In this document: positions 1 to 64,000 of the stretch, piece after piece | Numbering within the stretch: the stretch's first letter is position 1 | Layout: the number at the start of each line of letters is the position of its first letter | Assembly (NCBI GenBank): GCA_021463645.1 | Contig: JAJTYI010000004.1 | Location: 174,277 to 238,276, forward strand | Length of the DNA stretch: 64,000 nucleotides | Source of the DNA: a bacterium | GTDB lineage: Bacteria > Patescibacteriota > Dojkabacteria > B142 > OLB20 | Direction of reading: 5' to 3' | Program-made: the position numbers and the translations under genes | Notes under the pieces: generated by a model | The model's database searches: none | Told to the model about the DNA's origin: nothing | What the model saw: only the letters and a program-made list of their open reading frames with translations

Positions 1-1
1 T

Positions 2-643
2 TTCGACGACCGAATTGATCCCGATGTGCTTGAAAATGTTTTGGAAAGTATTAAATTACTTGAGAAGCAAGGAGCTGAGCTTGTAGATATCGACTTACTG
101 GATCCGAAATATTCAATAGCAGTTTATACAGTTGTTCAGAGAAGTGAAGTCTCCTCGAATTTAGCGCGGATTGATGGCATAAGATATGGTCATTTTTCAG
201 AGAAAAATGCCGAAACTCTTTTGGACCAAATTGCTCTTAATCGAGGTGAAGGATTTGGTCACGAAGCAATTCAGAGAAGTATGACTGGAGCATATACTCT
301 CTCGTCAGGGTATTACGATGCATACTACAAAAAAGCTCAGCAAGTAAGGACTTTGATAATTCGAGATTTTGATAAAGCATTTGAGAATGTGGATGTGATT
401 ATGGCGCCGACTATGCCAACAACTGCACCTAAACTTGGCGTGACAAAGAACAATCCAATTTTTGGTGAACTTGCAGATGTTCTCACCGAACCAAGTGCTT
501 TGGCAGGTCTTCCATGTATTAGTATTCCAACAGGCTATGACAAAAATGGTTTACCAATAGGTACACAGATTATTGGAAAGCAATTTGATGAAAAATCAGT
601 TCTTACAACAGCGCATTTATTTGAAAAACTATTAAATAATTAA
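2..643 (+). CDS. gatA: Glu-tRNA(Gln)/Asp-tRNA(Asn) amidotransferase subunit A, C-terminal part (5' end outside window)
   Basis: Frame is open from the window edge (nt 2). C-terminal amidase-family sequence is present (AYTLSSGYYDAYYKKAQQVR, ALAGLPCISIPTG, GLPIGTQIIGKQFDE). The stop lies 1 nt before the gatB start. Confidence 0.92.
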   Translation, partial: FDDRIDPDVLENVLESIKLLEKQGAELVDIDLLDPKYSIAVYTVVQRSEVSSNLARIDGIRYGHFSEKNAETLLDQIALNRGEGFGHEAIQRSMTGAYTLSSGYYDAYYKKAQQVRTLIIRDFDKAFENVDVIMAPTMPTTAPKLGVTKNNPIFGELADVLTEPSALAGLPCISIPTGYDKNGLPIGTQIIGKQFDEKSVLTTAHLFEKLLNN

Positions 644-644
644 A

Positions 645-2081
645 ATGTATCAACTTGTAATTGGTTTGGAGGTTCATATCCAACCATCTACAAAATCAAA
701 GATGTTCTGCGGATGTAACGCCAAGTATTTTGGTAGTGCTCCAAATACTTATACTTGTCCTGTTTGCTTAGGACTACCTGGAGCATTGCCAGTTCCAAAT
801 AAAGTGGCAATTGAAAAATGTTTGAAACTAGGATTAGCTCTAAACTGTAAAATCAATAAACAATCAAAATTCGACAGAAAACATTATTTCTATCCTGACT
901 TACCGAAGGGATATCAGATCTCACAGTATGATATGCCATTCTGCTACGAAGGTTTTCTCGAAATCGACACTGACAAAGATGCTAAGAGAATTAGAATAAC
1001 GAGAATTCATATGGAAGAAGATACGGCAAAGTCCATTCATAACGAAAATGAAACTCTCATCGATATTAACAAATCTGGTGTACCCCTCGTCGAACTTGTC
1101 ACGGAACCTGATTTTCAAGATATTAAAGAAGTCCTCGCTTTTGCGAAAAGACTTCGACAGATTGTGAGGTATTTAGATATAAGTACTGCTGATATGGAAA
1201 AAGGTCAGATGCGTTTCGAGCTCAATATGTCTTTGAAAAAGGCTGGCGACAAAGGTTTACCAAAATATAAAGTTGAAGTGAAAAATATCGGATCAATTTC
1301 CGTTCTTGAGAAAGTAATAAACTATGAATACGAAAGACAGAGTAAAATTCTAGATGACGGTAAAAATCCAGATCAGGAAACGAGAGGCTTGAGAGATTTG
1401 TCTGGTAAAACTCATAGCCAGAGAAAAAAAGAAGTAGCTGAGGATTATCGATATTTCCCAGAGCCAGATATTCCACCAATAAACGTTGACGATAAATGGC
1501 TCGAAGAAATTAAAATCCAGATAGGAGAGCTTCCGCAAGACAAAAAATACAGATTCATCGAGAACTTTAAGCTCGAACCATCTACTGCAGAGACTATTAT
1601 CTCAAATAAAAATCGTGCGCAGTGGTTTGAGGATGCTATTGAAAACGAAAAAAATCACGAGACAATCGCACTTTTTGGAAAATGGTTTATTCGAGATGTC
1701 TTGGGAATGGCAAAGGTAGACAAGATTAAACTCAAAGACTTGAAGTTCGGTGGTAAAGATTTATTGGAGTTGGTTCAAATGATTAGGAATGGAGAGCTTT
1801 CTGGTACATTGGCCAAGCAAGTACTTGATGAAATGTACAAGACAGGTGCCAAACCTCAGGAAATTGTTGAAAAACGTGGTCTCAAATTGGTTAGTGACGA
1901 AGGTGAACTTAATGAAATCGTAGACCGGGTATTGCGAGATAATTCAAAAGTTTTGGATGATATTAATAAAAATCCAAATATTATAAAATTCCTACTTGGT
2001 CAGGTGATGAAGATGACAAAAGGTAAAGCAGATCCTCAGAAAGCAATGAAATTAATAGAATCAAAACTTTCGAAAAACTAA
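645..2081 (+). CDS. gatB: Asp-tRNA(Asn)/Glu-tRNA(Gln) amidotransferase subunit B
   Basis: 478 aa. N-terminal GLEVHIQ..KMFCGC..CPVCLGLPGALP motif and C-terminal helical tail typical of GatB. Directly follows gatA. Confidence 0.95.
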   Translation: MYQLVIGLEVHIQPSTKSKMFCGCNAKYFGSAPNTYTCPVCLGLPGALPVPNKVAIEKCLKLGLALNCKINKQSKFDRKHYFYPDLPKGYQISQYDMPFCYEGFLEIDTDKDAKRIRITRIHMEEDTAKSIHNENETLIDINKSGVPLVELVTEPDFQDIKEVLAFAKRLRQIVRYLDISTADMEKGQMRFELNMSLKKAGDKGLPKYKVEVKNIGSISVLEKVINYEYERQSKILDDGKNPDQETRGLRDLSGKTHSQRKKEVAEDYRYFPEPDIPPINVDDKWLEEIKIQIGELPQDKKYRFIENFKLEPSTAETIISNKNRAQWFEDAIENEKNHETIALFGKWFIRDVLGMAKVDKIKLKDLKFGGKDLLELVQMIRNGELSGTLAKQVLDEMYKTGAKPQEIVEKRGLKLVSDEGELNEIVDRVLRDNSKVLDDINKNPNIIKFLLGQVMKMTKGKADPQKAMKLIESKLSKN

Positions 2082-2145
2082 TTACCGTTTTAACTATTCA
2101 GCTAGCCTGATTCGTTTTAATTGACGAAGTAACCTAGCAAATACT

Positions 2146-2931
2146 ATGAAAGTAATTATCTGTAAACCCACAAATTTTGAAGTTGATTTTCAAGTCAATC
2201 CTAAATTAGATAAAAGACTTAAAATCGATAAAACAAAAGTTTTTGGTGAATATGTGGGATTAAGAACTGTATTAAAAGACCTCGGATTCGAAGTGATTGA
2301 AATTAATCAAGAACCAAACATGCCAAATATGGTTTATGTCGGTGATTGGGGGTTTTTACATGAAGACACTTTTTTTGTGGCTAAATTCAAGAAGACACCT
2401 CGGAGAAAAGAAAGCAAATACGCAAAGAACTTGATAGAAAGAATGGGATTTAAAACAACTACAACGCCAAATCGAGATTATTTTTCAGGGGCTGACCTAA
2501 CTAAGTCAAAAGATAAATATTACTTTGGATGGGGGAAGAGGACAGCTGTAAAATCACAGGATCATCTTGAGAAATTCTTGAACACAACTTTGATTGATTT
2601 TAAAATCACGGATCATATCTATAATCATCTTAATAAGTGTCTTGGACCAATTGATGACAATAATGTAGTCTATTACCCTGATGCATTTAACATGATTGAG
2701 CATGCTAAGGTTTGTTATCACTTTCCAAATCCAATAGCTGTTACTGATGAAGATGCAAAATTATATGCAACAAGTTTTATTAAGATTGAGGACAAAATAC
2801 TTGTTCCAAAAGGAATTTCCGAAGAATTGCACACAAGTCTGTTAGGATTGGGATTAGATATTATCGAACTCAAAGTTGATGAATATGTGAAAGGTGGGCA
2901 AGGTTTGAAGTCACTATGTTTATTTTTATAA
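2146..2931 (+). CDS. Guanidino-group-modifying (amidinotransferase/DDAH/deiminase-like, pentein fold) family protein
   Basis: 261 aa. Ordered pattern PNMVYVGD, PRRKES, FSGADL, GWGKRT, HLN and C-terminal GGQGLKSLC (candidate catalytic Cys) resembles the amidinotransferase/DDAH superfamily. Family-level call only. Confidence 0.55.
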   Translation: MKVIICKPTNFEVDFQVNPKLDKRLKIDKTKVFGEYVGLRTVLKDLGFEVIEINQEPNMPNMVYVGDWGFLHEDTFFVAKFKKTPRRKESKYAKNLIERMGFKTTTTPNRDYFSGADLTKSKDKYYFGWGKRTAVKSQDHLEKFLNTTLIDFKITDHIYNHLNKCLGPIDDNNVVYYPDAFNMIEHAKVCYHFPNPIAVTDEDAKLYATSFIKIEDKILVPKGISEELHTSLLGLGLDIIELKVDEYVKGGQGLKSLCLFL

Positions 2932-2942
2932 AATTTCCCAAC

Positions 2943-4043
2943 ATGCATTCAAATAATACAGACACAATTGTACAGTTAATTCACGATTTCGTTTCATTCA
3001 AAACCGTTTCTAGTGGAAGTGACATCATAAAAGAAGAACTGATAAATTTTATTGAATTATTTGTGCAGAAAGTTGGGTTACAAACTTATAAGTTCTATAG
3101 AAATGGAAAACCTTCAATGTTGATTTATCATCCACAAAAAGAGAATTGGAATTTCTCATTATTACTTCATGGTCATATAGATGTCGTTCATGCTCATGAA
3201 GAGCAATATCATACCTTCATCAACGAAGGTCGAATACATGGAAGAGGGACATTAGACATGAAAGGATCTGTTGCCGTATTTGTATTATTATTGAAGAATT
3301 TGTATTTATCAAATCAGCTCTCTCCAAATGTAGGAATTATGTTAACTTCTGACGAAGAACAAGGTGGTGTTGATGGCGTGAAATATCTTCTCGACGAAGA
3401 AAGTATAACATCGGATTTTTTCATCACAGGCGAGCCTACCGATTTGTATATTGTTAATAGACACAAAGGCGTATGGAGAAGTAAGTTAACCATTCAAGGC
3501 ACCAGTGCACATAGTTCAACACCTTGGCTAGGTGAGAATTCTTTACACAAAACCTCGAAGTACATTTCAGACTTTGTAGCTAAGAATCCACAACCCTTAT
3601 CTTCAGAGTGGAAAAGCACTTATAGTTTTAATAAAATAGAAAGTGGTGACTCAATAAATAAAATTCCTGATGTTTCATCAGTATGGATTGATATACGCTT
3701 TACCACAAATGAAGAATTGAATAATTTAATAAGCAGTATAAATGAAATTTTTAAGGATGTTGAAATCGAAACCCTTTTTACATCACCTCCGTTAGAAACC
3801 AGCGAAGATAATGAGAAAATTAAAAAACTCAATAATATAATTCAAGTTAAATTACGAAATAAATCAGAGTTGCATAGTAAAGAATATGCAACTGACGCAA
3901 GATACGCGAGTTTGCATAATATTCCTGCAATTGTATTTGGTCCGAGTGGTAATGGAATTCATGAGGTAGATGAATATGTGGAGATTTCGAGTTTAGAAAA
4001 ATACTACGAGATACTAGAAGATTTTTGTATGAATTTTAAATAG
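2943..4043 (+). CDS. M20 family metallopeptidase/deacylase (ArgE/DapE-like)
   Basis: ORF 2916-4043; the ATG at 2943 is preferred because it avoids overlap. Metal-ligand motifs HGHIDVV, GRGTLDMKG, SDEEQGG and GEPT match the M20 family. Confidence 0.8.
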   Translation: MHSNNTDTIVQLIHDFVSFKTVSSGSDIIKEELINFIELFVQKVGLQTYKFYRNGKPSMLIYHPQKENWNFSLLLHGHIDVVHAHEEQYHTFINEGRIHGRGTLDMKGSVAVFVLLLKNLYLSNQLSPNVGIMLTSDEEQGGVDGVKYLLDEESITSDFFITGEPTDLYIVNRHKGVWRSKLTIQGTSAHSSTPWLGENSLHKTSKYISDFVAKNPQPLSSEWKSTYSFNKIESGDSINKIPDVSSVWIDIRFTTNEELNNLISSINEIFKDVEIETLFTSPPLETSEDNEKIKKLNNIIQVKLRNKSELHSKEYATDARYASLHNIPAIVFGPSGNGIHEVDEYVEISSLEKYYEILEDFCMNFK

Positions 4044-4515
4044 TCTTATTGGATTTTCCTCTATGAACTTTGAGTGAAATAAGAGAGAGTGATGTAATTG
4101 CCAAAGTTGTTAATAGGGACATCACCGGGATTGTGATAAATCCTAGATATTCAAACTCTTTAACATCGCAAGGACGACCAACCCCGCAAGGTACAACTCC
4201 TAATCCAGTTTCTTGAATGTAGACGTGGTAAGCTGCTACGAGGATAGTTAAGATTGAAAAGGGAAGTATATAATAAGCTATTCGTTTTTCCTTCAACCAT
4301 AGTCCTATTGTCGAGATAATTGCAATTGGATAAATCCCCATTCTTTGGTACCAACACAAATCGCAAGGTGGAATCGAGTTATCAGGATTGAACAGATCCA
4401 TAGATTTAAGATTTGCTACAGGATCTCCATAGAATCCAATGTAGAGTGAACCAATTACAGCAATCCATACAAATAGGAAAATTAATTTTTCTGGGGTGAT
4501 TGTGATTTTTTTCAT
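4036..4515 (-). CDS. Disulfide bond formation protein, DsbB/BdbC family
   Basis: 159 aa with four hydrophobic helices. CDLCWYQR (CxxC plus WxQR) and a second Cys pair (PCGVGRPC), as in DsbB/BdbC. Confidence 0.8.
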   Translation of the reverse strand: MKKITITPEKLIFLFVWIAVIGSLYIGFYGDPVANLKSMDLFNPDNSIPPCDLCWYQRMGIYPIAIISTIGLWLKEKRIAYYILPFSILTILVAAYHVYIQETGLGVVPCGVGRPCDVKEFEYLGFITIPVMSLLTTLAITSLSLISLKVHRGKSNKTI

Positions 4516-4556
4516 TAAGAATAATTAGTTTGAGATTTAATTACGATTCGAACAGG

Positions 4557-4710
4557 CTTCTCGTCCCGCATTTGTAACATCATTAGAAATTAATCATATG
4601 AGTCGGGCGGGACTTCCCGTATAATCTCACTTCGTTCGATTTACGGGATAAACTTCTCGTCCCGCCTCTGTAACAATATCAGAGATAAATCATATGAGTC
4701 GGGCGGGACT
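4557..4710. repeat. Tandem duplication (96-nt period) carrying the 3' end of tRNA-Lys
   Basis: 58-nt copies at 4557-4614 and 4653-4710 (CTTCTCGTCCCGC..ATCATATGAGTCGGGCGGGACT). The second copy runs into the real tRNA-Lys. In the first copy the T-arm position holds an extended hairpin (GGCGGGAC..GTCCCGCC on the minus strand). Confidence 0.8.
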
Positions 4711-4766
4711 CGAACCCGCAACCACTGGCTTAAAAGGCCATTGCTCTACCATTGAGCTACCAACCC
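4695..4766 (-). tRNA. tRNA-Lys (anticodon UUU)
   Basis: Hand-folded 72-nt cloverleaf on the minus strand: acceptor GGGTTGG/CCGACTC, D arm GCTC-AATGGTA-GAGC, anticodon loop CTTTTAA, T arm GCGGG-TTCGAGT-CCCGC, discriminator A. No encoded CCA. Confidence 0.9.
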
Positions 4767-4842
4767 ATCTAAAAAGTCTAGGCTTTCACTTCGTTAAAGC
4801 CAGACTTTTTGATGCCCCGTACGAACGAAGTGAGTCACGGGA
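4751..4842. repeat. Copy 1 of a ~92-bp direct repeat: first 16 nt of tRNA-Lys, its 5' leader hairpin, and a CCCCG hairpin
   Basis: ATTGAGCTACCAACCCATCTAAAAAGTCTAGGCTTTCACTTCGTTAAAGCCAGACTTTTTGATGCCCCGT is identical over 70 nt to 4962-5031. Similarity continues with mismatches to 4842 and 5053. Confidence 0.85.
4771..4810 (-). terminator. Hairpin flanked by A-run and T-run (bidirectional terminator-like), 5 nt upstream of the tRNA-Lys 5' end
   Basis: AAAAAGTCTAGGCTTT-loop-AAAGCCAGACTTTTT forms a ~14-bp stem with one bulge and T-runs on both strands. Confidence 0.45.
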
Positions 4843-4961
4843 CCTCTATATTACTAAATTTAAAAGAACAATTTCTCTTCAAATACCCCCCGTACAACTT
4901 CGCTGTGCTTGTTTACGGGGCTAGTTCGGGTAAGCTCATAAATTCGCTAACCCCTCACTAG

Positions 4962-5053
4962 ATTGAGCTACCAACCCATCTAAAAAGTCTAGGCTTTCAC
5001 TTCGTTAAAGCCAGACTTTTTGATGCCCCGTTCGAACAGAGTGAGAAACGGGG
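4962..5053. repeat. Copy 2 of the ~92-bp repeat (orphan tRNA-Lys 5' fragment, positions 1-16, plus leader hairpins)
   Basis: See 4751-4842. Homology to the tRNA stops inside the D loop (after GGGTTGGTAGCTCAAT on the minus strand). Confidence 0.85.
4982..5021 (-). terminator. Second copy of the hairpin plus T-run; plausible terminator of the rnhB-yraN transcript
   Basis: Same sequence as 4771-4810, located ~180 nt downstream of the yraN stop on the minus strand. Confidence 0.45.
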
Positions 5054-5198
5054 CCTTTTCTAATAAAAATGTAAAAGGTCAACTAATTTGAATTCAGATT
5101 TTCTGTTGCCCCGTACGAACGAAGAGAGTTACGGGGCCTCTATATATCAAGAACTCTCGAAATTGCGAAGCAATTATCGAGGACCTAATTTAAAAGAA

Positions 5199-5585
5199 CT
5201 AAAAAATAGCACCTTTAATATGCTTTACCGCTATGATTTTATCATATCTTCCAAATATAACGCCAACAAAATCAATCCTCCAATCACAATTTTCTAAATT
5301 TTTTCTACTCAACCACACACGACATGTTTTTATAAGACTTTTAGTTTTCTTCTTGGTGATGGTTTGCTCGAGCATAATCTCGGATTTCGATGATAAGCTC
5401 TTTACTTCTATAAAAACAATTTCATTCCCATCCATGCAAACGAGATCGATTTCACCACCTTGTATAACAAAATTTCTATCTAGGATTTCAAAACCTTTTT
5501 TCTGTAGAAACTTTGAAACGAATTCTTCGCCAGCATACCCAACATGTTTATTATGAGATTTTCCTTTTATTGTTTGCGATATCAC
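5199..5585 (-). CDS. yraN: YraN family (UPF0102) endonuclease-like protein
   Basis: 128 aa. GYAGEEFVSKFLQKKGFEILDRNF..GEIDLV...IVFIEVKS matches the YraN/UPF0102 core. The rnhB-yraN linkage is classic. Confidence 0.85.
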   Translation of the reverse strand: MISQTIKGKSHNKHVGYAGEEFVSKFLQKKGFEILDRNFVIQGGEIDLVCMDGNEIVFIEVKSLSSKSEIMLEQTITKKKTKSLIKTCRVWLSRKNLENCDWRIDFVGVIFGRYDKIIAVKHIKGAIF

Positions 5586-6192
5586 CGATAGGCTTAAAAC
5601 TCAATCTATGCAATGGAGTTATACCATATTTTTTTATCGCATCGATATGTGTCGCGGTACCATATCCTACATTTTTTACAAAGTTATAATCAGGATATTT
5701 AGAGTCGAAATCATGCATTAACCTATCTCTGTATACTTTGGCAACAATCGAAGCACAGCTGATAGAGTAGTGGAGTGAGTCTCCCTTGAGTACTTGTAGT
5801 GAGTTCTTTTGTTTTAGAGTTGGGAAGTGTCCATCAATTAGAAAGTAAGTATCTTTGTTGGAATATTCTTCTAGTATGGTATGGATTAATGATTCCACAG
5901 TTTTCCCAATACCTGCTTTGTTAATCTGGTCAACTTCGCCAATTTTGATAATACTATCACTGCTATGAATTAATCCTGATATTAATTCTCGGTTTTTTTT
6001 GGTGACTTTTTTTGAGTCTGTAACTCCGGGGATAATTTTAGAATTTTGGGTATAGATGTAAGCTCCTACTACAACTGGTCCAGCAAAAGCACCACGACCA
6101 ACTTCATCGATACCGATGATATTTTTAAATCCTTTGGAAAGTAATTCTAGTTCGAGATGGTTACTTGCTGTCCTTATCGGCAGTTTCTTCAT
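5551..6192 (-). CDS. rnhB: Ribonuclease HII
   Basis: 213 aa with IGIDEVGRGAFAGPVVVGA and SIVAKVYRD motifs. Confidence 0.93.
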   Translation of the reverse strand: MKKLPIRTASNHLELELLSKGFKNIIGIDEVGRGAFAGPVVVGAYIYTQNSKIIPGVTDSKKVTKKNRELISGLIHSSDSIIKIGEVDQINKAGIGKTVESLIHTILEEYSNKDTYFLIDGHFPTLKQKNSLQVLKGDSLHYSISCASIVAKVYRDRLMHDFDSKYPDYNFVKNVGYGTATHIDAIKKYGITPLHRLSFKPIGDIANNKRKIS

Positions 6193-6676
6193 CTTTTGGT
6201 TCTGGTGTTTTTTCCTCTTTTACTTCTTCTACTGAGACTTCTTCCTCTTTTACTTCATCTTCAATCACTTCTTCTGGAGCGGAATCCTCTTCGGCAACAG
6301 CATAAAAATCCTCCAGTTGTAAACCTTCTGAAGTTCTAACTTTAAGGGCTTTTTTACCGATTCTGTCTCGTAAGTAGTAAAGTTTTGATCTTTTAGTATT
6401 TCCTTTTTTAGTAATAACAATCTTTTTAATGTTTGGGCTGTGTAATGGCCAGATTTTTTCTACGCCAATTCCTGAGCTGATTTTTCTGACTGTAAACATC
6501 TTTCTCAATCCTGAACCTTTGATAGCAATTATAAGGCCTTTGAATACCTGGATTCTTTGTCTGTTTTTCTCTCGAACTAATGTATGTACTTCGACCTGAT
6601 CTCCAACTGCGATCTCAGGAACTCTTCTAACAAAGTTCTTTTCAACTTTTGTAAGCAAATCTGTATTCATGATCAA
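6161..6676 (-). CDS. rplS: 50S ribosomal protein L19 with a ~55-aa acidic C-terminal extension
   Basis: L19 core (VGDQVEVH..RIQVFKG..IAIKGSG..FTVRK..GVEKIWPLHSP) followed by an E/D/K-rich tail (EEDSAPEEVIEDEVKEEEVSVEEVKEEK...). Confidence 0.93.
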   Translation of the reverse strand: MIMNTDLLTKVEKNFVRRVPEIAVGDQVEVHTLVREKNRQRIQVFKGLIIAIKGSGLRKMFTVRKISSGIGVEKIWPLHSPNIKKIVITKKGNTKRSKLYYLRDRIGKKALKVRTSEGLQLEDFYAVAEEDSAPEEVIEDEVKEEEVSVEEVKEEKTPEPKDEETADKDSK

Positions 6677-6747
6677 ATTTATAAATAATTACAACTGCAT
6701 AAAGCGATTAATGATTTTACCATCTAGTAGGTGCTTTTGTAAAAGTA

Positions 6748-7059
6748 TTAATCTAAATTATTTTTCTGGGATAGGACTTTGATTTCTCGAAGCTCCTGCC
6801 GTATATCTCTTAGTGCAATTTCTACTGCTGTTAAGCGAGATGCAATTTTATAGTCTTTGGTATCGTTCTCAAGAAAAAAAGTTATTGGTTTTTTCAGTAA
6901 ATCACTGATTTGCTGTAGTTTGTCAATTGGTGGACAAATACGATTTGATTCATAACCAGAAATGGTTTTATCTGAGACACTCAAGGCTACTGCTACTTGA
7001 AGTTGGGACATTTTTGCATCTTCTCTAGCGGTTTTAATTTTTGCACCAATATTGTTCAT
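6748..7059 (-). CDS. XRE-family helix-turn-helix transcriptional regulator
   Basis: 103 aa. N-terminal IKTAREDAKMSQLQVAVALSVSDKTISGYES is a typical HTH_3 segment. Confidence 0.8.
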   Translation of the reverse strand: MNNIGAKIKTAREDAKMSQLQVAVALSVSDKTISGYESNRICPPIDKLQQISDLLKKPITFFLENDTKDYKIASRLTAVEIALRDIRQELREIKVLSQKNNLD

Positions 7060-7090
7060 ATACTTGACAGAATAATAATTAACTATTTAA

Positions 7091-7705
7091 TTACTTTTCC
7101 AGTGCTTTTTGAATGAGTTCCCAGCGAAATCCTTTTCTGAGGAGAAATTGCACTATTTTTTCATTCAATTGCTCTGTTGTAAGGTTCTTGTGTATTAGCA
7201 ATCTTCTTTTCTTCTCAGCAAGTTGTTTTATTGAAGAAATCTCATTCTCTGATAGGTCCGCTTTCCCAAATGCGTTTTCAATTATATCATTACTTATGCC
7301 TTTACCAAGCAATTCACTTCTTATTTCGTTAATACTTCGATTTTTGAAAGTGACTCTTTGGTCAATCCACCATTCCGTAAACTTTGTATCATCAATATGT
7401 CCCTCTTTTTTCAATGTTTCTATTATCTCATCTTGATTCTTATTTTCTTGCTTTGAGAGATATTGTCGAACTTCTTTTTCAGATCTGGGTCTTCGAGAAA
7501 TAAGATTGATTAATTTTACTTTTAATTCGAGAGTTTCAGTTAATAATTTAATCCTATCCAGATCCTCTTCTGTGATTTCCTTATCGATATATAAGTTTTC
7601 GTCAACAAGTATACTTTCTAATACACTAAAAGTATACTTTGAGTCAACATAAATGGCAATCTTTTGTGCATTTCGCACACCTCTTTTGAGTCTGGTGATC
7701 TTCAT
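7091..7705 (-). CDS. recX: RecX family regulatory protein
   Basis: 204 aa, all-helical repeat protein. RRPRSEKEVRQYL and later repeats resemble the RecX three-repeat architecture. Confidence 0.7.
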   Translation of the reverse strand: MKITRLKRGVRNAQKIAIYVDSKYTFSVLESILVDENLYIDKEITEEDLDRIKLLTETLELKVKLINLISRRPRSEKEVRQYLSKQENKNQDEIIETLKKEGHIDDTKFTEWWIDQRVTFKNRSINEIRSELLGKGISNDIIENAFGKADLSENEISSIKQLAEKKRRLLIHKNLTTEQLNEKIVQFLLRKGFRWELIQKALEK

Positions 7706-7708
7706 CTA

Positions 7709-8737
7709 TCAGATTTTCATCAGATATTGAACAGTTAATCCGGGCTTTTTGGACTCTATCGCAGATAATTCGGGAAAAAGTATATTTTTTAGAGACATGC
7801 TGTATAGCGAAAATGGATTATCTTCGTTTTCGTACCTAATAAAGTTTGGATTATTAAGACTTGCTAGACTTGCTATTAAGTCATACGCTTCTTTATCTTC
7901 TCCTAATTCATCGATAAGTCCGTTTTCTATAGCTTGTGTCCCTGTATAGACTCTTCCATCAGCTAACTCAATAACTTCTTCTTTGGTCATGCCTCTTCCG
8001 TCAGCAACTATCTCGATGAACTCGTCGTAAATATCATCTAAGATTCCTTGATAAAGGATGTAAGCTTCACTTTCTTTGTCTTTTAGGTCTTCTCCCGCTT
8101 TATTTTTACCTTCAGTATTAACTATATTTACTTGTTCTAGTCCTACTTTGTCAAATAGTTCCTCATAATCAACGTATGATGCTATAACTCCGATACTGCC
8201 CGTAACTGTTACTTCTGATGCTACTATTTGATCTGCAGGTGCTGAAACCATATAACCTCCTGATGCCGCGGTATCTTGCATGAATGCTACAACAGGTTTC
8301 CCAGTTTCTTTAAATTCCACTACTTTATTGTAAATTAGTTTTGAGGCATAGACATCTCCACCAGGAGAATCCACTTCAAGTAGAAGCGCTTTTACTAAGT
8401 CATCGTTTTGTGCTTGGTCAATCTTTTTAATTATTTCACTAGTCATGTCTGGAGTTTCGTTTCCCCACATATCGGTAGTTTTTTGTCTCGATATTACGTC
8501 TTTAACTTCAACGATAGCAACTGTTTGGGTTTCGTCCCCGCTTTGAACAACTTGAGATGAATATTGGTTTTCATCCACAGGAACAGAAGATAATGCAAAC
8601 ATAAAAACGCAACAGCATATTAGTAATGCGAAAAATGAGAAGATTATTAGTATAAGGATGGCTTTGTTACTTTTCATATTTGTAGATAATAAATTACTTA
8701 ATAAATTAAGATTAACATATAATTCTACAAAAAACAT
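7709..8737 (-). CDS. sppA: Signal peptide peptidase SppA (36K type)
   Basis: DSPGGDVYAS and AASGGYMVSAPADQIVASEVTVTGSIGV (Ser nucleophile region). N-terminal TM anchor. An alternative start at 8677 (MKSNKAIL) is plausible. Confidence 0.88.
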   Translation of the reverse strand: MFFVELYVNLNLLSNLLSTNMKSNKAILILIIFSFFALLICCCVFMFALSSVPVDENQYSSQVVQSGDETQTVAIVEVKDVISRQKTTDMWGNETPDMTSEIIKKIDQAQNDDLVKALLLEVDSPGGDVYASKLIYNKVVEFKETGKPVVAFMQDTAASGGYMVSAPADQIVASEVTVTGSIGVIASYVDYEELFDKVGLEQVNIVNTEGKNKAGEDLKDKESEAYILYQGILDDIYDEFIEIVADGRGMTKEEVIELADGRVYTGTQAIENGLIDELGEDKEAYDLIASLASLNNPNFIRYENEDNPFSLYSMSLKNILFPELSAIESKKPGLTVQYLMKI

Positions 8738-8807
8738 GGGGATATAATATGCGAAAATGCTACATATATTGAAAATTTTATGCTGGAAATATTGAGACTT
8801 TTAGGGG

Positions 8808-9290
8808 TTATTCAATTGTAAGTTTATTCTCTTTCGCTGCTTTTTTCCCGAGTACGTGTTCAACTTCGCTACGAACAAAGTTAATTGCGATTTTCAGATT
8901 GTAATCGTCTGAAAAACTTAATGCTTTGTTGTTTTCGCTTTTGGTTCTTTCGCTAGCTTTAATCATATTGATTAATTTGATTGCATCTTCGATAGTTCCG
9001 GTATTAAGGTGTTCTTTTGCAATAACATCCATATTAATTGCATCGTCTTTATCAAGTTTGGCTTTTTTCCAGAGGTTTTTGAGTGCAGTCTTTAAATCTT
9101 CTTTCTTCATGGGTTTGCGGACACAGAGGTTATCGGTTTGTGAGGTTGGAATCGAAATACTTATATTTGTATCAGGAAACTCAAGTTCGAAATATTCAAT
9201 AAGATTTCCACCAACTTCTTCTTGATGGATATCTTTGATTTTTCCGCAACCATAAATAGGGTAGACGATGGTATCGTTAATTTTGTACAT
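8808..9290 (-). CDS. CarD/CdnL family transcriptional regulator
   Basis: 160 aa. N-terminal RID-like domain: YKINDTIVYPIYGCGKIKDIHQEEVGGNLIEYFELEF. Confidence 0.85.
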   Translation of the reverse strand: MYKINDTIVYPIYGCGKIKDIHQEEVGGNLIEYFELEFPDTNISISIPTSQTDNLCVRKPMKKEDLKTALKNLWKKAKLDKDDAINMDVIAKEHLNTGTIEDAIKLINMIKASERTKSENNKALSFSDDYNLKIAINFVRSEVEHVLGKKAAKENKLTIE

Positions 9291-9351
9291 CTCGTTTATG
9301 TGAAATATTCGGATATAATGTTCTATGCATTATAACAGAAAAACGACGATA

Positions 9352-10401
9352 TTATAACCGGAATAACCGAGCAAGAATTTTGCCAAGTAAATCTTGTTTC
9401 TTTTCGGTTGTAGCTGTGAGCCTATCTGTGAAAAGAAAATCTGCGACAAGAGCACCTAAACTTGCCACAGCCATCGCTAGAAGCTTTAAGCGAGGGAAAA
9501 ATAGGAAAACAAATACCACAAAGGTTATGTAAGTAATAAATTTTACAATGTCATCTATGTTTTTATATAAACTCTGTTTTATAGATAACTTTAGTATTGA
9601 TTCATCATCTTTCATTTTCGATTTCTCCATAACTTCGGCATATTTCTTTGCGATAAGATAAAATCCTAGTGCGTTTCTGGCGATTTCAATAATTAGAATG
9701 AATAGAATTATATTAATTGTGGTATTGAAATTATCGTAAAAATTGATTCCTCTCACCATTAAATCGTAATCACCAATTCGTGCTACCAGTTCTGTGTTGA
9801 GATTTTCAGGTAAGAAAAACAGTCTCTCAGAGTCAATAGTGAGAAAGAAAACAAATAGTGTAATTTCAAAAAAATCAGTAAAATTTGCAACAAAGCTGTC
9901 TTTAAATGAATCAAAATCTTTGCGATTCCCAGGTCTTGTTAAAAACGCGGTAGTAATGACAAGGACAAAGGTGAGAACAACAGTAAAAATTGTAACATCG
10001 TAAACTGACCCGACATATTTAAAAAGAAATATTAAAAGAAAGTATAGATACACATTAATAACAAATGCATACAGTGGCGCTAAATTTTTTAGTAAATTCT
10101 TAAGTTTTCTTAAAGCATTTCGTGAAAATCTCTTAATTGCCTCGTAAATATCTATGGACGTCAAAGAGCCATCAATAACTCTTTTAATAATTTCTACAGC
10201 TTGGTCACGGAGACCAACAAACACCAAGATACTTAAGAATATAAATAGAGTTGTTAAACCAATCAGAGTAATACGTAAAATCTGGTATACAATCATAAAT
10301 AGAGGATTGATGAAGAAGTAGCTAATTAATGCTAAAAACAGGAAAATCCCTAAATAAAACAGGAATAAAGATTTCTTAGATTTGAAAATTTTATTCTTCA
10401 T
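9352..10401 (-). CDS. Polytopic membrane protein of unknown function
   Basis: 349 aa with about 8 hydrophobic segments and no recognisable motif. Overlaps the fur stop by 11 nt, so probably co-transcribed. Confidence 0.6.
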   Translation of the reverse strand: MKNKIFKSKKSLFLFYLGIFLFLALISYFFINPLFMIVYQILRITLIGLTTLFIFLSILVFVGLRDQAVEIIKRVIDGSLTSIDIYEAIKRFSRNALRKLKNLLKNLAPLYAFVINVYLYFLLIFLFKYVGSVYDVTIFTVVLTFVLVITTAFLTRPGNRKDFDSFKDSFVANFTDFFEITLFVFFLTIDSERLFFLPENLNTELVARIGDYDLMVRGINFYDNFNTTINIILFILIIEIARNALGFYLIAKKYAEVMEKSKMKDDESILKLSIKQSLYKNIDDIVKFITYITFVVFVFLFFPRLKLLAMAVASLGALVADFLFTDRLTATTEKKQDLLGKILARLFRL

Positions 10402-10813
10402 CGTTTATACAATCTTTGCATAATCCGTAGAATTCAAAAACATGATCTGTGATTGTGAAATCATTAATTTCGTTTTTTGTTGATTCGAGTGCACTCTCTA
10501 GAGATTTTGATTTGATACAAGATATCTTTTTACAATGTTTACAGATCAAATGATGATGATGCTCTAGTATAGTTAATTCATATTTTGGTGCCTCGCTTTG
10601 AAGTTGGATTTGGTCGAGGATTTTATTTTCAACGAAAAAATTAAGATTTCTATAAACGGTAGCTCTATCCATTTTTGATTTTAATAACTCAACAAGCTCT
10701 GGAGCGCTATAGGATGTGTGATTACCTAGGAACAACTCTAGGATTTGCATCCTGGAGTTGTTTAGTTTTAGTCCTTTCGATTTTAAGTCTTTTATAAAGT
10801 TTGTGGTTTCCAT
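10391..10813 (-). CDS. fur: Fur family transcriptional regulator
   Basis: 140 aa. Winged helix (RATVYRNL), HHHHLICKHCKK and CKDC metal-site motifs. Confidence 0.88.
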   Translation of the reverse strand: METTNFIKDLKSKGLKLNNSRMQILELFLGNHTSYSAPELVELLKSKMDRATVYRNLNFFVENKILDQIQLQSEAPKYELTILEHHHHLICKHCKKISCIKSKSLESALESTKNEINDFTITDHVFEFYGLCKDCINDEE

Positions 10814-10930
10814 GACTTAATCATAAAATTGAAAGAGTAATAATACAAGATTCGGACACATATTGTCTCATATTTCCAAATTATTGATGAATCTGTTTTT
10901 TCAGACTCAATTGGTCGAAAGTGACTTTTC

Positions 10931-10939
10931 GGGTATAAT
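10931..10939 (+). promoter_or_regulatory. Candidate -10 element (GGGTATAAT) upstream of the repeat-containing tRNA-Asn leader
   Basis: Perfect TATAAT at 10934-10939, ~250 nt upstream of tRNA-Asn. No other + strand gene lies between. Confidence 0.35.
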
Positions 10940-10949
10940 CAAATGAGGT

Positions 10950-11137
10950 GTAGACGAACACGAGCTTAAGCGATGTGTGAGTCTAACCGAATTTGTCCCG
11001 TAAACGAGCATCGCGAGTTGTACGGGACCTAACTCTTTGTTCTATATAATTGCAAAGGCGTTGACGAACACGAGCGTAAGCGATGTGTGAGACTAGCCGA
11101 ATTTGTCCCGTAAACGAGCATCGCGAGTTGTACGGGG
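10950..11137. repeat. Two 78-bp direct repeats (10950-11027, 11060-11137), each ending in a CCCGTA..TACGGG hairpin
   Basis: GT(A/T)GACGAACACGAGC(T/G)TAAGCGATGTGTGAG(T/A)CTA(A/G)CCGAATTTGTCCCGTAAACGAGCATCGCGAGTTGTACGGG occurs twice, 110-nt period, with 4 mismatches by eye. Confidence 0.85.
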
Positions 11138-11190
11138 GGATACCAATCTAAGTGTAGTAAACTATTTGTGAGTTATAAAGACAGAAGTAA

Positions 11191-11262
11191 TGGCCAGTAG
11201 CACAATGGTAGTGCAATCCGCTGTTAACGGATAGGTTCTAGGTTCGAGTCCTAGCTGGCCAG
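11191..11262 (+). tRNA. tRNA-Asn (anticodon GUU)
   Basis: Hand-folded 72-nt cloverleaf: acceptor TGGCCAG/CTGGCCA, D arm GCAC-AATGGTA-GTGC, anticodon loop CTGTTAA, T arm CTAGG-TTCGAGT-CCTAG, discriminator G. Confidence 0.9.
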
Positions 11263-11425
11263 TTTTGAAAATTTAGGTTCTCCCACTTCGCTAATGCTTC
11301 GTGGGACTAACCATCAGTAAGGTTCACAAGTTCACTAACTGAGGGTTTAGGAATCCCTGTCTGCCGACAGGCAGGCTGCTCGACTAGCCAAAGGTTCCCC
11401 TGCTCCATTTCATTTCGCAGGACTA
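11251..11425. repeat. Copy 1 of a ~175-bp direct repeat that starts with the last 12 nt of tRNA-Asn
   Basis: CTAGCTGGCCAGTTTTGAAA(A/G)TTTAGGTTCTCCCACTTCGCTAA..., including the palindrome CCCTGTCTGCCGACAGGCAGG, recurs at 11527-11702. Confidence 0.85.
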
Positions 11426-11526
11426 CCCCTCACTTTCGTCAGGGCAAGCCAGCTCTAAGCCTCTACTTCGACAAGCTCGGTATCGGCAAGACCTGGTTGA
11501 GGAGTCCCTGTCTGCCGACAGGCAGG

Positions 11527-11702
11527 CTAGCTGGCCAGTTTTGAAAGTTTAGGTTCTCCCACTTCGCTAACGCTTCGTGGGACTAATCAGCAGTAAAGTT
11601 CGCAAACTCACTAACTGCTGATTGAGGAATCCCTGTCTGCCGACAGGCAGGCTGCTCGACCAGCCATAGGTTCCCCTGCTCCATTTTATTACGTGGGACT
11701 AA
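11527..11702. repeat. Copy 2 of the ~175-bp repeat (orphan tRNA-Asn 3' end plus trailer)
   Basis: See 11251-11425. A third copy of CCCTGTCTGCCGACAGGCAGG alone precedes it at about 11503-11526. Confidence 0.85.
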
Positions 11703-11741
11703 TAATTGCCTTAAATCTGATTGTACAATTTCAATTATCCA

Positions 11742-13010
11742 TTAAGAGGATTCGTGTACTTTTATTAATGCTCTTCCCAAACCATCGATTACTCCTACAA
11801 CCAGCGCATTCCCCATAAAAAATGCTCTTTTTGTATCGCTATGTCCTTTTGTATGATTATCGGGAAACATACATAATCGTTCCAATTCTATTGGAGTGAG
11901 TCTTCGGAGCCCTTTCGGTGTTTGTATTACATGTTTAAATCTTGAAGGTGAAGAACCTCCTTCGCTCGTAATAATTGTACGTGAAGGTTTATCAAGTGGG
12001 TCGGGAAATGCAACAGCGCCTTCTTTGTATATGAATTCGTAACCGTTCGCACCCTTACGAGGCTCATTCTTTGCTCCTTTGAGATAGGCCCATCTATCTA
12101 AATCTGTTTTTGAAATAAAAAATTCGTCAGAAATTTCATTCAAATCTTTTATTATAATATCATTTAAAGTTATAGTTTTACCTATGTATATTGGTTTAAC
12201 TATGGCCGTATATGCAGTGCCGTTAATCATTATTCCTGAATTTGCAAAAGGGGATTTTTTAGGTTTTGTTAGATTAAATGTGTTTGATACAACAACAGGG
12301 TCCGGATTAATTTCTATCATGTTGATTTGGCTTAAAACTTTTGCGGGGAAAGATTGCTGAACAACGCCTTCCTCTTCTAACCATTTAAGTGGATTGATTT
12401 TTCTGTTTAATTTATTGAAGATGTTAGAGCCCTGCCGATAACCTATAATAAATATTCTTCTTCTGCGTTGAGGCATTCCGTAATCAGCAGCATTAATTAC
12501 TCTCCATTCAACGGAATAACCTAGTTCACTTAGTGAGGATAAAATGATTGCAAAATCACGTCCTCGTCGAGAGGCAGGTGAGGACAGAAGTCTATCAACA
12601 TTTTCTAGTAGTAGATACTTAGGTGCTTTTTTCCCTTGTTTCTTTAATATTTTATAAATTGACCACCACAGAACACCTTTTTTTCCTTCAAGACCAGCGG
12701 ATGCTGATAAATTACGTGCAACAGAATAATCTTGGCAAGGAAATCCCCCAACTAGTAAATCATGTACAGGAACTTTATCTATTACATTTGCCACATCAAT
12801 ATTTGTGAATTCTGAATTCACTACATCATTTCCAAAGCGATTAACATAAACCTGGTGAGCGTGTTGTGTCTTTGTAGCAGGTTCCCACTGATTAAACCAT
12901 ATTGTATTATAGTTCTCGTGGTATGATTTGCGTTGTTCAGGGGTTCCCTCAAGGCCGAGTCTAAAACCTCCAACACCAGCAAATAGCTCCACTACTTTTA
13001 TTTTTTCCAT
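11742..13010 (-). CDS. dcm: DNA (cytosine-5)-methyltransferase (type II R-M methylase)
   Basis: 422 aa. Motif I ELFAGVGGFRLG, motif IV GGFPCQDYS, motif VI ENV, motif VIII QRRRRIFIIG, and C-terminal GNALVV. Confidence 0.93.
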   Translation of the reverse strand: MEKIKVVELFAGVGGFRLGLEGTPEQRKSYHENYNTIWFNQWEPATKTQHAHQVYVNRFGNDVVNSEFTNIDVANVIDKVPVHDLLVGGFPCQDYSVARNLSASAGLEGKKGVLWWSIYKILKKQGKKAPKYLLLENVDRLLSSPASRRGRDFAIILSSLSELGYSVEWRVINAADYGMPQRRRRIFIIGYRQGSNIFNKLNRKINPLKWLEEEGVVQQSFPAKVLSQINMIEINPDPVVVSNTFNLTKPKKSPFANSGIMINGTAYTAIVKPIYIGKTITLNDIIIKDLNEISDEFFISKTDLDRWAYLKGAKNEPRKGANGYEFIYKEGAVAFPDPLDKPSRTIITSEGGSSPSRFKHVIQTPKGLRRLTPIELERLCMFPDNHTKGHSDTKRAFFMGNALVVGVIDGLGRALIKVHESS

Positions 13011-13125
13011 GAATCAAAACAATATTTTATATGAATACTTTATGATATCATTAATTCTAATATGGATCAAGATATGGATTAAGCATATTAAGTTTACTAA
13101 TTATAATATTTAAGAATCTATTAAA

Positions 13126-13884
13126 ATGAATTCCAGGTTTGATGAAATTTTGAAAATAGAGGGTAATCCACCTAGTCAAAGTGTAGTTTATGAGAAAAGA
13201 TTAAATAGAATAAAGGAGGCGATTAGCTGGCCAACTGGCACATTTGAGAATAAAGAGTATACCACAATTTGGAGTGGTGAACAGGGATATGAAATAAAAT
13301 TAGGTAAACCTGGGAAAGAGTCTCAAACAAATTATGCAGGACAGTTAAATATACATGATATGAGACCCGATATCTTTCACCATGGAGAAAATCTTAATTT
13401 AGCGGCAACATTCGGAAATGTCATTTATGACTTAGAAGAAGTCGCACGAACAGATAGATACTGCGTTGAATTATTAGCTGTGTTATTTTTTAGATCCGCT
13501 TTTTTGTTAGACCACAAAGAACAACGTGATGAGACTGATAAAGTTTTCTTCCGATATGAACCAAACTTAGAGGTAGTCAAATATATCTCTGAGAGAATTC
13601 CAGAATTACATGGGATGCCTCCTATTGTTTTTTTGCAATATATAGATGCAATAGCGTTAAATGAGGATGTAAAGTACTACTCTAAAGGTAAAAACTTAAA
13701 GCATCAAAATACAGGAGGAAAAAATAATTACCTGACATATGTAATGATAACAGCTGTAATGACTGGAGATTTACCTATTAGTGCAATAGCAAGCAAGTTG
13801 TTGCGTTCAAATGTGTCAGCGATAAGTAATAAAGATGCATTAAATGTTTTACCACATCTAAGAGGAGGGAATTTACTACCATAA
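13126..13884 (+). CDS. Putative type II restriction endonuclease (positional inference only)
   Basis: 252-aa ORF transcribed divergently from the C5-methyltransferase, 115 nt apart. No nuclease motif recognised by eye. Confidence 0.4.
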   Translation: MNSRFDEILKIEGNPPSQSVVYEKRLNRIKEAISWPTGTFENKEYTTIWSGEQGYEIKLGKPGKESQTNYAGQLNIHDMRPDIFHHGENLNLAATFGNVIYDLEEVARTDRYCVELLAVLFFRSAFLLDHKEQRDETDKVFFRYEPNLEVVKYISERIPELHGMPPIVFLQYIDAIALNEDVKYYSKGKNLKHQNTGGKNNYLTYVMITAVMTGDLPISAIASKLLRSNVSAISNKDALNVLPHLRGGNLLP

Positions 13885-13925
13885 ATAGAATTGTAGCAAT
13901 TAGTTCAAAACAATAATAAATTCAA

Positions 13926-13957
13926 AGAGCTCCCCAAAATTGGGAAGCTCTTTTTTT
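13926..13957. terminator. Rho-independent terminator between convergent genes
   Basis: GAGCTCCCC-AAAATT-GGGAAGCTC stem (9 positions, one mismatch) followed by TTTTTTT. Sits 42 nt after the 13884 stop. Confidence 0.7.
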
Positions 13958-13986
13958 AATTTCTGTGAAGCTTTTGTGAGTCTTCT

Positions 13987-14511
13987 TTAGACAGAAACTG
14001 ATTTTACATCTTCTGCGTGATTCTCAGTAAAGATACTCTCAACTAAATCTTCTTCACTACTGTGTGCTGATACAGCAACGAGAATTCCACCTTCTTTAAT
14101 TCTTTCTTCATAGACTCTTGCGTCTTCTTCAGGTAATCCTAGACCTGTTAATGCTCCAATCAAACCACCGGCTAAGGCTCCGGTTGCAACTCCAGAAGTA
14201 ACTGTAGCTGCATCTCCAGTCAATCCTAACGCAGCTGCTATTGGACCACCGACGAATAAAGCTCCGATACCTGGTAATACAAAACTTGCAAGTAAACCAG
14301 CTAATCCTCCTAATATTGCACCCGATGTAGCACCTGCTACTGCTCCTTCTGCAACGTCTGAACCAGTCTCTTCTGCAATTCTTTTTCCTTCTGATCTATC
14401 CTTAACTACGATAGAAATATCTTTAGGATCGTATCCTTGAGATTTTAGTGAATTAATTGCCTCCTCTGCAGATTCACGTTCTGCAAAAATACCGAAAATA
14501 GTATTTGCCAT
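13987..14511 (-). CDS. General stress protein 17M-like (YflT domain plus glycine-zipper)
   Basis: 174 aa. N-terminal FGIFAERESAEEAINSLKSQGYDPKDISIV, a central Gly/Ala-rich glycine-zipper segment, and a strong AGGAGG Shine-Dalgarno 8 nt upstream of the ATG. Confidence 0.75.
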   Translation of the reverse strand: MANTIFGIFAERESAEEAINSLKSQGYDPKDISIVVKDRSEGKRIAEETGSDVAEGAVAGATSGAILGGLAGLLASFVLPGIGALFVGGPIAAALGLTGDAATVTSGVATGALAGGLIGALTGLGLPEEDARVYEERIKEGGILVAVSAHSSEEDLVESIFTENHAEDVKSVSV

Positions 14512-14750
14512 GGTATTTGCCTCCTTATAAAAAATAAAATAAAAAATATAAATCTATCTTTCAACAAATAGTTTCGTAAACACAATGAACTCAATTATTA
14601 ATAAGCATAGAATAAGTTTGTTACTTTAATAATCAAGTCCCAGTTAAAGTTTAGAAACTATATCTATAATAACTTTAGTGAGTTAAGGAAAAATTTAAGT
14701 TTTGTAAAAATTTGATGAAGGGAACTACGAGTTAAGAGGGAGGAAGAGTT

Positions 14751-15179
14751 CTAGTCTACATTTGTGATTGTTATGGTTTTTTCATTAAAGTTTATTTTTT
14801 CTCCTTGTTTTTTTCCTAACACTGCTTTGCCTAATGGAGAATCAACGGATAATAAGTTCTTACTGATATCTGCTTCAATGGACTCAACTAATCGGAAACT
14901 TTTTGAATCTGTATCAATATCGATGTCAAACCATTTCCCTAGCAAAATTTCATCTCCATCAACGTAGTCAGGTAACGCCTCGGCATCATTTAATATATCT
15001 TCAAGCTCTTTTAGCTTCTGATTATGTGCCTGCAAGTTTGTAGAAACTGCAGCGGCTTCCTTGAAGGAATCCATCGGACCTCCACGTTTTACACCTTCTT
15101 CTAATTCGTTCTTAAGAAAGTCTCTTTTTGCTTTTAATTCTTTTTGTAGCTCGAGTAATTTTTGATTAGAAATTTTCAT
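14751..15179 (-). CDS. GreA/Gfh-like transcript cleavage factor family protein
   Basis: 142 aa. N-terminal coiled coil, then a C-terminal FKBP-like domain (SVDSPLGKAVLGKKQGEKINF). Confidence 0.75.
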   Translation of the reverse strand: MKISNQKLLELQKELKAKRDFLKNELEEGVKRGGPMDSFKEAAAVSTNLQAHNQKLKELEDILNDAEALPDYVDGDEILLGKWFDIDIDTDSKSFRLVESIEADISKNLLSVDSPLGKAVLGKKQGEKINFNEKTITITNVD

Positions 15180-15205
15180 AAATTTTCAATTATTGACTAA
15201 TTATA

Positions 15206-15214
15206 TGGTATAAA
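15206..15214 (+). promoter_or_regulatory. Candidate extended -10 promoter (TGGTATAAA) for 15263 gene
   Basis: TGnTATAAA lies 49 nt upstream of the ATG. The same 9-mer recurs at 16286-16294 upstream of the SDR gene. Confidence 0.4.
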
Positions 15215-15262
15215 AGGTTTTTAGGGAACATGTTTCCATATGTTTAAGTTCTGAGTTAAATT

Positions 15263-16243
15263 ATGTTTCTAAGAGAAAATACCCAAGAATCTAGGTTTAC
15301 TCCACCCAGTTTTGATGAATTAGTCAATGAGCATAAAGCCAAATCCTTTTTAAGCCCAAAGGGGGTGATTCTAAACTTGCCAGTGGATCGAGACTTAGAT
15401 TGTTATAATCCATCTGGGCCCTTTGTATTAATCCCGGGTGGAAATACCTCGATGTTTGCCAGAGTTGAACCTAGAGCGATAGAAGGTTCTTTGTCCGTTC
15501 CTTACAAACGTAAAGATGGTTTATGGAGACCCGTTCGTGATATTGCTGGGTTAAATCTTGAAGATCCATCAGTTGTGAATATCAAAGGTGAAAATATTTT
15601 AATTGGAGTGAGAGTGTGGCCAGAACCTACAGCGGATAATCCTTTTGCTACAAATTACAGAAATGAATTCTACAGAATAAATGGGGATTTTGAAGAGTAT
15701 GAAATGATAGGCTATGGGCCAGACCGTCAAAAGGATACACAACTTATTGATCTTGGTGACGATGGAATTGGTGTTATGACACGCCCTCATTTAGATGCTT
15801 TGAGAAGGGGTGTACTCGCATTCACGATAATAGAATCATTAAATGATTTAGTCCCAGAAAACCTAATAAATGCAAACATAATTTTCAATCAAGTACCACC
15901 TGGGAATTGGGTGGGGGTGAATCAACTATTTTTGTTGAATGATGGAACTATTGGAGTATTAGGTCATGTGGCAAAAGAAGATGAAAAAGGTAAAAGCTAT
16001 GCAGCAATGGTATTTAGATATAACTGGAAGGCTCACTTAGTTACCCCCATAGAAGTTATAGCAACACCCGATGATTTCCCAAAATTTGAGAGTAAAACTC
16101 CTAAACATAGGAATGTAATTTTTCCTTCGTCTTTGGTAATCAATCCTGGAAATTCTTCAAGAGCAATTCTATATGCAGGCTTGGGTGATGCAAGTACAGG
16201 GTATTTAAATACATACAATCCATTCTTTGGGTTATATCCTTAA
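15263..16243 (+). CDS. Hypothetical protein (possibly beta-propeller, DUF1861/GH-like; unverified)
   Basis: 326-aa ORF with uniform coding-like composition. Only a weak recollection of similarity to DUF1861-type proteins. Confidence 0.55.
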   Translation: MFLRENTQESRFTPPSFDELVNEHKAKSFLSPKGVILNLPVDRDLDCYNPSGPFVLIPGGNTSMFARVEPRAIEGSLSVPYKRKDGLWRPVRDIAGLNLEDPSVVNIKGENILIGVRVWPEPTADNPFATNYRNEFYRINGDFEEYEMIGYGPDRQKDTQLIDLGDDGIGVMTRPHLDALRRGVLAFTIIESLNDLVPENLINANIIFNQVPPGNWVGVNQLFLLNDGTIGVLGHVAKEDEKGKSYAAMVFRYNWKAHLVTPIEVIATPDDFPKFESKTPKHRNVIFPSSLVINPGNSSRAILYAGLGDASTGYLNTYNPFFGLYP

Positions 16244-16285
16244 TTTAAAAATATACAAGATACTGATTTATTTTTTTAAAAATTA

Positions 16286-16294
16286 TGGTATAAA
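16286..16294 (+). promoter_or_regulatory. Candidate extended -10 promoter (TGGTATAAA) for SDR gene
   Basis: Identical 9-mer to 15206-15214, 28 nt upstream of the ATG at 16322. Confidence 0.4.
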
Positions 16295-16321
16295 AATAAT
16301 AATTAATAATATTTATAAAAG

Positions 16322-16981
16322 ATGAAAACAATTATCATTACAGGAGTTAGCAATGGTCTAGGTTATCAACTTGCTAAAAAAGCATTGGATGCAGGACATA
16401 GAGTTGTTGGTATCTCTAGGTCAATCCCTGATTTAAAGATCGAACATATAAAAGCTGATCTTACAGAAGAGGACGGATTGAATGCAATCGTAAAAACAAT
16501 CAAAGAAAAGTATTCGAAATTTGATGTGTTAATCAATTGTGCTGGTATGCTTTCAGTGAAGCCATTAGGGAAAGTTGATTACACAGAAACATTGAATTTG
16601 TTTAGACTAAATGTAATTGCTCCACTTTTCTTGGTCTCCGAGCTTGTTGAAATAATAAAATCAAACGAAGCAGATATCGTTAATATTGGTTCGACAGTTG
16701 GATCCAAGGCTTATGAGAAGCAAGCCGCTTATGGTGCTTCAAAATGGGCGGTTCGTGGACTGAACCAAAATCTACAATTAGAATTTAAAAATACCAAATG
16801 TAGAGTTATCGGTTTTAATCCTGGCGGTTTTAAATCAAATTTCTTTGAAAAAGCTACTGGGACTGAAAATAACGATTGGAGTGGTTGGATGAATCCATCA
16901 GAAATTGCTGAATTCATACTACAGATATTAGCATTGCCAAAGAATATGGAGGTTTCAGATATCAATTTAAACAGGAAATAA
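16322..16981 (+). CDS. Short-chain dehydrogenase/reductase (SDR) family oxidoreductase
   Basis: 219 aa with TGVSNGLG (TGxxxGxG), NCAG and YGASKWA (YxxxK) motifs. Confidence 0.88.
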   Translation: MKTIIITGVSNGLGYQLAKKALDAGHRVVGISRSIPDLKIEHIKADLTEEDGLNAIVKTIKEKYSKFDVLINCAGMLSVKPLGKVDYTETLNLFRLNVIAPLFLVSELVEIIKSNEADIVNIGSTVGSKAYEKQAAYGASKWAVRGLNQNLQLEFKNTKCRVIGFNPGGFKSNFFEKATGTENNDWSGWMNPSEIAEFILQILALPKNMEVSDINLNRK

Positions 16982-17000
16982 CGAATTCTATTTTAAAAAT

Positions 17001-17009
17001 TGCTATACT
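17001..17009 (+). promoter_or_regulatory. Candidate extended -10 promoter (TGCTATACT)
   Basis: Located 21 nt upstream of the ATG at 17030. The same 9-mer occurs at 36032-36040 upstream of ccdA. Confidence 0.4.
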
Positions 17010-17029
17010 TAGTTACTTAGGATATTTAT

Positions 17030-17677
17030 ATGTATAGAACTAGGAAATCATTTAAAAATATTGCCATCCATATGATGATTATGGCAATGGTCCTTTTTAC
17101 ACAAATTTTCTATGACACTGTATATGCTCAGACCGAAGAGCAAGAATACAATCAAGAAGTGAAAATTGTTACAAACCCTGCACTAAAGTTACAACTAGAC
17201 CTACCCACAGATCAGGAATATCCCTCCAAAAGTTTCGATATAGTTCTTACAGTAGACTCTCTCATCGATTCGAATCGAGTGGGGGTCAAATGGTTTTATA
17301 ATGAAAGGTTATTAAACATAGCTGAACCTGAAAGAGATATCATTTCAGTTGTAAAAGGACAGAAAACGACACTGCGAAAAACATTTACCCCTGAGGTAAT
17401 ACTTCCACCTTCAACTGTTAATAGACGTGTTGAAATCGCGGTTGAGGTCAATGGTTTTGTAGCTGGAGAAAATTATATAAGCTCTAACAAAACTGAGCTG
17501 GTATTCACTCCTGATATGGTGATAACTCCAACATTGGATAGTTATACTCGAGCAAAAACTATAAGTACCATAAGAGTTTGGAGTCTCTGGACAGGTGCGA
17601 TAATTCTATTGGGTTTGGCAATTTTCTTCGTAATTAGACAATTTAGGGAATACCTAAACCATGACGAGGTAGTATAA
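17030..17677 (+). CDS. Hypothetical exported protein with C-terminal membrane anchor
   Basis: 215 aa. N-terminal signal-like helix ending VYAQ, and a C-terminal TM (WTGAIILLGLAIFFVI). Confidence 0.6.
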   Translation: MYRTRKSFKNIAIHMMIMAMVLFTQIFYDTVYAQTEEQEYNQEVKIVTNPALKLQLDLPTDQEYPSKSFDIVLTVDSLIDSNRVGVKWFYNERLLNIAEPERDIISVVKGQKTTLRKTFTPEVILPPSTVNRRVEIAVEVNGFVAGENYISSNKTELVFTPDMVITPTLDSYTRAKTISTIRVWSLWTGAIILLGLAIFFVIRQFREYLNHDEVV

Positions 17678-17710
17678 ACACGGCATTTTCACATTAACCT
17701 CAGAAACTAC

Positions 17711-17719
17711 TGTTATACT
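17711..17719 (+). promoter_or_regulatory. Candidate extended -10 promoter (TGTTATACT) giving a leaderless recJ mRNA
   Basis: The hexamer ends 5 nt before the recJ ATG (17725), and there is no Shine-Dalgarno. Confidence 0.35.
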
Positions 17720-17724
17720 TTTGT

Positions 17725-19440
17725 ATGAATTGGAAAGTTAAACCAAAAATCCCGGCTAACATCAGAAAAAAATTAAGTGGTTTTGATGATTTGACTGCAC
17801 AGCTTGCGTATAACCGAAATATCGAAACATCCGATGACCTCGAAACTTTCCTGAATCCAGAACTCGATTCTCTAAATAATACAGGGAAACTAAATGATAT
17901 TGAAAAAGCAGTTCAAATAATTCTCGAAAAGGTCAAATCAAAAGAGAAAATTTATATCTACGGTGATTACGATGTTGATGGTATATGTTCAACATCGATT
18001 CTTTTTGATTTTCTTTTTAGGTCACTGGGAGCGAATGTCATGCCATATATTCCCAGTAGATTTGATGAAGGATATGGTATCAACCCAACAGCAATCAAAA
18101 AACTCCAAGACGAAGGAGCAGGGTTGATAATATCTGTAGATTGCGGTATTCGTGATGGAAAGATATTAAATGAAGTGCTCTCTTTGAAAACTGACTTGAT
18201 AATTACCGACCACCATCAAACTCCCGAAAACGAAGAAGATTTAGAAATACTGAAAAAAACTGCCAAAGCGGTTGTTCATCCTCTTCTAAACGATTACATA
18301 TTCAAAGATATTTGTGCAACAACTGTTGTTTGGCATCTAATTAGAGAGCTAGCAATTGAGGCAAAAAAACAGAAATTATTAATAGAAGATTTTGATGCTC
18401 TAAAATATTTAGACCTTGTGGCACTCGCAACAGTTTGTGATGTGATGCCATTGATAAACCAAAACAGGGTTATAGTTGCAGAAGGTTTGAAGCAGATGAA
18501 GGATACGCAGAATACTGGACTAAGAGAATTGCTTATGGTTTCGGGAATTTCTTCTGAAGATTTAGCTGCATATCATCTTGGATATGTCCTTGGACCTAGG
18601 TTGAATGCTTCGGGTAGACTAGAAACGGCACTTGATGGTGTAAGATTGCTCACTTCTAACAATTCCGAAAAAGTTACAGAACTTGCCAAGAAACTTAGTG
18701 ATTTGAACACAAAGAGACAGGAAATGACAAAAGAACTTATGTTTGAGTCAGAAAAACTACTCGAATCCTGGGGTTCAGATAAAAAGTTGATTTTAATTAC
18801 TGGGCAGGAGTGGCCTGAGGGTCTTGTAGGGTTAGTAGCTGGTAGGTTATGTGAAAAATATCACAGACCAGTGATTGTCTTATCTCTGAAAGATGGTGTG
18901 GCGGTGGGATCATGTAGAAGTACTTCTTCGTTTCATATTACAAAAGCGATTTCTCTAGAGGCTGATAAATTGGAAAGATACGGAGGACATGCACAAGCAG
19001 CAGGATTGACTATAAAAGAAGAAAATATTAGGAATTTTGCAGACAATATGCTCAAGTATGCTACAGAGGAAATTTCGGATGAAGATTTAGAGAAGATACT
19101 TTCGATTGAGATGGAGCTATCAGAGGATATTATTAATAAGGACACCCTTGAAGATATAAATCAATTTGGACCATTTGGTTTCGGGAATAAAGAACCTATC
19201 ATCTCGATAAACTCCGTAAAAGTTATTAATGTTAAAAGAGTAGGAAATGGAGGGGATCATCTCAAACTCACTTTCAGAAAAGATGTCGCGACCATTGATG
19301 CTATTGGATTCAAAATTGGAGAGAAATTCGCTAGAATTAAACCAGGAGATATCTTAAACATTGCTGGATATCTCGATTTGAATAAATTCAATGGAGTAGA
19401 GAGTGTTCAGTTCAAAATTGTTGATATACAAAATGGATAG
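17725..19440 (+). CDS. recJ: Single-stranded-DNA-specific exonuclease RecJ
   Basis: 571 aa. DHH motifs (IYIYGDYDVDGICST, VDCG, ITDHH), DHHA1 region (GGHAQAAG) and a C-terminal OB-like domain. Confidence 0.93.
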   Translation: MNWKVKPKIPANIRKKLSGFDDLTAQLAYNRNIETSDDLETFLNPELDSLNNTGKLNDIEKAVQIILEKVKSKEKIYIYGDYDVDGICSTSILFDFLFRSLGANVMPYIPSRFDEGYGINPTAIKKLQDEGAGLIISVDCGIRDGKILNEVLSLKTDLIITDHHQTPENEEDLEILKKTAKAVVHPLLNDYIFKDICATTVVWHLIRELAIEAKKQKLLIEDFDALKYLDLVALATVCDVMPLINQNRVIVAEGLKQMKDTQNTGLRELLMVSGISSEDLAAYHLGYVLGPRLNASGRLETALDGVRLLTSNNSEKVTELAKKLSDLNTKRQEMTKELMFESEKLLESWGSDKKLILITGQEWPEGLVGLVAGRLCEKYHRPVIVLSLKDGVAVGSCRSTSSFHITKAISLEADKLERYGGHAQAAGLTIKEENIRNFADNMLKYATEEISDEDLEKILSIEMELSEDIINKDTLEDINQFGPFGFGNKEPIISINSVKVINVKRVGNGGDHLKLTFRKDVATIDAIGFKIGEKFARIKPGDILNIAGYLDLNKFNGVESVQFKIVDIQNG

Positions 19441-20149
19441 GATCTTTAATTGGATTAATACAAATATACTCTATGTTTTCTTAGTATTTCTAATACTTCT
19501 CAACCTCTTACCTATAGTTGCACCAATATTACTCCATTACGAGCAATATGACTTATCCAGAGCTATTTACAACTTGTATTCTTTTTTTTGTCATCAGCAA
19601 CACTGGAAGAGTCTACACTTGCACGATCACCAGATTGCCTGGTGTGCTAGAGATATGTTCATTTGGGGTAGTATGCTATTTGTGCTGGTTATGGTTCTGA
19701 TTAGAAAAGTAAAACCGCTAAGTCTTTGGTGGTTAATAATATATTCTTTCCCAATGCTAATTGATGGTGGTTTACAGACATTCGCTGTTTTAGTTGGTTA
19801 TAGTGATTCATCTGCATTTTATGTAAGTAATAATTTTTCTAGAATGTTGACCGGTACAATTTTTGGTAGTGGATTTGGATTGTATATGTTTCCGAGGATG
19901 AAAGAATTGGTTCGACAAGAGAAGACAGAAACTTCTTCTGGAAATGGCTTTAAATTATTTAAAGGAGGTACAAATCATTTAAGAATTGTACTTTTAATAA
20001 TTCCAGTTATGTTTTTGCTATATATTGTTTTCATTCAAGTTTGGCAAATCACCTCAACCGAATATCTGCCATCGAATTTCCTCGATACAGAGACTAAATT
20101 ACCAGAAGATAATAGGGATTGGTTTCTCCGAAGACAAAGAGGAATTTGA
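19433..20149 (+). CDS. DUF2085-family membrane protein
   Basis: SFFCHQQHWKSLHL (the CHQ motif of DUF2085) and about 5 TM helices. The ATG at 19433 overlaps the recJ stop; the ORF is open from 19403. Confidence 0.7.
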   Translation: MDRIFNWINTNILYVFLVFLILLNLLPIVAPILLHYEQYDLSRAIYNLYSFFCHQQHWKSLHLHDHQIAWCARDMFIWGSMLFVLVMVLIRKVKPLSLWWLIIYSFPMLIDGGLQTFAVLVGYSDSSAFYVSNNFSRMLTGTIFGSGFGLYMFPRMKELVRQEKTETSSGNGFKLFKGGTNHLRIVLLIIPVMFLLYIVFIQVWQITSTEYLPSNFLDTETKLPEDNRDWFLRRQRGI

Positions 20150-20207
20150 TATTGTAATATCTCGAATTTACAATTTGCAAAAAATACTTCACCGAGTATT
20201 TTCATGA

Positions 20208-20216
20208 TGCTATAAT
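20208..20216 (+). promoter_or_regulatory. Candidate extended -10 promoter (TGCTATAAT) of the V/A-ATPase operon
   Basis: Perfect TGnTATAAT, 41 nt upstream of the first operon ATG (20257). Confidence 0.5.
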
Positions 20217-20256
20217 CCCATTTCTGTTTATTTGAAAATATTAATTTCAGCTAATT

Positions 20257-20571
20257 ATGAGTACTGATAAACCAATAAACGCGGACTTGAATTCGATTTT
20301 ACAAATCGAGAAAAAATTTAAGATACAAAAGAGAAAATTGCTAGAAGAGATGTCATCAAATACTGAGAAAAGTAAAAAAGAGTCAATAACTAAAATTAAT
20401 GACTTGAAAAAACAGCTATCAATGATAACTAGCGTTGATAATAACTCCGAGACTGAAACTATACCAGTAGATGCTGAAGCGAAATCTGAAGTTACCAAAG
20501 AACTAAGTCAAAAAATGCAAAAGAATTCTGCAAAAGCAGAAGAACTTCTAGATAAATATTTATTTTCATAA
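20257..20571 (+). CDS. Putative V/A-type ATPase peripheral-stalk subunit (G/H-like coiled coil)
   Basis: 104-aa charged coiled-coil protein in the position held by subunit G/H (ntpF/atpG) in the G-I-K-E-C-F-A-B-D operon order. Positional call. Confidence 0.5.
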   Translation: MSTDKPINADLNSILQIEKKFKIQKRKLLEEMSSNTEKSKKESITKINDLKKQLSMITSVDNNSETETIPVDAEAKSEVTKELSQKMQKNSAKAEELLDKYLFS

Positions 20572-20586
20572 CTTTTAAATATAAAC

Positions 20587-22623
20587 ATGAGTGTCATTGC
20601 CTGTGATATATACAAACTTGTATTCAAAAGAGAACAGATAATTCCTGTTCTTAAAAACATTGCCCTGTCACAGAATGTCGAGCTGGTCGAACCAGTTGTT
20701 GTGCTTCAGGGTTTATCTGAAATATCTGAAACCAGAATTTCAAGATTAAAAGAAGAGGTTGCTAAAATTGAGAAAATTATTAACTACCTCAAATTAAACG
20801 AAGAAGAAAACAAGAAGGCTATTAGTGACAAATTTGTTACAAATACCTTGAAAGATTACACAAATTTAAGTCATGAAGTTGATGATTTTGCAGAACAACT
20901 TGATTTAGTAAACCAGCCAAATGCTAAGGGAGAAGTTCAATCTTCGACCAATATTGTCGGGGATATTAGACAAGATGCTCAAGCTTCCAAATTGCCGTCC
21001 GAGTTGCTCACAAGTGAACTAGTATATCAAAAACTTTTAACCGTGGAGAATGAAAAAGTTAGTGAGTTACTTGAGGAGCTGGAAACAATAAGTCCGATAA
21101 ATGTATCTGTCTTTTCTAAGGATAAACATGATACAGAACTATTGCTGATTTCTGTAAAAGATGATGCTGAGTTTGTCGATAGTTTTATTGATCATAATTC
21201 TAGTTTTATCAAATCGATAGACTCCGGCGAGTCAGTACCTGTTACGTTAGCGTTTGAAAATAATAACGAAAAAGTAAGTGAAGTGAGTAACGAGACGTTT
21301 GAATTGCCAAAATTAAAGACAAAACTTAAGTTAACTCAGTTAGAAGTTCTCTTCGATGTATTAATGCTCGAAATCACTGCATACGAAAATACCAAGTTTA
21401 TCGGTGAATATTCTGGAGATGATTATGAAACAAAATCGAAAACTTATGTAGAACTTCATGCATGGGTTGATAAAGAAGGCTATGCAGTATTATCAAAATT
21501 GGTGGATTCTATCGATCAAGGTGCATATTTACAGAAACTCTCCACCGCCCACCGAAGCGACGTTCGAACAAAAATGTCTAATAACTCTTTGATAAAACCT
21601 TTCGAAATTGTAACGGAGTTCATGGGAATCCCCGGTTCCAAAGAATTGGATCCATCACCATTCTTGGCGTTTTTCTTTGTTGTGTTTTTCGGCTTCGCTC
21701 TTGGAGACGCAGGTTATGGTTTCCTAATCCTCACCGGTTTGCTTTATTATCTATTTGCCAAAAAGCCACAGGGAACCATTAGAGAGGGTATCAAATTGAT
21801 GATTTACTGTAGTATTTCCACAATATTCTTTGGAGCAATTACTGGAGGTTGGTTTGGAGTTGATGTCAACGTAGTAGGAGGAACTCTTGGTGAAACTTTG
21901 AGGAGTATGAAACAAATTGACCTTCAGTCTTCGATCATCTTGGTACTTGTACTTTCTCTAGTTGCAGGTTTTATTCAACAATTGTTTGGAGTATTCCTAG
22001 AATTGGTCACTTACTTCAAAAATGGAGACAAAATTGGTGGTTTGTCAGGACCTGGAACCTGGATTTTGCTTTTATTGACGATGGTCTTGGTGGCAGTTTC
22101 TGGAATGTCTCCAGCACTTGCTTTTGTGAAGGATATCCAAGCTCCACTTTTAATTATTGTGTTAGTACTATTTGCTTTCGGACAAGGTAGAAAACAAAAG
22201 AATATATTCCTAAGACCATTAATTGGTATCGGAAGTATCTTCAATATTACAAGCTATCTTTCAAACACTCTTTCATATGCCCGTTTATTGGCACTAGGCT
22301 TGGCTACCGGAGTTATTGCTAGTGTGATTAACTTAATTGCTTCGATTTTGGGTGGAACTGATTCAATATTTGGAATAATAGTCACAGTTTTGATTTTGAT
22401 TATTGGGCATCTTTTCAATATTGCGTTAAACGTATTAGGTACATTCGTAAATATTATCCGCCTTCAATTGGTTGAATTTTTCCCAAGATTCTATCAAGCA
22501 CAAGGTGTTGCAATTGAACCAAAAGGTTACAAACCTATGTATATCAAAGTTCCTGAAAATTCAACTAAATTTGGACCTATTCATATTAATATCTCTAATT
22601 TATTTATTAATTCACAAAAATGA
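20587..22623 (+). CDS. atpI: V/A-type ATPase subunit I (a-subunit, stator/proton channel)
   Basis: 678 aa. Soluble N-terminal half and a C-terminal polytopic domain containing LSYARLLALGLATG (the essential Arg motif). Confidence 0.88.
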   Translation: MSVIACDIYKLVFKREQIIPVLKNIALSQNVELVEPVVVLQGLSEISETRISRLKEEVAKIEKIINYLKLNEEENKKAISDKFVTNTLKDYTNLSHEVDDFAEQLDLVNQPNAKGEVQSSTNIVGDIRQDAQASKLPSELLTSELVYQKLLTVENEKVSELLEELETISPINVSVFSKDKHDTELLLISVKDDAEFVDSFIDHNSSFIKSIDSGESVPVTLAFENNNEKVSEVSNETFELPKLKTKLKLTQLEVLFDVLMLEITAYENTKFIGEYSGDDYETKSKTYVELHAWVDKEGYAVLSKLVDSIDQGAYLQKLSTAHRSDVRTKMSNNSLIKPFEIVTEFMGIPGSKELDPSPFLAFFFVVFFGFALGDAGYGFLILTGLLYYLFAKKPQGTIREGIKLMIYCSISTIFFGAITGGWFGVDVNVVGGTLGETLRSMKQIDLQSSIILVLVLSLVAGFIQQLFGVFLELVTYFKNGDKIGGLSGPGTWILLLLTMVLVAVSGMSPALAFVKDIQAPLLIIVLVLFAFGQGRKQKNIFLRPLIGIGSIFNITSYLSNTLSYARLLALGLATGVIASVINLIASILGGTDSIFGIIVTVLILIIGHLFNIALNVLGTFVNIIRLQLVEFFPRFYQAQGVAIEPKGYKPMYIKVPENSTKFGPIHINISNLFINSQK

Positions 22624-23093
22624 CAATTGGAGTTGTTCTAGCCGTAACAGCTGCTGTGGTAAGTATTTTACTTGCCGGTACGGGGAGTATCTTGGGTACT
22701 CTTTCAGCAGCAAAAAGTGGTGCAGGAGTTGTTTCCGAAAAGCCAAAAGCATTCGGAGGAGCTTTACTAACATCTGCCTTGCCAAGTTCACAAGGTATTT
22801 ATGGATTTCTTGCAGCAGTTATCGTACTGCAAAAAATTGGTTTAATTTCTGGAGAACTAGCAATGATTGACACAAATGTCGGTTTAGCTTTGTTGTTCGG
22901 AGCTATGCCTGTAGCATTCTTGGGTCTAATCTCGGGTATTGCACAGGGTAAAGTAGTTCAAGCAGGAACAAGAATCCTTGCAAATAATCCAGCAGATGTT
23001 GGAAAAGCAGTAATTCTAGCTGTTCTTGTAGAAAGTATGGCTGTTTTCGGACTACTACTTTCGATTTTAGTAATCAACAGTATTCAAGTTTAA
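22620..23093 (+). CDS. atpK: V/A-type ATPase subunit K (proteolipid, c-ring)
   Basis: 157 aa, four Gly/Ala-rich TM helices, ion-binding Glu in the last helix (AVLVESMAVFGL). The ATG overlaps the subunit I stop (ATGA). Confidence 0.88.
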   Translation: MTIGVVLAVTAAVVSILLAGTGSILGTLSAAKSGAGVVSEKPKAFGGALLTSALPSSQGIYGFLAAVIVLQKIGLISGELAMIDTNVGLALLFGAMPVAFLGLISGIAQGKVVQAGTRILANNPADVGKAVILAVLVESMAVFGLLLSILVINSIQV

Positions 23094-23102
23094 CCAAATA
23101 AT

Positions 23103-23642
23103 ATGGACGATTTTTTACAAAAAATTCAAAACATAAAAGATCAGAAGCTTGATGAGCTTAAACAGTCACTTACAGAAATACAAAACCGAGAATTAGACCC
23201 TATAAGGCGTGAGGAGTTATCTCTGAAAAATCTCGTAAGTCAGAAGACTGAACAGAAAAAGGTTCTAAAAGAATCCAGAGAAGAGTTCTTGGAAAAGAAT
23301 TCAAAGATGGGAACTCAGAGTGCTGTGAAAAAGGAATTACTTGAAAAATTTATTAAAGAGTATATGCAGAAATTATATAAAGACTCTTCTCGATACAAAG
23401 ATTTACTGGTGAGAAATCTTGAGAAAATCAAGGATGAAAAAGGAACCTTAAATATCGACGAAAATTCATACTCTCTAGTTAAAAGTGTGGTAAAAGATAG
23501 TTGGGACATAAAGATTGATAATGAGTTGAATGGTTTTATTTTTGATTCTCAAACTGTTTCAGTCCAATTGACTGAAGATATTGTGAGACGAGAGATTTTT
23601 GAGAACAACAAAACTGCGTTAAATCAGATTTTGTTCGCATAA
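23103..23642 (+). CDS. atpE: V/A-type ATPase subunit E (peripheral stalk)
   Basis: 179 aa. Long N-terminal charged helix plus a C-terminal globular part, in the correct operon position. Confidence 0.7.
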   Translation: MDDFLQKIQNIKDQKLDELKQSLTEIQNRELDPIRREELSLKNLVSQKTEQKKVLKESREEFLEKNSKMGTQSAVKKELLEKFIKEYMQKLYKDSSRYKDLLVRNLEKIKDEKGTLNIDENSYSLVKSVVKDSWDIKIDNELNGFIFDSQTVSVQLTEDIVRREIFENNKTALNQILFA

Positions 23643-23643
23643 T

Positions 23644-24426
23644 ATGAGTAATGTCAATGTAGGTACAATTTTTGCTTTAGAGTCACAGATACCAACATTC
23701 TCTGATTTATCATCGTTGCTTGGAGTTGAAAAGACTTCTCTAGGAAATGTTATGCAATCTTGGGGTTTATTCGGGAATACTCGTGATAATTCTGATATGT
23801 TGAGTATGGTGCATGAAAAGGAAAGAGAGATGCTTTTTGAATTATTAAAGATCTCGGAAGGTGACCAGTTTTTTGAAACAATGGTTTGGTTAAAATACGA
23901 AATGGTGCAAATTCGCAAAATATTTCGTGAGATGGCCAGTCTACTAAGTTCAGAACGTGAAAAGTACAAGGAAAAGTTAAGAATGATTAATTATCCGAAT
24001 AAAAAGATTGAAGACAAAATCGGCAAGTTCTACGATGAAGTGCCCTTAAAAATTGAGATATTTGAACTTGAGTTATTGCTCGATGAACTCTACATTCAAA
24101 TACAAGAGCTATTTGTCAGGAGGAATAAAGTTAAAAAAGAATACATAAATACTTTGAGAAATTTGTACGAAGAGTCGTCAAAGATTAGAAGAGAATATTT
24201 AGAAAATGATAACAAAGATAGTCAGGATGCCTTGGAAGAAATGAACAAAGAAATTGCCTTGAAAGAGACAAGTTATATTTCTGAGGCCTTGATACAGATG
24301 GATTCTACACTTGTAGCTTTATCTTATCTAATCAAATTGAAATATTTCTTTTACGATTTAAATCTTTTGATTTCTGGGGTAAGTAACAAAGAAAATAATT
24401 TATTAATTGATTACAGCTTTAGATAA
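23644..24426 (+). CDS. atpC: Putative V/A-type ATPase subunit C (d-type), unusually short
   Basis: 260-aa helical protein at the subunit C position between E and F. No motif verified by eye. Confidence 0.55.
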   Translation: MSNVNVGTIFALESQIPTFSDLSSLLGVEKTSLGNVMQSWGLFGNTRDNSDMLSMVHEKEREMLFELLKISEGDQFFETMVWLKYEMVQIRKIFREMASLLSSEREKYKEKLRMINYPNKKIEDKIGKFYDEVPLKIEIFELELLLDELYIQIQELFVRRNKVKKEYINTLRNLYEESSKIRREYLENDNKDSQDALEEMNKEIALKETSYISEALIQMDSTLVALSYLIKLKYFFYDLNLLISGVSNKENNLLIDYSFR

Positions 24427-24744
24427 ATGACATCGGGAAGTTTATACATAATTGGTGATAAATATATAGTTGATACCTACCGAATCCTTGGCTGTAAAGG
24501 CTTGGTATACGAAGAAGCAAAGTTAAATTCTATTATCGAATATATTGAAGCTAATTTTGAAAGGATAGGAGGAATTTTATTGACAGATGAAGTCTATGAT
24601 GAAGATTCTAAGTTAATCAGAAAAATAGATAATTTAGAAATACCATGGATAGTTTTACCATCACTTGAGGAGAATGGAAACAAAGGATATCAAGAGTTGG
24701 AAAGATTAGCAGAGAAAGCTATCGGAATGAAAATAAAAATTTGA
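24427..24744 (+). CDS. atpF: V/A-type ATPase subunit F
   Basis: 105 aa. LYIIGDKYIVDTYRILGCKG (the typical subunit F beginning), in the correct position. Start abuts the subunit C stop. Confidence 0.78.
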   Translation: MTSGSLYIIGDKYIVDTYRILGCKGLVYEEAKLNSIIEYIEANFERIGGILLTDEVYDEDSKLIRKIDNLEIPWIVLPSLEENGNKGYQELERLAEKAIGMKIKI

Positions 24745-24772
24745 TAAATAATTTAAATTAACGAAAAAGATA

Positions 24773-26596
24773 ATGACAGGAAAAATTGTAAAAATATCAG
24801 GACCTCTAGTCGTTGCAGAGAATATCCCTTCTGCAAGACTTTACGATGTTGTTAAAGTTGGTAATGAAAAACTGACAGGTGAGATTATTGAAATTAGAGA
24901 TAATCGTGCATGGATTCAGGTTTACGAAGAGACTAGTGGTGTTAGTGTCGGAGAAGAAGTGGAGACAACTGGCGAACCTCTAAGTGTTGAGCTTGGACCT
25001 GGTTTATTGAAGAGTATTTATGATGGGATTCAGCGACCACTTGAGGAAATCTCCAAAAAAGGTGGAATCTTCATTACAAGAGGAATAAATGTACCTGCAC
25101 TAAATCGTGATAAAAAATGGGATTTCGTTCCAACAGTTAAGAAGGGGGACAAAGTCCAACAAGGAGATATTTTGGGAGAAGTACAAGAGACAAATCTTAT
25201 TAGCCACAAGATTATGGTTCCCCCAAATGTATCAGGGGAAATTTTAGAAGTTAAATCCGGAAAATATACTGTTGATGAGATTGTTGCAATTATCGACTAC
25301 GATGGAAAAAAGATCGAAGTTAAAATGTATCAAAAATGGCCAATCAGAAAACCAAGAGCGTATAAACAAAAGTTTGTCCCTACGAAACCACTTATCACAG
25401 GACAACGTGTTTTCGATACTTTCTTTCCATTAACCAAAGGGGGAGTTGCCGCAATTCCTGGTCCATTCGGATCTGGTAAGAGCGTATCACAACAGCAAAT
25501 CGCAAAATGGTGCGATGCACAAATTATTGTCTATATAGGTTGTGGTGAAAGAGGAAACGAAATGACTGATGTTCTGAAAGAATTTCCAGAATTGAAAGAT
25601 CCAAACAGTGGAGATCCTTTGATGGAAAGAACTATTTTGATAGCTAATACTTCAAATATGCCAATCGCTGCTAGAGAAGCCTCAATTTATACAGGTATTA
25701 CAATTGCAGAGTATTTCAGAGATATGGGTCTAGATGTTGCACTTATGGCTGATTCTACATCAAGATGGGCAGAAGCATTACGTGAAATATCTGGAAGATT
25801 GGAAGAAATGCCTGGAGAAGAAGGTTACCCTGCATATCTGACATCTAGAATTGCAGAATTTTACGAACGAGCTGGCCGAGTAAGCCCACTCGGAAACAAA
25901 TCCAATGAAGGTAGCGTAACTGTAATTGGAGCTGTTTCTCCACCAGGAGGAGACTTATCAGAACCAGTCTCTCAAGGTACGCTTCAAGTTACTAAGGTTT
26001 TTTGGGCACTAGATTCTTCACTTGCATATGCTCGACATTATCCTGCCATCAATTGGTTAAATAGCTATTCCAGATATGATGATGTGGTTGAGAAGTTCTA
26101 CGACTTAGAAGTTAATCCAGAATTCTCTCAATTACGTCGACAAAGCTTGGAATTACTACAAAAAGAAGCTGAGTTATTGGAGATTATCAGAATTGTTGGA
26201 ATGGACTCACTATCAGTTAAGGATAGATTGATTCTTGATGTCGCAAAATCTTTGCGAGAAGACTATTTACAACAATTCGCATTTGACCCAATCGATACTT
26301 ACACTTCACTAAACAAGCAATATTATATGTTAAAAGCAATTATCACTTTCTATGAAATTGCCGTTCAAATCGCTGAAACTAGTGATGAATTTGATATTGA
26401 GGAATTACTGGATTTGCCTGTTAAAGAAGAAATAGTTGGAATGAAATTGGTTCCTGAGAGTGAGATATCAAAAATTGAATCTCTTTCTAAGAAAATTACA
26501 AAAGAATTGATGAAATTCAAACCTGAAAAAGACGTAACAGAGGCAGATCAACCTGATTACTACCGTGTGATTCGAGACCTCGATGATGAAATCTAA
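24773..26596 (+). CDS. atpA: V/A-type ATPase catalytic subunit A
   Basis: 607 aa. Walker A GPFGSGKSV, GERGNEM, Walker B LMADSTSRWAEALREIS, and the bulge (non-homologous) region typical of A subunits. Confidence 0.96.
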   Translation: MTGKIVKISGPLVVAENIPSARLYDVVKVGNEKLTGEIIEIRDNRAWIQVYEETSGVSVGEEVETTGEPLSVELGPGLLKSIYDGIQRPLEEISKKGGIFITRGINVPALNRDKKWDFVPTVKKGDKVQQGDILGEVQETNLISHKIMVPPNVSGEILEVKSGKYTVDEIVAIIDYDGKKIEVKMYQKWPIRKPRAYKQKFVPTKPLITGQRVFDTFFPLTKGGVAAIPGPFGSGKSVSQQQIAKWCDAQIIVYIGCGERGNEMTDVLKEFPELKDPNSGDPLMERTILIANTSNMPIAAREASIYTGITIAEYFRDMGLDVALMADSTSRWAEALREISGRLEEMPGEEGYPAYLTSRIAEFYERAGRVSPLGNKSNEGSVTVIGAVSPPGGDLSEPVSQGTLQVTKVFWALDSSLAYARHYPAINWLNSYSRYDDVVEKFYDLEVNPEFSQLRRQSLELLQKEAELLEIIRIVGMDSLSVKDRLILDVAKSLREDYLQQFAFDPIDTYTSLNKQYYMLKAIITFYEIAVQIAETSDEFDIEELLDLPVKEEIVGMKLVPESEISKIESLSKKITKELMKFKPEKDVTEADQPDYYRVIRDLDDEI

Positions 26597-26626
26597 ACTG
26601 ATTATATTAAATTAATATTTTGAAAA

Positions 26627-28006
26627 ATGAAAAAGTGGTATAAAACAATAAAAGAGCTCTACGGTCCTTTGTTGATTGTGGAAGGTGTCGAAAATGCGAA
26701 GTTTGAAGATCTTGTCGAAGTTGAGACTCAAGATGGTGAGATAAGAAAAGGTCGTGTGTTAGAAGCTAGAGATGATCGTGCTGTTGTGCAAATGTTTGAC
26801 ACAACATCTGGAATCGATATTAAAAACTCGAAAGCTTCATTCTTAGGAAAAACTTTGAAATTAGGAGTCAGCGAATTGATGTTGGGAAGAGTATTTAATG
26901 GTTTCGGTGATGTAATGGATGGTGGAGAAGAAATCATTCCTGAGAAAGAGCTTGATATCAATGGTTTCCCATTGAATCCATATATGAGGGAATTCCCAGA
27001 GGATTTCATCCAAACTGGAGTATCGACAATCGATGTTATGAACACATTGGTACAAGGGCAAAAACTTCCAATTTTCTCTGTTGCTGGATTACCACACTCA
27101 AAGTTAGCTGCTCAAATTGTTCGTCAATCAAAAGTTATCAAGGAAGGTAAAGTCGATTCCAACTTTGCCATAGTTTTTGGTGCAATTGGTATCACATTTG
27201 AAGAATCACAATTCTTCATCAATGAATTCAAGAAAACTGGTGCATTGTTCAAAACTGTAATGTTTATTAACCTCGCTAACGATCCTGTTATTGAAAGAAT
27301 AACCTTGCCAAGGTTGGCTTTAACAACTGCAGAATACCTAGCTTACGAGAAAAATATGAATGTGCTAGTCGTTTTGACTGATATTACGAACTACTGTAAT
27401 TCACTAAGAGAAGTCTCGGCAGCCAGAAAAGAAGTGCCAGGTAGAAGGAGTTATCCAGGATACATGTATACCGACCTAGCTTCATTATATGAAAGAGCAG
27501 GTAAAGTTGATGGCTCTACAGGTTCGATTACACAGTTGCCAATTTTAACAATGCCTGAAGGAGATAAAACACACCCAATTCCTGATTTGACTGGTTATAT
27601 TACAGAAGGACAAATCGTTCTTGCTCCAGAGTTGGAGAAAAAGGGAATCAATCCTCCAGTTGCAGTATTGGCATCACTCTCTAGATTGATGAATAAGGGT
27701 ATTGGAGAAGGTAAAACTCGAGAAGATCACTCAGGAGTCGCAAATCAATTGTTTGCTGGATATGCAAAAGGACGAGAACTCAGAGAACTAGCACAAATCC
27801 TAGGAGAATCATCTCTTAGTGAAGACGATAGAAAATTTGTTCAATTTGTAGATGCTTTTGAGAAAGAATTCGTAAACCAAGGTTATGAAAATGATAGATC
27901 GATTGAAGAAAGTTTGAATTTAGGATGGAAATTGCTTGCAATGTTGCCCGAAAAAGAACTCAAAAGAGTGAAGAAAGAGCACATCGAAAAATATATGAAT
28001 AAATAA
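26627..28006 (+). CDS. atpB: V/A-type ATPase subunit B
   Basis: 459 aa. [43 protein letters not shown] and SLSRLM motifs. Confidence 0.96.
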
Positions 28007-28626
28007 TGGCAAAAGAGAACGTAATTCCAACAAGACAAGAGTTAATGCGTTTGAAAAACAAGCGCAAGAGTGTCAAGCGTGGCCATAAGCTTTTGAAGGA
28101 TAAGCGTGATAATCTCGTACAAATATTCATGTCCAATTACAGAATTGCACTAAAGATGCGTGGCGAATTGGAAGAAAAGTATGGAGAAATTATGAAAAGA
28201 TATAATTTCGCAATGTTGAATATTGATGAAGAATATCTCGAGTTACTTGCAAAAAATCCCGACACAAAAATCCGCATTTTCAGTGAAACAAAAAACGTTC
28301 TAGGAGTAAAAATTCCAGAAATGGATGTGAAAGTTTCTGGTAACTTTCTAAATTACTCTCTAGCTCAAACCAATCATCATCTTGATGTTTCGCTTAAAAA
28401 TTTAAGAGAACTTTTACCAGATTTGGTAAAACTTGTAGAACTAGAGTTCAAGGTCAGAAGATTGGCAACTGAAATAGAAAAAACCAGACGACGTGTAAAT
28501 GCCCTCGAGTATGTAATTCTCCCAGAAATTGACCAAAATGTTCACTACATTCAGGCAAAACTAGCCGAAGACGCCCTCCAGACGACTGTCAGGTTGATGA
28601 AGATGAAAGTTAAAATTGCCGATTAA
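28006..28626 (+). CDS. atpD: V/A-type ATPase subunit D (central stalk)
   Basis: 206 aa. PTRQELMRLKNKRKSVKRGHKLLKDKRD and the C-terminal TRRRVNALEYVILP motif. The ATG overlaps the subunit B stop by 1 nt. Confidence 0.92.
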   Translation: MAKENVIPTRQELMRLKNKRKSVKRGHKLLKDKRDNLVQIFMSNYRIALKMRGELEEKYGEIMKRYNFAMLNIDEEYLELLAKNPDTKIRIFSETKNVLGVKIPEMDVKVSGNFLNYSLAQTNHHLDVSLKNLRELLPDLVKLVELEFKVRRLATEIEKTRRRVNALEYVILPEIDQNVHYIQAKLAEDALQTTVRLMKMKVKIAD

Positions 28627-28653
28627 AGTTATTTAACTCTGAACTATCGAGAT

Positions 28654-30018
28654 TCAAATTCCCAAAGGGTATCTTTTACATAAAATGCTCACTTCCTTTG
28701 CAACTCTCTTTACATCCTTGTGATTTGCCACTTTAGTATTAAATTCCGTAAAATCCATATCCTGCCAATCTTTTACTACTTCCATAACTTCATTCATCCA
28801 TTTTGCGATTTGTTTCATTTCTGGTTCCCTCATACCACGAGTGGTAATCCAAGGTGTACCTACTCTCAATGCGGATGGATCTGCAGGTGGACGTTTTTCT
28901 TGAGGCATGGTGTTCATATTGGCAATTATTCCAGCATAATCTAATGCTCTCGCATACTTCTTACCAAAAAGTCCTTTGTTACTTAGGTCAATAAGCACTA
29001 GATGTTTGTCAGTCCCCCCTGTAATTATTTCAAAACCATACTGTTCAAGTTCTTTTGCCAAAACTTGTGCATTTTTCACAACTTGTTTTGCATATTTTTT
29101 GAATTCAGGAGTTAATGCTTCTTTAAGTCCCACCGCAATTCCAGCAATACTATGGTTGTGTGGTCCACCTTGAAGTCCAGGGAAAATTGCTCTGTTGATT
29201 TTCTTCATCAGATCGGCTTTACCTAAAATTATTGCTCCTCTGTTGCATCGAAGAGTTTTGTGAGTAGTCATGGTAACTACGTCAGCGTAACCTACAGGTG
29301 TGTTCATAACTCCTGCGCCTATTAAACCAGCTTCGTGAGCAATATCAGCAAGATAATAAGCTCCTACGGAGTGGGCAATTTCGGACATTCTTTTATAGTC
29401 AATATCTCTAGGATACGCAGTTCCACCTGTGATGATCATTTTTGGTTTTTCTTTTTTAGCAATTTTCTCAATTTCTTTGTAATCTAAGAGTTTTGTCTTT
29501 GGGTCGGTTTTGTACTGTACTGCTTCATAGAATTTCGAAGTAACGTTCACCTTGCGTTTCCCACCTGCATAAAACATAACATTTGGGACAAATTCTGCTG
29601 AATCGCTCTTTGGATTATATGACCATCCATGCGATAAATGACCCCCATCTGGAAGATACATTCCCATAATCTTGTCACCAGGTTTTAAAAGTCCAATATA
29701 AACTGATAGATTTGCAGGGCTTCCGGATAATGCTTGAACATTAACTTCCCAGTCTTTGGGCAATTTAAAGAACTTCTTTGCACGCTCAATTGCTAACAGC
29801 TCTAATTTATCAATGTGATAGTTACCTTCGTAATATCTTGCATTTGGATAACCCTCCGAATATTTATTCATAAAAACTGATCCAACTGCTTCACGAACTG
29901 CTTTTGAAGTGAAATTCTCGGATGGAATCATTGATAATTTCTCTTGTTGTTTTTTTTCTTCTGCCTTCAATATTTCATATACATCTTTATCTGCGGATTT
30001 GAGGTTTTTCTGTGACAT
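28654..30018 (-). CDS. glyA: Serine hydroxymethyltransferase
   Basis: 454 aa. SENFTS, YSEGYP and VTMTTHKTLR (PLP-lysine motif). Confidence 0.95.
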   Translation of the reverse strand: MSQKNLKSADKDVYEILKAEEKKQQEKLSMIPSENFTSKAVREAVGSVFMNKYSEGYPNARYYEGNYHIDKLELLAIERAKKFFKLPKDWEVNVQALSGSPANLSVYIGLLKPGDKIMGMYLPDGGHLSHGWSYNPKSDSAEFVPNVMFYAGGKRKVNVTSKFYEAVQYKTDPKTKLLDYKEIEKIAKKEKPKMIITGGTAYPRDIDYKRMSEIAHSVGAYYLADIAHEAGLIGAGVMNTPVGYADVVTMTTHKTLRCNRGAIILGKADLMKKINRAIFPGLQGGPHNHSIAGIAVGLKEALTPEFKKYAKQVVKNAQVLAKELEQYGFEIITGGTDKHLVLIDLSNKGLFGKKYARALDYAGIIANMNTMPQEKRPPADPSALRVGTPWITTRGMREPEMKQIAKWMNEVMEVVKDWQDMDFTEFNTKVANHKDVKRVAKEVSILCKRYPLGI

Positions 30019-30175
30019 GGTGAGACTAATAAAAAATTATTTAAAAATCTGTGGGGCAATAAAGCTAGTATTAAATACTATACAACAAGATATTTTGAGT
30101 TGAGAGTTTTAACATTTCATTTCTTTAAACATGAATTTATTATAGTGAATCATAAGTTTAAATAATAGTACGATG

Positions 30176-30184
30176 TGGTAAAAT
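30176..30184 (+). promoter_or_regulatory. Candidate extended -10 promoter (TGGTAAAAT)
   Basis: TGnTAAAAT, 29 nt upstream of the ATG at 30213. Confidence 0.35.
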
Positions 30185-30212
30185 CCATATTATTATTTAA
30201 ATATACATCAAA

Positions 30213-30539
30213 ATGCCTGATACCAGACCCGAACAATTTAAACATGACGATGATCCATATTATGCATGGCTTACACTTAACTTAGGTGCAAATGTCCTTA
30301 ATAATCCTGTAGACACACTCGATAAAATAAAAGACACATTTGATAATCTTTCGACTGGTCAACAAGAGGCGATTCTAGCTCAGCAAGTCGCATATGATAA
30401 AGGTTATGAAAACGGGAGCAAAGGAATAGTAATTCCAAGTTTAGAGAGTATAAAATTGGGTCAGAACCAATATCAAGCCTATATGAACGGTTATGAAGAT
30501 GGTGTAAATCGTTCAGACCCATTTGAAGATGTCAATTAG
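30213..30539 (+). CDS. Small hypothetical protein with two AYxxGYxxG (RMF-like) motifs
   Basis: 108 aa, with AYDKGYENGSKG and AYMNGYEDGVNR. Confidence 0.5.
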   Translation: MPDTRPEQFKHDDDPYYAWLTLNLGANVLNNPVDTLDKIKDTFDNLSTGQQEAILAQQVAYDKGYENGSKGIVIPSLESIKLGQNQYQAYMNGYEDGVNRSDPFEDVN

Positions 30540-30615
30540 GTCTATTTTTCCGTGCACTGAGAATTCTGTAGTTTAGGAAATCCTAACAATTACTTTATTT
30601 TAAAACTTGTAATAT

Positions 30616-30840
30616 ATGGAATCGAATACTGAAAAGCCTGATGTTGAGTCGACATATGATATTCTTCTGGCTGAACTCATATTAGGTGTCTTGGGTAATT
30701 CTAAAGTATCTTTTTATACTAATAATAGATTGGTGGGATGGGTAGCACCTCAAGCTGAGGGGAGCAATGGAGTTAAAAAAACAAATTCAGGAGAATCCGA
30801 TGGATCACCGAACGTTTCAACATATTTTCCTAAAGTTTGA
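30616..30840 (+). CDS. Small hypothetical protein
   Basis: 74-aa ORF between two other small + strand ORFs. No motif found. Confidence 0.35.
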   Translation: MESNTEKPDVESTYDILLAELILGVLGNSKVSFYTNNRLVGWVAPQAEGSNGVKKTNSGESDGSPNVSTYFPKV

Positions 30841-30865
30841 ATTAATTTAAAAAATATATAATTAA

Positions 30866-31168
30866 ATGAGTCTTGAATCAGGATATAGCTTTAATCCAGA
30901 ATATATAATTTCAAATTATTGGGAAACTGCATTGAGAAACTTCCCTAGTCAATTACTTTATTCAGATGATAGGCCAATAACATTAGCAGAAACATTAAAA
31001 GAATATAATTTAAAATCCATATACTATGCAGGCTGTGAAGGATATTATCTTAATATTTCAGGTTATGCATATGGTGATCACGACAATCCATATTTAAGCT
31101 TAGCCTATAAGCAAGGATGGCAGGATGCGGATATGGCTGAGCGAGCAAAACGGCATGGGAAAATTTGA
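30866..31168 (+). CDS. Small hypothetical protein with GY/GW (RMF-like) motifs
   Basis: 100 aa, with AGCEGYYLNISG and AYKQGWQDADMA. Confidence 0.5.
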   Translation: MSLESGYSFNPEYIISNYWETALRNFPSQLLYSDDRPITLAETLKEYNLKSIYYAGCEGYYLNISGYAYGDHDNPYLSLAYKQGWQDADMAERAKRHGKI

Positions 31169-31223
31169 AAATCTTTTATAGTTATTCTTAAAGATACTGA
31201 CTCTACCCAACCCTCATTAATTC

Positions 31224-31232
31224 TGCTAGAAT
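31224..31232 (+). promoter_or_regulatory. Candidate extended -10 promoter (TGCTAGAAT)
   Basis: Located 26 nt upstream of the TTG start at 31258. Confidence 0.35.
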
Positions 31233-31257
31233 CCATAGATATTAGGTTTTAATTCTT

Positions 31258-32556
31258 TTGAAAAAAGTCGCAATCATAGGTGGAGGTATTCTTGGACTGA
31301 CACTCGCCTATGAACTCTCACATAAAGGTTTCAAAGTAACGATTATTGAGAAGAACTCAGATTGGGGAGGATTGGCTTCTGGTTTCAAGATAGGTGATAC
31401 TTACATTGAAAAATATTATCATCACTGGTTCAGAAGCGATCACGATATCCAGGAATTAATCAAAGAACTCGGACTTGAGCACAAAATGTATTTCCCTGCT
31501 AGCTCTATGGGTATATATATCGATGGGGAATTACATAGCTTTTCTGGAAGTATTGATTTGCTCAAATTCAAACCACTAAATATTTTCAACAGAATTAGAG
31601 CTGGAGTTGTATCACTCTATCTTTCAAAATCAAAATACAAAAGAAGTTACGAAAAAATCAAAGCAATCGATTGGGCGAGGAAGTATTTTGGCAAACAAGC
31701 AACTGAGATTATCTGGGAACCACTCCTGGTAGGGAAGTTCGGCAAAAAGTATAAAGATATCTCTATGAGTTGGCTTTGGGCTAGAATTCATGATAGAGCG
31801 AGTTCAAGGCCGAATCCAATAGGTAAGGAGTATCTTGGATACATGGATGGGGGTTTTCAGCTACTAATTGATACATTGGTACACAAACTTCAAGAATTCG
31901 AAGTAAAATTAGTTAATAATACCACGATTGAGTCATATAGAAAGGTTGAGAACAAACACGAGATTAACTTTGATGGGAAAACCGAGAAATTTGATATTGT
32001 AGTAAGTACAATCCCGGGACCTATTTTTAATAAATTATTCCCTGTTAACAACGAATTCAAGAGAAGTGTAGATAATATTAAATATATTGGCGCTACCTGT
32101 ATGATTTTGGAGTTGTCGGAAAGCATTACGCCTTACTACTGGTTAAACATAAATGACAAAAAAGCTCCATTCTTAGCACTTGTAGAACATACAAATTTTG
32201 TTGAAAAACAGAAATACGATGATAAAATCATAGTGTACATTGCAAAGTATGTTGACCCAGAGGATGCGTTGTTCAAGAAATCCGAAGAAGAGTTATTTGA
32301 TTTATATTGTGAATATTTGCCCAAGATAAACGATAAATTTGATAAGAGTTGGGTGACTGATAGGCATTTCTTCAAGTCGCCTTACGCACAACATGTTGTA
32401 ACGACAGATTACAAAATGCCAGAATACGATACAAATATTGAAGGTTTGTATTATGCGAACTTTACACAAATTTTTCCGCATGATCGTGGTACGAACTATG
32501 CGGTTGAACAAGCCAAATTATTATCTAAGTTAATTGATTCAAAACATGGAGATTAA
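31258..32556 (+). CDS. FAD/NAD(P)-binding oxidoreductase (amine oxidase/protoporphyrinogen oxidase-like)
   Basis: 432 aa. N-terminal dinucleotide fold VAIIGGGILGLTLAYELSHKGFKVTIIEKNSDWGGLA. TTG start. Confidence 0.82.
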   Translation: MKKVAIIGGGILGLTLAYELSHKGFKVTIIEKNSDWGGLASGFKIGDTYIEKYYHHWFRSDHDIQELIKELGLEHKMYFPASSMGIYIDGELHSFSGSIDLLKFKPLNIFNRIRAGVVSLYLSKSKYKRSYEKIKAIDWARKYFGKQATEIIWEPLLVGKFGKKYKDISMSWLWARIHDRASSRPNPIGKEYLGYMDGGFQLLIDTLVHKLQEFEVKLVNNTTIESYRKVENKHEINFDGKTEKFDIVVSTIPGPIFNKLFPVNNEFKRSVDNIKYIGATCMILELSESITPYYWLNINDKKAPFLALVEHTNFVEKQKYDDKIIVYIAKYVDPEDALFKKSEEELFDLYCEYLPKINDKFDKSWVTDRHFFKSPYAQHVVTTDYKMPEYDTNIEGLYYANFTQIFPHDRGTNYAVEQAKLLSKLIDSKHGD

Positions 32557-34615
32557 AATTTTTCTCATTTGGTATTTATTGATGTTCGCTTTTGGCATTA
32601 TTGGGTTACCAATTACTTCATACATATTTAAAAACTGGAAAGACAAAGGTTATGCTTTTAGTAAATTCATCGGATTGTTCTCTTTTGGTATTGTTTGGTG
32701 GTTTCTTTCTGCAATCAAAATCCTACCATATACACAATATGTAGGCTGGGCACTTTTTGTTTTAGCAATTGCAGGGTCACTTTATTGGATTTACAGGACC
32801 AAATTCAAAATTACGAAATACATGATAATTGAAGAGTTCCTTTTTCTTGGAACTATATTAATTTGGACATATATCAGATCTTTTAATCCACGAGCAGAAG
32901 GTACAGAAAAGATGATGAATCTTGCTTTTATGAACTCTATCAATCGTACGGAGAATTTTCCTCCGTTAGACCCTTGGTTAGCACAAGGTGGAAATATTAA
33001 TTATTACTATATCGGTCACTATCTATTTGCAATTATTGGCAAACTCGGGAATATATCAATGAGTTATGTTTACAATTACGCATTGGTCACGATTATTGCA
33101 CAGACTTTTACTGGTCTTTTCGGAGTGTTTATGGAATTATTCAAAAAAGGGAGAGAATGGATCAAGATTACTTTTGCATTACTAGGCGCTACTTGGATAT
33201 CTTATGCAGGAAACCTTCATATGGCTTACAACTGGTTTGCATCTTATTTCAAAGGGGAGGCCTTCACTTATTTTTTCCCTGATTCTACTAGAATCATCGA
33301 GTTTACAATCAACGAATACCCGGCATATAGCATAGTGTTAGGTGATGTTCATGGGCATTATTTGGCACTACCTTTTCTAGTTATTGTTATTGCACTTGCA
33401 ATGGTTGCTTTAACCAAGAAGATCGGTACGAAGTCCAAAATCAAATTCAATCTAATAATTTCACCCTTGATCATCGGGCTCTATGGAATCAATAGTTGGG
33501 ATATGATAACTGCATTGTTTATATTTACGCTCATACATTTATATCAGACAGTGGGTTTGAAGGAAGTACTAGAAATTAAAATTAAATATTTTTTAATAGC
33601 CGAAGCCACGCTTCTCTTTCCTGGGTTGATTCTTATGCTACCCTACATAATTAATTACAGTCCAGCCGTTGGTCCAGAAGGTGGTTTTCCTGTTGGTATA
33701 GTACCGTTTAGAACGAAGAGTGCACCATTGCCATGGATGCAATTCTGGTTCCAGTTCTTGATTGCCCCGTTCTTGTTCATGATTGCCTTGTGGTTGAAAA
33801 TTATCAAAGAGAGCGCACTGAAGTTGTTTCCTGTTTTACTGACAATCACTGCGATTTCATTAATAATCGGTGTTGAGTTTTTCTACATAAAAGACATCTT
33901 CGATGCTTCCAATAAACCATATTTCAGAACTAATACTGTTTTCAAATTTTATTACCATGCATGGGTAATTTTCGGAGTTGCAGCAGTGAGTTACATTTTT
34001 GCGATACTAAACGCAGAAGCAGTGAAAACAAAATCCAAACTAAAGAAATTCCAAACTCCATACAAATATTTTGTATTCTCAATATCTTCACTAATTTTCA
34101 TAATGACTTTTGTCTATATCTTCGTGGCAGTTGACGATTTCTACCCCACAGACAACAAAGAAATTCAGCAAACAATGGACGGAATTGACTACATCCGAAA
34201 AGAAAAACCCTCAGACTACAAGGCTATCACTTGGTTAAGGCAAAACATTGAAGGACAGCCAGTGATACTTGAAGAAGTTGGTGATGCTTATACTTATTCG
34301 GCAAGAATTTCATCCACAACTGGATTACCTACGGTAATGGGGTGGCCCACACATGAGTGGCAATGGAGAGGTACATCTGAGGAGGCGTTTAAAAGGAAAG
34401 CTGAGGTTGAGAGTTTTTATAATGGGACGGTAACCGACGAAGCTTACAAAGAATTTTTGTCGAGATATAAAGTTGAATTAATTTTCGTAGGGAACAAAGA
34501 AAGAGAAAGCTATTCACAGATTGACGAAGAAAGGATAAAAAGCTACGGTGAAGTAATTTATGATGAAACAGATACTTTCATAGTCAGGGTTGATGATTCG
34601 TATCTTGAAAGCTAA
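32546..34615 (+). CDS. DUF2298 (Chlor_Arch_YYY) polytopic membrane protein, glycosyltransferase-39-like
   Basis: About 690 aa with more than 12 TM helices. GGNINYYYIGHYL is the eponymous YYY motif; a C-terminal soluble domain follows. ORF is open from 32534 (TTG); ATG at 32546. Confidence 0.8.
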   Translation: MEIKIFLIWYLLMFAFGIIGLPITSYIFKNWKDKGYAFSKFIGLFSFGIVWWFLSAIKILPYTQYVGWALFVLAIAGSLYWIYRTKFKITKYMIIEEFLFLGTILIWTYIRSFNPRAEGTEKMMNLAFMNSINRTENFPPLDPWLAQGGNINYYYIGHYLFAIIGKLGNISMSYVYNYALVTIIAQTFTGLFGVFMELFKKGREWIKITFALLGATWISYAGNLHMAYNWFASYFKGEAFTYFFPDSTRIIEFTINEYPAYSIVLGDVHGHYLALPFLVIVIALAMVALTKKIGTKSKIKFNLIISPLIIGLYGINSWDMITALFIFTLIHLYQTVGLKEVLEIKIKYFLIAEATLLFPGLILMLPYIINYSPAVGPEGGFPVGIVPFRTKSAPLPWMQFWFQFLIAPFLFMIALWLKIIKESALKLFPVLLTITAISLIIGVEFFYIKDIFDASNKPYFRTNTVFKFYYHAWVIFGVAAVSYIFAILNAEAVKTKSKLKKFQTPYKYFVFSISSLIFIMTFVYIFVAVDDFYPTDNKEIQQTMDGIDYIRKEKPSDYKAITWLRQNIEGQPVILEEVGDAYTYSARISSTTGLPTVMGWPTHEWQWRGTSEEAFKRKAEVESFYNGTVTDEAYKEFLSRYKVELIFVGNKERESYSQIDEERIKSYGEVIYDETDTFIVRVDDSYLES

Positions 34616-35459
34616 GAAATGCATCATATGTGTTTTGCATTAACATTGCCACACCCAGAGGTCCGATCCCTCCAGGTACTGGTGTAAGCCATGAAGCTTT
34701 TTCTTGGACTGCTTCTACCTCAACATCTCCAGTAACTATACCATTAACAATAGAATAGCCAGAGTCAATTATTATGACATCTTGTTTCAGGTTACTACTA
34801 TTTTGAAGAGTGATAATTTTATTCCCTGTAGCTGTGACTATGATATCGGCATTTTGTAAATATTTCTCCAAATTTTTTGTTTTTGAGTGCGCAAGGGTGA
34901 CGGTTGCATCAAGGTTGAGTAGTCTACCAGCTAAAGGTCTACCAATAAGTATATTATGGTTGATAACTAGCACGTTTTTACCAGTCAGGAATTCTGAGAG
35001 AGATTCACCGTAACTTTTTGAAATATGCTCGATTGCATACATAATTGCTTTCGGAGTTGCTCCTAGGAATTCTTGTGATTCGTTGTGCCAGATTTTCCCC
35101 AGACTGTTACTTGTCAAGCCATCAACATCTTTCTGCGGATCGATTAACTCGAGAAGTGGTTTTACTTCACTACCTGGTGTTGGTAGTTGAAGAATTATCC
35201 CATGCACAGTTTTGTCGTCGTTTAGTTCTTCAATCTTTGAGCTAACAAAAGCGAAGTCACCTGTCTGGTATTTGTAAACGTCAATATCAATACCTATTTC
35301 TTTCCCAACCTTTTCTTTGATTGATACATATACATTGCTTGGCTTTTCATCACCAATTTGAATTATTGCTAATCGTGGTTTTTCTGAAAGCTCAGATAAT
35401 TTCACTTTTATGTCTTCGAGTAAATTATTTGATAATTGTTTTCCTTGTAATAGTTGCAT
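34584..35459 (-). CDS. folD: Bifunctional methylenetetrahydrofolate dehydrogenase/methenyl-THF cyclohydrolase
   Basis: 291 aa. VYVSIKEK, HGIILQLP, VINHNILIGRPLA and PVPGGIGPLGVAML. Confidence 0.93.
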   Translation of the reverse strand: MQLLQGKQLSNNLLEDIKVKLSELSEKPRLAIIQIGDEKPSNVYVSIKEKVGKEIGIDIDVYKYQTGDFAFVSSKIEELNDDKTVHGIILQLPTPGSEVKPLLELIDPQKDVDGLTSNSLGKIWHNESQEFLGATPKAIMYAIEHISKSYGESLSEFLTGKNVLVINHNILIGRPLAGRLLNLDATVTLAHSKTKNLEKYLQNADIIVTATGNKIITLQNSSNLKQDVIIIDSGYSIVNGIVTGDVEVEAVQEKASWLTPVPGGIGPLGVAMLMQNTYDAFLSFQDTNHQP

Positions 35460-35568
35460 CGGATTTGAAATTTATAGGCAATTATAACTTATTCTACAAA
35501 CTAATTAAAAAACTGTTTACTTCTTACAAAGTTTTAGATAAATTGTTTATAGTATTTCACATTTATAA

Positions 35569-36015
35569 ATGGATAAAAATAAAAAAGCAATTATAGGTAC
35601 AATATTTGCTATTACTTCTTTGTTAGCAGGATTATCCATTTATGTTAGTTGGGAGTTACGAAGAGATCTCGCACCAGAAGATACTTCTGCAGATGTAGGA
35701 ACACCTGTCCCATCAGTAATAGAACCTACTAAAGATATTGATAAAAAGAAAGAACCTACAAAAGTCCCTCCTACTAAAGTTCCACCTACCAAAGTCCCTC
35801 CTACAACCGTTCCAGTAACCTCAGCACCTGGTGTTACCAGACCAGCTGGTGGAGGTGGAGGGGTTATCGCTACACCTGTTCCATCTGGTCCGTTACCATC
35901 AACTGCTCTTGTGAATGATAGGGTTGATACATTGATTTTTGGATCATTGTTAATGATGGCAGGGATGATACTCTATCGAAAATACTTCTCCTTCGGTAAT
36001 AAACACCAAACGTAA
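35569..36015 (+). CDS. Pro/Thr-rich surface protein with LPSTA sortase-type C-terminal sorting signal
   Basis: 148 aa. N-terminal TM/signal, KVPPT x3 repeat, then LPSTA, a hydrophobic stretch (LIFGSLLMMAGMILY) and a basic tail (RKY). Confidence 0.6.
   Translation: MDKNKKAIIGTIFAITSLLAGLSIYVSWELRRDLAPEDTSADVGTPVPSVIEPTKDIDKKKEPTKVPPTKVPPTKVPPTTVPVTSAPGVTRPAGGGGGVIATPVPSGPLPSTALVNDRVDTLIFGSLLMMAGMILYRKYFSFGNKHQT
35761..35805 (+). repeat. 15-nt coding tandem repeat x3 (KVPPT)
   Basis: AAAGTCCCTCCTACT / AAAGTTCCACCTACC / AAAGTCCCTCCTACA. Confidence 0.8.
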
Positions 36016-36031
36016 AATATCAACAATTATC

Positions 36032-36040
36032 TGCTATACT
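36032..36040 (+). promoter_or_regulatory. Candidate extended -10 promoter (TGCTATACT) for ccdA
   Basis: Located 25 nt upstream of the ATG at 36065. Confidence 0.4.
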
Positions 36041-36064
36041 TGTCATTGTTTTATATGATTAACA

Positions 36065-36805
36065 ATGGATTTTAGTCTAATAATTCCATCATTTATCGCC
36101 GGTTTGGCAAGTTTCATAATGCCATGTACTTTTCCACTGGTACCTAGTTTCATTGCATTTGTAAGTGGAGGAAAAAAGTTAGGTGAGGATAGTTTATCCT
36201 CGAGAGACCAAAAAGTACGTACTCTAATTAATTCCCTGACATTTATTTTGGGGTTTAGTTTAGTCTTTATATTTTTTGGAATAATTGCCGGTTTGATAGG
36301 TAATCATCTTGGTCAGTATAGGATTGTACTCGGTAAAGTTGGTGGAATCATTATTATCGTTTTTGGATTGCTACTTATGGATGTAATCAAAATCAAATCT
36401 TTACAGCAATCTTTTAAGATTTCACTTCCAAAGGTTTTAATGCCTGGTACACCAGGAAGTTCTTTCTTAGTTGGTTCTTCAATAGGCTTGGGTTGGTCTC
36501 CATGTATAGGACCAATATTAGGTTCGGTGCTTTTGTTAGCTTCAACATCATCTACAGTATGGCAAGGGGCAATTCTACTAATCTTCTTCTCGATTGGTTT
36601 AGGGATTCCGTTTTTTCTTACTGCGTTATTTGGTGTTTCAATTTTGGGCAAATTTAACCGTAGAAAAAATTTATTGAAATACGTAAATATAATCGGAGGA
36701 ATACTCTTAGTATTACTCGGGTTAATGCAATTAACTGATAAACTCAGCTTATTTATTGGAAAACTTTATCAGATAAACTCATCCTCATTGTTAGAATTTC
36801 TATAA
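36065..36805 (+). CDS. ccdA: Cytochrome c biogenesis/thiol-disulfide transfer protein CcdA (DsbD-beta family)
   Basis: 246 aa, 6 TM helices. FIMPCTFPLVP and WSPCIGPILG, the two conserved Cys-Pro motifs. Confidence 0.88.
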   Translation: MDFSLIIPSFIAGLASFIMPCTFPLVPSFIAFVSGGKKLGEDSLSSRDQKVRTLINSLTFILGFSLVFIFFGIIAGLIGNHLGQYRIVLGKVGGIIIIVFGLLLMDVIKIKSLQQSFKISLPKVLMPGTPGSSFLVGSSIGLGWSPCIGPILGSVLLLASTSSTVWQGAILLIFFSIGLGIPFFLTALFGVSILGKFNRRKNLLKYVNIIGGILLVLLGLMQLTDKLSLFIGKLYQINSSSLLEFL

Positions 36806-36885
36806 AAAGTGTGATTTTCTTGCACAAATCACGTTTAAATGACTAGACTCAAAAAAAACTGAGTTTTTTTATTGTAAAAGAGTAA

Positions 36886-37857
36886 ATGAGTAAAATTATA
36901 AAAATCGGCTTAATACTTCCATTCTTAACCTTAATAGCACTAATCTCAATTAGTTATACTTTCTATGGAGAGCTGTTTTTGAGTTTTTTGCCTTATGCCG
37001 TAGGAATATATTTGGTGTATATGATTACATTCACTATCTTATTAGTTGCAAGTGGAGCCGATATCAAACGTGCAAATACTTACTGGGTTAATTGGTTTTT
37101 TGTTTTTATGATATTCCTTGGAATATTTTCTTTTTATTTTGATCTGGGTGTTAGTGCTGCTGATGAGAATTCCAAATCTCTGAAAGTTGTCAGTGCTAAT
37201 ATTTGGTACAAAAACAACGAAATCGATGAAATGAAAAATTTCTTGGAAAATGAAGACGCAGACATCGTAATGTTGACGGAATTTACAAATACACATTATG
37301 AGGCGCTACGAGATTATTTCGATATTAATTACAAATACCAAAGCCTCAGAATAGATGATTTAAGCTTTCCCTACACAGGGAAAGTTGTTTTTAGTAGATA
37401 CCCACTAACAAATTATTCTGAGGGGAAAAATAAGTTTGATGAACTATTTCTAAGGAGTAGCGTGGAAGTTGATGGGAAGAATCTTAATTTAGTAATGGTA
37501 CATACAACTGCACCTGTAAATGTGAGTTATTACAACAGCCGAAATGCTCAGTTAGAATATCTTAAAACGGATGTGATTACAGAAACCAGTCAAAACACTT
37601 TGTTAACGGGTGATTTTAATGTTTCTCCTTGGTCTCCAAGATTTCTCGAAGTCAATAGGTATCTAAATAATCTCTCTATGGACAGAGTGCGTACAAATGA
37701 ATTCGACTACACCTGGGAATATCAAGGTAACGATTTCTTCAAATCCCACATAGACCACACCTACACTTCGGAAGGGCTAACCACAACTTCCTACGAATAC
37801 AAAGACTTCCCCGGTTCAGACCACAAAGCTCAAGTTTTCACTCTTGCTTTCGAATAA
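36886..37857 (+). CDS. Endonuclease/exonuclease/phosphatase (EEP) family protein with N-terminal membrane anchor
   Basis: 323 aa. 3 TM helices, then VVSANIW, DIVMLTEF, GDFN and GSDHKA motifs. Confidence 0.82.
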   Translation: MSKIIKIGLILPFLTLIALISISYTFYGELFLSFLPYAVGIYLVYMITFTILLVASGADIKRANTYWVNWFFVFMIFLGIFSFYFDLGVSAADENSKSLKVVSANIWYKNNEIDEMKNFLENEDADIVMLTEFTNTHYEALRDYFDINYKYQSLRIDDLSFPYTGKVVFSRYPLTNYSEGKNKFDELFLRSSVEVDGKNLNLVMVHTTAPVNVSYYNSRNAQLEYLKTDVITETSQNTLLTGDFNVSPWSPRFLEVNRYLNNLSMDRVRTNEFDYTWEYQGNDFFKSHIDHTYTSEGLTTTSYEYKDFPGSDHKAQVFTLAFE

Positions 37858-38183
37858 CCACTCAAGGAAATATTATCTTTCCAAAATTCAATAATAAGAT
37901 AAGGTAGTAAAGCAAAAGATCCAACAAACAAAATTGCAAAAGCAAATATTATTCTATATTTCTCTTTTCCTGTGAGAATCACCCAAAAGGCAACTAAAGT
38001 GGCAAGAATTCCAATATCTAGAAACATGGCTCTGGAAAAACCACTATTCTGAAGGGATCTCAATACTCCAATATCTGGCCCGAAGAAACCAGTCTCTTCA
38101 AGTATTGCGTAGATGATTAGAAATATATAAGCTAAGCCTAGTATAATTGCTATCTGTCTATTTTTATTAAGTTTAATTTTCAT
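37830..38183 (-). CDS. Small membrane protein, unknown function
   Basis: 117 aa with 4 hydrophobic helices. Confidence 0.55.
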   Translation of the reverse strand: MKIKLNKNRQIAIILGLAYIFLIIYAILEETGFFGPDIGVLRSLQNSGFSRAMFLDIGILATLVAFWVILTGKEKYRIIFAFAILFVGSFALLPYLIIEFWKDNISLSGYSKARVKT

Positions 38184-38210
38184 TGGTTATTAATTATTAC
38201 AAATTTTGTC

Positions 38211-39062
38211 ATGATACAAAAAGAAAAAGAAGTAATTAAATTAGAAAATGGAAAAACAATTTCATATTCTGTTTATGGAAACGAAAATGGATTACCTATT
38301 CTGATGTGTCATGGTGTGAACGGGACTCGTATGCAGGCTATGAAATTCGCTGATACTGCAAACGAGCTCAATTTAAAATTAATCACACCAGACAGGCCTG
38401 GTTATGGCGAATCAACCGCTGTAGAGAAACGAGATTATCTAGAATGGGCTGATGAGATTTCTGAATTTCTCGACATTTTGGGAATTGAGAAACTTGGTAT
38501 TTTGGGGATCTCTGCAGGTGCTAACTATGCACTGGCATGCGTTTATAAGTACCCCAACCGATTTAGAAAGGCGGTGATGGTGAGCGCTACATCAGGAGCT
38601 TTTCTTTATCGAAAAGGTTCAGAAAAAAAACTGGCAGAGATGGTGCTTTCACATCCCAAACTTTTACATCTGTACATGGGATTTGTTGCTAAAGCGAATG
38701 GTAAAACAAAGGAATTAAAATTTAATCTTCAAAAATTTGGATTATCTGATTCCGATGTGGAATTATTTGAAAACCTAGATATTCCTGAACTCATAGATAT
38801 GAGTGAAAGAGAAGCGTACATAAATGGACCCGAAGCACCAGCCTCAGATGTCCTTAGGATGCTCAAAGATATCGATTTCGACTCAAGATCAATAAAAAAG
38901 CAAATAACTTTCTGGTACGGTGCACAAGACAAAATTGTGCCGTTAGAAACAATGGCTTTCATTGAGAAAATCGTTCCAAAATATAAGTTAGTTATCAAAT
39001 CAGAAGCAGGTCATCTACTGATTTTTCAGCATTTGAGGGAAATATTGTCGGAATTTGTTTAA
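38211..39062 (+). CDS. Alpha/beta hydrolase fold protein
   Basis: 283 aa. HGVNGT oxyanion region, nucleophile elbow GISAGA (GxSxG) and a C-terminal GH. Confidence 0.85.
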   Translation: MIQKEKEVIKLENGKTISYSVYGNENGLPILMCHGVNGTRMQAMKFADTANELNLKLITPDRPGYGESTAVEKRDYLEWADEISEFLDILGIEKLGILGISAGANYALACVYKYPNRFRKAVMVSATSGAFLYRKGSEKKLAEMVLSHPKLLHLYMGFVAKANGKTKELKFNLQKFGLSDSDVELFENLDIPELIDMSEREAYINGPEAPASDVLRMLKDIDFDSRSIKKQITFWYGAQDKIVPLETMAFIEKIVPKYKLVIKSEAGHLLIFQHLREILSEFV

Positions 39063-39079
39063 TCTCGTGTATAGCGTGG

Positions 39080-39583
39080 TTACTTTTTTAGTTTTATCTT
39101 CTTAAGCTCTTGGAGTAGCTCATCTAAATCAAGTGGTTCGGTATACATGGTGGTGTTACCTTGATTATCTTTTGGCCAGGCAGACTTCGGTCTATCCCAG
39201 TATAGTTCTACCCCAATGTTATCAGGATCTCGAAGATAAATAGCTTCTGAAACTCCGTGGTCAGAGGCTCCTTCGAGCGGATATTTATTTTCATTCAATT
39301 TCTTTACAACTTTAGCGAGTTCGTATCTTTCAGGATACAGGATTGCAAAATGATATAGACCCGCATATCCCATTGGCTGAGGTGGAATACCTTCCCCTTG
39401 CCAAGTATTTAATCCTATATGATGATGATAACCGCCTGCTGAGAGAAATACTGCAGAATCTCCAAAACGAGTGGTAATTTCAAATCCCAGAAGTTTGTTA
39501 TAAAAATCAAGTGATTTATCTATATTTGAAACAGTCAGATGAATATGTCCGATTTTAACTTTGGGGTGAATTGCCATGAACAT
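39080..39583 (-). CDS. VOC family protein (glyoxalase/bleomycin resistance/extradiol dioxygenase-like)
   Basis: 167 aa. IGHIHLTVSNIDKSLDFYNKLLGFEIT, HHHIGLN and SEAIYLRDPDNIGVELY. Confidence 0.85.
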   Translation of the reverse strand: MFMAIHPKVKIGHIHLTVSNIDKSLDFYNKLLGFEITTRFGDSAVFLSAGGYHHHIGLNTWQGEGIPPQPMGYAGLYHFAILYPERYELAKVVKKLNENKYPLEGASDHGVSEAIYLRDPDNIGVELYWDRPKSAWPKDNQGNTTMYTEPLDLDELLQELKKIKLKK

Positions 39584-39626
39584 ATACTAACACAATTGAG
39601 ACTGTTTTTTAATTTCTGATAAGAGG

Positions 39627-39866
39627 TCAATCGTTTTTCTTATTGAACAAACTCCAACCAGTCAATATTAATATTGCTAAGTACATCACAAATCCATATA
39701 CACAAGCTGGTAAATCCGCGATTGTGAATCCTTTATCCCCACAATTTACGATTGCATCAGTACAACCTGCTGGTGAGAAAAGTTCATAGTATGAAAGATA
39801 GCCAGAGAATAAAACCCCGGCAATTGCAAGCACAAGGATGACTTGTAGAGTTTTTTTGTAAGGCAT
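39627..39866 (-). CDS. Small two-TM membrane protein with extracytoplasmic Cys pair
   Basis: 79 aa. The loop CTDAIVNC lies between two TM helices. Vaguely VKOR-like, but there is no CxxC. Confidence 0.5.
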   Translation of the reverse strand: MPYKKTLQVILVLAIAGVLFSGYLSYYELFSPAGCTDAIVNCGDKGFTIADLPACVYGFVMYLAILILTGWSLFNKKND

Positions 39867-39907
39867 ATAGAAAAATGTAACAATTAAAATAGTAGTTTAT
39901 TCGTTAT

Positions 39908-39997
39908 CACCACTGAACCTCCCCTTGTCACTCCTGCGAAAGCGGGAGTCTAATGAGGATGTATAGTTTCCTGCCTCCGCAGGAAAGACAAGTGGTG
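39908..39997. other. GC-rich three-helix structured element (possible small RNA, UTR element or REP-like repeat)
   Basis: Closing helix CACCA/TGGTG plus CTTGTC/GACAAG encloses two perfect 8-bp hairpins: ACTCCTGC-GAAA-GCGGGAGT (39930-39949) and TTTCCTGC-CTCC-GCAGGAAA (39967-39986). Confidence 0.3.
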
Positions 39998-40046
39998 TTA
40001 ATACCATTCAATTGGATTATAGAACTTGTTATGAAGGATGTAAACA

Positions 40047-40742
40047 TCAGTATCTTTCAGATTCGAGTGATAATTTACCGTTATCAATATGCAAATAGAA
40101 CGAAAGGCCAAAATTTATAAAACCAACGTTAATGTATTTCTTCTCAGGCATAAATGCTGGTGAATGAGTATGGGCTGCAACTAATATTGTTTCATCAGGT
40201 AGGTTTTTTGCATAGTTTATATGAGGATTGTTGAGTTTTTTGAATAATTGAGCGTATTTACTTTCTCCCATAAGGAAAAGTAAAGATTTCTGAAGAAAAA
40301 TGTAAAATCTGTAAGACTGATTTAATTTGTTGAAGTTATTAACCAAACGATTAAATTTGATATAAGTTTCGTTTGTAATTGAGTCGTTTGCAATCAAATG
40401 TCCGTGAGTGATTAGTAAATCTGCACCTTCCTCTTTGTAGTGATATTCGTTATGAGCCTCGTCACAGAATTGAAAAATTCTGTCATCACACCATTCTTTC
40501 CTGTCATGATTTCCATAGATAAATATACATTTCTTTGATTTCATCAAAGGAAACAACCCAGTCCACTTAGATTTGAATACATCATCAAGCGACAAGCTGT
40601 AATAACTCCATAAATCCCCATTAATAATCAACTTATCACATCTGGAAATGAGATTTTCTAGGTAAGCATAACGTTTTTTGTGAAATACACCGGTTATGTG
40701 AGTGTCTGAAATTACAATGGTTTTAAGTTTTTTATCGTTCAT
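40047..40742 (-). CDS. Calcineurin-like metallophosphoesterase
   Basis: 231 aa. VISDTH, GDLW, GNHD, THGH and AAHTH motifs. Confidence 0.85.
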   Translation of the reverse strand: MNDKKLKTIVISDTHITGVFHKKRYAYLENLISRCDKLIINGDLWSYYSLSLDDVFKSKWTGLFPLMKSKKCIFIYGNHDRKEWCDDRIFQFCDEAHNEYHYKEEGADLLITHGHLIANDSITNETYIKFNRLVNNFNKLNQSYRFYIFLQKSLLFLMGESKYAQLFKKLNNPHINYAKNLPDETILVAAHTHSPAFMPEKKYINVGFINFGLSFYLHIDNGKLSLESERY

Positions 40743-41125
40743 ATTAATTCTTTAAGTAAGGGTTCTATCAAATTTGGAATTTCATCAGGTTCATTGTATT
40801 TGATTACATGGGGAGACATCGTATTAAAATATGCAGGAGGATTATAGGTTTGATTATGAATGAAAATTATAGGTATATTGTATGCATCTGCCCAACCGAT
40901 TTCAATTCCTGCGCCAGTTGAGGGGTAACTGATTTCGGCAATAAAAACTTTACTGTCATGTATCTCTTTTTTTGAATCTGGATGATAATCTCTATTGTCG
41001 GGAGGGAGGATAAATCCGTACATATCCCATAATTTGGAATTTTTTATGGGTAGGTAGAGATCGTTAACGAAATCATAACCAGACGAATGTGCTACATAGA
41101 TTTTGGGTTTCATAGTATAATCCAA
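40739..41125 (-). CDS. Nucleoside 2-deoxyribosyltransferase-fold protein (DNPH1/Rcl-like)
   Basis: 128 aa. SKVFIAEISYPSTGAGIEIGWADAYNIPIIFI matches the catalytic-Glu block of the NDT/DNPH1 family. Paralogue of 58770-59180. Confidence 0.72.
   Translation of the reverse strand: MDYTMKPKIYVAHSSGYDFVNDLYLPIKNSKLWDMYGFILPPDNRDYHPDSKKEIHDSKVFIAEISYPSTGAGIEIGWADAYNIPIIFIHNQTYNPPAYFNTMSPHVIKYNEPDEIPNLIEPLLKELI
41116..41121 (+). promoter_or_regulatory. Candidate -10 element (TATAAT)
   Basis: Perfect hexamer 27 nt upstream of the ATG at 41149. Confidence 0.3.
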
Positions 41126-41148
41126 ACATTTTAATAACCTATTGTATT

Positions 41149-41604
41149 ATGTCTTTTTATGAAATTCCAACAAATAGTAGAATGTGGCAAGTAATTGTCA
41201 ACTCTGCTAAAAATGATGCTTTGACTGCATTATATATGAGGGGAAAGATAAAAGAAGTAGAGTTATATAGAAAGCTCTGGGTTTCAGAGATGCCAGTTTG
41301 CGATGCCATTGTGGGTGGGATGTATAGTTATGGATTAGTACCTGATGGGTATCAAGTTGTAGAAACCAGAGTAAAAACAGGATTTTCATCAACATATCAT
41401 GCTTTTCTATTTAATGATTCAAGTGGTGAAATTATTGATCCAACTGCTGCACAATTCTTCAATCCAAATTTTAATTCTCCTGGTTCTGCCGTATATAGGA
41501 TGCAAAGCAAGAACCCAAATGGAGTAATTGTGCGAGCTGATTTGGGTTTAGGTATACTCGTCACCTGCATTAACGATGTGAGAGGGGTGAGGTATCTCAT
41601 TTAG
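41149..41604 (+). CDS. Hypothetical protein, possible transglutaminase-like Cys-His-Asp peptidase fold
   Basis: 151 aa. The spacing of PVCDAIVGG ... YHAFLFNDSSGEIIDPTA resembles the C...HAW.E...W..DPT core of transglutaminase-like enzymes. Weak evidence. Confidence 0.45.
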   Translation: MSFYEIPTNSRMWQVIVNSAKNDALTALYMRGKIKEVELYRKLWVSEMPVCDAIVGGMYSYGLVPDGYQVVETRVKTGFSSTYHAFLFNDSSGEIIDPTAAQFFNPNFNSPGSAVYRMQSKNPNGVIVRADLGLGILVTCINDVRGVRYLI

Positions 41605-41728
41605 TAGTAACTTCACAGGTTTGTTGCGGTTTGCGATATTCCTTTTGGTGTTAGACATACTGATCTGCGTATACTTGTCTCTGTGGAATCAGATTTTTGT
41701 TTCTCACCAAGTCGGAAAAGAATTATTT

Positions 41729-42358
41729 TCATAACTTTTTATCGTAGTGAAAAAATTTTATTCCTGCATTTTCAGCTGCGACTTTGTCCGACCTTAATGA
41801 ATCTCCTACCATTAAAATTTTTCCTTTATCAGGATTATCAAATTTCTCATTGATAATCTCGAAACCAGATACATCTGGCTTTGGATATTCAACATTATCA
41901 AGAGTGGCAATTATTTCGAATTTTTCTTTTACCCCAGATTCTTTAAGCAGATAATCTATTGTTTGATAGTTATTATTTGACCATATAGCATGTTTAAGCT
42001 CTGTATTTGATGATTTAATCAAATTAATAACTTCGTTGTTTGGCTTGGCATATTCTAATGCGCTTAATTCACGTTCTTTGAATAATTCAATTACTTTTTG
42101 AATTGAGGATTTACCGTATTTTCTGGAGTATAAATCAATTTCGGTATAGGGAAATAATTGATATATAAACTCATCCTTGTCTAGGATTAACTCTGGATCA
42201 ACGTCGTTGAAAACTGAGTACAGTCTTCCTAAAAATTCATATGAAGTTTCTCCTTTCGTCCAGTCTAGTTTATATATGACTAAATCGAAATCCCAGATAA
42301 TGAATTCTATGTTGTTTTTCTCGATATACTTTTCAAGTTTTTGTTCAGTATTTGTCAT
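41729..42358 (-). CDS. HAD superfamily hydrolase (phosphatase/nucleotidase-like)
   Basis: 209 aa. IWDFDLVIY (DxD), S/T motif II and VGDSLRSD (motif IV). Confidence 0.82.
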   Translation of the reverse strand: MTNTEQKLEKYIEKNNIEFIIWDFDLVIYKLDWTKGETSYEFLGRLYSVFNDVDPELILDKDEFIYQLFPYTEIDLYSRKYGKSSIQKVIELFKERELSALEYAKPNNEVINLIKSSNTELKHAIWSNNNYQTIDYLLKESGVKEKFEIIATLDNVEYPKPDVSGFEIINEKFDNPDKGKILMVGDSLRSDKVAAENAGIKFFHYDKKL

Positions 42359-42366
42359 ATTATTTT

Positions 42367-42831
42367 TTAGTTACTAACTCCTGAGAAAAATATTTGTCCA
42401 ATCTTCTGGCCGATCATTAACTTAATTGGGAACTTGCTTGCATTATAAATCTCGCAGGTAATCACTGAGTCGGTCAATGGGTCGACAAGTACAGAAGAGA
42501 TATTAGTGAATAAACCGATTTGGGCAAGTGAAGGTTTTCCGTCAAAGATTGCCATTGTTTCTGAATTACAGTAAATCTTTTCTTCTGTTTTTCCAATTAT
42601 AAACTCACCAGGAGATAAAGTATAAGATTTATTTTTAACTTTAATAGGAGTTAACTCTTTTTCTTTTGGTTTTCCTCCGTTGAAGTATTTTCCTTTCGGT
42701 TTAACCTGGAATAATAAAGATCCCAAATGCATTTCGTATGAAACTGACCCGAGAAATTCTCCTTTAAATGGGGTTATTCCTATTATTTCGTCTTTGATAT
42801 ATTTGATTATTTTTTTATCTGAGAAGAACAT
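42367..42831 (-). CDS. dcd: dCTP deaminase/dUTPase superfamily protein
   Basis: 154 aa. SYEMHLG, LSPGEFIIGKTEE, GKPSLAQIGLF, VDPLTDSVITCEIYN and GQKIGQIFF follow the dCTP deaminase pattern, with some divergent positions. Confidence 0.75.
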   Translation of the reverse strand: MFFSDKKIIKYIKDEIIGITPFKGEFLGSVSYEMHLGSLLFQVKPKGKYFNGGKPKEKELTPIKVKNKSYTLSPGEFIIGKTEEKIYCNSETMAIFDGKPSLAQIGLFTNISSVLVDPLTDSVITCEIYNASKFPIKLMIGQKIGQIFFSGVSN

Positions 42832-42864
42832 AATAATATGTTGTGGATTATGGTAAAAACTAAA

Positions 42865-43002
42865 TCGGAGCGATCCCGCCTATAAATAGGCGGGACGACC
42901 TCTCGCTCCCAAAGCGAGTGTTCTAGCCCCAGCCTCAACCAAAGGCTGATGTGCCTATGGCTCAATAGGCTGGTCCGCCTCTGGCGGAAACTGAACTACG
43001 CT
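42865..43002 (-). pseudogene. Degenerate tRNA-Pro copy with a 61-nt structured D-loop insertion and replaced T arm
   Basis: The minus strand matches the real tRNA-Pro at GCGTAGTTCAGT, GGCTAGAAC(A)CTCGCTTTGGGAGCGAGAGGTCG and TCGCTCCGA. The first 4 acceptor nt are missing, 42929-42989 is an inserted multi-hairpin, and the T arm is replaced by TCCCGCCT-ATTTAT-AGGCGGGA. Confidence 0.8.
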
Positions 43003-43241
43003 TGAATTTTATCGAGCAATTTACGACCTTGACCAGACTTTAGGAACTTCTCTTTATTTGTTCCACATTCTTTGCAATATTTCTGTTCGAAATAAAGCAA
43101 CTCATATGGAATATTATTTTTGGTGTATCGATTTGAGCCTTCATTGTGTTCTTTTAGTCTGTTCGTGATTGGTTTACTAGTATAACCTATGTAACGGTTT
43201 CCGTTTTTCTTACTCTTCAAAACATAAACAGAGTAACTCAT
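42996..43241 (-). CDS. GIY-YIG nuclease superfamily protein (small stand-alone, UPF0213-like)
   Basis: 81 aa. YVLKSKKNGNRYIGYT (GIY..YIG), R..EH..G core. The stop codon TAG lies inside tRNA-derived sequence (GCG-TAG-TTCAGT). Confidence 0.82.
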   Translation of the reverse strand: MSYSVYVLKSKKNGNRYIGYTSKPITNRLKEHNEGSNRYTKNNIPYELLYFEQKYCKECGTNKEKFLKSGQGRKLLDKIQA

Positions 43242-43264
43242 AGACTATCATTGTAAAAATTATA

Positions 43265-43338
43265 TCGGAGCGACTAGACTCGAACTAGCGACCTCTCGCT
43301 CCCAAAGCGAGCGTTCTAGCCAACTGAACTACGCTCCG
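43265..43338 (-). tRNA. tRNA-Pro (anticodon UGG)
   Basis: Hand-folded 74-nt cloverleaf: acceptor CGGAGCG/CGCTCCG, D arm GTTC-AGTTGGCTA-GAAC, anticodon loop TTTGGGA, T arm GCTAG-TTCGAGT-CTAGT, discriminator A. Confidence 0.9.
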
Positions 43339-43399
43339 ATATAATTTTCAAACAACAATCTAATTATCCTATTAATTATCAAGAATAATGAACTGCTTG

Positions 43400-43462
43400 C
43401 CCACGTAGCCTTAAGCGAAGGTGGGAACCTTGTCCCTGACTTGATCAGGGATACGCTCCGAT
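43400..43462. repeat. Orphan tRNA-Pro 5' fragment (leader plus first 9 nt) fused to two GC-rich hairpins
   Basis: Minus strand GAAAATTAAATCGGAGCGTA, compared with GAAAATTATATCGGAGCGTA at the real gene. Followed by hairpins TCCCTGA..TCAGGGA (43433-43451) and CCCAC..GTGGG (43400-43425). Confidence 0.75.
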
Positions 43463-43471
43463 TTAATTTTC

Positions 43472-43509
43472 AAAAAAGTGTGAGATTCGTAATCTACACA
43501 TTATTTTTT
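43472..43509. terminator. Bidirectional terminator-like hairpin between divergent tRNA-Pro and giant-protein operon
   Basis: AAAAAA-GTGT(G)AGATT-CGT-AATCTACAC-ATTATTTTTT: 9-bp stem with one bulge and U-runs on both strands. Confidence 0.45.
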
Positions 43510-43630
43510 CAGAGTAATTCTACCACATCCACATACATAATTCTTAAATATTACAAAAATTCCTAAATATTGTAGTGGTAATACTTTTGTGCTAATTTAT
43601 AGATGAAAATTAAATACATATTTCGCGTTT

Positions 43631-46600
43631 ATGAAGCTCACTCTTAACAGGCTTAGATTTTTGGTATCACTAGGTTGGATATTCCTTATTGGAATTTTTT
43701 CTGTTGTAGGAACTGATCGTGTTGGGAGTGTACTTTCTGCTACCTCTCCATGGACACAAACAGAATGGTCTGGAGGACAAACAGATGACCTGGCGATTGG
43801 AACGGTTACCACATATAAGCAGATGGAGAATTTAGTAACTACATCGGGGAATTTGACACTGGCGTTAAAGTCTCCTTGGATGAATGAGGATTGGGGTTAC
43901 CGAAAAAAGCTTGTAATTGACAACACAACCGCAAATTTAGGCATTGCTTCTGAACAGCATCTGGATTTTCCAGTATTAGTAACTTTAAACACCGATAATT
44001 TCGATTATTCTAAAGCGAATGAAGATGGGAGCGACATAAGGTTTACTGATAGCGATGCATTAACCCTTCTTGATTATCAAATTGAGACTTGGGATATCTC
44101 TGGAGATTCTTTTATTTGGGTTAAGATTCCTCAAATTGATTTAGACTCAGATACTGACAATTTCTATTTATATTATGGAAATGCCTCAGCTATAGATGCG
44201 CAGAATCCTAGCGGAGTTTGGAGCAATTCATTTGAAGGTGTTTGGTTGTTAAATGACCCAAATGATACAACTTTGGTTTTAGATAGTGCTGGTAATCCGA
44301 CTTCAGAGAATGGTACAGCGCTTGCTGGAATAACTAATGCCTCGAAGATTAAATCCGGAATAGGTGGTGCGTTACAATTTGGATCTATAACCACAGATTA
44401 TATAACTCTGGGTATGCCAGCAAATCTTGATTTCACCCCAAATGCACAAGAATTTACAATTGATGCATGGGTCAAGTTTCCAGTCAATGCATCAGGGACT
44501 TTTTTTAGCAAAGGATCGAACACAGCGGCTAATATACAGTACGAGATGTATATTGGAACCAATAGACTTTATAGTCGAGTTGGAGGTGTAGCAAGAGATT
44601 CCACAAAGATAATTGGAGATGGAGAATGGCATCATATAGTTCTTCGTAATTACAATTCATCTGGATTGAAAATTTTTCAATATGTAGATGGATTGCAGGG
44701 AGGTACGCCTATTGCATCTGGGGCAGGAGTAATAACTGATAGAGATGTGATAATAGGAGGAAGAAGAAGTTCTACTAATGCAAACATTACATCAAGTTTA
44801 TCAGCAGGAGTAGAAATGGCAATGGTTAGGGCATCTAGTGTTGCACGTACTCCAGCATGGATTGCTGCCACCTTCAAATCTGAAAGTAACAGTTTTTTTG
44901 AATTTGAGTCAGAAGAAATGAAATACGAGACAAACGGATCTGTTTTATCAAATATCTTAGATGCAGAAGTGTTGCAAGATTGGGGAGTACTAAATTATAC
45001 AAACACTGGATCATCAAGCTTAGAAGTGAAGGTGAGAAGTGGAAATGAACCAGATTTATCTGACTCGGAACAGAGTTGGAGTGAGTGTTCTACAATTTCG
45101 TCTGGATCTACATTGGGAAGTGGAGGATGTGTTACAAATAAAACAAGATATATTCAATACAAAGTTGAATTCGTTGCAACTGATGCACAGACGCCTATTT
45201 TGGAAGATATTTCTTTAGCTTTTACACTAGCTGATATTGTTCGGCCTCCTACAAATGCAACTAACATTGAGATAGCTAATTTTTCTAGTGGAGATTGGAT
45301 TAATTCGTCTCCCACAATAACTTGGGATCCAGGAGTCGACAATGATGGAGGGAGCGGAATTTTAGGTTATTGTGTTTCGGTTGATGAGTCAGAACCAGAT
45401 TCAACTCATTCACTTGATCCAGAAGCAAATGCAGGAATTCTTCAGGGTTTGGATGATGGAGTTGTATCTTCAGCTTGCCCATATATTGTTGAAGGTGAGG
45501 AATTCAACTTGTCATCAATAAATGGATTAAATTTAACTTCTGGAAAGCAATATTATTTCTCGATAAAAGCTATCGATCAAAGTGATAACATTAACAATAC
45601 TGGTGCTTTCCAAGACTTACTATCATTCAAGTTCGACAATACACCACCAACACCACCCAGCTATGTTTCAATGCCTACAAACTTTCTATCATCAAAGAGT
45701 GTTACTGTGAGTTGGCCTTCAACTGGACCTGGTAGCGCAGAAGATGTTCATTCAGGGATTGCAGGTTTACAGTATAAAATCGGAACAGATGGAACATGGT
45801 ATGGGGATTTGCATACTGGCGTAGAAGACATAAACGACATACTAGTTAATGACGGATCATATACAACAAGCCCCGATTATGATTATTCTCAATTAATTGA
45901 AGGTACTAATTTCTTCTACATCAGAGCTGTTGACAATTTAGGAAATGTAACTTCAGATCAAGATGTAACGACTGGTTTAATCAAGATTAACACTTCTGCA
46001 CCATCAAAAGTTCTAAATCTATCAGTAAATAATTCAAATAATACTGAAAATAGTTATTCTTTTGATTGGGATCAGCCCGCCACCTTCACGGGTCAAGCTA
46101 GTGGTATTAGCTATTGTTACACAATTAATACTATCCCAGATGAGAACTCCTGTACTTTTACAGAACCAGGTGTTACAGAACTTCCTTCAGATGCGTATGC
46201 AACACAACCTGGGGTGAATACACTTTATGTTGTAGCAAAAGATGAAGCGGGAAATATTAACTATGCAACTTATAGTGAAACAGGCGCAAGTATAACTTTT
46301 ACATATTCAGGTAGTGCACCTGGTATACCTACAAATACTGACATATCTGATATTTCAATAAAGTCTACGGAGAATTGGAGACTTGTAATTTCTTGGAATA
46401 GCCCAACTAATATAGGTGCTGGTGTCTCCTATTACAATATTTATCGTAAGGTGGGTGAAGCGTCTTGTCTATCCAATTTTAGTTCTTTCAGTAAAGTAGG
46501 CTCAAGTAACAGTACTTCGTATATTGATCCCGATCTTCAACCAGTTCTTTACAGTTACTGTATAAAAGCATGTGATAGTGCCAATAATTGTTCTGCAAGT

Positions 46601-47872
46601 TCAGGAACTGCAAGTCGTGTTCCTACTGGTAAATTCACGGAAGCTGCATTATTATCTAGTGAAGTCGAGGTGTTGTCCGTAACAACTAGAAAAGCACTAA
46701 TTAGCTGGGTGACAGATAGGGTTAGTGATTCGAAAATTGAATATGGACTAGAGTCCGGAAAATATTTTGAAGAGGAAGTGAGTAATAGTGCCCAAGTGAT
46801 AAGCCACAATATTACTCTTAACAATTTGACACCAGGAACAACATATTTTTATAAAGTTAAATGGACTGATGTAGATGGGAATACTGGTGTAAGTGATGAA
46901 AAGTCTTTTGCCACTTTACCTCCTCCAGTAGTGTCAAATGTTTCGGCAAGTGCTATTACTACGAATTCAGCATTAATAAACTTCAGAGTGAGAAATGCAA
47001 CAAGAGTGTCCCTCGTATACGGGACAACAGAAACTTACGGAGGGAGTGAAGAAATTGCTACTTCGACTGAAGAATCTGAATATTCGATTCGATTGGGTAA
47101 TTTACAAGATGGAGTTACCTATAATTATAAATTCTTCCTGCAGGATATTGACGGAAATAATAATGACTCTGTTGTAAATTTCCAATTTGCGACTTTGCCA
47201 CTACCACAAATTAATAATCTAAGATTCGAAGAAGTGAAGAATACATCTCAACCAACAGTTAATGTATTTTGGGAAACCAATGTATTAACACTTGGATTTG
47301 TAGAATATGTAAATCAGGACAACCCAAGTGAGGATAGAACCCAAGCCGAAAGTGAATATTCCAATGAGCACGAATTAACCCTAACCGGATTAACTGCGAA
47401 TACAAATTACACTTTAATAGTTAGTGCCAGAGATTCTCTTGGGAATGTAGTTCAATCGGGGGAGTTTACATTCACTACTGCAAGTGACTCTAGGCCACCT
47501 GCAATATCAAATGTAAAAATTGAAACACGTCTTTCCGATGCCTCAGTAGAATTCGGTGCAGATGTATCGGCACAATTGATACTTACCTGGGACACAGATG
47601 AACTTGCTACAAGTCAAGTTCAGTTCGCACAAGGAACATCTGGAGACTATACTCAAAAAACTGCACTTGATGAAAATTTGACCTTTAATCACTTAGTGGT
47701 TATAAATAACTTAAGCCCGAGTAGCGTTTATAAATTACAAGTTTTGTCAAAAGATGATGTAGGTAATGAGGCAAGGGGTAAGAATATTGTCACGATTACT
47801 GCACAATCAAAAGAAAATCCTTTGGAAGTCATTTTTGGAAGGTTGTCGGAGGTATTTGGTTTCTTAAGATAG
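43631..47872 (+). CDS. Giant secreted/anchored surface protein: DUF2341-like, LamG/ConA-like lectin, multiple FN3/Ig-like repeats
   Basis: 1413 aa. N-terminal signal anchor, SPWTQTEWSGG, DUF2341 pattern (WGYRKK..DFPVLV..DGSDIRF..IWVKIP..YLYYGN), a LamG-like block, and FN3-like repeats (ISWVTDRVSDSKIEYG...). Paralogue of the next gene. Confidence 0.85.
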   Translation: MKLTLNRLRFLVSLGWIFLIGIFSVVGTDRVGSVLSATSPWTQTEWSGGQTDDLAIGTVTTYKQMENLVTTSGNLTLALKSPWMNEDWGYRKKLVIDNTTANLGIASEQHLDFPVLVTLNTDNFDYSKANEDGSDIRFTDSDALTLLDYQIETWDISGDSFIWVKIPQIDLDSDTDNFYLYYGNASAIDAQNPSGVWSNSFEGVWLLNDPNDTTLVLDSAGNPTSENGTALAGITNASKIKSGIGGALQFGSITTDYITLGMPANLDFTPNAQEFTIDAWVKFPVNASGTFFSKGSNTAANIQYEMYIGTNRLYSRVGGVARDSTKIIGDGEWHHIVLRNYNSSGLKIFQYVDGLQGGTPIASGAGVITDRDVIIGGRRSSTNANITSSLSAGVEMAMVRASSVARTPAWIAATFKSESNSFFEFESEEMKYETNGSVLSNILDAEVLQDWGVLNYTNTGSSSLEVKVRSGNEPDLSDSEQSWSECSTISSGSTLGSGGCVTNKTRYIQYKVEFVATDAQTPILEDISLAFTLADIVRPPTNATNIEIANFSSGDWINSSPTITWDPGVDNDGGSGILGYCVSVDESEPDSTHSLDPEANAGILQGLDDGVVSSACPYIVEGEEFNLSSINGLNLTSGKQYYFSIKAIDQSDNINNTGAFQDLLSFKFDNTPPTPPSYVSMPTNFLSSKSVTVSWPSTGPGSAEDVHSGIAGLQYKIGTDGTWYGDLHTGVEDINDILVNDGSYTTSPDYDYSQLIEGTNFFYIRAVDNLGNVTSDQDVTTGLIKINTSAPSKVLNLSVNNSNNTENSYSFDWDQPATFTGQASGISYCYTINTIPDENSCTFTEPGVTELPSDAYATQPGVNTLYVVAKDEAGNINYATYSETGASITFTYSGSAPGIPTNTDISDISIKSTENWRLVISWNSPTNIGAGVSYYNIYRKVGEASCLSNFSSFSKVGSSNSTSYIDPDLQPVLYSYCIKACDSANNCSASSGTASRVPTGKFTEAALLSSEVEVLSVTTRKALISWVTDRVSDSKIEYGLESGKYFEEEVSNSAQVISHNITLNNLTPGTTYFYKVKWTDVDGNTGVSDEKSFATLPPPVVSNVSASAITTNSALINFRVRNATRVSLVYGTTETYGGSEEIATSTEESEYSIRLGNLQDGVTYNYKFFLQDIDGNNNDSVVNFQFATLPLPQINNLRFEEVKNTSQPTVNVFWETNVLTLGFVEYVNQDNPSEDRTQAESEYSNEHELTLTGLTANTNYTLIVSARDSLGNVVQSGEFTFTTASDSRPPAISNVKIETRLSDASVEFGADVSAQLILTWDTDELATSQVQFAQGTSGDYTQKTALDENLTFNHLVVINNLSPSSVYKLQVLSKDDVGNEARGKNIVTITAQSKENPLEVIFGRLSEVFGFLR

Positions 47873-47876
47873 TTCG

Positions 47877-50800
47877 ATGCATGCAAAGAAAATTCTTGCG
47901 ATAAAAACTCTTAGTTTCTCAGTGTTATTCGTAGCTGTAATTTTTCTTGGAACACGAATCAAAGGTAATTTAAATGAGTTCGGTAATGTACTTTCAGCCA
48001 ACTCCCCTTGGATTCAGACAGATTGGAGTGGGGGTGTATATAACCAAATTGTAACGGGTAATGTAAATACTTATATATCCGAAACCGCTATTGATGCTGC
48101 TCTGAATGGTGAAATTAAATTACTTGAAAAAGAGGAGTGGGCTGTTGATTATAATGGATGGCAATATCGTAAGAAAATAAATTTTAATAACACTGATGCA
48201 TTTCTAAATGTCGAAAGTCAAGACTTGATTGATTTTCCGGTTCTTATTGTTCTTCAGCAAGGTGTAAATTTTGATTATACTAAATCTAAAGATAATGGTC
48301 AGGACATACGATTTGCTGATTCAAATGGAAATGTATTAAATTATGAAATAGAAAGATGGGAAGAAAATGGATCCTCCTATATTTGGGTAAAAGTCCCTCA
48401 GATTGATCAAAATTCAAATTCAAGTTATATATATGTCTACTACGGAAATTCTAGTGCATCAGATAGTCAAAACATTACTGGAGTTTGGAAGGATGATTAT
48501 AAAGGAGTATGGCATTTTAAGGAAGTTGTACATAATTCATGCACTGGTAATGTAAATGATACTTGTGATTCTACAATCAACTCAATTAACGGTTCATGGA
48601 CTGGCACTTTCCTTTCTGCAAATGGAAAAATTGGAAAAGCAGGTCAGTTTACTAATAATGCTACTAATTTCCTGGATTTCGGAGATAATGCAGTCTTTGA
48701 TTTTGGGAATAGCGACTTTACTATAGAGACTTGGTCGAATAGAAATATTGTCAATAGTGATTGGAATTCATCTGTGATTACAAAATGGAATACTGGAGCA
48801 TCACCATCAACAAATGAATGGTCAATTTCTTGGGGTTCTGGAGGTTCAAGATCTACTGTCCCTGGTTTTACGATGGTATCTGGATCTACTAATTATAATG
48901 CTAATTCAACCGAAAGTTTACTTACACAAACATGGAATCATATCGTAGCAGTCAGAGAAAACACGAATATACTTTTATATGTTAACGGAGTATTGCATGC
49001 AACAACTCCTGTTGGGTCTGTTTCTGTAAATAATGTACCCGGAAGAACACTTAAAGTTGCTAAAATTGATGCAGGGAGTTATGGATTTGATGGTTTGATA
49101 GATGAAATAAAGATTTCTAGAACTGCAAAGTCCCGATCGTGGATAGCGGCAACTTATAAGTCGGAAAATAATCAATTTGCCTCCTTTTCTCAAGAAGATC
49201 TCAAATATAATGATAGTGGTTATCTAGTTTCAAACATTCTTGATTCAGGTGTGTCAATGGACTGGGGATTACTAAACTACACAAGTTCAGGAACAGGTAC
49301 GGTAACAGTTAAGGTACGAACAGACAACTCGTCTGATATGAGTGGAGCAACAGGCTGGGGAACGTGTGGTGCAGTTACAAGCGGAACTGACACTTCTGCA
49401 AACAACTGTGTAGACGATGGAGATAGATATATCCAATATCAAGTAACTCTTCAACCAAGTGGAGCATCAACTCCAGTATTTGAAGATATTAGCATAGCTT
49501 TTGTTCCATCAGATCAACTAGCACCAGAAGTAAACGCAACAGATGTTGAAATCTCAGGACTTGCAAACAGCGGAGATTGGTATGCAACAGAACCAACAAT
49601 CACATGGACAGCAGGAGCAGATGACTTAGGGGGTAATGGGATTTTAGGATATTGTATAGCAATAGATGAAGCAGAACCAAATGCCAGTAACGGACTAAAT
49701 CCAGCGATGACCTCAGGAATACTAACAGGTAAGAATGACGGAGTAGCACAAGAGTATTGCCCCTACATAGTAGTGGGAGAAGAATTAGAGGTAAGTGCAG
49801 TAATAGGACTGGATTTGATTGCAGGTAAACAATACTACATATCAATAAAAGCAGTAGATATCGCAGGAAATATCTACACAGGAACAGATGAAACATGGAA
49901 AGATCTACTATCATTCAAGTATGACAACGAAGAACCAACAGCACCATTCTACATATCATTACCCGCAAACTTTCTATCATCAAAAGACGTAGTAGTAACA
50001 TGGCCGGTAGGAGTAGGAGGAGCAGATGACTTACACTCAGGACTAGCAGGACTACAGTACAGGATAGGAGACACAGGAACATGGTATGGAGACCTACATA
50101 CAGGAACAGAAGATATCAATGACCTACTAATAAACGACGGTTCGTATGTAACAGACGAGACATACGATTACCCAGAACTAGTAGAAGGAAACAACCTAAT
50201 CTACTTCAGGGCAGTAGATAATCTAGGGAATGTAACAGCACCAGAGAACTATGTAAAAGGAATATTGAAGCTAAATACAGTGGCACCATCTCCAGTAAGA
50301 AATCTCTCCGTAAACCCAATAAACGGAACAGAAAACAATTACACATTTACATGGGATGTCCCAGGAACATATACAGGATCAAGTTCAGGGATAAGATACT
50401 GTTACACAGTAAACGCAATACCGTCAGTATCAAATTGCATATACACAGATCCGGGAGTAACAACCATAGGACCAGATGCATATGCAACACAACCAGGAGA
50501 GAATACAATGTACGTAGTAGCAAAAGATGAAGCAGGAAACATCAACTATGCAACATACTCGGAACCAGGATCAAGTGTAACGTATACATACTCAGGAACA
50601 GCACCAGGAATGGCACAGAACTTGGATGTAGCAGATATCTCGGTAAAAGCAACACTGAATTGGAGACTGGTACTATCGTGGGATCAACCAACAAACATAG
50701 GAGCAGGGATATCCTACTACAATATTTATCGTAGTGAGACAGCAACTTCATGTGTATCTTCACAGAGTGCATTCACAAAAGTAGGGTCAAGTACAAGTAC

Positions 50801-52151
50801 ATCATACATAGATCCAAACCTACAACAAAAAACATACAATTATTGTATAAAGGCATGTGATAGTGCAAACAACTGTTCAGCGAGTTCAGGGACGGTAGGG
50901 AGATTACCAACAGGGAAGTTCACGGAACCAGCAGAGTTGCTATCTCCACCGGAGGTAGTGAGTTTTACAACAAGGAAGGCAGTGATTAATTGGATAACAG
51001 ACAGAGTATCAGACTCTAGTATTCAGTATGGTCTTGAAAGTGGTGTCTACTTCGAAGCAGAAGTAGCAAACAGTAATCAACTAGCTGTACATACAATTCC
51101 TCTCAATAATCTCGAACCAGGAACTACATACTATTACAGAGCAAAATGGACTGATGTAGATGGAAACACAGGTGTAAGTGAGGAAAAAACTTTCTCTACT
51201 CTTCCGGCCCCAACAATCTCAAACACAATAACAACTAACGTCACTACAAATTCGGCGGTTGTCACATTTTTAGTAAGAAATTCAGTAGAAGCAACTATTT
51301 TATACGGATTATCCGATAATTATGGTGGCTCACAAACGATACCAACCTCTACAATAGAGTCGACTTATTCATTGCAACTTACAAATCTTCAAGAAGGTAC
51401 ATTGTACAACTACAAACTGAATCTATTGGATGTCGATGGGAATAACTATACTTATTTTGAGAATCATCAATTTACAACATTACCATATCCGCGAGTACAA
51501 GATATCCAAGTACAAGAAGTAAAAAACAGCGCTCAACCAACAGTCGATGTAAATTGGATATCAAATGTACCAATAAGTACCCAAGTTAATTACTATCCTC
51601 TAGATGACACTAATCAGAAAAGGGATAAGCTCGATGTAGAATTAAAAACAGAACACAAAATATCGATTTCAGAATTACAACCAAACAGAAGATACGGTAT
51701 GATAATAACTGGAAGAGATGCAATAGGAAATCAAGCTGTATCTGATGAATATCAATTCACAACAGCAGCAGACTCAAGACCACCAGAAATAAGAAACATA
51801 AAGGTAGAGACAAGAGTAAGTAATACAAATACAGGAGAACAAGCACAAACACAGTTGATAGTGACATGGGATACGGATGAAGAAGCAACAAGTCAGATAG
51901 AATATGGAGAAGGTTCAGGAGGGACATATACACAGAGGAGTTTGGTAGATGACAATCTAACGTTCAATCATTTAGTAATAGTAAACAATCTACGACCAAG
52001 TAGTGTGTATCACTTCAGAGTGGTATCGGCAGATAGTGCAGGGAATGAATCAAGTGGAAAGAATGTAGTAACGATAACAGCACAAGTAAGTGAAAACCCA
52101 TTGGACATAATTATCTCTAGATTAACTGAAGTGTTTGGTTTTATCCGCTAG
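47877..52151 (+). CDS. Giant surface protein, paralogue of 43631-47872 (DUF2341-like, LamG-like, FN3 repeats)
   Basis: 1424 aa with the same architecture and the same C-terminal tail (ENPLDIIISRLTEVFGFIR). Starts 4 nt after the previous stop. Confidence 0.85.
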   Translation: MHAKKILAIKTLSFSVLFVAVIFLGTRIKGNLNEFGNVLSANSPWIQTDWSGGVYNQIVTGNVNTYISETAIDAALNGEIKLLEKEEWAVDYNGWQYRKKINFNNTDAFLNVESQDLIDFPVLIVLQQGVNFDYTKSKDNGQDIRFADSNGNVLNYEIERWEENGSSYIWVKVPQIDQNSNSSYIYVYYGNSSASDSQNITGVWKDDYKGVWHFKEVVHNSCTGNVNDTCDSTINSINGSWTGTFLSANGKIGKAGQFTNNATNFLDFGDNAVFDFGNSDFTIETWSNRNIVNSDWNSSVITKWNTGASPSTNEWSISWGSGGSRSTVPGFTMVSGSTNYNANSTESLLTQTWNHIVAVRENTNILLYVNGVLHATTPVGSVSVNNVPGRTLKVAKIDAGSYGFDGLIDEIKISRTAKSRSWIAATYKSENNQFASFSQEDLKYNDSGYLVSNILDSGVSMDWGLLNYTSSGTGTVTVKVRTDNSSDMSGATGWGTCGAVTSGTDTSANNCVDDGDRYIQYQVTLQPSGASTPVFEDISIAFVPSDQLAPEVNATDVEISGLANSGDWYATEPTITWTAGADDLGGNGILGYCIAIDEAEPNASNGLNPAMTSGILTGKNDGVAQEYCPYIVVGEELEVSAVIGLDLIAGKQYYISIKAVDIAGNIYTGTDETWKDLLSFKYDNEEPTAPFYISLPANFLSSKDVVVTWPVGVGGADDLHSGLAGLQYRIGDTGTWYGDLHTGTEDINDLLINDGSYVTDETYDYPELVEGNNLIYFRAVDNLGNVTAPENYVKGILKLNTVAPSPVRNLSVNPINGTENNYTFTWDVPGTYTGSSSGIRYCYTVNAIPSVSNCIYTDPGVTTIGPDAYATQPGENTMYVVAKDEAGNINYATYSEPGSSVTYTYSGTAPGMAQNLDVADISVKATLNWRLVLSWDQPTNIGAGISYYNIYRSETATSCVSSQSAFTKVGSSTSTSYIDPNLQQKTYNYCIKACDSANNCSASSGTVGRLPTGKFTEPAELLSPPEVVSFTTRKAVINWITDRVSDSSIQYGLESGVYFEAEVANSNQLAVHTIPLNNLEPGTTYYYRAKWTDVDGNTGVSEEKTFSTLPAPTISNTITTNVTTNSAVVTFLVRNSVEATILYGLSDNYGGSQTIPTSTIESTYSLQLTNLQEGTLYNYKLNLLDVDGNNYTYFENHQFTTLPYPRVQDIQVQEVKNSAQPTVDVNWISNVPISTQVNYYPLDDTNQKRDKLDVELKTEHKISISELQPNRRYGMIITGRDAIGNQAVSDEYQFTTAADSRPPEIRNIKVETRVSNTNTGEQAQTQLIVTWDTDEEATSQIEYGEGSGGTYTQRSLVDDNLTFNHLVIVNNLRPSSVYHFRVVSADSAGNESSGKNVVTITAQVSENPLDIIISRLTEVFGFIR

Positions 52152-52197
52152 GGTGTTAAAACTTGCCAATGTAAAACAAAACAATTAATATAAAGTA

Positions 52198-54585
52198 TTG
52201 AAAAATCTTATGGAATCGAAACCAATTATACAACTCAAGAATGTAACTAAAGATTTTCAGGTCAAAATTCAGGAAATTAAAGTTTTAAGAGGTATTACTT
52301 TAGATATAATGCCAGGGGAGTTTGTTGTCATATTGGGTCCATCTGGGTCAGGTAAATCAACCATCTTAAATCTAATTCTTGGGTTAGAACCTCCTACAAG
52401 TGGGGAAGTAATATTCAAAGGTATTCCAATACATAATCAAACACCTGATTTTATTGCGGAAATTAGAAAAAATGAAGTCGGAATGGTACATCAGCAAGCA
52501 AATTGGATTAGATCACTTTCTGTAATTGAAAATGTTGGTTTCCCATTGGCACTTAGGAACATTCCTAAACACAAATTAATGAACAAAGCTAGAGAGAAGC
52601 TCGATATTTTCGGTATGGGTGGTTGGGCAAATTTCATGCCTAGCGAACTTTCTTCTGGACAGCAACAAAAAGTGGGTTTGGCAAGAGCACTAGTGACAGA
52701 TCCAGATATCATAGTTGCAGATGAGCCTACAGGAAACTTGGACTTTAAAAGTGGAAGAAGATTAGTAGAGTTGTTATCCGGTCTGACGAAAGATGGGAAA
52801 ACCGTAATTATGGTTACCCATGACTTGGAGTATATTGAGTTTGCAGACAGAATCATCAGAATTCTAGATGGAAAAGTCTTTGAAGAGATTAATAACAAAC
52901 ATGGGAAACACAATATAGATGAACTTAAGCAAAAAATAGTTACTCAAAATGTTGAAGCAGAAAAGTTTTACGAATCCGCAGAGGACAGTGCTCCTAGCGT
53001 ATATAGGGCAAAATCAAAGATGCAGAAATTCAAACAAAGTATCAAAGCGTTCAATATGAAATCTGCAATAAAAAAAGAATTGCAGTCTTATAAAATAATC
53101 ATAGAATTATTTTTCGTTGTTATTACACTTTTATTAGTAATCATATCAATAGGGTATAGATTTATTGATAAGTTCCTTGGTTTTAAATATTGGCCTAATT
53201 TTATGAGGACAATTCAGTATAGATTTTCGGATATTTACTATAAATTCTTAGACAAAATAGTTCAGTATCGAGGTGAAAGCGTGAATTTCGCAGATATGAT
53301 TGATCTTTCAGTAAAGAATCTTATGTCTAAAAAAACTAGAACTTACGTAACTGTTGGTGGTGTTGCAATGGGAATTGCTTTTACAGTATTCCTAGTTTCT
53401 ATAGGCTTTGGATTAGAACGGCTGGTTCTACAGAATTTTTCAAAGTTAGATCAACTTCGTTCAATTGATGCATATTCTTCAGTTAGTCAAAATGTCCAAA
53501 TTAACGATAAAACTGTCTCGGATTTGAAGAATGTAACCGGAGTTGAACAAGTACTTCCAATTATCGCGATTGCTGGTAAAGTTAATCTTCAAGGATCTGA
53601 GACAGATATTGTAGCTTATGGGGTTGAAAGAGAGTACTTGAGGAGATCAGACCTAAACTTACTACATGGGGAATTTTTTCCAGATTTACAAATTGCACAA
53701 AACACAGACAATGTAAAAGGTGAAGAAGATGCTGTATCTGATGAAACACTAGAAGAAGATGGTAATCAAGTTAAAAAAGTTCGTATTCCTCAAAATTCAC
53801 AACAACAAACAGTTGTAAATACAGCTTTTTTGGATTTATTCGGTTTAGAGTATGAATCTGCTATTGGTAGCGAGTTTGATGTTTCGTTGATCGCTACTCA
53901 AGAATTAGCGGAAGGAGAAGAAGTGGATTTGGAAAGTTACCCTACAACTTATAAAATCACATCTGTTGTTTCTAATTTTTCTATTCCAGTGATTTACGTT
54001 CCGCTAAAAGATGTACAAGCCCTAGGGGTACAAACATATTCACAAGCCAGAATTATTACTGCATCCCAAGACAACGTACCAGAAGTAAGACAAAAAATAG
54101 ATGTCATGGGATATAGAACGGAATCAATTTTAGACACTATCACACAAATAGAGTCCACTTTCAGAAATATTAGGTTGGTATTAACTAGTGTTGGTATGGT
54201 TGCCCTAGCTGTTGCATCATTTGGTATGTTTAATACATTGACTGTGTCTCTACTTGAAAGGATTCGAGAGGTGGGTCTTCTAAAAGTGATGGGGATGAAG
54301 AGTGTTGAGATCAAGGATTTGTTCCTCACGGAGTCAATCTTGTTAGGACTCGGAGGTGGAGTTCTTGGAATTGTAATCGGATTGGTTAGCGGAACAGTTG
54401 TTTCTACAATTATTTCATCTATTGCTATTTCTCGTGGTTACGAATCTATTCAGGTTGCGAGTATACCATTCGCATCTCTGATGGCAATTCTTCTTGTAGC
54501 TACAGTAACTGGAATGCTCACAGGTCTATATCCATCTAGACGTGCCACAAACATTTCTGCACTTAACGCATTAAGATACGAATAA
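52198..54585 (+). CDS. Fused ABC transporter: ATP-binding domain plus FtsX/MacB-type permease
   Basis: 795 aa. Walker A GPSGSGKST, signature LSSGQQQKV, Walker B IIVADEPTGNLD and H-loop VTHD. Then the FtsX/MacB-type permease domain, with a large loop between TM helices and the C-terminal LYPSRRA motif. TTG at 52198 or ATG at 52210. Confidence 0.88.
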   Translation: MKNLMESKPIIQLKNVTKDFQVKIQEIKVLRGITLDIMPGEFVVILGPSGSGKSTILNLILGLEPPTSGEVIFKGIPIHNQTPDFIAEIRKNEVGMVHQQANWIRSLSVIENVGFPLALRNIPKHKLMNKAREKLDIFGMGGWANFMPSELSSGQQQKVGLARALVTDPDIIVADEPTGNLDFKSGRRLVELLSGLTKDGKTVIMVTHDLEYIEFADRIIRILDGKVFEEINNKHGKHNIDELKQKIVTQNVEAEKFYESAEDSAPSVYRAKSKMQKFKQSIKAFNMKSAIKKELQSYKIIIELFFVVITLLLVIISIGYRFIDKFLGFKYWPNFMRTIQYRFSDIYYKFLDKIVQYRGESVNFADMIDLSVKNLMSKKTRTYVTVGGVAMGIAFTVFLVSIGFGLERLVLQNFSKLDQLRSIDAYSSVSQNVQINDKTVSDLKNVTGVEQVLPIIAIAGKVNLQGSETDIVAYGVEREYLRRSDLNLLHGEFFPDLQIAQNTDNVKGEEDAVSDETLEEDGNQVKKVRIPQNSQQQTVVNTAFLDLFGLEYESAIGSEFDVSLIATQELAEGEEVDLESYPTTYKITSVVSNFSIPVIYVPLKDVQALGVQTYSQARIITASQDNVPEVRQKIDVMGYRTESILDTITQIESTFRNIRLVLTSVGMVALAVASFGMFNTLTVSLLERIREVGLLKVMGMKSVEIKDLFLTESILLGLGGGVLGIVIGLVSGTVVSTIISSIAISRGYESIQVASIPFASLMAILLVATVTGMLTGLYPSRRATNISALNALRYE

Positions 54586-54590
54586 AATTT

Positions 54591-55655
54591 ATGGGTGATT
54601 TCGATATTAGCCAAATAAATAATGCTAGTGAACAAGAATCGCCAAAAAACAAGCGTAACTTTTCCTCAATTGTTAAAAAAGGTCTAATTATTTTCTCACT
54701 AATTTTTGTTGTTATCTCTGCAATTTTTATCTATTCATATAAGTATAGAAATAGGTCAGATGATATAACCATAGGATATTCATCTGAGGAAGATATAGCC
54801 CTAGTGAGTATAGCTGAGAATTTAAAATATTTTGCAGATAAAGAAGTGGAGATTGATTATCGAAACTATGATGACGAATTAGAATTAATTCAAGCGCTTT
54901 CAGAGTCAAAGGTTGACGTGGTCTTTGTGGAGGACCTATCTATAGTAATGGCAAATCCCGCAGAAAATAAAAATAAAATCATAACTTCGGTTTTAAATGC
55001 AGAAAAATATTTTTTTGTTGTCGACGTAAAGAAAGGTGTTTTTGATGTTTCGAGTTTGAGTGGCCAAGAATTAGGTGTACCAGATTCATATAAAACAGAT
55101 TATTGGCTCGCAAAAGGATTGATTAATGCAGGAATAGATAAAAGGGACGTGATTATTGAAACCTACAAGCCTGAGAAACTGGCAGAAGAGTTGGCTAATG
55201 CAGAGGTAACCGGAATTTTTGCATGGCAGCCATATGTATATGAATCTGAGACATTTGAAGGTTCTGAAGTTCAACAAATTGTTTTACCAATTCAAAGAGA
55301 AGAGCAATCTTATAATTATCTATTAACTTCGGAAAGTTATCTTGAAAATAATGCAGAGGATTTGAAAAAATTGGTTTTATCTTTAATATCCGCTGAACAA
55401 TACATCGTAGAAAATAACGACATCTCTGTAGAATATCTAGCGGGTGAGTGGTCTAGTGAAAAAAGATATGTAACAGAAATTTTGAATTCATACAATTACG
55501 AAGTAAATATTTCTCGAGAATCCAAACTATCGTTATCTGAAAAATACGAATGGTCAAAGACAAAATCCCGCAGTCAAGACGAGGAATTTCAAATCGAAAG
55601 TATCTACTACTACAATCTTTTGAGAGAAATCGACCCGAAAAGAGCTGAGTTTTGA
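54591..55655 (+). CDS. Membrane-anchored periplasmic-binding-protein-like protein (NMT1/SsuA-like)
   Basis: 354 aa. N-terminal TM, then ITIGYSSEEDIALVSIAENLKYFADKEVEIDYRNY..ALSESKVDVVF and ELGVPDSY..TGIFAWQPY, the pattern of type 2 SBPs of the NMT1/TauA/SsuA class. Confidence 0.6.
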   Translation: MGDFDISQINNASEQESPKNKRNFSSIVKKGLIIFSLIFVVISAIFIYSYKYRNRSDDITIGYSSEEDIALVSIAENLKYFADKEVEIDYRNYDDELELIQALSESKVDVVFVEDLSIVMANPAENKNKIITSVLNAEKYFFVVDVKKGVFDVSSLSGQELGVPDSYKTDYWLAKGLINAGIDKRDVIIETYKPEKLAEELANAEVTGIFAWQPYVYESETFEGSEVQQIVLPIQREEQSYNYLLTSESYLENNAEDLKKLVLSLISAEQYIVENNDISVEYLAGEWSSEKRYVTEILNSYNYEVNISRESKLSLSEKYEWSKTKSRSQDEEFQIESIYYYNLLREIDPKRAEF

Positions 55656-55661
55656 TAGAAT
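55653..55661 (+). promoter_or_regulatory. Candidate extended -10 promoter (TGATAGAAT) for pgl-gnd-zwf
   Basis: Overlaps the stop codon of the upstream gene, 28 nt before the pgl ATG. Confidence 0.35.
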
Positions 55662-55688
55662 GTTTAGTTAATTAATATCGTCGAAAAA

Positions 55689-56414
55689 ATGTTTCAGATT
55701 AAAACATCAACCAAACCTGCTTTTAATTCTGCAAAGAGAAATATAGAACTACTTAGTTCCCAATTGTCACATAAAAATAATGTAACATGGCTTTTGGCAG
55801 GAGGTTCTGCAATAAATATCTACAGAGAAATGCTTGATTTAATAAAATTAGACTTGGATTTCTCCAGATTAAGTATTTCTTTGGGAGATGAAAGATATTC
55901 TAAAAATCCCGCTCACAAGGATGCAACTTGGCCAATATTTGAAAAGTTGGAACTATTTGTCGAATTAAAGAAACTTGGAGCGAATATATTTCAAATATTG
56001 TCTGGAAAATCTATAGAAAAAGATGCAGACAGATTTAATAACTTCCTTAAAGATCGACTCAGAGATAGTGATTTTATATTATGTAATCTTGGAGTTGGTA
56101 CCGATTCACACACAGCAGGAATTCTTCCGATGAATGACATGAAACTTTTTGAAGAAACTTACCCTGAGAATCGACTGGCAGTAGGACACAAACATGGTGG
56201 AGTACATCCCAAAAGAATTACTGTTACTCCCGGTTTTCTCAAGAAAGCAAACAAAATTACCGTTTTTATGATAGGTTCTGATAAAAAGCCCGTTCTAAAA
56301 GAGCTTCATAAATATAAAGAACTCGAAAAAACACAGAATATGATTTACAAACATCCAGCCCTTGTTACATCTCTAATGTCCGCCGAGGTATTCACGGATC
56401 AAAAGTTATCTTAG
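55689..56414 (+). CDS. pgl: 6-phosphogluconolactonase
   Basis: 241 aa. LLAGGSAINIY, SLGDERY and GVGTDSHTAGILP (NagB/6PGL family), in context with gnd and zwf. Confidence 0.85.
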   Translation: MFQIKTSTKPAFNSAKRNIELLSSQLSHKNNVTWLLAGGSAINIYREMLDLIKLDLDFSRLSISLGDERYSKNPAHKDATWPIFEKLELFVELKKLGANIFQILSGKSIEKDADRFNNFLKDRLRDSDFILCNLGVGTDSHTAGILPMNDMKLFEETYPENRLAVGHKHGGVHPKRITVTPGFLKKANKITVFMIGSDKKPVLKELHKYKELEKTQNMIYKHPALVTSLMSAEVFTDQKLS

Positions 56415-56434
56415 TTTTTAGCCTTTTATACGTC

Positions 56435-57355
56435 ATGAAAAAAGAAATTGGATTTATTGGTTTAGGTAGTATGGGTTTAAATATGGTTTACAAACTATTA
56501 GATGAAGACTATATAGTTCATGCTTGGAACAGAAGCGAGGGGGCAAGACTAGAAGCCGAGAAAGCTGGTGCAAAAGTTTACGAATCCATTGGAGAAATGG
56601 CAAAAGCATTAAAAGAAGATGAAAGACTCTTCTGGAGTATGGTAAGTGCAGGTCCAGCAGTTGATGAGGTGCTAACTGAATTGAAAAAATATGTTAGGAA
56701 AGGAGATTTAGTTGTTGAAGGTGCTAATTCATTTTACGAGGATAGCGTAAAACGTCATGATGAATTTGCTAGTCTTGGTGTTTATTATTTTGATGCCGGG
56801 GTTAGTGGCGGTTTGGGAGGTGCGAGGAATGGTGCCTGTATTATGATTGGTGGTGACAAGAAAATTTTCGATGAGCATCTTGAGCAAATAGTTAAGGATT
56901 TAGCGATTGAAGATGGTTATGGCTACTTCGGAGAAACGGGAGCTGGGCATTATGTCAAAATGGTACATAATGCTATTGAATATGCAATGATGCAGGCTAT
57001 GGGCGAAGGAATGAATCTAATTTCAAAATCGCAATACAAAGATGTTGATTTCGAGAAATTAACAGATGTCTGGAATCACGGGAGTATTATAGAAGGACGT
57101 TTGATGGGCTTTTTGAAAGATGCATTATCAAAGGATAATAATCTTGAGAAAACAGAAAGTGAAGTAGGTTCACTAGGAACTGGTGAATGGTCTGTCAGAG
57201 AAGCTTTGAAGAACGAAGTCCCATTTTCTGCAATCGCAGGAAGTGTTTTCGCGAGGTATAATTCTAGAGGAAATGACGACTTCTCTGCAAAAGTTGTCCA
57301 GGCATTACGAGTTGAGTTTGGAGGTCACAATTCACAAGAACGACCACAGAAATAA
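56435..57355 (+). CDS. gnd: 6-phosphogluconate dehydrogenase, short (~300 aa) decarboxylating form
   Basis: 306 aa. IGFIGLGSMGLNM, DAGVSGG and GAGHYVKMVHNAIEYAMMQAMGEG. Confidence 0.9.
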   Translation: MKKEIGFIGLGSMGLNMVYKLLDEDYIVHAWNRSEGARLEAEKAGAKVYESIGEMAKALKEDERLFWSMVSAGPAVDEVLTELKKYVRKGDLVVEGANSFYEDSVKRHDEFASLGVYYFDAGVSGGLGGARNGACIMIGGDKKIFDEHLEQIVKDLAIEDGYGYFGETGAGHYVKMVHNAIEYAMMQAMGEGMNLISKSQYKDVDFEKLTDVWNHGSIIEGRLMGFLKDALSKDNNLEKTESEVGSLGTGEWSVREALKNEVPFSAIAGSVFARYNSRGNDDFSAKVVQALRVEFGGHNSQERPQK

Positions 57356-57376
57356 ATATTTTTAACTAAAAACATA

Positions 57377-58777
57377 ATGATTTTAACAATTTTTGGTGCT
57401 ACAGGAGATCTTGCAAGAAGGATGTTATTTCCGTCACTCTATCATCTTCATAAACAAGGCCGACTTCCTAATGACCTGGAAATAGTCGGATTTGCTAGGC
57501 GTGAACTATCCAATGAACAATTTTGTGAGTATCTATCAGATGAATTCAAAAACTTATATGGAAATGTTTTCAATTTAGAAAGTTGGCAAAAATTTTGTGA
57601 AAAAATCACCTATTTTCAAGGCGACTTAGCGAGTGAAGCTGACTTCCAAAGACTTGGGAAAAAATTAGCAGAAGCGGATACAGATCTTCAGTCATGTACC
57701 GATAAGATCTTCTATTTAGCAATCAGTCCGGATTTATATCCGCAAACATTTTCAGGAATCAGAAAATCACAACTTGAAAGCATCTGTGAACACACAAAAC
57801 ACGTTCGAGTTGTAGTTGAAAAACCATTTGGAAAAAACTTAAAATCTTATTATGAATTGAATAATAACTTAATAGATATTTTCGATGAGGAACAGATCTA
57901 TCGTATTGATCATTATTTAGGAAAAGAAACCGTAAAGAACATTTTGAATTTTAGAGCTGCAAATCCATTATTTTTTAACGACTGGAACAAAAACACGATA
58001 GATCGAATAGATGTGAAAGTGATGGAATCCCTAGGAGTTGGAACTCGAGCAGAATATTATGACGAGTATGGACAAATGAGGGATTTGGTTCAAAGTCATG
58101 GCTTGCAGTTATTATCTCTTGTGATGTCAGAATTACCTGACGAACTCACAGCAGACAAAATACGTAACTCGAAAACTGAGATCCTGCAGAGTTTGTATGT
58201 GGAGAGTATGGAAAACGATGTTGTTCGGGGACAGTATGGCAGTGGAATTATAGATGGCTACCCAGTTAAATCTTACAAGGAAGAGCATGAGAAGTTGGTA
58301 GAGTCAAATACCGAGACTTATGTACATATAAAAGCACATTCAAGGCTTGAAACCTGGGAGGGTGTTGAGATTAATTTGATTAGTGGCAAAAGAATGCAAA
58401 GTAAAGAGACTTCTATTACATTACATTTTAAGAGCCAAGAGCGAGTAAAAGGCATCCCTTCGAAAAATAAACTAATATTCCAACTTCAACCAAGTGAGGG
58501 TATTACACTTGACTTACAGGTGAAAAAACCGGGTTTAAATGAGCTCGAGGTTGTCCCAATGGTTTTCAAATATCAAGACAATTTTAGAGTACTACTTCCA
58601 GATGCTTATGAATCTCTGCTTTTAGATATATTTAAAGGCAATAAATCGAGTTTTATTAGTAATGAAGAATTAGAAGCATCATGGAAATTTATTGATCCAA
58701 TATTAGAGCTATGGAATACTGAAAATTCTCGACCGGTGATTTATCCTGCGGGAAGTAAGTATTTGCAGATTAATTAA
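57377..58777 (+). CDS. zwf: Glucose-6-phosphate 1-dehydrogenase
   Basis: 466 aa. IFGATGDLARR, EKPFG and RIDHYLGKE motifs. Confidence 0.95.
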   Translation: MILTIFGATGDLARRMLFPSLYHLHKQGRLPNDLEIVGFARRELSNEQFCEYLSDEFKNLYGNVFNLESWQKFCEKITYFQGDLASEADFQRLGKKLAEADTDLQSCTDKIFYLAISPDLYPQTFSGIRKSQLESICEHTKHVRVVVEKPFGKNLKSYYELNNNLIDIFDEEQIYRIDHYLGKETVKNILNFRAANPLFFNDWNKNTIDRIDVKVMESLGVGTRAEYYDEYGQMRDLVQSHGLQLLSLVMSELPDELTADKIRNSKTEILQSLYVESMENDVVRGQYGSGIIDGYPVKSYKEEHEKLVESNTETYVHIKAHSRLETWEGVEINLISGKRMQSKETSITLHFKSQERVKGIPSKNKLIFQLQPSEGITLDLQVKKPGLNELEVVPMVFKYQDNFRVLLPDAYESLLLDIFKGNKSSFISNEELEASWKFIDPILELWNTENSRPVIYPAGSKYLQIN

Positions 58778-59180
58778 ATTGGAATTCTTTAAAATAGGAT
58801 TCCAACATATTCTCGAGATCAGGGAAATCTTTGTACCACATAAACTGAAATCTATCATAGTCAATCCCTCGTAGCATTCTAGATACAATTTGACCTTCTA
58901 ACGCTATCGCAAGTACTGGTTTCCCGACGTGTACTGCATGCATAACTTCCATACCTACTCCATGAGAAGGATAACTAACTTCCGCAATAACTATATCTGC
59001 TGATTCGACTGCTTTGATATCCATATTGTAAAGAGTTCGCATATCATCGACTGGGCCTGTACCGAACCACGGAATGATTTCTGCATATTTCGGTAGAACC
59101 TCTTTATTAATTTTAATTAAGTGGGGATTCTCACTCTCCATAATTAAATTTACGGCGTAATAGACTTTAGGTTTCTTCAT
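58770..59180 (-). CDS. NDT-fold protein, DNPH1/Rcl/MilB-like putative (deoxy)nucleotide N-glycosidase
   Basis: 136 aa. ADIVIAEVSYPSHGVGMEVMHAVHVGKPVLAI matches the DNPH1-type catalytic-Glu block. Last gene of the ThyA-like operon. Confidence 0.72.
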   Translation of the reverse strand: MKKPKVYYAVNLIMESENPHLIKINKEVLPKYAEIIPWFGTGPVDDMRTLYNMDIKAVESADIVIAEVSYPSHGVGMEVMHAVHVGKPVLAIALEGQIVSRMLRGIDYDRFQFMWYKDFPDLENMLESYFKEFQFN

Positions 59181-59697
59181 TTTTAATTAATTGATAAAAA
59201 AATTCAAAATCCCCATTTTTACATGTGGGGAGTGCTCGATTGAAGTATTTCTCTGAATCTTCAAGCAGATAGATATTATTGATTCCTGCTTTTAACATTT
59301 TTTCTGAACATGGTTTGCAACACCACCACTCTCCAAATAAATAGGCATCTGCTCCTTTGATATCTATTCCCTTTTCTGTGGCGAGATTAATTGCTTTTGG
59401 TTCTGCATGGTTTTCATAATCACAACCTGGACACAAATGATAGTCTTGCCCAGATGGAGTGCCTAATTTCACTCTTTCACAGCCATTTTTTATATGATAG
59501 TCTGATCCATCTGCAGCTTTTACTAGTACTTTTCCATTTCTGACAAAAACAACTCCTACTGGTGACTTAGGTTCATAGCCAGTGTCATATGCATCTGTCT
59601 TAGCGATATCCATCGCAACTTGCATAAACTTGTTAGTAATTGGAACATACTGATATGGTTTGCCTGGTATTTCGTAGGGATAATTGATTTTTTTCAT
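59167..59697 (-). CDS. CDA-fold zinc deaminase (dCMP deaminase/ComEB-like)
   Basis: 176 aa. NHAEPKAI (HAE) and WWCCKPCSEKM (PCxxC), plus an extra Cys/His cluster (CERV..HLCPGC) suggesting a second zinc site. Confidence 0.8.
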   Translation of the reverse strand: MKKINYPYEIPGKPYQYVPITNKFMQVAMDIAKTDAYDTGYEPKSPVGVVFVRNGKVLVKAADGSDYHIKNGCERVKLGTPSGQDYHLCPGCDYENHAEPKAINLATEKGIDIKGADAYLFGEWWCCKPCSEKMLKAGINNIYLLEDSEKYFNRALPTCKNGDFEFFYQLIKNEET

Positions 59698-59698
59698 A

Positions 59699-59935
59699 TT
59701 AGTTTTCTGATGGGGTAGTATCTAGTGGCTCCTTATGGTAACCGCCTGTAACAGCAGTTCCATCAGTTCCTACGCGACCATCCATTGTTTCCAATCTATT
59801 ATCATCACCATCGTTTGGTGTTAAACCAAATTTTTCTGCTGCATGTCTTCTATCCCCTTCATTATGGTTGTAATTCCTTACGAAAAAAGTTTTAACTAAC
59901 ATAATTAATTTCTTAATATCTAAATTCCTAAACAT
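59699..59935 (-). CDS. Small acidic Gly/Asp-rich hypothetical protein (paralogue of the next ORF)
   Basis: 78 aa with AEKFGLTPND core. The true start may be the ATG at 59902. Confidence 0.5.
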   Translation of the reverse strand: MFRNLDIKKLIMLVKTFFVRNYNHNEGDRRHAAEKFGLTPNDGDDNRLETMDGRVGTDGTAVTGGYHKEPLDTTPSEN

Positions 59936-60208
59936 CTTAATTTTTTGAGTGTCTTATTGGTTCTTCATCTATATCTCCAGACTGAAAAACCCCATCGTGT
60001 CCAGCATACTTTCCTTCATCATGAGGACCAATTTCATATTCGTAGTTTTCTTTTTCATTGGGTGGTTCGCCGAAGTGTTTTCCTGCGTCTGGGGGTTCTG
60101 TTCCATCAGCAGACCACCAATCCTGTCTGCCCTCAATATCATTGTAAAATCTAAATTGTGCTCTTATCAAAATTGTTTAATATCTAAATTTCTAAATATC
60201 TAAATTCC
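59915..60208 (-). promoter_or_regulatory. Three copies of the 14-nt motif AATATCTAAATT(C/T)C (59915-59928, 60179-60192, 60195-60208)
   Basis: Read on the minus strand as G(G/A)AATTTAGATATT. The copies lie 8-12 nt upstream of the likely starts of both small ORFs. Confidence 0.35.
59937..60170 (-). CDS. Small acidic Gly/Asp/Pro-rich hypothetical protein
   Basis: 77 aa with AGKHFGEPPNE core. TTG start; no in-frame ATG near the 5' end. Confidence 0.5.
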   Translation of the reverse strand: MIRAQFRFYNDIEGRQDWWSADGTEPPDAGKHFGEPPNEKENYEYEIGPHDEGKYAGHDGVFQSGDIDEEPIRHSKN

Positions 60209-61033
60209 CTAATGAGCTCGTATCCCCTTAATCGCTTTCAATGGTTTGTATTGTGATTTCAAATCTTCCACAATTTCGTCAATGAGTGTAACATCTCCAG
60301 ATTCTGCTCTTTTCAGGGAATTCTTTGGCAAATGAAGTTGAATTTCGGAATGATCTGATGTTCTTTTAATTAATTCTTCGGCGGCTTCGTATTGGTCGGA
60401 GTAGAAATGTGCATTGCTAATGCTATGTGAATACATCCCAACTCGAACTTTTAGTTCTTGTGCAATTATATGTTGAAGTAATGCAAATCCTGCAACGTCA
60501 TGGGGAAGTCCTAGAAACACATCATTTGAGCGGATGATATTATGCATGCATAGTTTTCCACCGATAATGTTGAGAGTGAAAGCAAATAAACAAGGAACAT
60601 TTTTTCGTGGTTTACCAGTCAGTCCATCAGAGGTCGGATCCCATGCTATTACTACACCATGTCTGGAAGTAGGTTTCTCTTTTAGATGTTTAATTAACTC
60701 GGAAAGCTGATCTCTCCCAAAATGTTTCCTCCATCTATAGCCATACGAAGTCACTTTTCCATCTTCCTCTATGAAATCATCCCAGATTTTGGTGTATGGT
60801 CGTAACCATTCTGGGTCATTTTCGCCAAGCAAAAACCATAACTGCTCAGCCACGAATATTTTTAAGGGTAGTTTGCGAAGAGTGAGTAGGGGAAAACCTT
60901 TAGATAAATCAATGTTGAAGTGAGCTCCTGGAATAGCTTTACAAACGTATCCTGAACGAGAATTCTTGTCTTCGATACCTTCCTCTAGGATTTGTTTTAC
61001 AAGTTTTTGGTAGGTCTTGTCGAAATTGGTCAT
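60209..61033 (-). CDS. Thymidylate synthase (ThyA) family protein, atypical: Asp at the Asn177-equivalent position (possible cytosine-nucleotide methylase/hydroxymethylase)
   Basis: 274 aa. Aligns by eye along E. coli ThyA: NSRSG (R21), IWDD, YGYRWR, SRHGVVIAWD, VPC148LFAF, IIRSND, LGLPHD179, NAHFY. Confidence 0.85.
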   Translation of the reverse strand: MTNFDKTYQKLVKQILEEGIEDKNSRSGYVCKAIPGAHFNIDLSKGFPLLTLRKLPLKIFVAEQLWFLLGENDPEWLRPYTKIWDDFIEEDGKVTSYGYRWRKHFGRDQLSELIKHLKEKPTSRHGVVIAWDPTSDGLTGKPRKNVPCLFAFTLNIIGGKLCMHNIIRSNDVFLGLPHDVAGFALLQHIIAQELKVRVGMYSHSISNAHFYSDQYEAAEELIKRTSDHSEIQLHLPKNSLKRAESGDVTLIDEIVEDLKSQYKPLKAIKGIRAH

Positions 61034-61210
61034 ATGAAACTTGGGCTAAATCTATGTTAATTTAACAGATTGAGTATATTAAAGGCAATATTTCAGATAG
61101 TAGGCTCCTCAAAAGAGTTGTTTGGCAATACATCTTAAACAGATTACATTCTTAATTATTTATACTTGAGTAGAATTTAGGATCATTTAATAAAGCCTCC
61201 TTTTTATTAA

Positions 61211-61218
61211 TGTATAAT
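61211..61218 (+). promoter_or_regulatory. Candidate -10 element (TGTATAAT) for the helicase gene
   Basis: Perfect TATAAT at 61213-61218, 43 nt upstream of the ATG at 61262. Confidence 0.35.
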
Positions 61219-61261
61219 CAAATTTACCTAAGCATTTATTGGGAAAAGATAAATAATTATT

Positions 61262-62548
61262 ATGACTAAACGAATAGAAATAAACCCACAATTCAAGAAA
61301 GCATTTAATACCCTAGAAAAGACAAATACAAACCTGCTTATTACTGGGAAAGCAGGGACGGGAAAATCAACTTTTTTGGACTATTTCGTCAACCATACCA
61401 AAAAAGCCTGTGTGGTATTAGCACCAACTGGTGTTGCAGCCTTGAATGTAAATGGAGAGACAATTCATTCATTTTTTCATTTTCATCCGCATATTACAAA
61501 AACGGAGGTAATTGCTAGGGCTAAGAGGGTTAAGAAAGACTCGATTTATAATAAGATTGAATTAATGATAATTGATGAGATTTCGATGGTGCGTGCTGAT
61601 TTGTTCGACTACATAGATGTTTTCCTCAGAACTGCTCGTAAGAACAAGTTGCCATTTGGTGGAGTGCAGCTTTGCCTTGTAGGTGACTTATTCCAACTCC
61701 CGCCGATTGTAATGGAGAACGAAAAGTCGTTCTTTAAAGACAATTACAACAGTCATTATTTCTTCGGAACAGAAGTATTCCGAGATATGTTCTTTAATCT
61801 TCGTTGTCTTGAACTTGATACTGTTTATCGTCAGTCGGACACGCAATTCATAAATGTTCTTAATGCTATCAGAGAAAATAAATTATCCGAAGAACATTAT
61901 GAATTTTTGAATGATCGAGTAAACGATGTAGAAAATGATGAGGATTATGTGACAATAGTAGCTACTAATAGGTCGGCTGATAAAATTAATTCAGATAACT
62001 TGAACAAACTGGACACGAAATCTAAGAAATATGTCGGAAACGTGAAAGGTAGATTGTCTGAAGGTGTTTATCCAACTGAATTAGAGCTAACTCTGAAAGT
62101 TGGCGCAAAAGTGATGTTTTTAAATAACGATAGTAATGGACGATGGGTCAATGGAACTGTAGGTGAAATTACAGAATTACTCGATGATAAAATAGTCGTG
62201 GGAACAGATTCAGGACAATCTTATGAAGTGGAACCTCACGAGTGGGAAGTGAATAAATACGTGTATGATGAAGACAGCAAATCTCTAGAACAGGAACTTG
62301 TCGGATCATTCAAGCAATTTCCCCTTCGTTTATCATGGGCAATTACTGTTCACAAAAGCCAGGGAAAGACTTTTGACAATGTAATTATTGATATGGGTTG
62401 GGGTACTTTTGTTTCAGGACAATTATACGTGGCACTAAGCAGATGCAGGACTAGCGAAGGGCTTGTAATAAAAAGAAGGTCGAGGCTTAATGTTATCGAA
62501 ACAGATATCGTAGTAACTCAGTTCCTCGAAGGTATCGAACGTATATAG
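61262..62548 (+). CDS. PIF1/RecD-like superfamily 1 DNA helicase
   Basis: 428 aa. Walker A GKAGTGKST, LAPTGVAALNVNGETIHSFF, Walker B IIDEISMV, VGDLFQLPP and ITVHKSQGKTF. Confidence 0.9.
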   Translation: MTKRIEINPQFKKAFNTLEKTNTNLLITGKAGTGKSTFLDYFVNHTKKACVVLAPTGVAALNVNGETIHSFFHFHPHITKTEVIARAKRVKKDSIYNKIELMIIDEISMVRADLFDYIDVFLRTARKNKLPFGGVQLCLVGDLFQLPPIVMENEKSFFKDNYNSHYFFGTEVFRDMFFNLRCLELDTVYRQSDTQFINVLNAIRENKLSEEHYEFLNDRVNDVENDEDYVTIVATNRSADKINSDNLNKLDTKSKKYVGNVKGRLSEGVYPTELELTLKVGAKVMFLNNDSNGRWVNGTVGEITELLDDKIVVGTDSGQSYEVEPHEWEVNKYVYDEDSKSLEQELVGSFKQFPLRLSWAITVHKSQGKTFDNVIIDMGWGTFVSGQLYVALSRCRTSEGLVIKRRSRLNVIETDIVVTQFLEGIERI

Positions 62549-62580
62549 TTAAAATTGAAAAATTCCAATTATATGATTTC

Positions 62581-62735
62581 GGGTTGATTCAAAAGAGAAA
62601 TTTGGGTAGACTGATTAGTTTTTTAGGGTCAGTTAGTTCTGCTAGTAGGAGAACTCTTTCCAATTGAAATGTTTTACAATGAAGTTTTAGATCCTCAAGA
62701 GTCCTTTGACTCGCCGCATACATTCCTAGGTTTGG
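62581..62735 (+). repeat. Copy A of a 155-bp direct repeat (promoter-like block, leader, and first ~30 codons of a small ORF)
   Basis: The first 51 nt are identical to 63297-63347 and the remainder is about 80-85% identical by eye. Contains TTGATT-17 nt-TAGACT (62584-62612). The in-frame ORF stops after ...FLGLAT. Confidence 0.85.
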
Positions 62736-62821
62736 CAACCTAGTTAAGAATCAATAGTATAAATGCCTGTGAGATTTCAGTTCTTAGTGTATAATTGTGC
62801 TAATTTTTAAAGGCCAAATTA

Positions 62822-63115
62822 ATGAGCGATTTAGAAAATGGAGAAAATTCCATGTGTCCGAGTGCAGAGAGTGGTATACATCAGCCATGGGAACGAGTAA
62901 CTGTAGACAAGGATTTTGAGTTGAGGGTCCTTGAGGACAAGAGAACTGCAAGACATGTGAGGTGGATAACAAAGGAAATTATTTGTGAACATTGTGGTCT
63001 ACTACTAAGTACCGGTCATTATACAGAGGTTACTACCTTCAGATTGAAAAATTATGGTATAAGGAAGCAAATAAAGTACGAATTGTCTGCTGGTAACTTT
63101 GATTTATCGCAATAA
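62822..63115 (+). CDS. Hypothetical protein (97 aa) located between the two 155-bp repeats
   Basis: ORF only. Contains a CEHC pair; no recognisable family. Confidence 0.4.
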   Translation: MSDLENGENSMCPSAESGIHQPWERVTVDKDFELRVLEDKRTARHVRWITKEIICEHCGLLLSTGHYTEVTTFRLKNYGIRKQIKYELSAGNFDLSQ

Positions 63116-63296
63116 TTCTATATTTAAAATTTTTGACTAAAATAAGCGAAGTTAATAACGTAGCACCCTTCAAATAAATATTTATTGCAAGGCACCATCA
63201 GACATAGATATCTTAGGCTTTTCACTCATGTGTACTTTTTATATTTAACTATTCTTTTAAATATATTTTTCTATTAATACAGATAACATTGTTTTA

Positions 63297-63451
63297 GGGT
63301 TGATTCAAAAGAGAAATTTGGGTAGACTGATTAGTTTTTTAGGGTCAATTCGTTTTGTTAGTAGGAGAACTCTTTCCAACCGAAATGTTTTATGATGAGG
63401 GTTTAGTCACTCAAGAGTCGTTTGACTCACCGCATACATTCCTGGGTTTGG
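63297..63451 (+). repeat. Copy B of the 155-bp direct repeat
   Basis: See 62581-62735. Promoter-like TTGATT-17 nt-TAGACT at 63300-63328. Here the ORF continues to 63630. Confidence 0.85.
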
Positions 63452-63630
63452 TAGGGCAGTTGTTAAATCAGCATCCTTGGGAGCACAGTTTTAGTGGTGG
63501 TGGACAAGGGAACGGTAAGAAACCCCCTACAAAGATTAGAGGTACACAAGACCGTGCTAGAAGGGAAAAACATATTGTTCCACAAAAACCAGTTCCAACT
63601 ACCGTCCCAACTCCGAAAAAAGGAAAATAG
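63355..63630 (+). CDS. Hypothetical small protein with basic Pro/Lys-rich C-terminus
   Basis: 91 aa from TTG, or 81 aa from the ATG at 63385 (AGGAG lies upstream). The N-terminus is shared with the truncated copy A. Confidence 0.45.
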   Translation: MLVGELFPTEMFYDEGLVTQESFDSPHTFLGLVGQLLNQHPWEHSFSGGGQGNGKKPPTKIRGTQDRARREKHIVPQKPVPTTVPTPKKGK

Positions 63631-63643
63631 AAACTTGCAAATC

Positions 63644-63901
63644 TTATCCAGCGCGCCCGGTAAAGAGTTGGTTAATGCCTCCTCTATTTATCTCTTCATC
63701 ATATTGTGTGGATGTTATTAGGTGGTCTGTGCCTATTGCAGCAGCAGCTTCCGCAGGAGAAAATCCTTCTCTAATCATATCTTGGTATGCCTCTATTAAC
63801 AGATCTTGGTATGATTGTTCACCATCTCCATCACCTCTGGTGTGAAATACTTCTGACATGTTGAGTTTAATTAATATGAAATTTCTGAACCTTGAATTCA
63901 A
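63644..63901 (-). CDS. Hypothetical small acidic protein
   Basis: 85-aa ORF. A likelier start is the internal ATG at 63859 (MSEVFHTRGDGDGE...). Confidence 0.4.
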   Translation of the reverse strand: MNSRFRNFILIKLNMSEVFHTRGDGDGEQSYQDLLIEAYQDMIREGFSPAEAAAAIGTDHLITSTQYDEEINRGGINQLFTGRAG

Positions 63902-63915
63902 TAATTTCTTAACAC

Positions 63916-63999
63916 CTACTTTTCTTCGTTCCTCAGTTTTTCAAGTTCTCCCCAATCCGTCAAATCCCACTTTATCGGCGTGATTGCAACAATATTGTC
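63916..63999 (-). CDS. 3' end of a minus-strand ORF continuing beyond the window
   Basis: The frame reads ...DNIVAITPIKWDLTDWGELEKLRNEEK-stop (TAG at 63916-63918) and is open to the window edge. Confidence 0.3.
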   Translation of the reverse strand, partial: DNIVAITPIKWDLTDWGELEKLRNEEK

Positions 64000-64000
64000 A

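Follow-up and report, generated by a model that had tools for sequence, protein, structure and literature searches.

The window (the whole 64,000-nucleotide stretch analyzed here) carries on its minus strand a gene for a small GIY-YIG nuclease among intact, decayed and fragmentary copies of a tRNA-Pro gene, with dCTP deaminase-like, HAD and DUF2341 genes as neighbors (Table 1). A preliminary description of the locus had reported an orphan 5' fragment of tRNA-Pro with two GC hairpins, an intact tRNA-Pro(UGG), an 81-aa GIY-YIG open reading frame (ORF) and a second, altered tRNA-Pro copy that contains the ORF's stop codon, and we recovered each of these. The orphan fragment (43477-43452) is 92% identical over 26 nt to 43355-43330, and the window contains its 20-mer GAAAATTAWATCGGAGCGTA two times in all, where none would be expected. 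Two hairpins (hpA, 43451-43433, and hpB, 43425-43400) are inserted after position 9 of the orphan, and AGTTCA, corresponding to tRNA positions 9-14, follows at 43394-43389. ARAGORN extended the intact tRNA by one nucleotide at each end relative to the earlier coordinates (43338-43265), and the ORF starts 22 nt downstream of this gene. Terminator and promoter scans gave nothing over background: promoter-like sites found by consensus scan were no more numerous in the region than in shuffled sequence, and no canonical terminator follows the ORF.

Table 1. Features of the tRNA-Pro/GIY-YIG locus, in their order along the minus strand
Feature	Position	Strand	Evidence
Orphan fragment: leader and tRNA-Pro positions 1-9 (ends ...GAAAATTAAATCGGAGCGTA)	43452..43477	-	26-nt direct repeat
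Two GC hairpins, hpA and hpB	43400..43451	-	Sequence reading
AT-rich spacer and leader of the intact tRNA	43340..43399	-	Promoter-like TGGGCA-17-GATAAT at 43403-43375 (consensus scan only)
Intact tRNA-Pro(UGG), working copy	43264..43339	-	ARAGORN; Rfam RF00005, 66 bits
81-aa GIY-YIG nuclease gene	42996..43241	-	Pfam PF01541, E=3.3e-10
tRNA-Pro positions 4-17 of the decayed partner copy, overlapping the ORF 3' end	42989..43002	-	14/14 identity to 43322-43335
Double hairpin (DH) element in the D loop at CAGTT^GGCT, 60 nt	42929..42988	-	DH covariance model
Remnant: D-loop 3' side, D-stem 3' strand, anticodon arm (UGG), variable region	42896..42928	-	32/33 identity to the intact gene
Hairpin in place of the T arm (TCCCGCCTAT / ATAGGCGGGA), 10-nt arms	42874..42895	-	Inverted repeat
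3' acceptor strand, discriminator (TCGCTCCGA) and 18-nt trailer of the decayed copy	42847..42873	-	27-nt repeat, 85% identical to 43247-43273

The second tRNA-Pro copy is real, with corrections in detail. As described, the TAG stop of the ORF (42998-42996) lies inside it and corresponds to its U8-A9-G10. The first three acceptor nucleotides are affected rather than four, and they are substituted rather than deleted; the D-loop insertion measures 60 nt, not 61; and a hairpin, here with 10-nt arms, does replace the T arm. The similarity of this copy to tRNA-Pro is far beyond chance, with two matches in the window to the remnant at 42928-42896 against zero expected. Neither ARAGORN nor Rfam called it as a tRNA, and Rfam searches of the locus (E≤10) and 14 related loci returned tRNA and group I intron matches only, with none to the remnant or the DH. 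We rejected the possibility that it is a functional tRNA or tRNA-like structure, as no model called it and the anticodon arm is deleted in the related loci L087 and L007, which keep only the DH and 18-20 nt of the 3' end. Processing of the window's copy by RNase P or RNase Z, which the preliminary description had left to be checked, is unlikely to occur since the 5' acceptor strand and T arm that these enzymes require are destroyed. Across six contigs that come from two independent projects, the 650-nt region shows 100% identity and is therefore not an assembly artifact. The intact tRNA-Pro is likewise 100% identical across the window, L087, L007 and a third relative, L091, and it acts, as had been proposed, as a replacement: a duplicate standing in for the ruined copy.

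The 81-aa protein matched PF01541 at 40.6 bits (cut-off 22.6), and residues Y6, Y17, G19, R28, H32, E52 and E64, which include the GIY and YIG tyrosines, the arginine and the catalytic glutamate, are invariant in 30 homologs. Comparison with L087 and L007 gave dN/dS values of 0.05-0.14 at saturated dS. Because of these values and the invariant catalytic residues, the gene is, as judged from sequence, functional and under purifying selection. No NCBIfam model matched the protein. Its closest sequence relatives are 1YWL (UPF0213, E=1.9e-9), 1ZG2 (4.1e-9) and SLX1 (4.6e-4), and an AF2 model (pLDDT 93.5) shows a single compact domain for which Foldseek ranked 1ZG2 first, followed by Slx1 (TM 0.67, rmsd 2.2-2.3 Å), with I-TevI lower (about 0.5). 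By sequence comparison and predicted fold, the protein consists of a minimal nuclease domain of the Slx1/UPF0213 type, Slx1 being a structure-specific enzyme that acts on branched DNA. At 81 aa, the protein lacks a DNA-binding module beside the catalytic domain such as those of I-TevI and the Seg proteins. Family members, almost all of 80-125 aa, share a distinctive C-terminal REKFLKSGQGRK(F/L)LD motif, and about 4,100 clusters (50% identity) were found at E≤1e-10, nearly all of them single-domain.

The search for further tRNA-linked copies of the gene, one of the checks set out for the locus, revealed many. We collected about 80 loci with protein similarity as the only criterion. In 62 of 81 testable cases, the ORF directly adjoins or overlaps a tRNA in the same orientation, where about 1% would be expected by chance (~0.01 per ORF). 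An intact co-oriented tRNA starts between -40 and +35 nt from the stop codon in 54/81 ORFs, and 8 further ORFs lie beside tRNA-Asn genes that ARAGORN missed because of a group I intron; for 14 ORFs, a tRNA fragment or DH comes first and the tRNA lies beyond it. The partner tRNAs represent at least 12 isotypes and differ between lineages; clades of the ORF largely track one isotype (neighbor joining on 80 aa, with weak resolution). In its canonical form, the unit consists of an orphan 5' tRNA fragment carrying a GC-rich DH, a spacer of ~5-25 nt, an ORF of ~80 aa for the Slx1/UPF0213-type GIY-YIG domain, and an intact tRNA of the same identity as the fragment, of which the first 10 nt often serve as the final codons and stop of the ORF. 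Downstream there are often additional, decayed tRNA copies in which DHs interrupt the D loop, T loop or anticodon stem, and a tRNA cluster can hold several ORFs. In 42/88 ORFs, translation ends at a TAG that is U8-A9-G10 of the tRNA and leads into D-stem sequence. Exact direct repeats of at least 12 nt link the 350 nt upstream of the ORF with the junction of ORF end and tRNA in 56/87 cases (0/87 in the reverse-complement control). More distant homologs (44-50% identity) show an equal layout at tRNA-Ser and tRNA-Trp, and one distant homolog, L099, has no adjacent tRNA. Hosts include Patescibacteria and some other phyla, among them Omnitrophota, and a search of 2.9 million viral contigs gave only 2 homologs, which points to no obvious vector. 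This arrangement was not found described in the literature searched, in which subscription journals were mostly outside coverage and an earlier description is possible. The family of GIY-YIG genes at tRNA 5' ends is apparently large and undescribed.

These data change how the window's ORF is read. It had been suggested that the cassette inserted into the acceptor stem of tRNA-Pro. However, an overlap between the ORF 3' end and the tRNA 5' end, including the TAG stop, is normal in the family beside intact tRNAs, and the decayed copy is therefore most simply the original partner tRNA of the ORF.

We defined the DH as two adjacent 6-bp GC stems with 3-nt loops and invariant GCC-N3-GGC, located in tRNA-derived sequence beside the ORF. 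A strict DH lies within 60 nt upstream of the start codon in 58 of 91 ORFs, at a median of about 16 nt, and matches to the DH model are concentrated at the units, with nearly none in the ±3 kb flanks. No Rfam family covers the DH. Across aligned stems, 99.9% of cells are paired, 227 cells carry double changes and G-U pairs occupy 4/1620 cells; the near absence of G-U pairs, with GCC-N3-GGC invariant twice over, fits a constraint on both DNA strands. The covariance model matches the 64-kb window only at 42931-42992 (E~1e-8), where hairpin 2 carries an insertion, and the DH sequence pattern occurs once against zero expected. Hairpin 1 is CCGCCagaGGCGG, hairpin 2 is CCAGCC...GGCTGG with a nested insertion of ~30 nt, and the flanks, CAGTT and GGCTAGAAC, are those of other D-loop sites. 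Homologous DHs are present in L007 and L087, with a compensatory change in hairpin 1 of L007 (CGGCC/GGCCG). The multi-hairpin insertion in the D loop, although correctly noticed, is thus not random decay: it is a copy of the family DH with a nested insertion. The hairpin in place of the T arm has comparable T-loop insertions in decayed tRNA copies of L014, L026 and L068 and at the window's tRNA-Lys.

For 73 of 98 strict DHs, the flanks map onto a tRNA of the same locus, and they are contiguous where both map. Insertions recur at tRNA positions 8/9, 12-14, 17-19, 28-30 and 54-58. The preliminary description had suggested insertion or recombination at the acceptor stem, but recurrent breakpoints and insertions in the family lie outside that stem, in the D loop, the T loop and at a few other fixed positions of the tRNA. 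We considered whether DH sites correspond to unpaired loops of the cloverleaf and rejected this, as a common site in tRNA-Asn lies inside the anticodon stem. Since the 9-mer CAGTTGGCT is common to that site and to D loops, the choice of insertion site seems to depend on sequence and not on loop position. We also dropped a single concerted cut that would fix the end of the orphan 7-8 nt after the DH, because over more loci the distance was 5-11 nt; over the same broader set of loci, 4-56 nt separate the DH from the ATG. The insertion site of hpA and hpB is that of the DH in Ala- and Ile-type loci (position 8/9). We read hpA/hpB as a degenerate counterpart of the family's DH, a homology inferred from position only because the DH covariance model does not match them. 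Other tRNA loci of the window's genome carry other hairpin families.

Comparison of empty and occupied sites was possible in L091. At its orthologous locus, the DCD and DUF2341 proteins are 78% and 76% identical to those of the window, the tRNA-Pro is identical, the relics are present, among them the orphan 5' fragment and hpA, and the ORF is absent. This is the presence/absence polymorphism expected of a homing gene, although in a single comparison in which loss and non-invasion are both possible. Elsewhere, L027 and L052 give a clean contrast of filled and empty site for a 113-nt DH unit, the target of which is duplicated over 18 nt; ORF-less DH units also occur in L007 and L076, identical tandem units are found in L033 and L065, and remnants of the ORF 3' end precede the orphans in L015, L030 and L043. 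No further GIY-YIG remnants were found in the window by tblastn (E≤50) or by a profile search of six-frame fragments, so a former ORF in the relic unit upstream of the intact tRNA is not demonstrable. The tRNA leader TTTGAAAATTATAT was considered as an ORF 3'-end remnant (F-E-N-Y-I-G-A-stop versus L-D-E-N-I-P-G-stop), a suggestive resemblance too weak to claim.

The locus is a unit, by now partly decayed, of this family of minimal GIY-YIG elements associated with tRNA genes, and we think it somewhat probable that these elements are selfish, resemble homing endonuclease genes and cause duplication and decay through the breaks they make. The likeness to mobile DNA that targets tRNA genes, seen earlier, stands, but not as an integrase-type element, since there is no recombinase between the repeats and the repeats cover the 5' part of the tRNA. 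In the window, the ORF's own partner tRNA-Pro has, on the simplest reading, decayed, with the D-loop DH, the replaced T arm and the mutated acceptor. The tandem duplicate 22 nt upstream of the ORF is the working gene, and the orphan (positions 1-9) with its hairpins, further upstream, forms a relic unit without an ORF. The nuclease would break DNA in or beside tRNA genes, and recombinational repair between short tRNA repeats would copy, duplicate or delete units, with homing into the same tRNA gene elsewhere, occasional jumps between isotypes and tandem arrays as the outcome. Selection would preserve exactly one intact copy per array while redundant copies gather DH insertions and deletions. 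Lying between a tRNA promoter and the tRNA, the ORF may gain transcription, and RNase P would release the tRNA; with the stop inside the tRNA, this cleavage would leave a stop-less mRNA and may limit nuclease dosage.

Several points weigh against a selfish element. The 81-aa protein has no DNA-binding domain to provide site specificity, the intact partner tRNA would still be cleavable if the target were inside it, viral contigs offer no obvious vector, and L099 lacks an adjacent tRNA. The position of the ORF downstream of an intact tRNA in the window's lineage goes beyond simple D-loop homing and needs an extra duplication or recombination. Strong purifying selection and isotype-tracking clades would also fit long vertical retention for a host function, such as adjustment or repair of tRNA gene copy number, defense or counter-defense (as proposed for SegB), or action on tRNA or other RNA, with the position in the tRNA leader merely coupling expression to tRNA transcription. 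The low dN/dS, the thousands of nearly all single-domain clusters, the fusion of a prokaryotic Slx1-like domain to TrmH (PMC1564403) and the benefit that SegB brings its phage through tRNA gene amplification (PMC13096335) all agree with such a role. We nevertheless regard it as unlikely, since the ORF is absent from the orthologous site of the close relative L091 beside an identical tRNA, partner tRNAs vary by lineage, and tandem units, ORF-less relics and truncated ORF ends form a pattern of selfish turnover. Much less probable still is the alternative offered in the preliminary description, in which the decayed tRNA-like 3' region would be kept because it aids processing or stability of the GIY-YIG mRNA. 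The 161-nt region does fold far better than shuffled sequences (z=-6.4), the DH and T-arm hairpin could shield the mRNA 3' end, and a canonical terminator is absent after the ORF. However, the inserted GC hairpins rather than a tRNA fold give the low folding energy, the region is not recognized by ARAGORN or Rfam, no compensatory changes preserving a tRNA-like fold were seen across relatives, the parts of the remnant that are missing differ between L087 and L007 and include the entire anticodon arm, and most family members have a normal tRNA after the ORF. Chance similarity or an assembly chimera has next to no probability: no point in its favor was found, the repeats far exceed chance expectation, contigs from independent projects are identical over the region, and L087 and L007 have homologous arrangements. 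An intron-encoded homing endonuclease was rejected, as RF00028 has no match at 42500-43800 even at E≤10 and the ORF in intron-bearing loci is upstream of the tRNA, outside the intron.

The hairpins themselves could be the mobile part. In a two-component, hairpin-guided element, the DH would be the mobile or recognized DNA and the Slx1-like nuclease the structure-specific enzyme; the DH, a pseudo-palindrome, could extrude as a cruciform or form hairpins in single-stranded DNA, breaks would fall at DHs instead of intact tRNAs, and DHs with or without the ORF would be pasted into motifs like CAGTT^GGCT. This is consistent with the tight linkage of DH and ORF, the clean insertion of DHs at few tRNA motifs, the independent coming and going of ORF-less units (L027 versus L052; L007, L076), the scarcity of G-U pairs with the GCC-N3-GGC invariance, and the Slx1 nucleases, cutters of branched DNA, as the nearest characterized folds. 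A role in the mRNA 5' UTR is equally possible because the hairpins directly precede the start codon, the other hairpin families at other tRNA loci of the window's genome leave the link of one DH type to one nuclease unproven, and a 30-nt DH without terminal repeats or a target-site duplication of its own fits no known transposition chemistry. On these grounds we consider the hairpin-guided element improbable. Slightly less doubtful, though still speculative, is that the 80-aa Slx1-like protein and the DH form a new class of minimal bacterial mobile element, in which the nuclease would recognize and break the DH folded as a hairpin or cruciform rather than a sequence, and host recombination through the flanking tRNA homology would place copies of the DH and the ORF in tRNA genes. 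Such an ORF would borrow the tRNA promoter, the RNase P site and U8-A9-G10 as its stop, and the partial duplications and hairpin litter at Patescibacteria tRNA genes, such as tRNA-Lys and tRNA-Asn of the window, would be its footprint.

Selfish GIY-YIG genes have an experimental precedent in phages. SegB is a GIY-YIG homing endonuclease of phage tRNA clusters that cuts inside tRNA genes and drives recombination-dependent tandem amplification of segB and tRNA (PMC13096335; PMC2330249). Like SegB and the free-standing GIY-YIG genes of T4-like phages, the family described here places a nuclease gene among or beside tRNA genes of many isotypes, and it may resemble SegB in favoring its own inheritance and in tandem amplification of nuclease and tRNA by homologous recombination, which is shown for SegB. 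In contrast, SegB belongs to phages and to the I-TevI/Seg lineage, and its catalytic domain is followed by a C-terminal region, whereas the present family consists of an 80-aa Slx1/UPF0213-type catalytic domain alone in cellular genomes (Patescibacteria, Omnitrophota), and its abutment or overlap at tRNA +1, tRNA-donated stop, DH and orphan fragments have no described SegB counterpart. The Slx1/UPF0213 proteins (YhbQ-like; 1YWL, 1ZG2, 6SEH) are closest in sequence and fold and are, like the present family, a minimal domain that lacks the C-terminal Asn motif. The present family differs in its distinctive C-terminal motif given above, and it has no Slx4-like partner. Linkage of UPF0213 to tRNA genes was not reported in the literature searched. 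A hint at RNA metabolism comes from the prokaryotic fusion noted above, where the methyltransferase partner TrmH acts in the D loop (tRNA Gm18) (PMC1564403).

Integrase islands and prophages in tRNA genes share the tRNA landing site, the direct tRNA repeat and the restored intact tRNA, but they use tyrosine or serine recombinases, usually take the tRNA's 3' part and span kilobases, whereas the unit described here has no recombinase, duplicates the 5' part and measures about 0.35 kb. REP/BIME elements with RAYT, IS200/IS605 ends and Correia-type MITEs are also short, GC-rich palindromic hairpins that spread within genomes and, like the DH, may depend on a small nuclease acting on folded DNA; unlike them, the DH has no HUH/Y1 transposase and inserts almost only in tRNA-derived sequence beside a GIY-YIG gene. 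The group I introns of Patescibacteria tRNAs have the same hosts and the same favored gene, tRNA-Asn; most of them are reported to be without endonuclease genes, in a paper that makes no mention of GIY-YIG (PMC13011429). Several family members lie directly upstream of intron-containing tRNA-Asn genes, but the ORF does not lie within the intron and is also found beside tRNAs that have none, and the window locus has no intron.

If the reading of this family as minimal, self-propagating elements of tRNA genes is true, its units, at about 0.35 kb, would be among the smallest self-propagating gene units known and would give the phage association of SegB with tRNA its first counterpart in cells, with a nuclease from the Slx1-type GIY-YIG branch, to whose bacterial members no function is assigned. 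It would account for the tRNA fragments and GC hairpins around Patescibacteria tRNA loci and for the odd-length short "GIY-YIG family" ORFs called beside tRNAs, and would show how a protein gene shares its last codons and stop codon with a tRNA. The 81-aa protein and a 30-nt DNA or RNA structure make a testable pair that could show how a nuclease consisting of its domain only finds its target.

The preliminary description had placed an orphan tRNA-Pro fragment with two hairpins, the intact tRNA-Pro, a GIY-YIG ORF and a second, decayed tRNA-Pro copy in this order along the minus strand, and we confirmed this arrangement in a 650-nt region that is 100% identical among six contigs from two sequencing projects. 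A 20-mer within the leader/tRNA-Pro orphan occurs twice in the window, with 0 occurrences expected. Neither ARAGORN nor Rfam called a tRNA in the second copy. This copy was thought to lack its first four acceptor nucleotides, but three nucleotides are substituted instead; its D-loop insertion is present, at 60 nt rather than 61. The ORF does stop inside tRNA-derived sequence, as the TAG at 42998-42996 is U8-A9-G10 of the second copy.

Features of the tRNA-Pro locus, in order along the minus strand
Feature	Position	Strand	Evidence
26-nt copy of tRNA-Pro leader and tRNA positions 1-9 (orphan)	43477-43452	minus	92% identity to genuine leader/5' end (43355-43330)
Two GC hairpins	43451-43433, 43425-43400	minus	read from sequence
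AGTTCA (tRNA positions 9-14), then AT-rich spacer	3' of the two GC hairpins	minus	
Intact tRNA-Pro(UGG)	43339-43264	minus	ARAGORN; Rfam 66 bits
81-aa GIY-YIG ORF	43241-42996	minus	22 nt past intact tRNA; Pfam GIY-YIG E=3.3e-10
Second tRNA-Pro copy, positions 4-17	43002-42989	minus	14/14 identical
Hairpin insertion in second copy	42988-42929	minus	
Second copy, D-loop 3' side, anticodon arm and variable region	42928-42896	minus	32/33 identical; 2 matches, 0 expected
Hairpin replacing T arm of second copy	42895-42874	minus	
Second copy, 3' acceptor strand and trailer	42873-42847	minus	85% identity over 27 nt

The source genome is a low-GC (35.6%) member of the Patescibacteria, and the closest named relatives of its GatB belong to Ca. 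Dojkabacteria/WS6 (~60% identity). On the opposite strand, the locus adjoins the first of two neighbouring giant ORFs (1413 and 1424 aa; 43631-52151, plus strand), a predicted surface protein of the DUF2341/fibronectin-III type. The two are partly alike, and a fragment of the homologue of the first in L091, a related locus, matches them at 76% and 40%. Genes for the A and B subunits of a V/A-type ATP synthase (Pfam ATP-synt_VA_C) lie at 24773-28006 on the plus strand.

The GIY-YIG cassette had been likened to a mobile element targeting tRNA genes, and most of its homologues do sit beside tRNAs. Eighty genomic loci (L numbers) were fetched by protein alignment alone and scanned for tRNAs afterwards. 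Of the 81 ORFs whose downstream sequence extended for at least 90 nt, 54 had an intact co-oriented tRNA starting -40 to +35 nt from the stop codon, an adjacency with a chance expectation of ~0.01 per ORF. Eight more preceded a tRNA-Asn that ARAGORN overlooked owing to a group I intron (Rfam RF00028), 14 were followed by a tRNA fragment or a double hairpin (DH) with a tRNA further on, and five had no downstream call, including those of the window and L087, both with decayed remnants. The partner tRNAs were Asn (commonest), Val, Ala, Pro, Ile, Met, Thr, Gln, Arg, Phe and Lys, to which more distant homologues added Ser and Trp. Because 42 of 88 ORFs stop at the tRNA's own U8-A9-G10 (TAG, then D-stem sequence), a stop codon in tRNA-derived sequence is characteristic of the family and occurs also beside fully intact tRNAs. 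A few ORFs continue to the next conserved TAG (tRNA positions 21-23), and most of the others end 2-25 nt ahead of position +1. At several loci, a stretch of 1 kb contains two ORFs of the family. Linkage to tRNAs is not universal in the wider UPF0213-like family, since L099 (Logan DRR438483, from the sample series of the window's contigs) has neither tRNA nor DH near its member P0090, which is more distant (46% identical, motif FLKSGSGHNF).

An intron-interrupted tRNA-Asn directly follows the ORF in L024, L028, L040, L042, L069 and L085 (RF00028, 64-95 bits; locus coordinates roughly 3186-3600, or 748-1102 for L040), and probably also in L060 and L094. Group I introns at tRNA position 35/36 have been described, most without endonuclease genes (PMC13011429), and the ends of Asn-type orphan fragments tend to fall near this position. 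Cooperation between such an intron and a free-standing GIY-YIG gene just upstream is a possibility.

An exact repeat of at least 12 nt joins the upstream 350 nt with the ORF-end/tRNA junction at 56 of 87 ORFs (reverse-complement control, 0/87), and the upstream orphan is a fragment of the ORF's own partner tRNA. In L015, L030 and L043 this repeat runs at least 18 nt into the ORF 3' end, which suggests that remains of an older ORF copy lie ahead of the orphan. The DH sits inside the orphan, a median of ~16 nt upstream of the start codon, and has the consensus TTTCCGCC-AAA-GGCGGA-CCAGCC-TCT-GGCTGG-GGCT; a strict version occurs no more than 60 nt before the start codon of 58 of 91 ORFs. Matches to a DH covariance model were almost confined to units (orphan with DH, spacer, ORF and tRNA); the 64 kb of the window contain a single match, at 42931-42992. 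In an alignment of 135 distinct copies, pairing holds in 99.9% of stem cells, a percentage that leans high as the alignment was fitted to the model, and four stem positions alternate two Watson-Crick pairs, with 227 double changes that are clear despite this fitting. GCC-N3-GGC is invariant in each hairpin, and G-U pairs occupy 4 of 1620 cells.

The flanks of 73 of 98 strict DHs map to a tRNA of their own locus and are contiguous on it where both map, so these DHs are clean insertions. Hot spots fall at raw tRNA positions 8/9, 12-14, 17-19 (D loop), 28-30 (Asn anticodon stem) and 54-58 (T loop), and CAGTT^GGCT is the most frequent target. L027 and L052 are distinguished by a clean 113-nt D-loop insertion made up of an 18-nt target duplication, a DH and a 65-nt spacer. 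Decayed tRNA copies with DHs in both D and T loops often lie 3' of the intact tRNA (e.g. in L026, L055, L014 and L068), and the second tRNA-Pro copy of the window is exactly like these.

The other two tRNA genes of the window have repeats of their own. At tRNA-Lys(UUU) (4694-4767, minus strand; repeat region 4557-5056), a 95-nt direct repeat (4751-4845 vs 4962-5056, 94%) comprises the leader and tRNA positions 1-17; the upstream orphan ends in the D loop and is followed by ~115 nt with CCCCGTAAAC...GTACGGGG hairpins. On the downstream side, T-arm/acceptor 3' remnants with a hairpin inserted in the T loop form a 58-nt repeat (4557-4614 vs 4653-4710, 88%). This locus has the layout of GIY-YIG units, with a different hairpin family and no ORF. 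Upstream of tRNA-Asn(GUU) (11191-11262, plus strand; hairpin-rich region 10946-11450), two 81-nt tandem repeats (10946-11026 and 11056-11136, 94%) bear the same hairpin, GTCCCGTAAACGAGC...GTACGGG. Four GC hairpins follow at about 11270-11450, one like the second hairpin of the tRNA-Pro locus and one like a hairpin of L092. Hairpin-rich repeats thus surround each of the three tRNA genes in the window. T-loop insertions of one hairpin family (GACGAGAAGTTTnTCCCGTAA...TACGGGAAGTC) are found 3' of tRNA-Pro in L091 (2340-2400) and 3' of tRNA-Lys in the window (4620-4690), so this element has entered T loops of differing tRNA remnants.

The ORF's homologues are short proteins with a single domain, most of them from Patescibacteria or Omnitrophota, and the family profile retrieved ~4,100 clusters (50% identity) at E<=1e-10. 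Record titles of MAGs with typical units (L011-L014, L025, L030, L033 and others) give labels such as Gammaproteobacteria, Bdellovibrionales and Planctomycetia, which may be unreliable or may reflect a truly broad range of hosts. Y6, Y17, G19, R28, H32, E52 and E64 are invariant among 30 homologues, as is a C-terminal FLKSG-G motif. The closest solved relatives are the UPF0213 proteins 1YWL and 1ZG2 (function unknown), then Slx1. A confident AF2 model (pLDDT 93.5) superposes on Slx1 nuclease domains with TM 0.67 and rmsd 2.2-2.3 A and fits I-TevI less well. The protein thus belongs to the "minimal stand-alone Slx1-like" group of Dunin-Horkawicz et al. (PMC1564403). It consists of the domain alone, with no evident means of sequence recognition. 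The DH is nearly self-reverse-complementary, with a purine-rich loop 1 and a pyrimidine-rich loop 2 (alignment A3, L007-L088), and some copies (e.g. L049, L081) are almost perfect 30-nt palindromes. This near-palindromy and the scarcity of G-U pairs hint at a DNA-level role, as a cruciform or dimer-binding site; given also the Slx1-like fold, the DH may be a DNA substrate of the GIY-YIG protein. Alternatively, it may be a 5'-UTR RNA element.

When relatives were compared for empty and occupied tRNA-Pro sites, L091 proved orthologous to the window locus (flanking genes 76-78% identical, tRNA-Pro identical) and has no ORF, keeping the orphan, one hairpin and a 3' remnant. In L088/L089 (ORF 66% identical) a canonical tRNA-Pro(UGG) unit is present, in which a 25-nt repeat (TAATTTTT and tRNA positions 1-17) brackets hairpins and ORF, with the intact tRNA next. 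The window, L087 and L007 share the order intact tRNA, ORF and remnant; further upstream, L007 has at least two additional ORF-less units (tRNA positions 1-16, DH and spacer). L092 has a tRNA-Pro(CGG) between hairpin-bearing decayed copies and no ORF, and identical units stand in tandem in L033 and L065. In an NJ tree, weakly resolved at 80 aa, many ORFs cluster by the isotype of their partner tRNA, and some appear to have switched.

The tRNA-like 3' region had also been proposed to stabilise the GIY-YIG mRNA. This is unlikely, as relatives have deleted differing parts of the remnant; those of L087 and L007 lack the anticodon arm. Since a weak consensus scan found no promoter-like site between tRNA-Pro and the ORF, the two are probably transcribed together. 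The ORF's dN/dS values of 0.14 against L087 (90% identical) and 0.05 against L007 (80% identical) indicate purifying selection, and this long-term constraint, like a published Slx1-like/TrmH fusion (PMC1564403), leaves room for a protein kept for a host function. The many isotypes, relics, tandem units and recurrent breakpoints at fixed tRNA positions, and the single intact copy per array with the nuclease gene in the middle, fit a selfish gene of the homing-endonuclease type living in tRNA-gene leaders, acting by a mechanism that we infer as follows. Breaks in or beside tRNA genes would be repaired by recombination between short tRNA repeats, and units would thereby be copied, duplicated or deleted. 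In the simplest history of the window, a duplication at a canonical ORF-tRNA-Pro unit would have placed a second tRNA-Pro, together with ~18 nt of trailer, ahead of the ORF. Decay of the ORF-proximal tRNA-Pro would have followed, with a DH inserted at CAGTT^GGCT, a further nested insertion, the T arm replaced and acceptor nucleotides substituted. Hairpins and orphan further upstream may represent an older unit whose ORF has since been lost.

The best experimental precedent for such a mechanism is SegB, a phage GIY-YIG homing endonuclease encoded in a tRNA cluster, which cleaves within tRNA genes and causes segB and tRNA-Tyr to be amplified in tandem through recombination (PMC13096335; PMC2330249). 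Beyond the SegB work and the 2006 survey of the superfamily (PMC1564403), the literature searched yielded a study of tRNA introns in Patescibacteria that makes no mention of GIY-YIG (PMC13011429), and nothing on the overlap of ORF and tRNA, on the double hairpin or on orphan fragments. A nuclease gene parasitising tRNA genes is of a known kind, and the pairing of hairpin and minimal nuclease has a real chance of being a new kind of mobile element.

Follow-up and report, generated by a model that had tools for sequence, protein, structure and literature searches.

Type VII (MacB/FtsX-family) ABC proteins act together with extracytoplasmic partners, as in FtsEX-EnvC, LolCDE-LolA, MacAB and YbbAP-TesA (PMC12646458, PMC5985334). 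We analysed a 64,000-nucleotide stretch of a Dojkabacteria contig (hereafter the window) in which such an ABC gene follows two giant surface-protein genes. FtsEX with EnvC, PcsB, CwlO or RipC resembles this locus in joining an ATPase to an FtsX-family four-TM permease with a large extracytoplasmic domain and in having a dedicated extracytoplasmic partner encoded nearby; a helix-mediated contact and an ATP cycle that is mechanical rather than transporting are proposed likenesses. The locus differs from FtsEX in that the extracytoplasmic domain is MacB_PCD rather than the FtsX ECD, the partner is a fibronectin type III (FN3) fibre of 1400-6300 aa without a hydrolase/LytM domain, the candidate contact is a single C-terminal helix of 15-17 residues rather than a long coiled coil, and the module can be present several times per genome.

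MacB of MacAB-TolC and the Gram-positive MacB-like Spr0694-0695 share the same fused or split arrangement of ATPase, TM1, periplasmic core and TM2-4, whereas the present locus lacks a MacA-like adaptor or TolC, carries an extra hydrophobic helix before TM1 and presumably has a giant protein as substrate or partner instead of a peptide or small molecule. LolCDE-LolA and YbbAP-TesA may share a mode of action, in which a hydrophobic or amphipathic element on the outer face is grasped and expelled on ATP binding; here, however, a C-terminal peptide helix would take the place of N-terminal acyl chains or lipids, and no LolA- or TesA-like acceptor is encoded at the locus. The LPXTG/sortase, T9SS CTD, PEP-CTERM/exosortase and PGF-CTERM systems likewise place a short conserved C-terminal element on large variable surface proteins and link it genomically to a dedicated processing machine. 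In contrast to those signals, the element described here lacks the pattern of a motif with a TM helix and basic residues after it, and its genomic partner is an ABC transporter instead of a transpeptidase or protease. Our literature search found no published description of a module that joins a giant's C-terminal tail to a MacB-type ABC.

Gene layout and the fused ABC protein

Four co-directional genes, separated by 4, 46 and 5 nt in the ORF list, make up the locus:

43631-47872, plus strand: giant 1 (ORF, 1413 aa)
47877-52151, plus strand: giant 2 (ORF, 1424 aa)
52198-54585, plus strand: fused ABC ATPase-MacB/FtsX permease gene (ORF, 795 aa)
54591-55655, plus strand: NMT1/SsuA-like binding protein gene (ORF, 354 aa)

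The ORFs reproduce exactly the layout, coordinates and gaps of the original prediction, but ATG 52210 is the likelier start of the ABC gene, judging from close homologues, which are 791 aa long as the product would then be; the gap after giant 2 would accordingly widen to 58 nt. Downstream in the window, the unrelated genes pgl, gnd and zwf (Pfam) are packed on the same strand.

From its N-terminus onwards, the ABC protein comprises the ATPase, a linker that contains an additional hydrophobic helix, TM1, the MacB periplasmic core and TM2-4 (FtsX), with Pfam matches to ABC_tran (2e-31), MacB_PCD (3.8e-11; aa 384-634) and FtsX (2e-15; aa 665-787). Its ATPase motifs are readable as GPSGSGKST (Walker A), LSSGQQQ, IIVADEPTGNLD and VTHD, including Walker B with the catalytic Glu and the H-loop, and both these motifs and the permease architecture are those of type VII ABC proteins. 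The AlphaFold2 (AF2) model (pLDDT 83.8) contains TM-region helices at residues 379-414, 644-687, 702-745 and 758-783. Foldseek aligned it to full-length MacB (5GKO/5LIL/5NIK) with E 1e-40 to 1e-47 and a TM-score (target) of 0.69-0.84, although identity to the solved MacB chains is only ~22%; the ATPase fold reaches a TM-score (target) of 0.9 against MacB, LolD, FtsE and MJ0796. The fused MacB/FtsX-type ABC proposed earlier is thus confirmed by Pfam, NCBIfam and predicted fold. Two parts of the permease deserve separate mention:

53347..54099, plus strand: MacB-like extracytoplasmic core domain (aa 384-634; Pfam PF12704)
53059..53178, plus strand: extra strongly hydrophobic helix before canonical TM1 (~aa 288-327)

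The core domain, a mixed alpha/beta fold between TM1 and TM2 in the AF2 model, is a candidate docking surface for the giants. The extra helix (Kyte-Doolittle peak 3.15; AF2 helix pLDDT 84-91) recurs in the proteins of loci L009, L011, L013 and L018 and in the large split permeases of L016, L021, L024 and L077; the topology of many such permeases is therefore only partly understood.

The best NCBIfam match, MacB (NF007826), scored 253.9 bits against an equivalog cut-off of 966, and no HlyD/MacA-like adaptor gene was found in the operon or among its neighbours. The protein thus has a MacB-type fold without being an orthologue of the MacB of MacAB-TolC.

We also considered an FtsEX-like cell-wall module, with the ABC as a division-type transporter and the giant as its regulated wall-remodelling partner. 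FtsX partners bind through helices, and FtsE models match the ATPase well (TIGR02673, 1e-53), though the score of 182 bits falls short of the 264.85 cut-off. Against this stand a permease with MacB_PCD rather than the FtsX ECD, a whole fold that matches MacB, giants in which Pfam and NCBIfam detected no hydrolase or LytM domain, and genomes that can carry several modules, unlike a single division machine. We consider membership in the FtsEX group highly improbable.

Giant proteins and their C-terminal helix

The two giants are full-length paralogues (49% identity over 1447 alignment columns). Giant 1 comprises a signal peptide, the SPWTQTEWSGG motif, DUF2341, a LamG-like region, Cys-containing beta-sandwich domains, four C-terminal FN3 domains and a helical tail:

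43631..43738, plus strand: probable Sec signal peptide, giant 1 (aa 1-36; putative cleavage VLS|ATSPW)
43745..43777, plus strand: conserved N-terminal motif SPWTQTEWSGG, giant 1 (aa 39-49)
44024..44221, plus strand: DUF2341, giant 1 (aa 132-197; PF10102, 54 bits vs cut-off 23.4)
46625..47812, plus strand: four tandem FN3 (Pur_ac_phosph_N-like) domains, giant 1 (~aa 999-1394; Pfam stretches)
47813..47869, plus strand: tail of giant 1, ENPLEVIFGRLSEVFGFLR (amphipathic helix, AF2-predicted)
52092..52148, plus strand: tail of giant 2, ENPLDIIISRLTEVFGFIR (ORF translation, paralogue alignment)

Pfam analysis of giant 1 returned DUF2341 (2.4e-14), fn3 (5.4e-15) and Pur_ac_phosph_N (5e-20); giant 2 matched DUF2341 (1.2e-15; aa 140-203) and Laminin_G_3 (3.7e-16; aa 268-424). 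Both giants match fn3 and Pur_ac_phosph_N, and the predicted LamG/ConA-like block held for giant 2 but stayed below the Pfam threshold in giant 1. The motifs SPW(T/I)QT(E/D)WSGG, W.YRKK, DFPVL, IWVK.P and YYGN occur in both proteins as described, whereas DG.DIRF is present in giant 1 (DGSDIRF) but not in giant 2 (NGQDIRF). The two proteins thus have the features of the DUF2341/LamG-FN3 giant surface proteins of Patescibacteria, and their homologues carry the label 'DUF2341 domain-containing protein [Patescibacteria group bacterium]'. Within giant 1, whose FN3 boundaries were set from TLP.P/DSRPP linkers, the last FN3 domain (aa 1286-1394; AF2 pLDDT >90) is the most widely conserved of the four. 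Giant 1 contains 10 Cys; given the even Cys count and the DsbB- and DsbD-like genes that the window also encodes, the giants are probably oxidised.

At the N-terminus, W46, G48 and G49 of the conserved motif are invariant in a full-length alignment of 13 sequences. The preceding segment of giant 1, with the hydrophobic core FLVSLGWIFLIGIFSVV, had been read as a signal anchor; in relatives, however, a small-x-small site lies right before (A)TSPWTQTDWSGG (VFA|ATSPW, IFA|ATAPW, ALA|ASTPW), which suggests that it is probably a cleavable Sec signal peptide instead.

This N-terminus bears on a type 1 secretion-like alternative, in which the ABC would carry the giant across the membrane, guided by the tail as a secretion signal that is not cleaved, in the manner of LapB/HlyB and the RTX adhesins. 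The gene logic does recall LapA-LapBCE and the RTX adhesins: a giant, repetitive, adhesin-like substrate, a conserved extreme C-terminus with a proposed function, and an adjacent ABC gene. Unlike in those systems, each giant begins with a probable Sec-type signal peptide, the ABC resembles MacB and not the HlyB exporters in fold, RTX repeats were not found, and the locus encodes no membrane-fusion or outer-membrane component. The organism is presumably monoderm. MacB, moreover, has no transmembrane substrate channel (PMC5985334), which also counts against export of the giant by the ABC. We judge type 1 secretion very unlikely here.

The tails ENPLEVIFGRLSEVFGFLR and ENPLDIIISRLTEVFGFIR are the final 19 residues of giants 1 and 2, and no further similar copy is encoded elsewhere in the window. 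Since the giants are full-length paralogues at 49% identity, tandem duplication explains why they share the tail, and its significance comes from distant relatives only. Across these, the consensus φφxφφφxxLxxxFG(F/W/L), 15-17 residues long, is retained down to ~26% identity, so that the tail is present in distant homologues as well as in orthologues. Tails of every type align without gaps (91 sequences), with L at 98%, F at 99% and G at 76% conservation among the 91 unique homologues. In a second, independently sampled set, F was found in 73 of 73 tails, and N and E occupy fixed polar positions. The motif was C-terminal in 73 of the best 150 cluster representatives, against a background of 10 in 6000 internal 50-aa windows.

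AF2 predicts the tail of giant 1 as a helix (residues 114-129 of a 130-residue model) at a pLDDT of ~60, which is low, as expected of a free helix, and no proof of helicity. Amphipathicity is only moderate (hydrophobic moment 0.34-0.39; the 0.34 of giant 1 ranks at the 96th percentile for that protein). The tail is not a TM segment; it has charged residues near its centre, and basic residues often follow it (FGFLR, FGFLKKLQ, FGWTKQLK). The tail matched no NCBIfam or Pfam model at E <= 0.1 or 0.01, and a motif search of both giants found no LPXTG-like sequence, in line with the original prediction; LPXTG, PEP-CTERM, GlyGly-CTERM, PGF-CTERM and T9SS CTD are thus rejected as identities for it. 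In related FN3 arrays of other bacteria, the same position is taken by T9SS sorting domains or PG_binding_1.

Conservation of the giant-ABC pairing

To survey relatives, we scanned one genome per species, finding 368 relatives and analysing 77 loci, 73 of which contain a giant with a complete C-terminus and form the informative set. ATPase and MacB-type permease genes lie directly downstream in 65 of the 73. Among the remaining eight, the contig ends too soon in five, the ABC is adjacent upstream in two (L072, L074), and L020 has none within 7.8 kb. For 67 giants, the ATPase ORF starts no more than 150 nt past the giant stop. This synteny spans Dojkabacteria, Saccharibacteria, WWE3, Uhrbacteria-type and other Patescibacteria, and the gene order around the pair is otherwise unconserved. 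The ABC is divergently transcribed in L051 and L072, which, together with its absence from L020, indicates that co-transcription is not obligatory.

Distant homologues (26-49% identical) gave the same picture: ABC genes encoding ABC_tran and MacB_PCD/FtsX, fused or split, directly follow the giant in five of six, and the sixth (P0022) has neither a convincing tail nor an ABC. ABC_tran and MacB_PCD/FtsX also follow P0187 from the second sampled tail set, and none of the three tail-less DUF2341/LamG giants (P0022, P0030, P0033) has an ABC neighbour. In the reverse direction, starting from permease homologues, P0093 and P0177 are each directly preceded by an FN3 giant, and the giant of L086 ends in ...DNALNLVITNLSQVFGFLGGLK.

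Genomes with two modules keep the pairing of giant, ATPase and permease. The first modules of L057 and L080 (L057.M1 and L080.M1) are 68% identical in the giant C-terminus, 83% in the ATPase and 71% in the permease, while M1 and M2 inside one genome are only 42-51% identical.

These data weigh against the view that adjacency has no meaning for the fibre and that the ABC is a standard MacB-type pump, for efflux or for resistance to antimicrobial peptides, that shares the operon by chance. Source annotations of ABC homologues do read 'ABC-type antimicrobial peptide transport system permease' or 'macrolide export', and pgl, gnd and zwf illustrate how unrelated genes can be packed on one strand. 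Against such a pump speak synteny at 65 of 73 informative loci across several CPR classes amid unconserved gene order, the outcome of the reverse test, the lack of an ABC beside tail-less relatives, and the duplication of modules as units. We regard this explanation as improbable.

The binding protein does not share this conservation. It is TM-anchored and NMT1/SsuA-like as proposed (Pfam NMT1 3.5e-12; N-terminal TM helix), but among the relatives only the closest, L009 (89% identical), has a homologue after the ABC, and different genes occupy its position in L011, L018 and other loci; it therefore falls outside the conserved module and is a Dojkabacteria-specific passenger, a lineage-specific neighbour. 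The predicted co-occurrence accordingly held for giant and MacB-type ABC but not for the binding protein. Its match to TIGR01728 (SsuA_fam) reached 68 bits, under the cut-off of 163.5, and Pfam revealed no importer-type permease among the 47 window ORFs that were scanned, including all those of at least 100 aa beside the gene. With a MacB-type neighbouring ABC, a class that to our knowledge does not use binding proteins, an SsuABC/TauABC-type importer is rejected. As judged from gene order, the conserved unit is a two-part module of at least one giant fibre and a dedicated type VII ABC, not the four-gene operon.

Proposed handling of the fibre by the ABC protein

We lean towards a reading in which a Sec-exported fibre is handled at its terminal FN3 domain and helix by the dedicated type VII ABC, through docking or extraction. 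The fibre would consist of a variable head (here DUF2341 and LamG, lectin-like folds), an FN3/Ig-like array, the terminal FN3 domain and the fixed-length helix, and would leave the cytoplasm via Sec by its N-terminal signal peptide. The cognate ABC dimer would then handle it through the membrane-proximal C-terminal helix, which might dock on the MacB extracytoplasmic domain or stalk, as the coiled coils of EnvC and PcsB do on FtsX, or be plucked from the outer leaflet, as lipoproteins are by LolCDE. On binding and hydrolysing ATP, the cytoplasmic ATPase domains would send a mechanical signal across the membrane, by which the fibre could be held, actuated or released. The tail would thereby fill the position of LPXTG, T9SS sorting domains or PG-binding domains in related proteins. 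It is from these patterns that we infer a physical contact of the tail with the ABC, and an effect that could be either anchoring or release.

Alternatively, giant and ABC may be functionally linked without tail contact, the tail being an autonomous outer-leaflet anchor (like the PBP5 C-terminus) or a fibre-oligomerising helix, and the ABC helping indirectly, for example by moving lipids or glycans for attachment or modification, or by clearing signal peptides. An amphipathic tail with trailing basic residues is typical of membrane-surface helices, and pulling small hydrophobic molecules out of the outer leaflet is a known activity of type VII ABCs (YbbAP-TesA, PMC12646458). However, the fixed tail length, invariant L/F and conserved polar N/E resemble a specific protein-protein interface more, and the one-to-one co-duplication of giant and ABC is hard to square with a generic ABC substrate. 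We therefore consider an arrangement without contact unlikely, though less so than the alternatives above.

Returning to handling of the helix by the ABC, the occurrence of the pairing in hundreds of ultrasmall-bacterium genomes points to an undescribed ATP-driven mechanism of fibre anchoring or release. More tentatively, and with doubt outweighing confidence, the helix ('FGF/FGW-CTERM') might define a CPR-wide, undescribed sorting and anchoring system as the specific ligand of a dedicated ABC that holds, tensions or releases the fibre. If so, the module would be an energised adhesin base, and host-cell attachment and detachment of ultrasmall episymbionts would come under its control. In some lineages such a base may also be coupled to diversity-generating retroelements, which would alter the head of the fibre. 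For the cultivated, genetically tractable and Tn-seq-characterised Saccharibacterium S. epibionticum, the annotation table contains no entry with DUF2341 or Pur_ac_phosph_N.

In these data, the terminal FN3 domain and the tail are inseparable as correlates of the ABC. Tail type also correlates with permease type, but phylogeny confounds this correlation. The head differs from one relative to another (DUF2341/LamG, FGE-sulfatase-like, or none recognised), whereas the terminal FN3 domain and tail stay constant.

Gene content of the operon

The operon comprises four co-directional open reading frames, separated by intergenic gaps of 4, 46 and 5 nt, and their limits agree exactly with those originally predicted:

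43631-47872, co-directional ORF: giant 1, 1413 aa
47877-52151, co-directional ORF: giant 2, 1424 aa
52198-54585, co-directional ORF: fused ABC protein (gene 3), 795 aa
54591-55655, co-directional ORF: binding protein (gene 4), 354 aa

Pfam analysis bore out the domain content: each giant matched DUF2341 and carries repeats of the fn3 and Pur_ac_phosph_N types, gene 3 matched ABC_tran, MacB_PCD and FtsX, and gene 4 matched NMT1. The proposed LamG block was upheld for giant 2 (Laminin_G_3 above threshold) but fell below threshold in giant 1, and all motifs listed in the original prediction occur in the translations, except that DG.DIRF reads NGQDIRF in giant 2. Neither giant carries an LPXTG-like motif, in line with the claimed absence of a familiar anchor. 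In a search against solved structures, the best hit for giant 1 was a weak, generic FN3 match (Dscam, E 2e-4).

The giant N-terminus had been described as a signal anchor. Relatives of the giants possess a small-x-small site directly ahead of the conserved (A)TSPWTQTDWSGG motif, and on this sequence evidence a cleaved Sec signal peptide is more likely than an anchor. The motif (S/T)PW.QTDWSGG (43745-43777 and 48003-48035) lies right after the predicted cleavage site and is nearly invariant among DUF2341-headed giants; P0031, an otherwise different protein of 1382 aa, also begins with a motif of this type (MADSWMQTDWSGG). Cysteine counts are even in both giants (10 in giant 1, 12 in giant 2), and conserved cysteines include C486/C500, C581/C616, C829/C841 and CIKACDSANNC. 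This fits the presence in the window of two Dsb-like genes, which imply disulfide formation outside the cytoplasm:

4036-4515, minus strand: DsbB-like gene
36065-36805, plus strand: DsbD_TM-like gene

Translation of gene 3 probably starts at ATG 52210, yielding a protein of 791 aa, the same length as close homologues. The AlphaFold2 model built from a 51-sequence alignment (pLDDT 83.8) comprises, besides the ATPase domain, long helices forming a stalk, an extracytoplasmic domain of mixed alpha/beta structure and three more transmembrane helices. The catalytic motifs are intact. Foldseek matched this model to full-length MacB (5GKO, 5LIL, 5NIK; E 1e-40 to 1e-47, target TM-score 0.69-0.84), and MacB was also the best, sub-threshold, NCBIfam model. 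The fold is of MacB type, yet the protein is not a MacB orthologue: its score misses the equivalog cut-off, and a MacA-like adaptor is lacking.

An additional, strongly hydrophobic helix was found at aa 288-327 (53059-53178), about 55 residues ahead of the canonical TM1. The helix recurs in related fused proteins and, in the large split permeases, at the N-terminus (L009, L011, L013, L018, L016, L021, L024, L077); neither canonical MacB nor the Saccharibacteria permeases of ~415 aa have it. If this helix spanned the membrane as a fifth one, the odd number would not allow the ATPase to lie in the cytoplasm and MacB_PCD outside. The large split permeases (650-850 aa; e.g. L021 7607-9571 and L077 12841-15399) contain a ~200-aa insertion in the extracytoplasmic domain, with conserved cysteines and a WxxVRxxPxxxxxxxGYT motif (alignment A3), which may be akin to that of bacterial SH3 domains. 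At this site the window protein has only a low-confidence acidic loop (aa 501-523).

The closest species-representative genome, a Candidatus Dojkabacteria MAG (L009), encodes the same four genes, with giant 1 89% identical. L009 is also the only locus in which a homologue of the membrane-anchored NMT1/SsuA-like protein follows the ABC gene; elsewhere this position is taken by a holin/phosphodiesterase fusion, LexA or other genes. The binding protein, originally included in the system, was therefore dismissed on synteny. Its best NCBIfam model, SsuA_fam, is sub-threshold, and no importer-type permease was found among the scanned window ORFs. Downstream of gene 4, pgl, gnd and zwf lie on the same strand, in an order identical in L009.

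Conservation and structure of the C-terminal tail

The two giants are full-length paralogues (49% identical), so the tail they share within the window carries no information beyond tandem duplication. A homologue search returned 58 proteins, and all those aligning to the C-terminal FN3 region, except P0058, end in the tail straight after the last FN3 domain. Retention of the tail in orthologues, on which the original prediction had been staked beforehand, thus extends to proteins of 1386-2061 aa that are just 26-45% identical, with endings such as TDNAFDLVITNLQEAFGFLGGVQ, SESILTIIINTMQKIFGL and DVSVFDIIINNFEANFGWLRELRGN. An alignment of 91 unique sequences taken from species-representative genomes shows no gap in the tail, with its leucine, phenylalanine and glycine conserved at 98%, 99% and 76%, respectively.

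We searched 1.84 billion cluster representatives with a profile covering the terminal FN3 domain and the tail; 15,576 matched at E <= 1e-3, of which 2060 reached E <= 1e-30. The tail motif, scored as [VI][LIF][QDE][ILV]I[IVM]xN[FL]Ex[TI]FG[WF] in the last 15-36 residues, occurs in 73 of the 150 best-scoring clusters, with the phenylalanine present in 73/73, against a background of 10 in 6000 internal windows. The motif-bearing proteins range from 953 to 6321 aa, and one such cluster is labelled Candidatus Uhrbacteria. The contig of the 6321-aa protein (P0183) stops 108 nt past the gene, and this short stretch shows no ATPase start. The remaining clusters of the best 150 end in Pfam-confirmed T9SS sorting domains or PG_binding_1, indicating that the tail fills the slot taken by known sorting or anchoring modules in related FN3 arrays.

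AlphaFold2 predicted the last FN3 domain confidently (pLDDT > 90), followed by a tail helix at residues 114-129 of 130 (pLDDT ~60). The helix is moderately amphipathic (hydrophobic moment 0.34-0.39, 96th percentile within giant 1) and too weakly hydrophobic to span a membrane; a transmembrane anchor was ruled out, given a mean hydrophobicity of 0.22 and E, R and E at mid-helix. Apart from the two giant genes, no part of the window encodes this tail.

The tail motif has neither a Pfam or NCBIfam model nor a description in the literature searched, which likewise offered no account of the giant-ABC pairing and made only generic remarks on large surface proteins of CPR bacteria. In published work, large CPR proteins are described as frequently bearing DUF2341, FN3 or ConA-like domains and as possible mediators of adhesion (PMC11809585, PMC13059738). 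In source annotations, the homologues appear as 'hypothetical', 'fibronectin type III domain-containing' or 'antimicrobial peptide ABC permease', and the tail motif would offer a useful annotation marker for these proteins.

Linkage of giants to the ABC protein

Among six distant homologues, five are directly followed by ABC_tran and MacB_PCD/FtsX genes, fused or split. The sixth, P0022, shares the N-terminal head only and has neither a convincing tail nor an ABC gene. We then scanned one genome per species with the full-length alignment A2, which identified 368 relatives, and analysed the best 77 loci, labelled Dojkabacteria, Saccharibacteria, WWE3, 'Patescibacteria group' and Gammaproteobacteria. 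In 73 of these the giant has a complete C-terminus.

Gene neighbourhood of giants at the 73 loci with a complete C-terminus
ATPase and MacB-type permease downstream of giant: 65/73
Contig ends <1.5 kb from giant: 5/73
ABC adjoins giant on the upstream side: 2/73 (L072, L074)
No ABC within 7.8 kb: 1/73 (L020)

Conserved synteny, the second point fixed in advance, was thus recovered with the ABC downstream at 65 of 73 loci, and the distance from giant stop to ATPase ORF is no more than 150 nt for 67 giants, often with an overlap. Conversely, starting from the permease homologues P0093 and P0177, an FN3 giant was found directly upstream of each. P0187, sampled independently by the profile search, again shows a giant followed by an ABC, and the giant of locus L086 has an unrelated N-terminus yet ends in ...DNALNLVITNLSQVFGFLGGLK. 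Tail-less DUF2341/LamG giants serving as negative controls (P0022, P0030, P0033) have no ABC neighbour.

In Saccharibacteria genomes with two modules, M1 and M2, the giant-ABC pairing is kept. Across genomes, M1 components are 68% (giant C-terminus), 83% (ATPase) and 71% (permease) identical, whereas M1 and M2 inside one genome are just 42-51% identical, indicating that whole modules were duplicated and kept as units. That the genes share an operon by chance, with the ABC acting as an efflux pump, is improbable in view of the synteny statistics, the controls and this co-duplication.

Seven loci with typical tail and ABC modules (L016, L024, L027, L034, L037, L053, L077) come from MAG records titled 'uncultured Gammaproteobacteria' or 'Pseudomonadales'; because the modules resemble those of Patescibacteria, the records are probably mislabelled or derived from mixed bins. 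At L007, an inserted HTH (transposase-like) gene (15167-15892) separates the ATPase gene from the permease gene, and at L001 and L002 IS-type transposase genes (rve) lie directly upstream of the giant. The P0093 contig (JGI 3300072015, 688 kb) encodes a presumed tail-type FN3 giant with a faint FGE-sulfatase/C-type-lectin-like match, upstream of its own ABC pair and a T4SS-like cluster (TrbC, TrbL, TraC, VirB4-like). About 1 kb upstream of this giant, with two small genes between, are bAvd and reverse-transcriptase genes, marks of a diversity-generating retroelement, of which the fibre head may be the target.

Proposed mechanism and genomic surroundings

Type VII ABC proteins do not transport substrates across the membrane; they pass ATP-driven movement on to partners outside the cytoplasm or pull molecules out of the outer leaflet (PMC5985334, PMC12646458). 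The module described here would pair a type VII ABC with a new class of extracytoplasmic partner. In the best-supported reading, the giant is exported by Sec and its membrane-proximal C-terminal helix would be the ligand of the cognate ABC dimer. This reading draws on the near-obligate, one-to-one, co-duplicating linkage, on the constancy of the terminal FN3 domain and tail beside variable heads, and on the fixed tail length with invariant apolar and conserved polar positions. A type I-like export of the giant by the ABC is very unlikely, as the giant has a signal peptide, the ABC has the MacB fold and no MFP is present.

After export through Sec, the tail helix may dock on the extracytoplasmic domain or stalk of the ABC in an FtsX-EnvC-like manner, or alternatively be drawn from the outer leaflet into the transmembrane groove, as in LolCDE. 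ATP would then govern whether the fibre is held, actuated or released. An indirect link appears unlikely; in that case the tail would work on its own as a membrane or oligomerisation helix, and the ABC would act on something other than the tail. Wall control of the FtsEX kind has very little probability, as the permease carries MacB_PCD, the giants lack a hydrolase domain and genomes may hold multiple modules.

Gram-positive adhesins have the orientation proposed here, with a distal N-terminal binding head and a C-terminal anchor, and the fibre may bind host cells. A large share of bacterial diversity belongs to the Patescibacteria, which live in attachment to other cells; to our knowledge, the attachment mode of their environmental lineages is largely unknown. 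With 368 relatives among species-representative genomes, the module is common in CPR bacteria, and no surface proteins encoded in these tiny genomes are larger than its giants (up to 6321 aa). Known type VII ABC partners comprise hydrolase activators, LolA, MacA and TesA. If the tail is an ABC ligand, it would represent a fifth partner class for mechanotransmission and a new C-terminal sorting or anchoring signal in monoderm-like cells, here without sortase-type logic.

A 130-residue FN3-tail fragment and the ~790-residue ABC form a compact, testable pair. In the genetically tractable S. epibionticum, the annotation table lists no DUF2341 or Pur_ac_phosph_N (PF16656) protein, and MacB-type ABCs do not adjoin giants (Tn-seq tables). 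Its 'FN3' protein SEML1_0890 is just 195 aa long and unrelated.

The rest of the window encodes housekeeping genes:

within window: gatB
within window: SHMT and folD
20587-28626, plus strand: A/V-type ATPase operon (V_ATPase_I, two ATP-synt_ab with V/A-type C-terminal domain, subunit D)
42996-43241, minus strand: small GIY-YIG ORF, adjoining tRNA-Pro(UGG)
43264-43339, minus strand: tRNA-Pro(UGG), directly upstream of the operon
55689-58777, same strand as gene 4: pgl, gnd, zwf, just downstream of the operon

Promoter and terminator scans scored no better than shuffled sequence. Giant 1 is preceded by an AT-rich leader of 290 nt (43340-43630), and the 5' end of tRNA-Pro with its flank, tacgctccgat(a/t)taattttcaaa, partly recurs ~120 nt further, inside this leader.

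Follow-up and report, generated by a model that had tools for sequence, protein, structure and literature searches.

The 64,000-nucleotide stretch of Dojkabacteria DNA analysed here (the window) carries two giant genes in tandem, gene 1 and gene 2, and the features discussed below are collected in Table 1. Pfam domains recognised in gene 2 are DUF2341, Laminin_G_3, fn3 and Pur_ac_phosph_N, the first two of which lie in its N-terminal cassette. The two proteins share about 50% amino acid identity and the synonymous sites between the genes are saturated; gene 1 uses T-leaning ordinary codons along its whole length and served as an internal control for gene 2. Tract A of gene 2 spans about five Ig/FN3-like modules ending in the motif xDxxGN (aa 582, 660, 780, 883 and 994). 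Tract B matches the final FN3-like module of gene 2: its start lies just past the xDxxGN sequence at aa 1280, and a further such motif, at aa 1385, falls within it.

Table 1. Coordinates of the two paralogous genes, of the segments of gene 2 and of the antisense reading frames.
Feature	Position	Strand	Size and content	Type or state
Gene 2 (W2)	47877-52151	+	1424 aa, predicted surface protein, carries the tracts	ORF
Gene 1	43631-47872	+	1413 aa, tandem paralogue of gene 2	ORF
Hypervariable N-terminal cassette of gene 2	47877-49222	+	signal/TM, DUF2341, LamG	T-ending ordinary codons
Tract A	49506-51014	+	~503 codons, W2 aa 544-1046	NNA, T-purged dialect
Intervening block of gene 2	51015-51752	+	ordinary codons	HMM state 0, LLR -46
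Tract B	51753-52109	+	~119 codons, aa 1293-1411	dialect as in tract A
Antisense ORF	49600-49914	-	104 aa, inside tract A	not a gene
Antisense ORF	50542-50772	-	named in the initial annotation	existence confirmed

The codon mosaic that the initial annotation described within gene 2 is real and highly significant, and its tracts could be refined to the limits given in Table 1 by a two-state HMM that is aware of the codon degeneracy classes. Tract A obtained an LLR of +133 and tract B of +29, while the best segments elsewhere reached 7.7 (in gene 1) and 4.4 (in an ABC gene); positions 47877-49505 and 51015-51752 were assigned to state 0, thus the bias is confined to parts of gene 2. A quantitative sliding-window check of A3-over-T3 skew gave the same picture: when all long ORFs of the window were scanned in sliding frames of 100 codons, the 11 most skewed of 281 frames all fell in the named tracts. 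The skew rises there to +0.70 over a background of -0.01 +/- 0.14 (maximum 0.31), that is, about 5 SD, and such a composition sets the tracts apart from the resident genome. The 72-nt example offered for the difference between the paralogues is also right once it is put in frame: from 45749 in gene 1 it encodes HSGIAGLQYKIGTDGTWYGDLHTG with 19 T, and from 50034 in gene 2 it translates as HSGLAGLQYRIGDTGTWYGDLHTG and has 10 T, the codons GGA and CTA occurring six and three times.

Four-fold sites of tract A are A 0.82 / T 0.06 / G 0.09 / C 0.04, compared with A 0.39 / T 0.37 / G 0.11 / C 0.12 in the other genes of the window. The corresponding values are A 0.75 / T 0.12 for tract B (measured over 51627-51926) and A 0.52 / T 0.27 for the intervening block (over 50952-51626). 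The C fraction at two-fold pyrimidine sites is 0.45 in tract A versus 0.18-0.32 elsewhere, and A/(A+G) at two-fold purine sites is 0.72, the same as elsewhere. Isoleucine is encoded by 19 ATA, 4 ATT and 8 ATC codons and 55% of the leucines by CTA, which displaces TTA. The purine fraction of the sense strand is 0.60-0.61 in the tracts versus 0.51-0.53, the GC skew of the tract lies between about 0 and 0.18, and predicted RNA folding is about 25% weaker in the tracts despite their higher GC (-17 versus -21 to -23 kcal per 120 nt). The two antisense ORFs are present and, as the initial annotation had it, are a by-product of the skew, arising from the depletion of A on the antisense strand; antisense stops per frame number 46/16/10 in tract A versus 40/26/37 in the homologous region of gene 1. 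No single long antisense ORF spans the tract, and the maximum ORF length of 104 aa and the frame with 46 stops speak against an overlapping antisense gene.

One could argue that such tracts simply represent codons optimised for very high expression of the gene, as A-ending four-fold codons combined with C-ending two-fold codons resemble U34/G34 tRNA matching. However, we regard translational selection as very improbable. Usage is ordinary in rplS (ribosomal protein L19, 6161-6676; A4 0.45 / T4 0.37), the only ribosomal-protein gene in the window; isoleucine is mostly ATA and not ATC, CTA is taken for TTA though both end in A, gene 2 is affected in parts only, and the state is decaying, as discussed below. 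Furthermore, T was also lost through conservative amino acid replacements, which outnumber the reverse ones 12:2 and 11:1. The ratio of TCN to AGY serine codons is unaltered in the tracts, the synonymous routes taken being only those of a single step. On the basis of the serine codons, the T-losing replacements and L19, the pressure on the tracts was at the nucleotide rather than the tRNA level.

The comparison with related loci (numbered with the prefix L) indicates that the tracts are not peculiar to this assembly. Tract A is also A-rich in L001, L004, L088, L084 and L005 and moderately so in L086, while tract B is A-rich in L001, L084, L085 and gene 2 of L002 and not in L086. Since tract A is not A-rich in L085 and L002, although tract B is, the two tracts differ in distribution and are not one simple import. 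The two-fold C fraction and the use of CTA are graded, L005 being lowest, L084 intermediate and the window, L001 and L004 highest; this gradation can also be read as stepwise accumulation in situ and counts against the explanation that we favour below. Assembly of this part of gene 2 is difficult in several MAGs, with N-runs in L085 and L086, a chimeric join in L084 and a 1-nt insertion in L002, and mis-joined or contaminating reads of another organism could in principle produce a mosaic. Such an artefact is nevertheless scarcely credible, as five or more independent assemblies show the tracts and collinear junctions in the same order (79-97% nucleotide identity), with the reading frame intact and the protein orthologous all along.

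The window and L001 are unevenly similar throughout (81-100% identity per 300 nt): identity is 97-99% at the nucleotide level in the intervening block, and the N-terminal cassettes are only 25-55% identical in amino acids while the shared flanking DNA is about 92% identical. Nucleotide homology with all relatives restarts at 49223-49242, just upstream of tract A. The modular exchange suggested in the initial annotation fits this hypervariable cassette, which ends at about 49223, close to tract A. Exchange is only partly aligned with the modules, since tract B is one FN3-like module and the 3' edge of tract A falls within one. The annotation had also placed the peak of paralogue identity in the tracts, and this holds in part: the peak at about 49.9-51.2 kb overlaps with the latter half of tract A and equally with the ordinary block beyond it, and tract B is not especially conserved.

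Recombination was analysed by sliding identity, the composition HMM and neighbour-joining trees per segment. In the protein trees of four segments the A-rich alleles are monophyletic and nested among the normal-codon alleles of L085 and of gene 2 of L002 and L089. Amino acid identity between W2 and L002 in tract A is 58-90%, equal to or above that of the flanks and of gene 1 at those positions, and its level is unbroken at the tract edges, the protein being orthologous throughout. The idea that a distant homologue from another species was the source is thus contradicted by the nesting of the tracts within the gene-2 orthologue clade and by the steady identity across their edges. In the reconstructed ancestor of the A-rich alleles, A occupied 93 + 28 of 135 conserved four-fold sites (about 90%). 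The sequences show an apparently single origin of the A-rich state, among the gene-2 orthologues of a particular Dojkabacteria subgroup.

The distribution of the alleles does not follow the relatedness of the genomes. L085 is a near-identical genome (the C-terminus of gene 1 is 99% identical in amino acids), yet it has a normal-codon allele across tract A; its identity to W2 is 48-88% over aa 451-1000 (which takes in most of tract A), 96% over aa 1001-1050, 46-54% over aa 1101-1200 and 92-100% over aa 1201-1400. L086 is distant, with housekeeping proteins only 33-73% identical, yet it carries an A-rich tract A at 82% amino acid identity. A close genome with a normal allele and a distant one with an A-rich allele imply that homologous recombination shuffles the segments. 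The recombination proposed in the initial annotation is therefore borne out by abrupt switches of the nearest relative along the gene, with which the trees of the segments agree, and by an allele spread incongruent with genome relatedness, and sequence comparison supports the view that gene 2 is probably a recombination mosaic whose nearest relative differs by segment.

The four-fold difference between the window and L005 is 0.62-0.67 in gene 1, and four-fold sites are saturated between the housekeeping genes of the window and L086. Persistence of A-richness across lineages with saturated neutral sites needs either a more recent recombinational spread of the allele or some long-term maintenance. 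Ongoing local selection at the RNA level would provide maintenance: the mRNA of the Ig-like modules would be kept purine-rich, U-poor and unstructured, which might also confer resistance to U- or pyrimidine-directed RNases or avoid Rho-loading sites, and the mosaic would be a map of where this selection acts. Every degeneracy class fits the order of purine over pyrimidine and C over U, the weaker predicted folding agrees with it, and in the tract the window and L001 have diverged at synonymous sites roughly half as far as they have in gene 1 at equal protein divergence. However, the direction of recent change is the opposite. By parsimony polarisation, which on such a skewed composition carries some bias, 26 four-fold changes at the tips of the window and L001 leave A and 2 go toward A (p = 3e-6), and with more branches the counts are 32 and 5; at two-fold sites there are 13 C>T and 8 T>C changes. 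As the substitutions mostly leave A, the dialect is decaying and not maintained, though part of the apparent decay may reflect recombination with ordinary alleles instead of point mutation. Additionally, L085 carries its normal-codon allele in an almost identical background, gene 1 has the same architecture and is unaffected, and the unbiased rplS makes it unlikely that weak per-site synonymous selection gives 80-90%. Relative to their own genomes, 61 distant homologues have T3 above A3 in this region, so a family-wide pull toward A is absent. Thus we consider present-day RNA-level selection rather unlikely.

No source of the dialect was found in the collections searched. Across 12,857 windows of CPR DNA (about 295,000 codons), multi-window A-rich tracts were confined to this gene-2 clade; the window holds no other dialect-bearing gene, and none of about 90 homologous loci offered a donor with a matching genome-wide codon regime. 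In every genome with an A-rich segment, the remaining genes sampled on the same contig are ordinary in composition. One protein-motif scan of IMG/VR found no viral donor and searches of INPHARED phages and PLSDB plasmids by tblastn yielded no phage or plasmid donor, so that a matching donor is absent from the genome, metagenome, viral, phage and plasmid collections searched. The earlier proposal of an import from a foreign codon regime therefore stands only as far as the composition is foreign to the resident genome and ameliorating; a donor with the matching regime was not found, and an external origin is at most a candidate explanation.

It could be that mutation rather than import wrote the dialect, through a strand-specific process followed by a purifying filter at the protein level: antisense-templated adenine mutagenesis like that of diversity-generating retroelements (DGRs), or A-rule error-prone synthesis at the recombining cassette boundary. 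The leakage of T loss into conservative non-synonymous changes, the single-step synonymous routes and the start of tract A near the cassette edge are in line with this, and CPR genomes are rich in DGRs. Gene 2 resembles DGR targets as a CPR surface-type protein with adenine/thymine-specific asymmetry. However, no reverse transcriptase (RVT family, Pfam) is encoded in the 48 scanned ORFs of the window and there is no TR/VR-like repeat, the repeats of gene 2 being 70-80% paralogue matches with a spacing of 4285-4288 nt. A typical DGR variable region is far shorter than the 1.5-kb tract, and the asymmetry here is synonymous, enriching A on the sense strand instead of diversifying. Four-fold G sites and the two-fold A/G balance are untouched, a misfit with the spectra of deamination, oxidation and abasic sites; the skew has no gradient away from the cassette boundary, and the process is inactive now. 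Such a mutational origin is accordingly improbable.

The explanation that we favour, and think probable, is that the tracts are pieces of a distinct gene 2 allele lineage which once stood under a different regime, were swapped by recombination and are now decaying. In this lineage the sense strand would have lost its pyrimidines, chiefly T, at every place where the protein permitted it, the preference for purine over pyrimidine and for C over T leading to GGA, GCA, GTA, ACA, CCA, TCA, CTA and ATA. The ancestor that the A-rich alleles share had reached about 90% A at four-fold sites. Homologous recombination between related genomes then joined an A-rich 49506-51014, an ordinary 51015-51752 and an A-rich 51753-52109 downstream of the hypervariable N-terminal cassette, and the dialect is now relaxing to normal composition in this genome. 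The past regime may have been that of a replicon or organism, as yet unsampled, whose coding strands are strongly purine-loaded, or the block may for a time have been under selection at the nucleotide or RNA level. A lesser possibility, to which we give limited weight, is that the dialect was made de novo at the locus by directional removal of pyrimidines, T/U above all, from the sense strand of the Ig-like modules, which took four-fold sites to about 90% A. Selection on the mRNA, or a mutator specific to one strand and linked to recombination of the cassette, could have done this, and the block would then have become transferable among strains.

The exchange of alleles has well-known parallels. 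In the mosaic genes of Neisseria and Streptococcus, surface or target genes are recombined between alleles of related strains or species, and gene 2 shares with them the block-wise switches of nearest relative, the incongruent alleles and a hypervariable cassette beside conserved modules. Contrastingly, its blocks differ mainly at synonymous sites through a strand-asymmetric dialect, the proteins are 74-88% identical over most of the tract, and there is no identifiable donor species. Lawrence and Ochman modelled the amelioration of compositionally atypical acquired DNA; the tracts are likewise atypical, with substitutions directed back to the resident composition, but the segment is intragenic and nested in a resident orthologue clade, and its reconstructed starting four-fold composition matches no sampled genome. 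Sense purines are also enriched where mRNA-synonymous strands are purine-loaded (Szybalski's rule, Forsdyke), the purine-rich Gly-Ala repeat of EBV EBNA1 being an extreme local example, and gene 2 follows this pattern in the removal of synonymous pyrimidines and the weaker predicted RNA structure; however, gene 2 presents about 1.9 kb of one bacterial gene that is neither low-complexity nor now maintained, and the loading is not genome-wide. Borrelia vlsE, an antigenic-variation locus with a G-rich coding strand, is similarly a surface-protein locus with recombination-driven variation and strong strand skew, but the skew of gene 2 is of A over T and not G over C, and silent cassettes and G-runs are lacking.

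Although intragenic recombination mosaics of surface proteins are familiar, those of gene 2 are unusual in that the blocks exchanged are marked by a purine-loaded dialect of nearly one codon per amino acid, restricted to one orthologue lineage. The dialect is a natural tag of allele history that shows how often and where recombination occurs in the giant surface-protein genes of CPR bacteria, whose products are presumed attachment or host-interaction factors. If the dialect was imported, a relative or mobile element whose coding strands are extraordinarily skewed must exist unsampled; if it arose locally, these organisms would have a constraint at the RNA level, or a mutational process specific to one strand, that has gone unrecognised; and if it was made de novo at the locus, part of a gene would have been recoded synonymously, and almost completely, in nature.

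The abrupt shift in codon usage inside gene 2 that was proposed in the initial annotation is real: when the 64 kb is divided into 281 windows of 100 codons, the 11 with the greatest excess of A over T at third codon positions (A3 over T3) all lie inside the two named tracts, where the skew reaches +0.70 against a background of -0.01 +/- 0.14. The tract borders were set by a class-aware two-state HMM, whose best segments in gene 1 (LLR 7.7) and in the ABC gene (LLR 4.4) can be compared with the values for tracts A and B in the table. The 72-nt example, the codon counts and the antisense ORFs of the same annotation were right to within two bases, while its statement that the paralogues are most alike in the tracts holds only in part. 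The antisense ORFs exist because A is lost from the antisense strand; an overlapping antisense gene is rejected.

Four-fold degenerate sites of tract A consist of A 0.82, T 0.06, G 0.09 and C 0.04, compared with A 0.39, T 0.37, G 0.11 and C 0.12 elsewhere. At two-fold pyrimidine sites of the tract the C fraction is 0.45 versus 0.18-0.32, Ile is written ATA 19 times, ATT 4 times and ATC 8 times, CTA makes up 55% of Leu codons, and A/(A+G) at two-fold purine sites is unmoved at 0.72. The resulting style comes close to a single codon for each amino acid (GGA, GCA, GTA, ACA, CCA, TCA, CTA, ATA); an A-recoded nucleotide probe for the conserved peptide GTWYGDLHTG reads GGAACATGGTAYGGAGAYCTACAYACAGGA. 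A single order of preference, purine over pyrimidine and C over T, fits every degeneracy class: four-fold pyrimidines become A and four-fold G sites are untouched, T becomes C where the synonyms are pyrimidines only, TTA becomes CTA, and the TCN:AGY ratio of Ser, which no synonymous step can alter, is unchanged. Conservative replacements between normal-codon alleles and the window's own gene-2 allele (W2) run in the T-losing direction by 12:2 and 11:1 (Ser>Thr, Phe>Tyr, Leu>Ile/Met, Val>Ala/Glu/Asp); the base-level pressure has spilled slightly into the protein sequence. The sense strand of the tract is 60-61% purine, compared with 51-53% in normal alleles, and its RNA is predicted to fold about 25% less strongly.

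The bias looks like a nucleotide- or RNA-level signal and not like tRNA matching. Translational selection is rejected by the ordinary codon usage of the gene for ribosomal protein L19, by the choice of ATA for Ile and CTA for Leu, and by the partial coverage of the gene. Deamination, oxidation and abasic-site bypass spectra predict loss of sense G, and mitochondrial-type or deamination skews require G depletion. Such a loss is not seen in the tract, which speaks against these damage spectra; replication-strand or single-stranded DNA damage asymmetry is likewise rejected, as G is not depleted and strand effects in the window are small. Minus-strand genes of the window use A- and C-ending codons slightly more than plus-strand genes do (A3-T3 skew of about +0.03 to +0.30 and -0.14 to +0.12, respectively), a weak replication- or transcription-strand asymmetry that has the sign of the tracts and is far smaller. 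Recoding away from the tandem paralogue does not fit either, since four-fold identity between the two genes of the window is 0.40, no lower than the chance expectation of about 0.32.

The window belongs to the chromosome of a Candidatus Dojkabacteria (CPR) bacterium, and housekeeping genes (GatB, RecJ, a V/A-type ATPase operon, glyA, folD, thyA, rplS) surround the locus. Besides this operon, the window holds a thymidylate-cycle set (glyA, folD, dCTP-deaminase-like, cytidine/dCMP-deaminase-like, thyA) and encodes a PIF1-like helicase. The products of both giant genes combine a signal/TM segment with DUF2341, a LamG-like domain and some eight Ig/FN3-like modules. The two paralogues diverged long ago: amino acid identity ranges from 15 to 80% by window and four-fold sites are saturated. 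Both end in a conserved peptide, SENPL[DE][IV]I..RL[ST]EVFGF[IL]R, which may be an export or sorting signal. A MacB-type ABC transporter gene follows the paralogues, and this fused ATPase/permease lies downstream of them in all syntenic relatives. Families of intergenic direct repeats adjoin tRNA genes: some copies overlap the end of a tRNA-Lys gene, and a tRNA-Asn gene beside a C5 DNA methylase gene is flanked by 81-nt and 175-nt repeats and 36-nt GC-rich units. They may be what is left of integration sites, or small mobile repeats.

Coordinates of features in the window and, where a locus is named, in homologous loci
Feature	Position	Remark
Gene 1	43631-47872	tandem paralogue of gene 2
Gene 1 N-terminal cassette	43850-45200	hypervariable
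Gene 2	47877-52151	1424 aa; second of two tandem paralogues; carries the tracts
Gene 2 N-terminal cassette	47877-49222	hypervariable
Resumption of homology in gene 2	49223-49242	
Tract A	49506-51014	LLR +133
Tract B	51753-52109	LLR +29
Shared stretch of gene 2 breaks	~50.25-50.6 kb	~350 nt
Gene 2 interruptions	L085 2749-2769; L086 505-579; L002 ~6899	N-runs or single-base insertion
Inverted gene-2 copy	L084 108-1604, 1580-4266	
Conserved C-terminal peptide	47800-47872; 52080-52151	
MacB-type ABC ATPase/permease	52198-54585	
V/A-type ATPase operon, thymidylate-cycle genes, PIF1-like helicase	20587-28626; 28654-30018; 34584-35459; 42367-42831; 59167-59697; 60209-61033; 61262-62548	
Repeat families adjoining tRNA genes	4557-5139; 10946-11701; 62574-63451	
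Repeat copies at tRNA-Lys end	4751-4845; 4962-5056; 5045-5139	
Further direct-repeat pair	62574-62735 / 63290-63451	
C5 DNA methylase gene	11742-13010	
A-leaning distant homologue	L007 4453-8829	

At least five independent assemblies show these tracts with these junctions, which excludes an assembly chimera. The gene 2 region is often broken in MAGs for technical reasons, and in several independent MAGs the breaks fall in one short stretch. The region is systematically hard to assemble, likely owing to conserved sequence common to the paralogue and to co-occurring alleles. Programmed frameshifting or phase variation at a common site is rejected, the breaks being N-runs, a chimeric join and a single-base insertion; A-runs of five or more are absent from the tract. 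At one metagenomic locus (L084, Ga0100460_13385) the C-terminal 498 aa of the gene-2 copy are inverted directly against the N-terminal part, with a non-homologous join after about aa 896 of W2, either through chimeric assembly or through a real inversion.

Of about 90 homologous loci for which DNA was collected, only close relatives of gene 2 are extremely A-rich over the tract A region, namely the window, L001/L088, L004, L084 and L005. The bias is strong at aa 451-750 and weak beyond in L084 and L005, and moderate in L086. Besides the window's genome, DAOMOX01, OEIV01 and CXWK01 carry the A-rich allele. Tract B is distributed differently, being A-rich in L001, L084, L085 and the distant L002 gene 2, and not in L086. 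In homologues of at most 57% identity, composition tracks the respective genome in every case, and no multi-window A-rich tract was found elsewhere in CPR sequence amounting to 12,857 windows (about 295,000 codons). An intrinsic family-wide pull to A at these positions is ruled out because 61 distant homologues have T3 above A3 in this part of the gene relative to their own genome background. A few distant homologues (L007, L028, L049, L057) go against this trend, their four-fold sites having moderately more A than T when compared with their own genomes; in L007 (Ga0180432_10000040) four-fold A is 0.57 versus a background of 0.38, strongest near the C-terminus.

A donor was sought by scanning genome contigs, metagenomes (80 loci) and viral contigs and by tblastn against phages and plasmids, each locus being compared with its own background. 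No donor codon regime was found in the genomes, metagenomes, IMG/VR, INPHARED or PLSDB, and the single viral homologue is not skewed. A DGR or retroelement is not indicated because reverse transcriptase and a TR/VR repeat pair are lacking; a Pfam scan found reverse-transcriptase or mobile-element families in 0 of 48 scanned ORFs of the window, six of which had no match at all.

W2 falls inside the gene-2 clade in all four segment protein trees, in which the A-rich alleles form one derived group with L086 as sister, nested among the normal-codon gene-2 copies of L085, L002 and L089. Divergence between W2 and its L002 orthologue is no greater inside tract A than outside, and at the protein level nothing in this comparison points to import from a distant homologue. 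Import from a homologue under another codon regime, as first suggested, is plausible rather than demonstrated, and the idea has to be narrowed: the A-rich allele is derived from within the gene-2 orthologue lineage itself. For the ancestor of the A-rich alleles, about 90% of conserved four-fold sites are reconstructed as A, and four sites only as an unambiguous T.

Alleles are not distributed as genome relatedness would predict. The genome of L085 almost matches that of the window (99% aa identity at the gene 1 C-terminus, 92-100% at aa 1201-1400 of gene 2), yet its allele is ordinary throughout tract A and its N-terminus differs. Conversely, the genome of L086 is as distant as that of L002 (ABC transporter 73%, 6PGD 64% and GlcN isomerase 44% identical, with saturated four-fold sites), yet its tract A is A-rich, with 82% aa identity, in an otherwise ordinary background. 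The closest genome record, the syntenic MAG DAOMOX010000002.1 (L001), is about 92% identical to the window in nucleotides across 49223-58149 and 83% in gene 1, and its identity is patchy throughout (81-100% per 300 nt). The N-terminal thirds of both giant genes, comprising the DUF2341 and LamG region, are hypervariable cassettes. That of gene 2 has 25-55% aa identity to L001, compared with about 92% nucleotide identity of the shared flanking DNA, and that of gene 1 falls to 66-75% nucleotide identity; in gene 2 the nucleotide homology of all relatives resumes sharply behind the cassette. The last FN3-like module and tract B occupy the same stretch. The conflict between alleles and genomes, the patchy identity and the cassettes together show, as judged by sequence comparison, homologous recombination among gene-2 alleles, and the early idea that a modular surface protein carries recombination tracts is supported.

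With L004 used for polarisation, the youngest branches (window and L001) show 26 four-fold changes away from A and 2 toward it (p = 3e-6), and over more branches the counts are 32 and 5; two-fold sites lean from C to T by 13 to 8. The run of substitutions away from A and the normal allele of L085 indicate that the window's genome does not effectively maintain the A-rich dialect. However, two signs point the other way: A-richness has survived between lineages that are saturated at the four-fold sites of gene 1 and of housekeeping genes, and the harder-to-change classes form a graded series (L005 < L084 < W/L001/L004). Either the allele spread by recombination after genome divergence or maintenance acted on it during part of its history. 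Both maintenance and decay from a near-pure-A ancestor predict pairwise four-fold identities equal to the product of the compositions.

Literature searches found no comparable case. We rate the feature as a mosaic gene with ameliorating atypical segments, which is a known kind; together with the lack of a sampled source, an inferred ancestral four-fold state of about 90% A makes it genuinely unusual.
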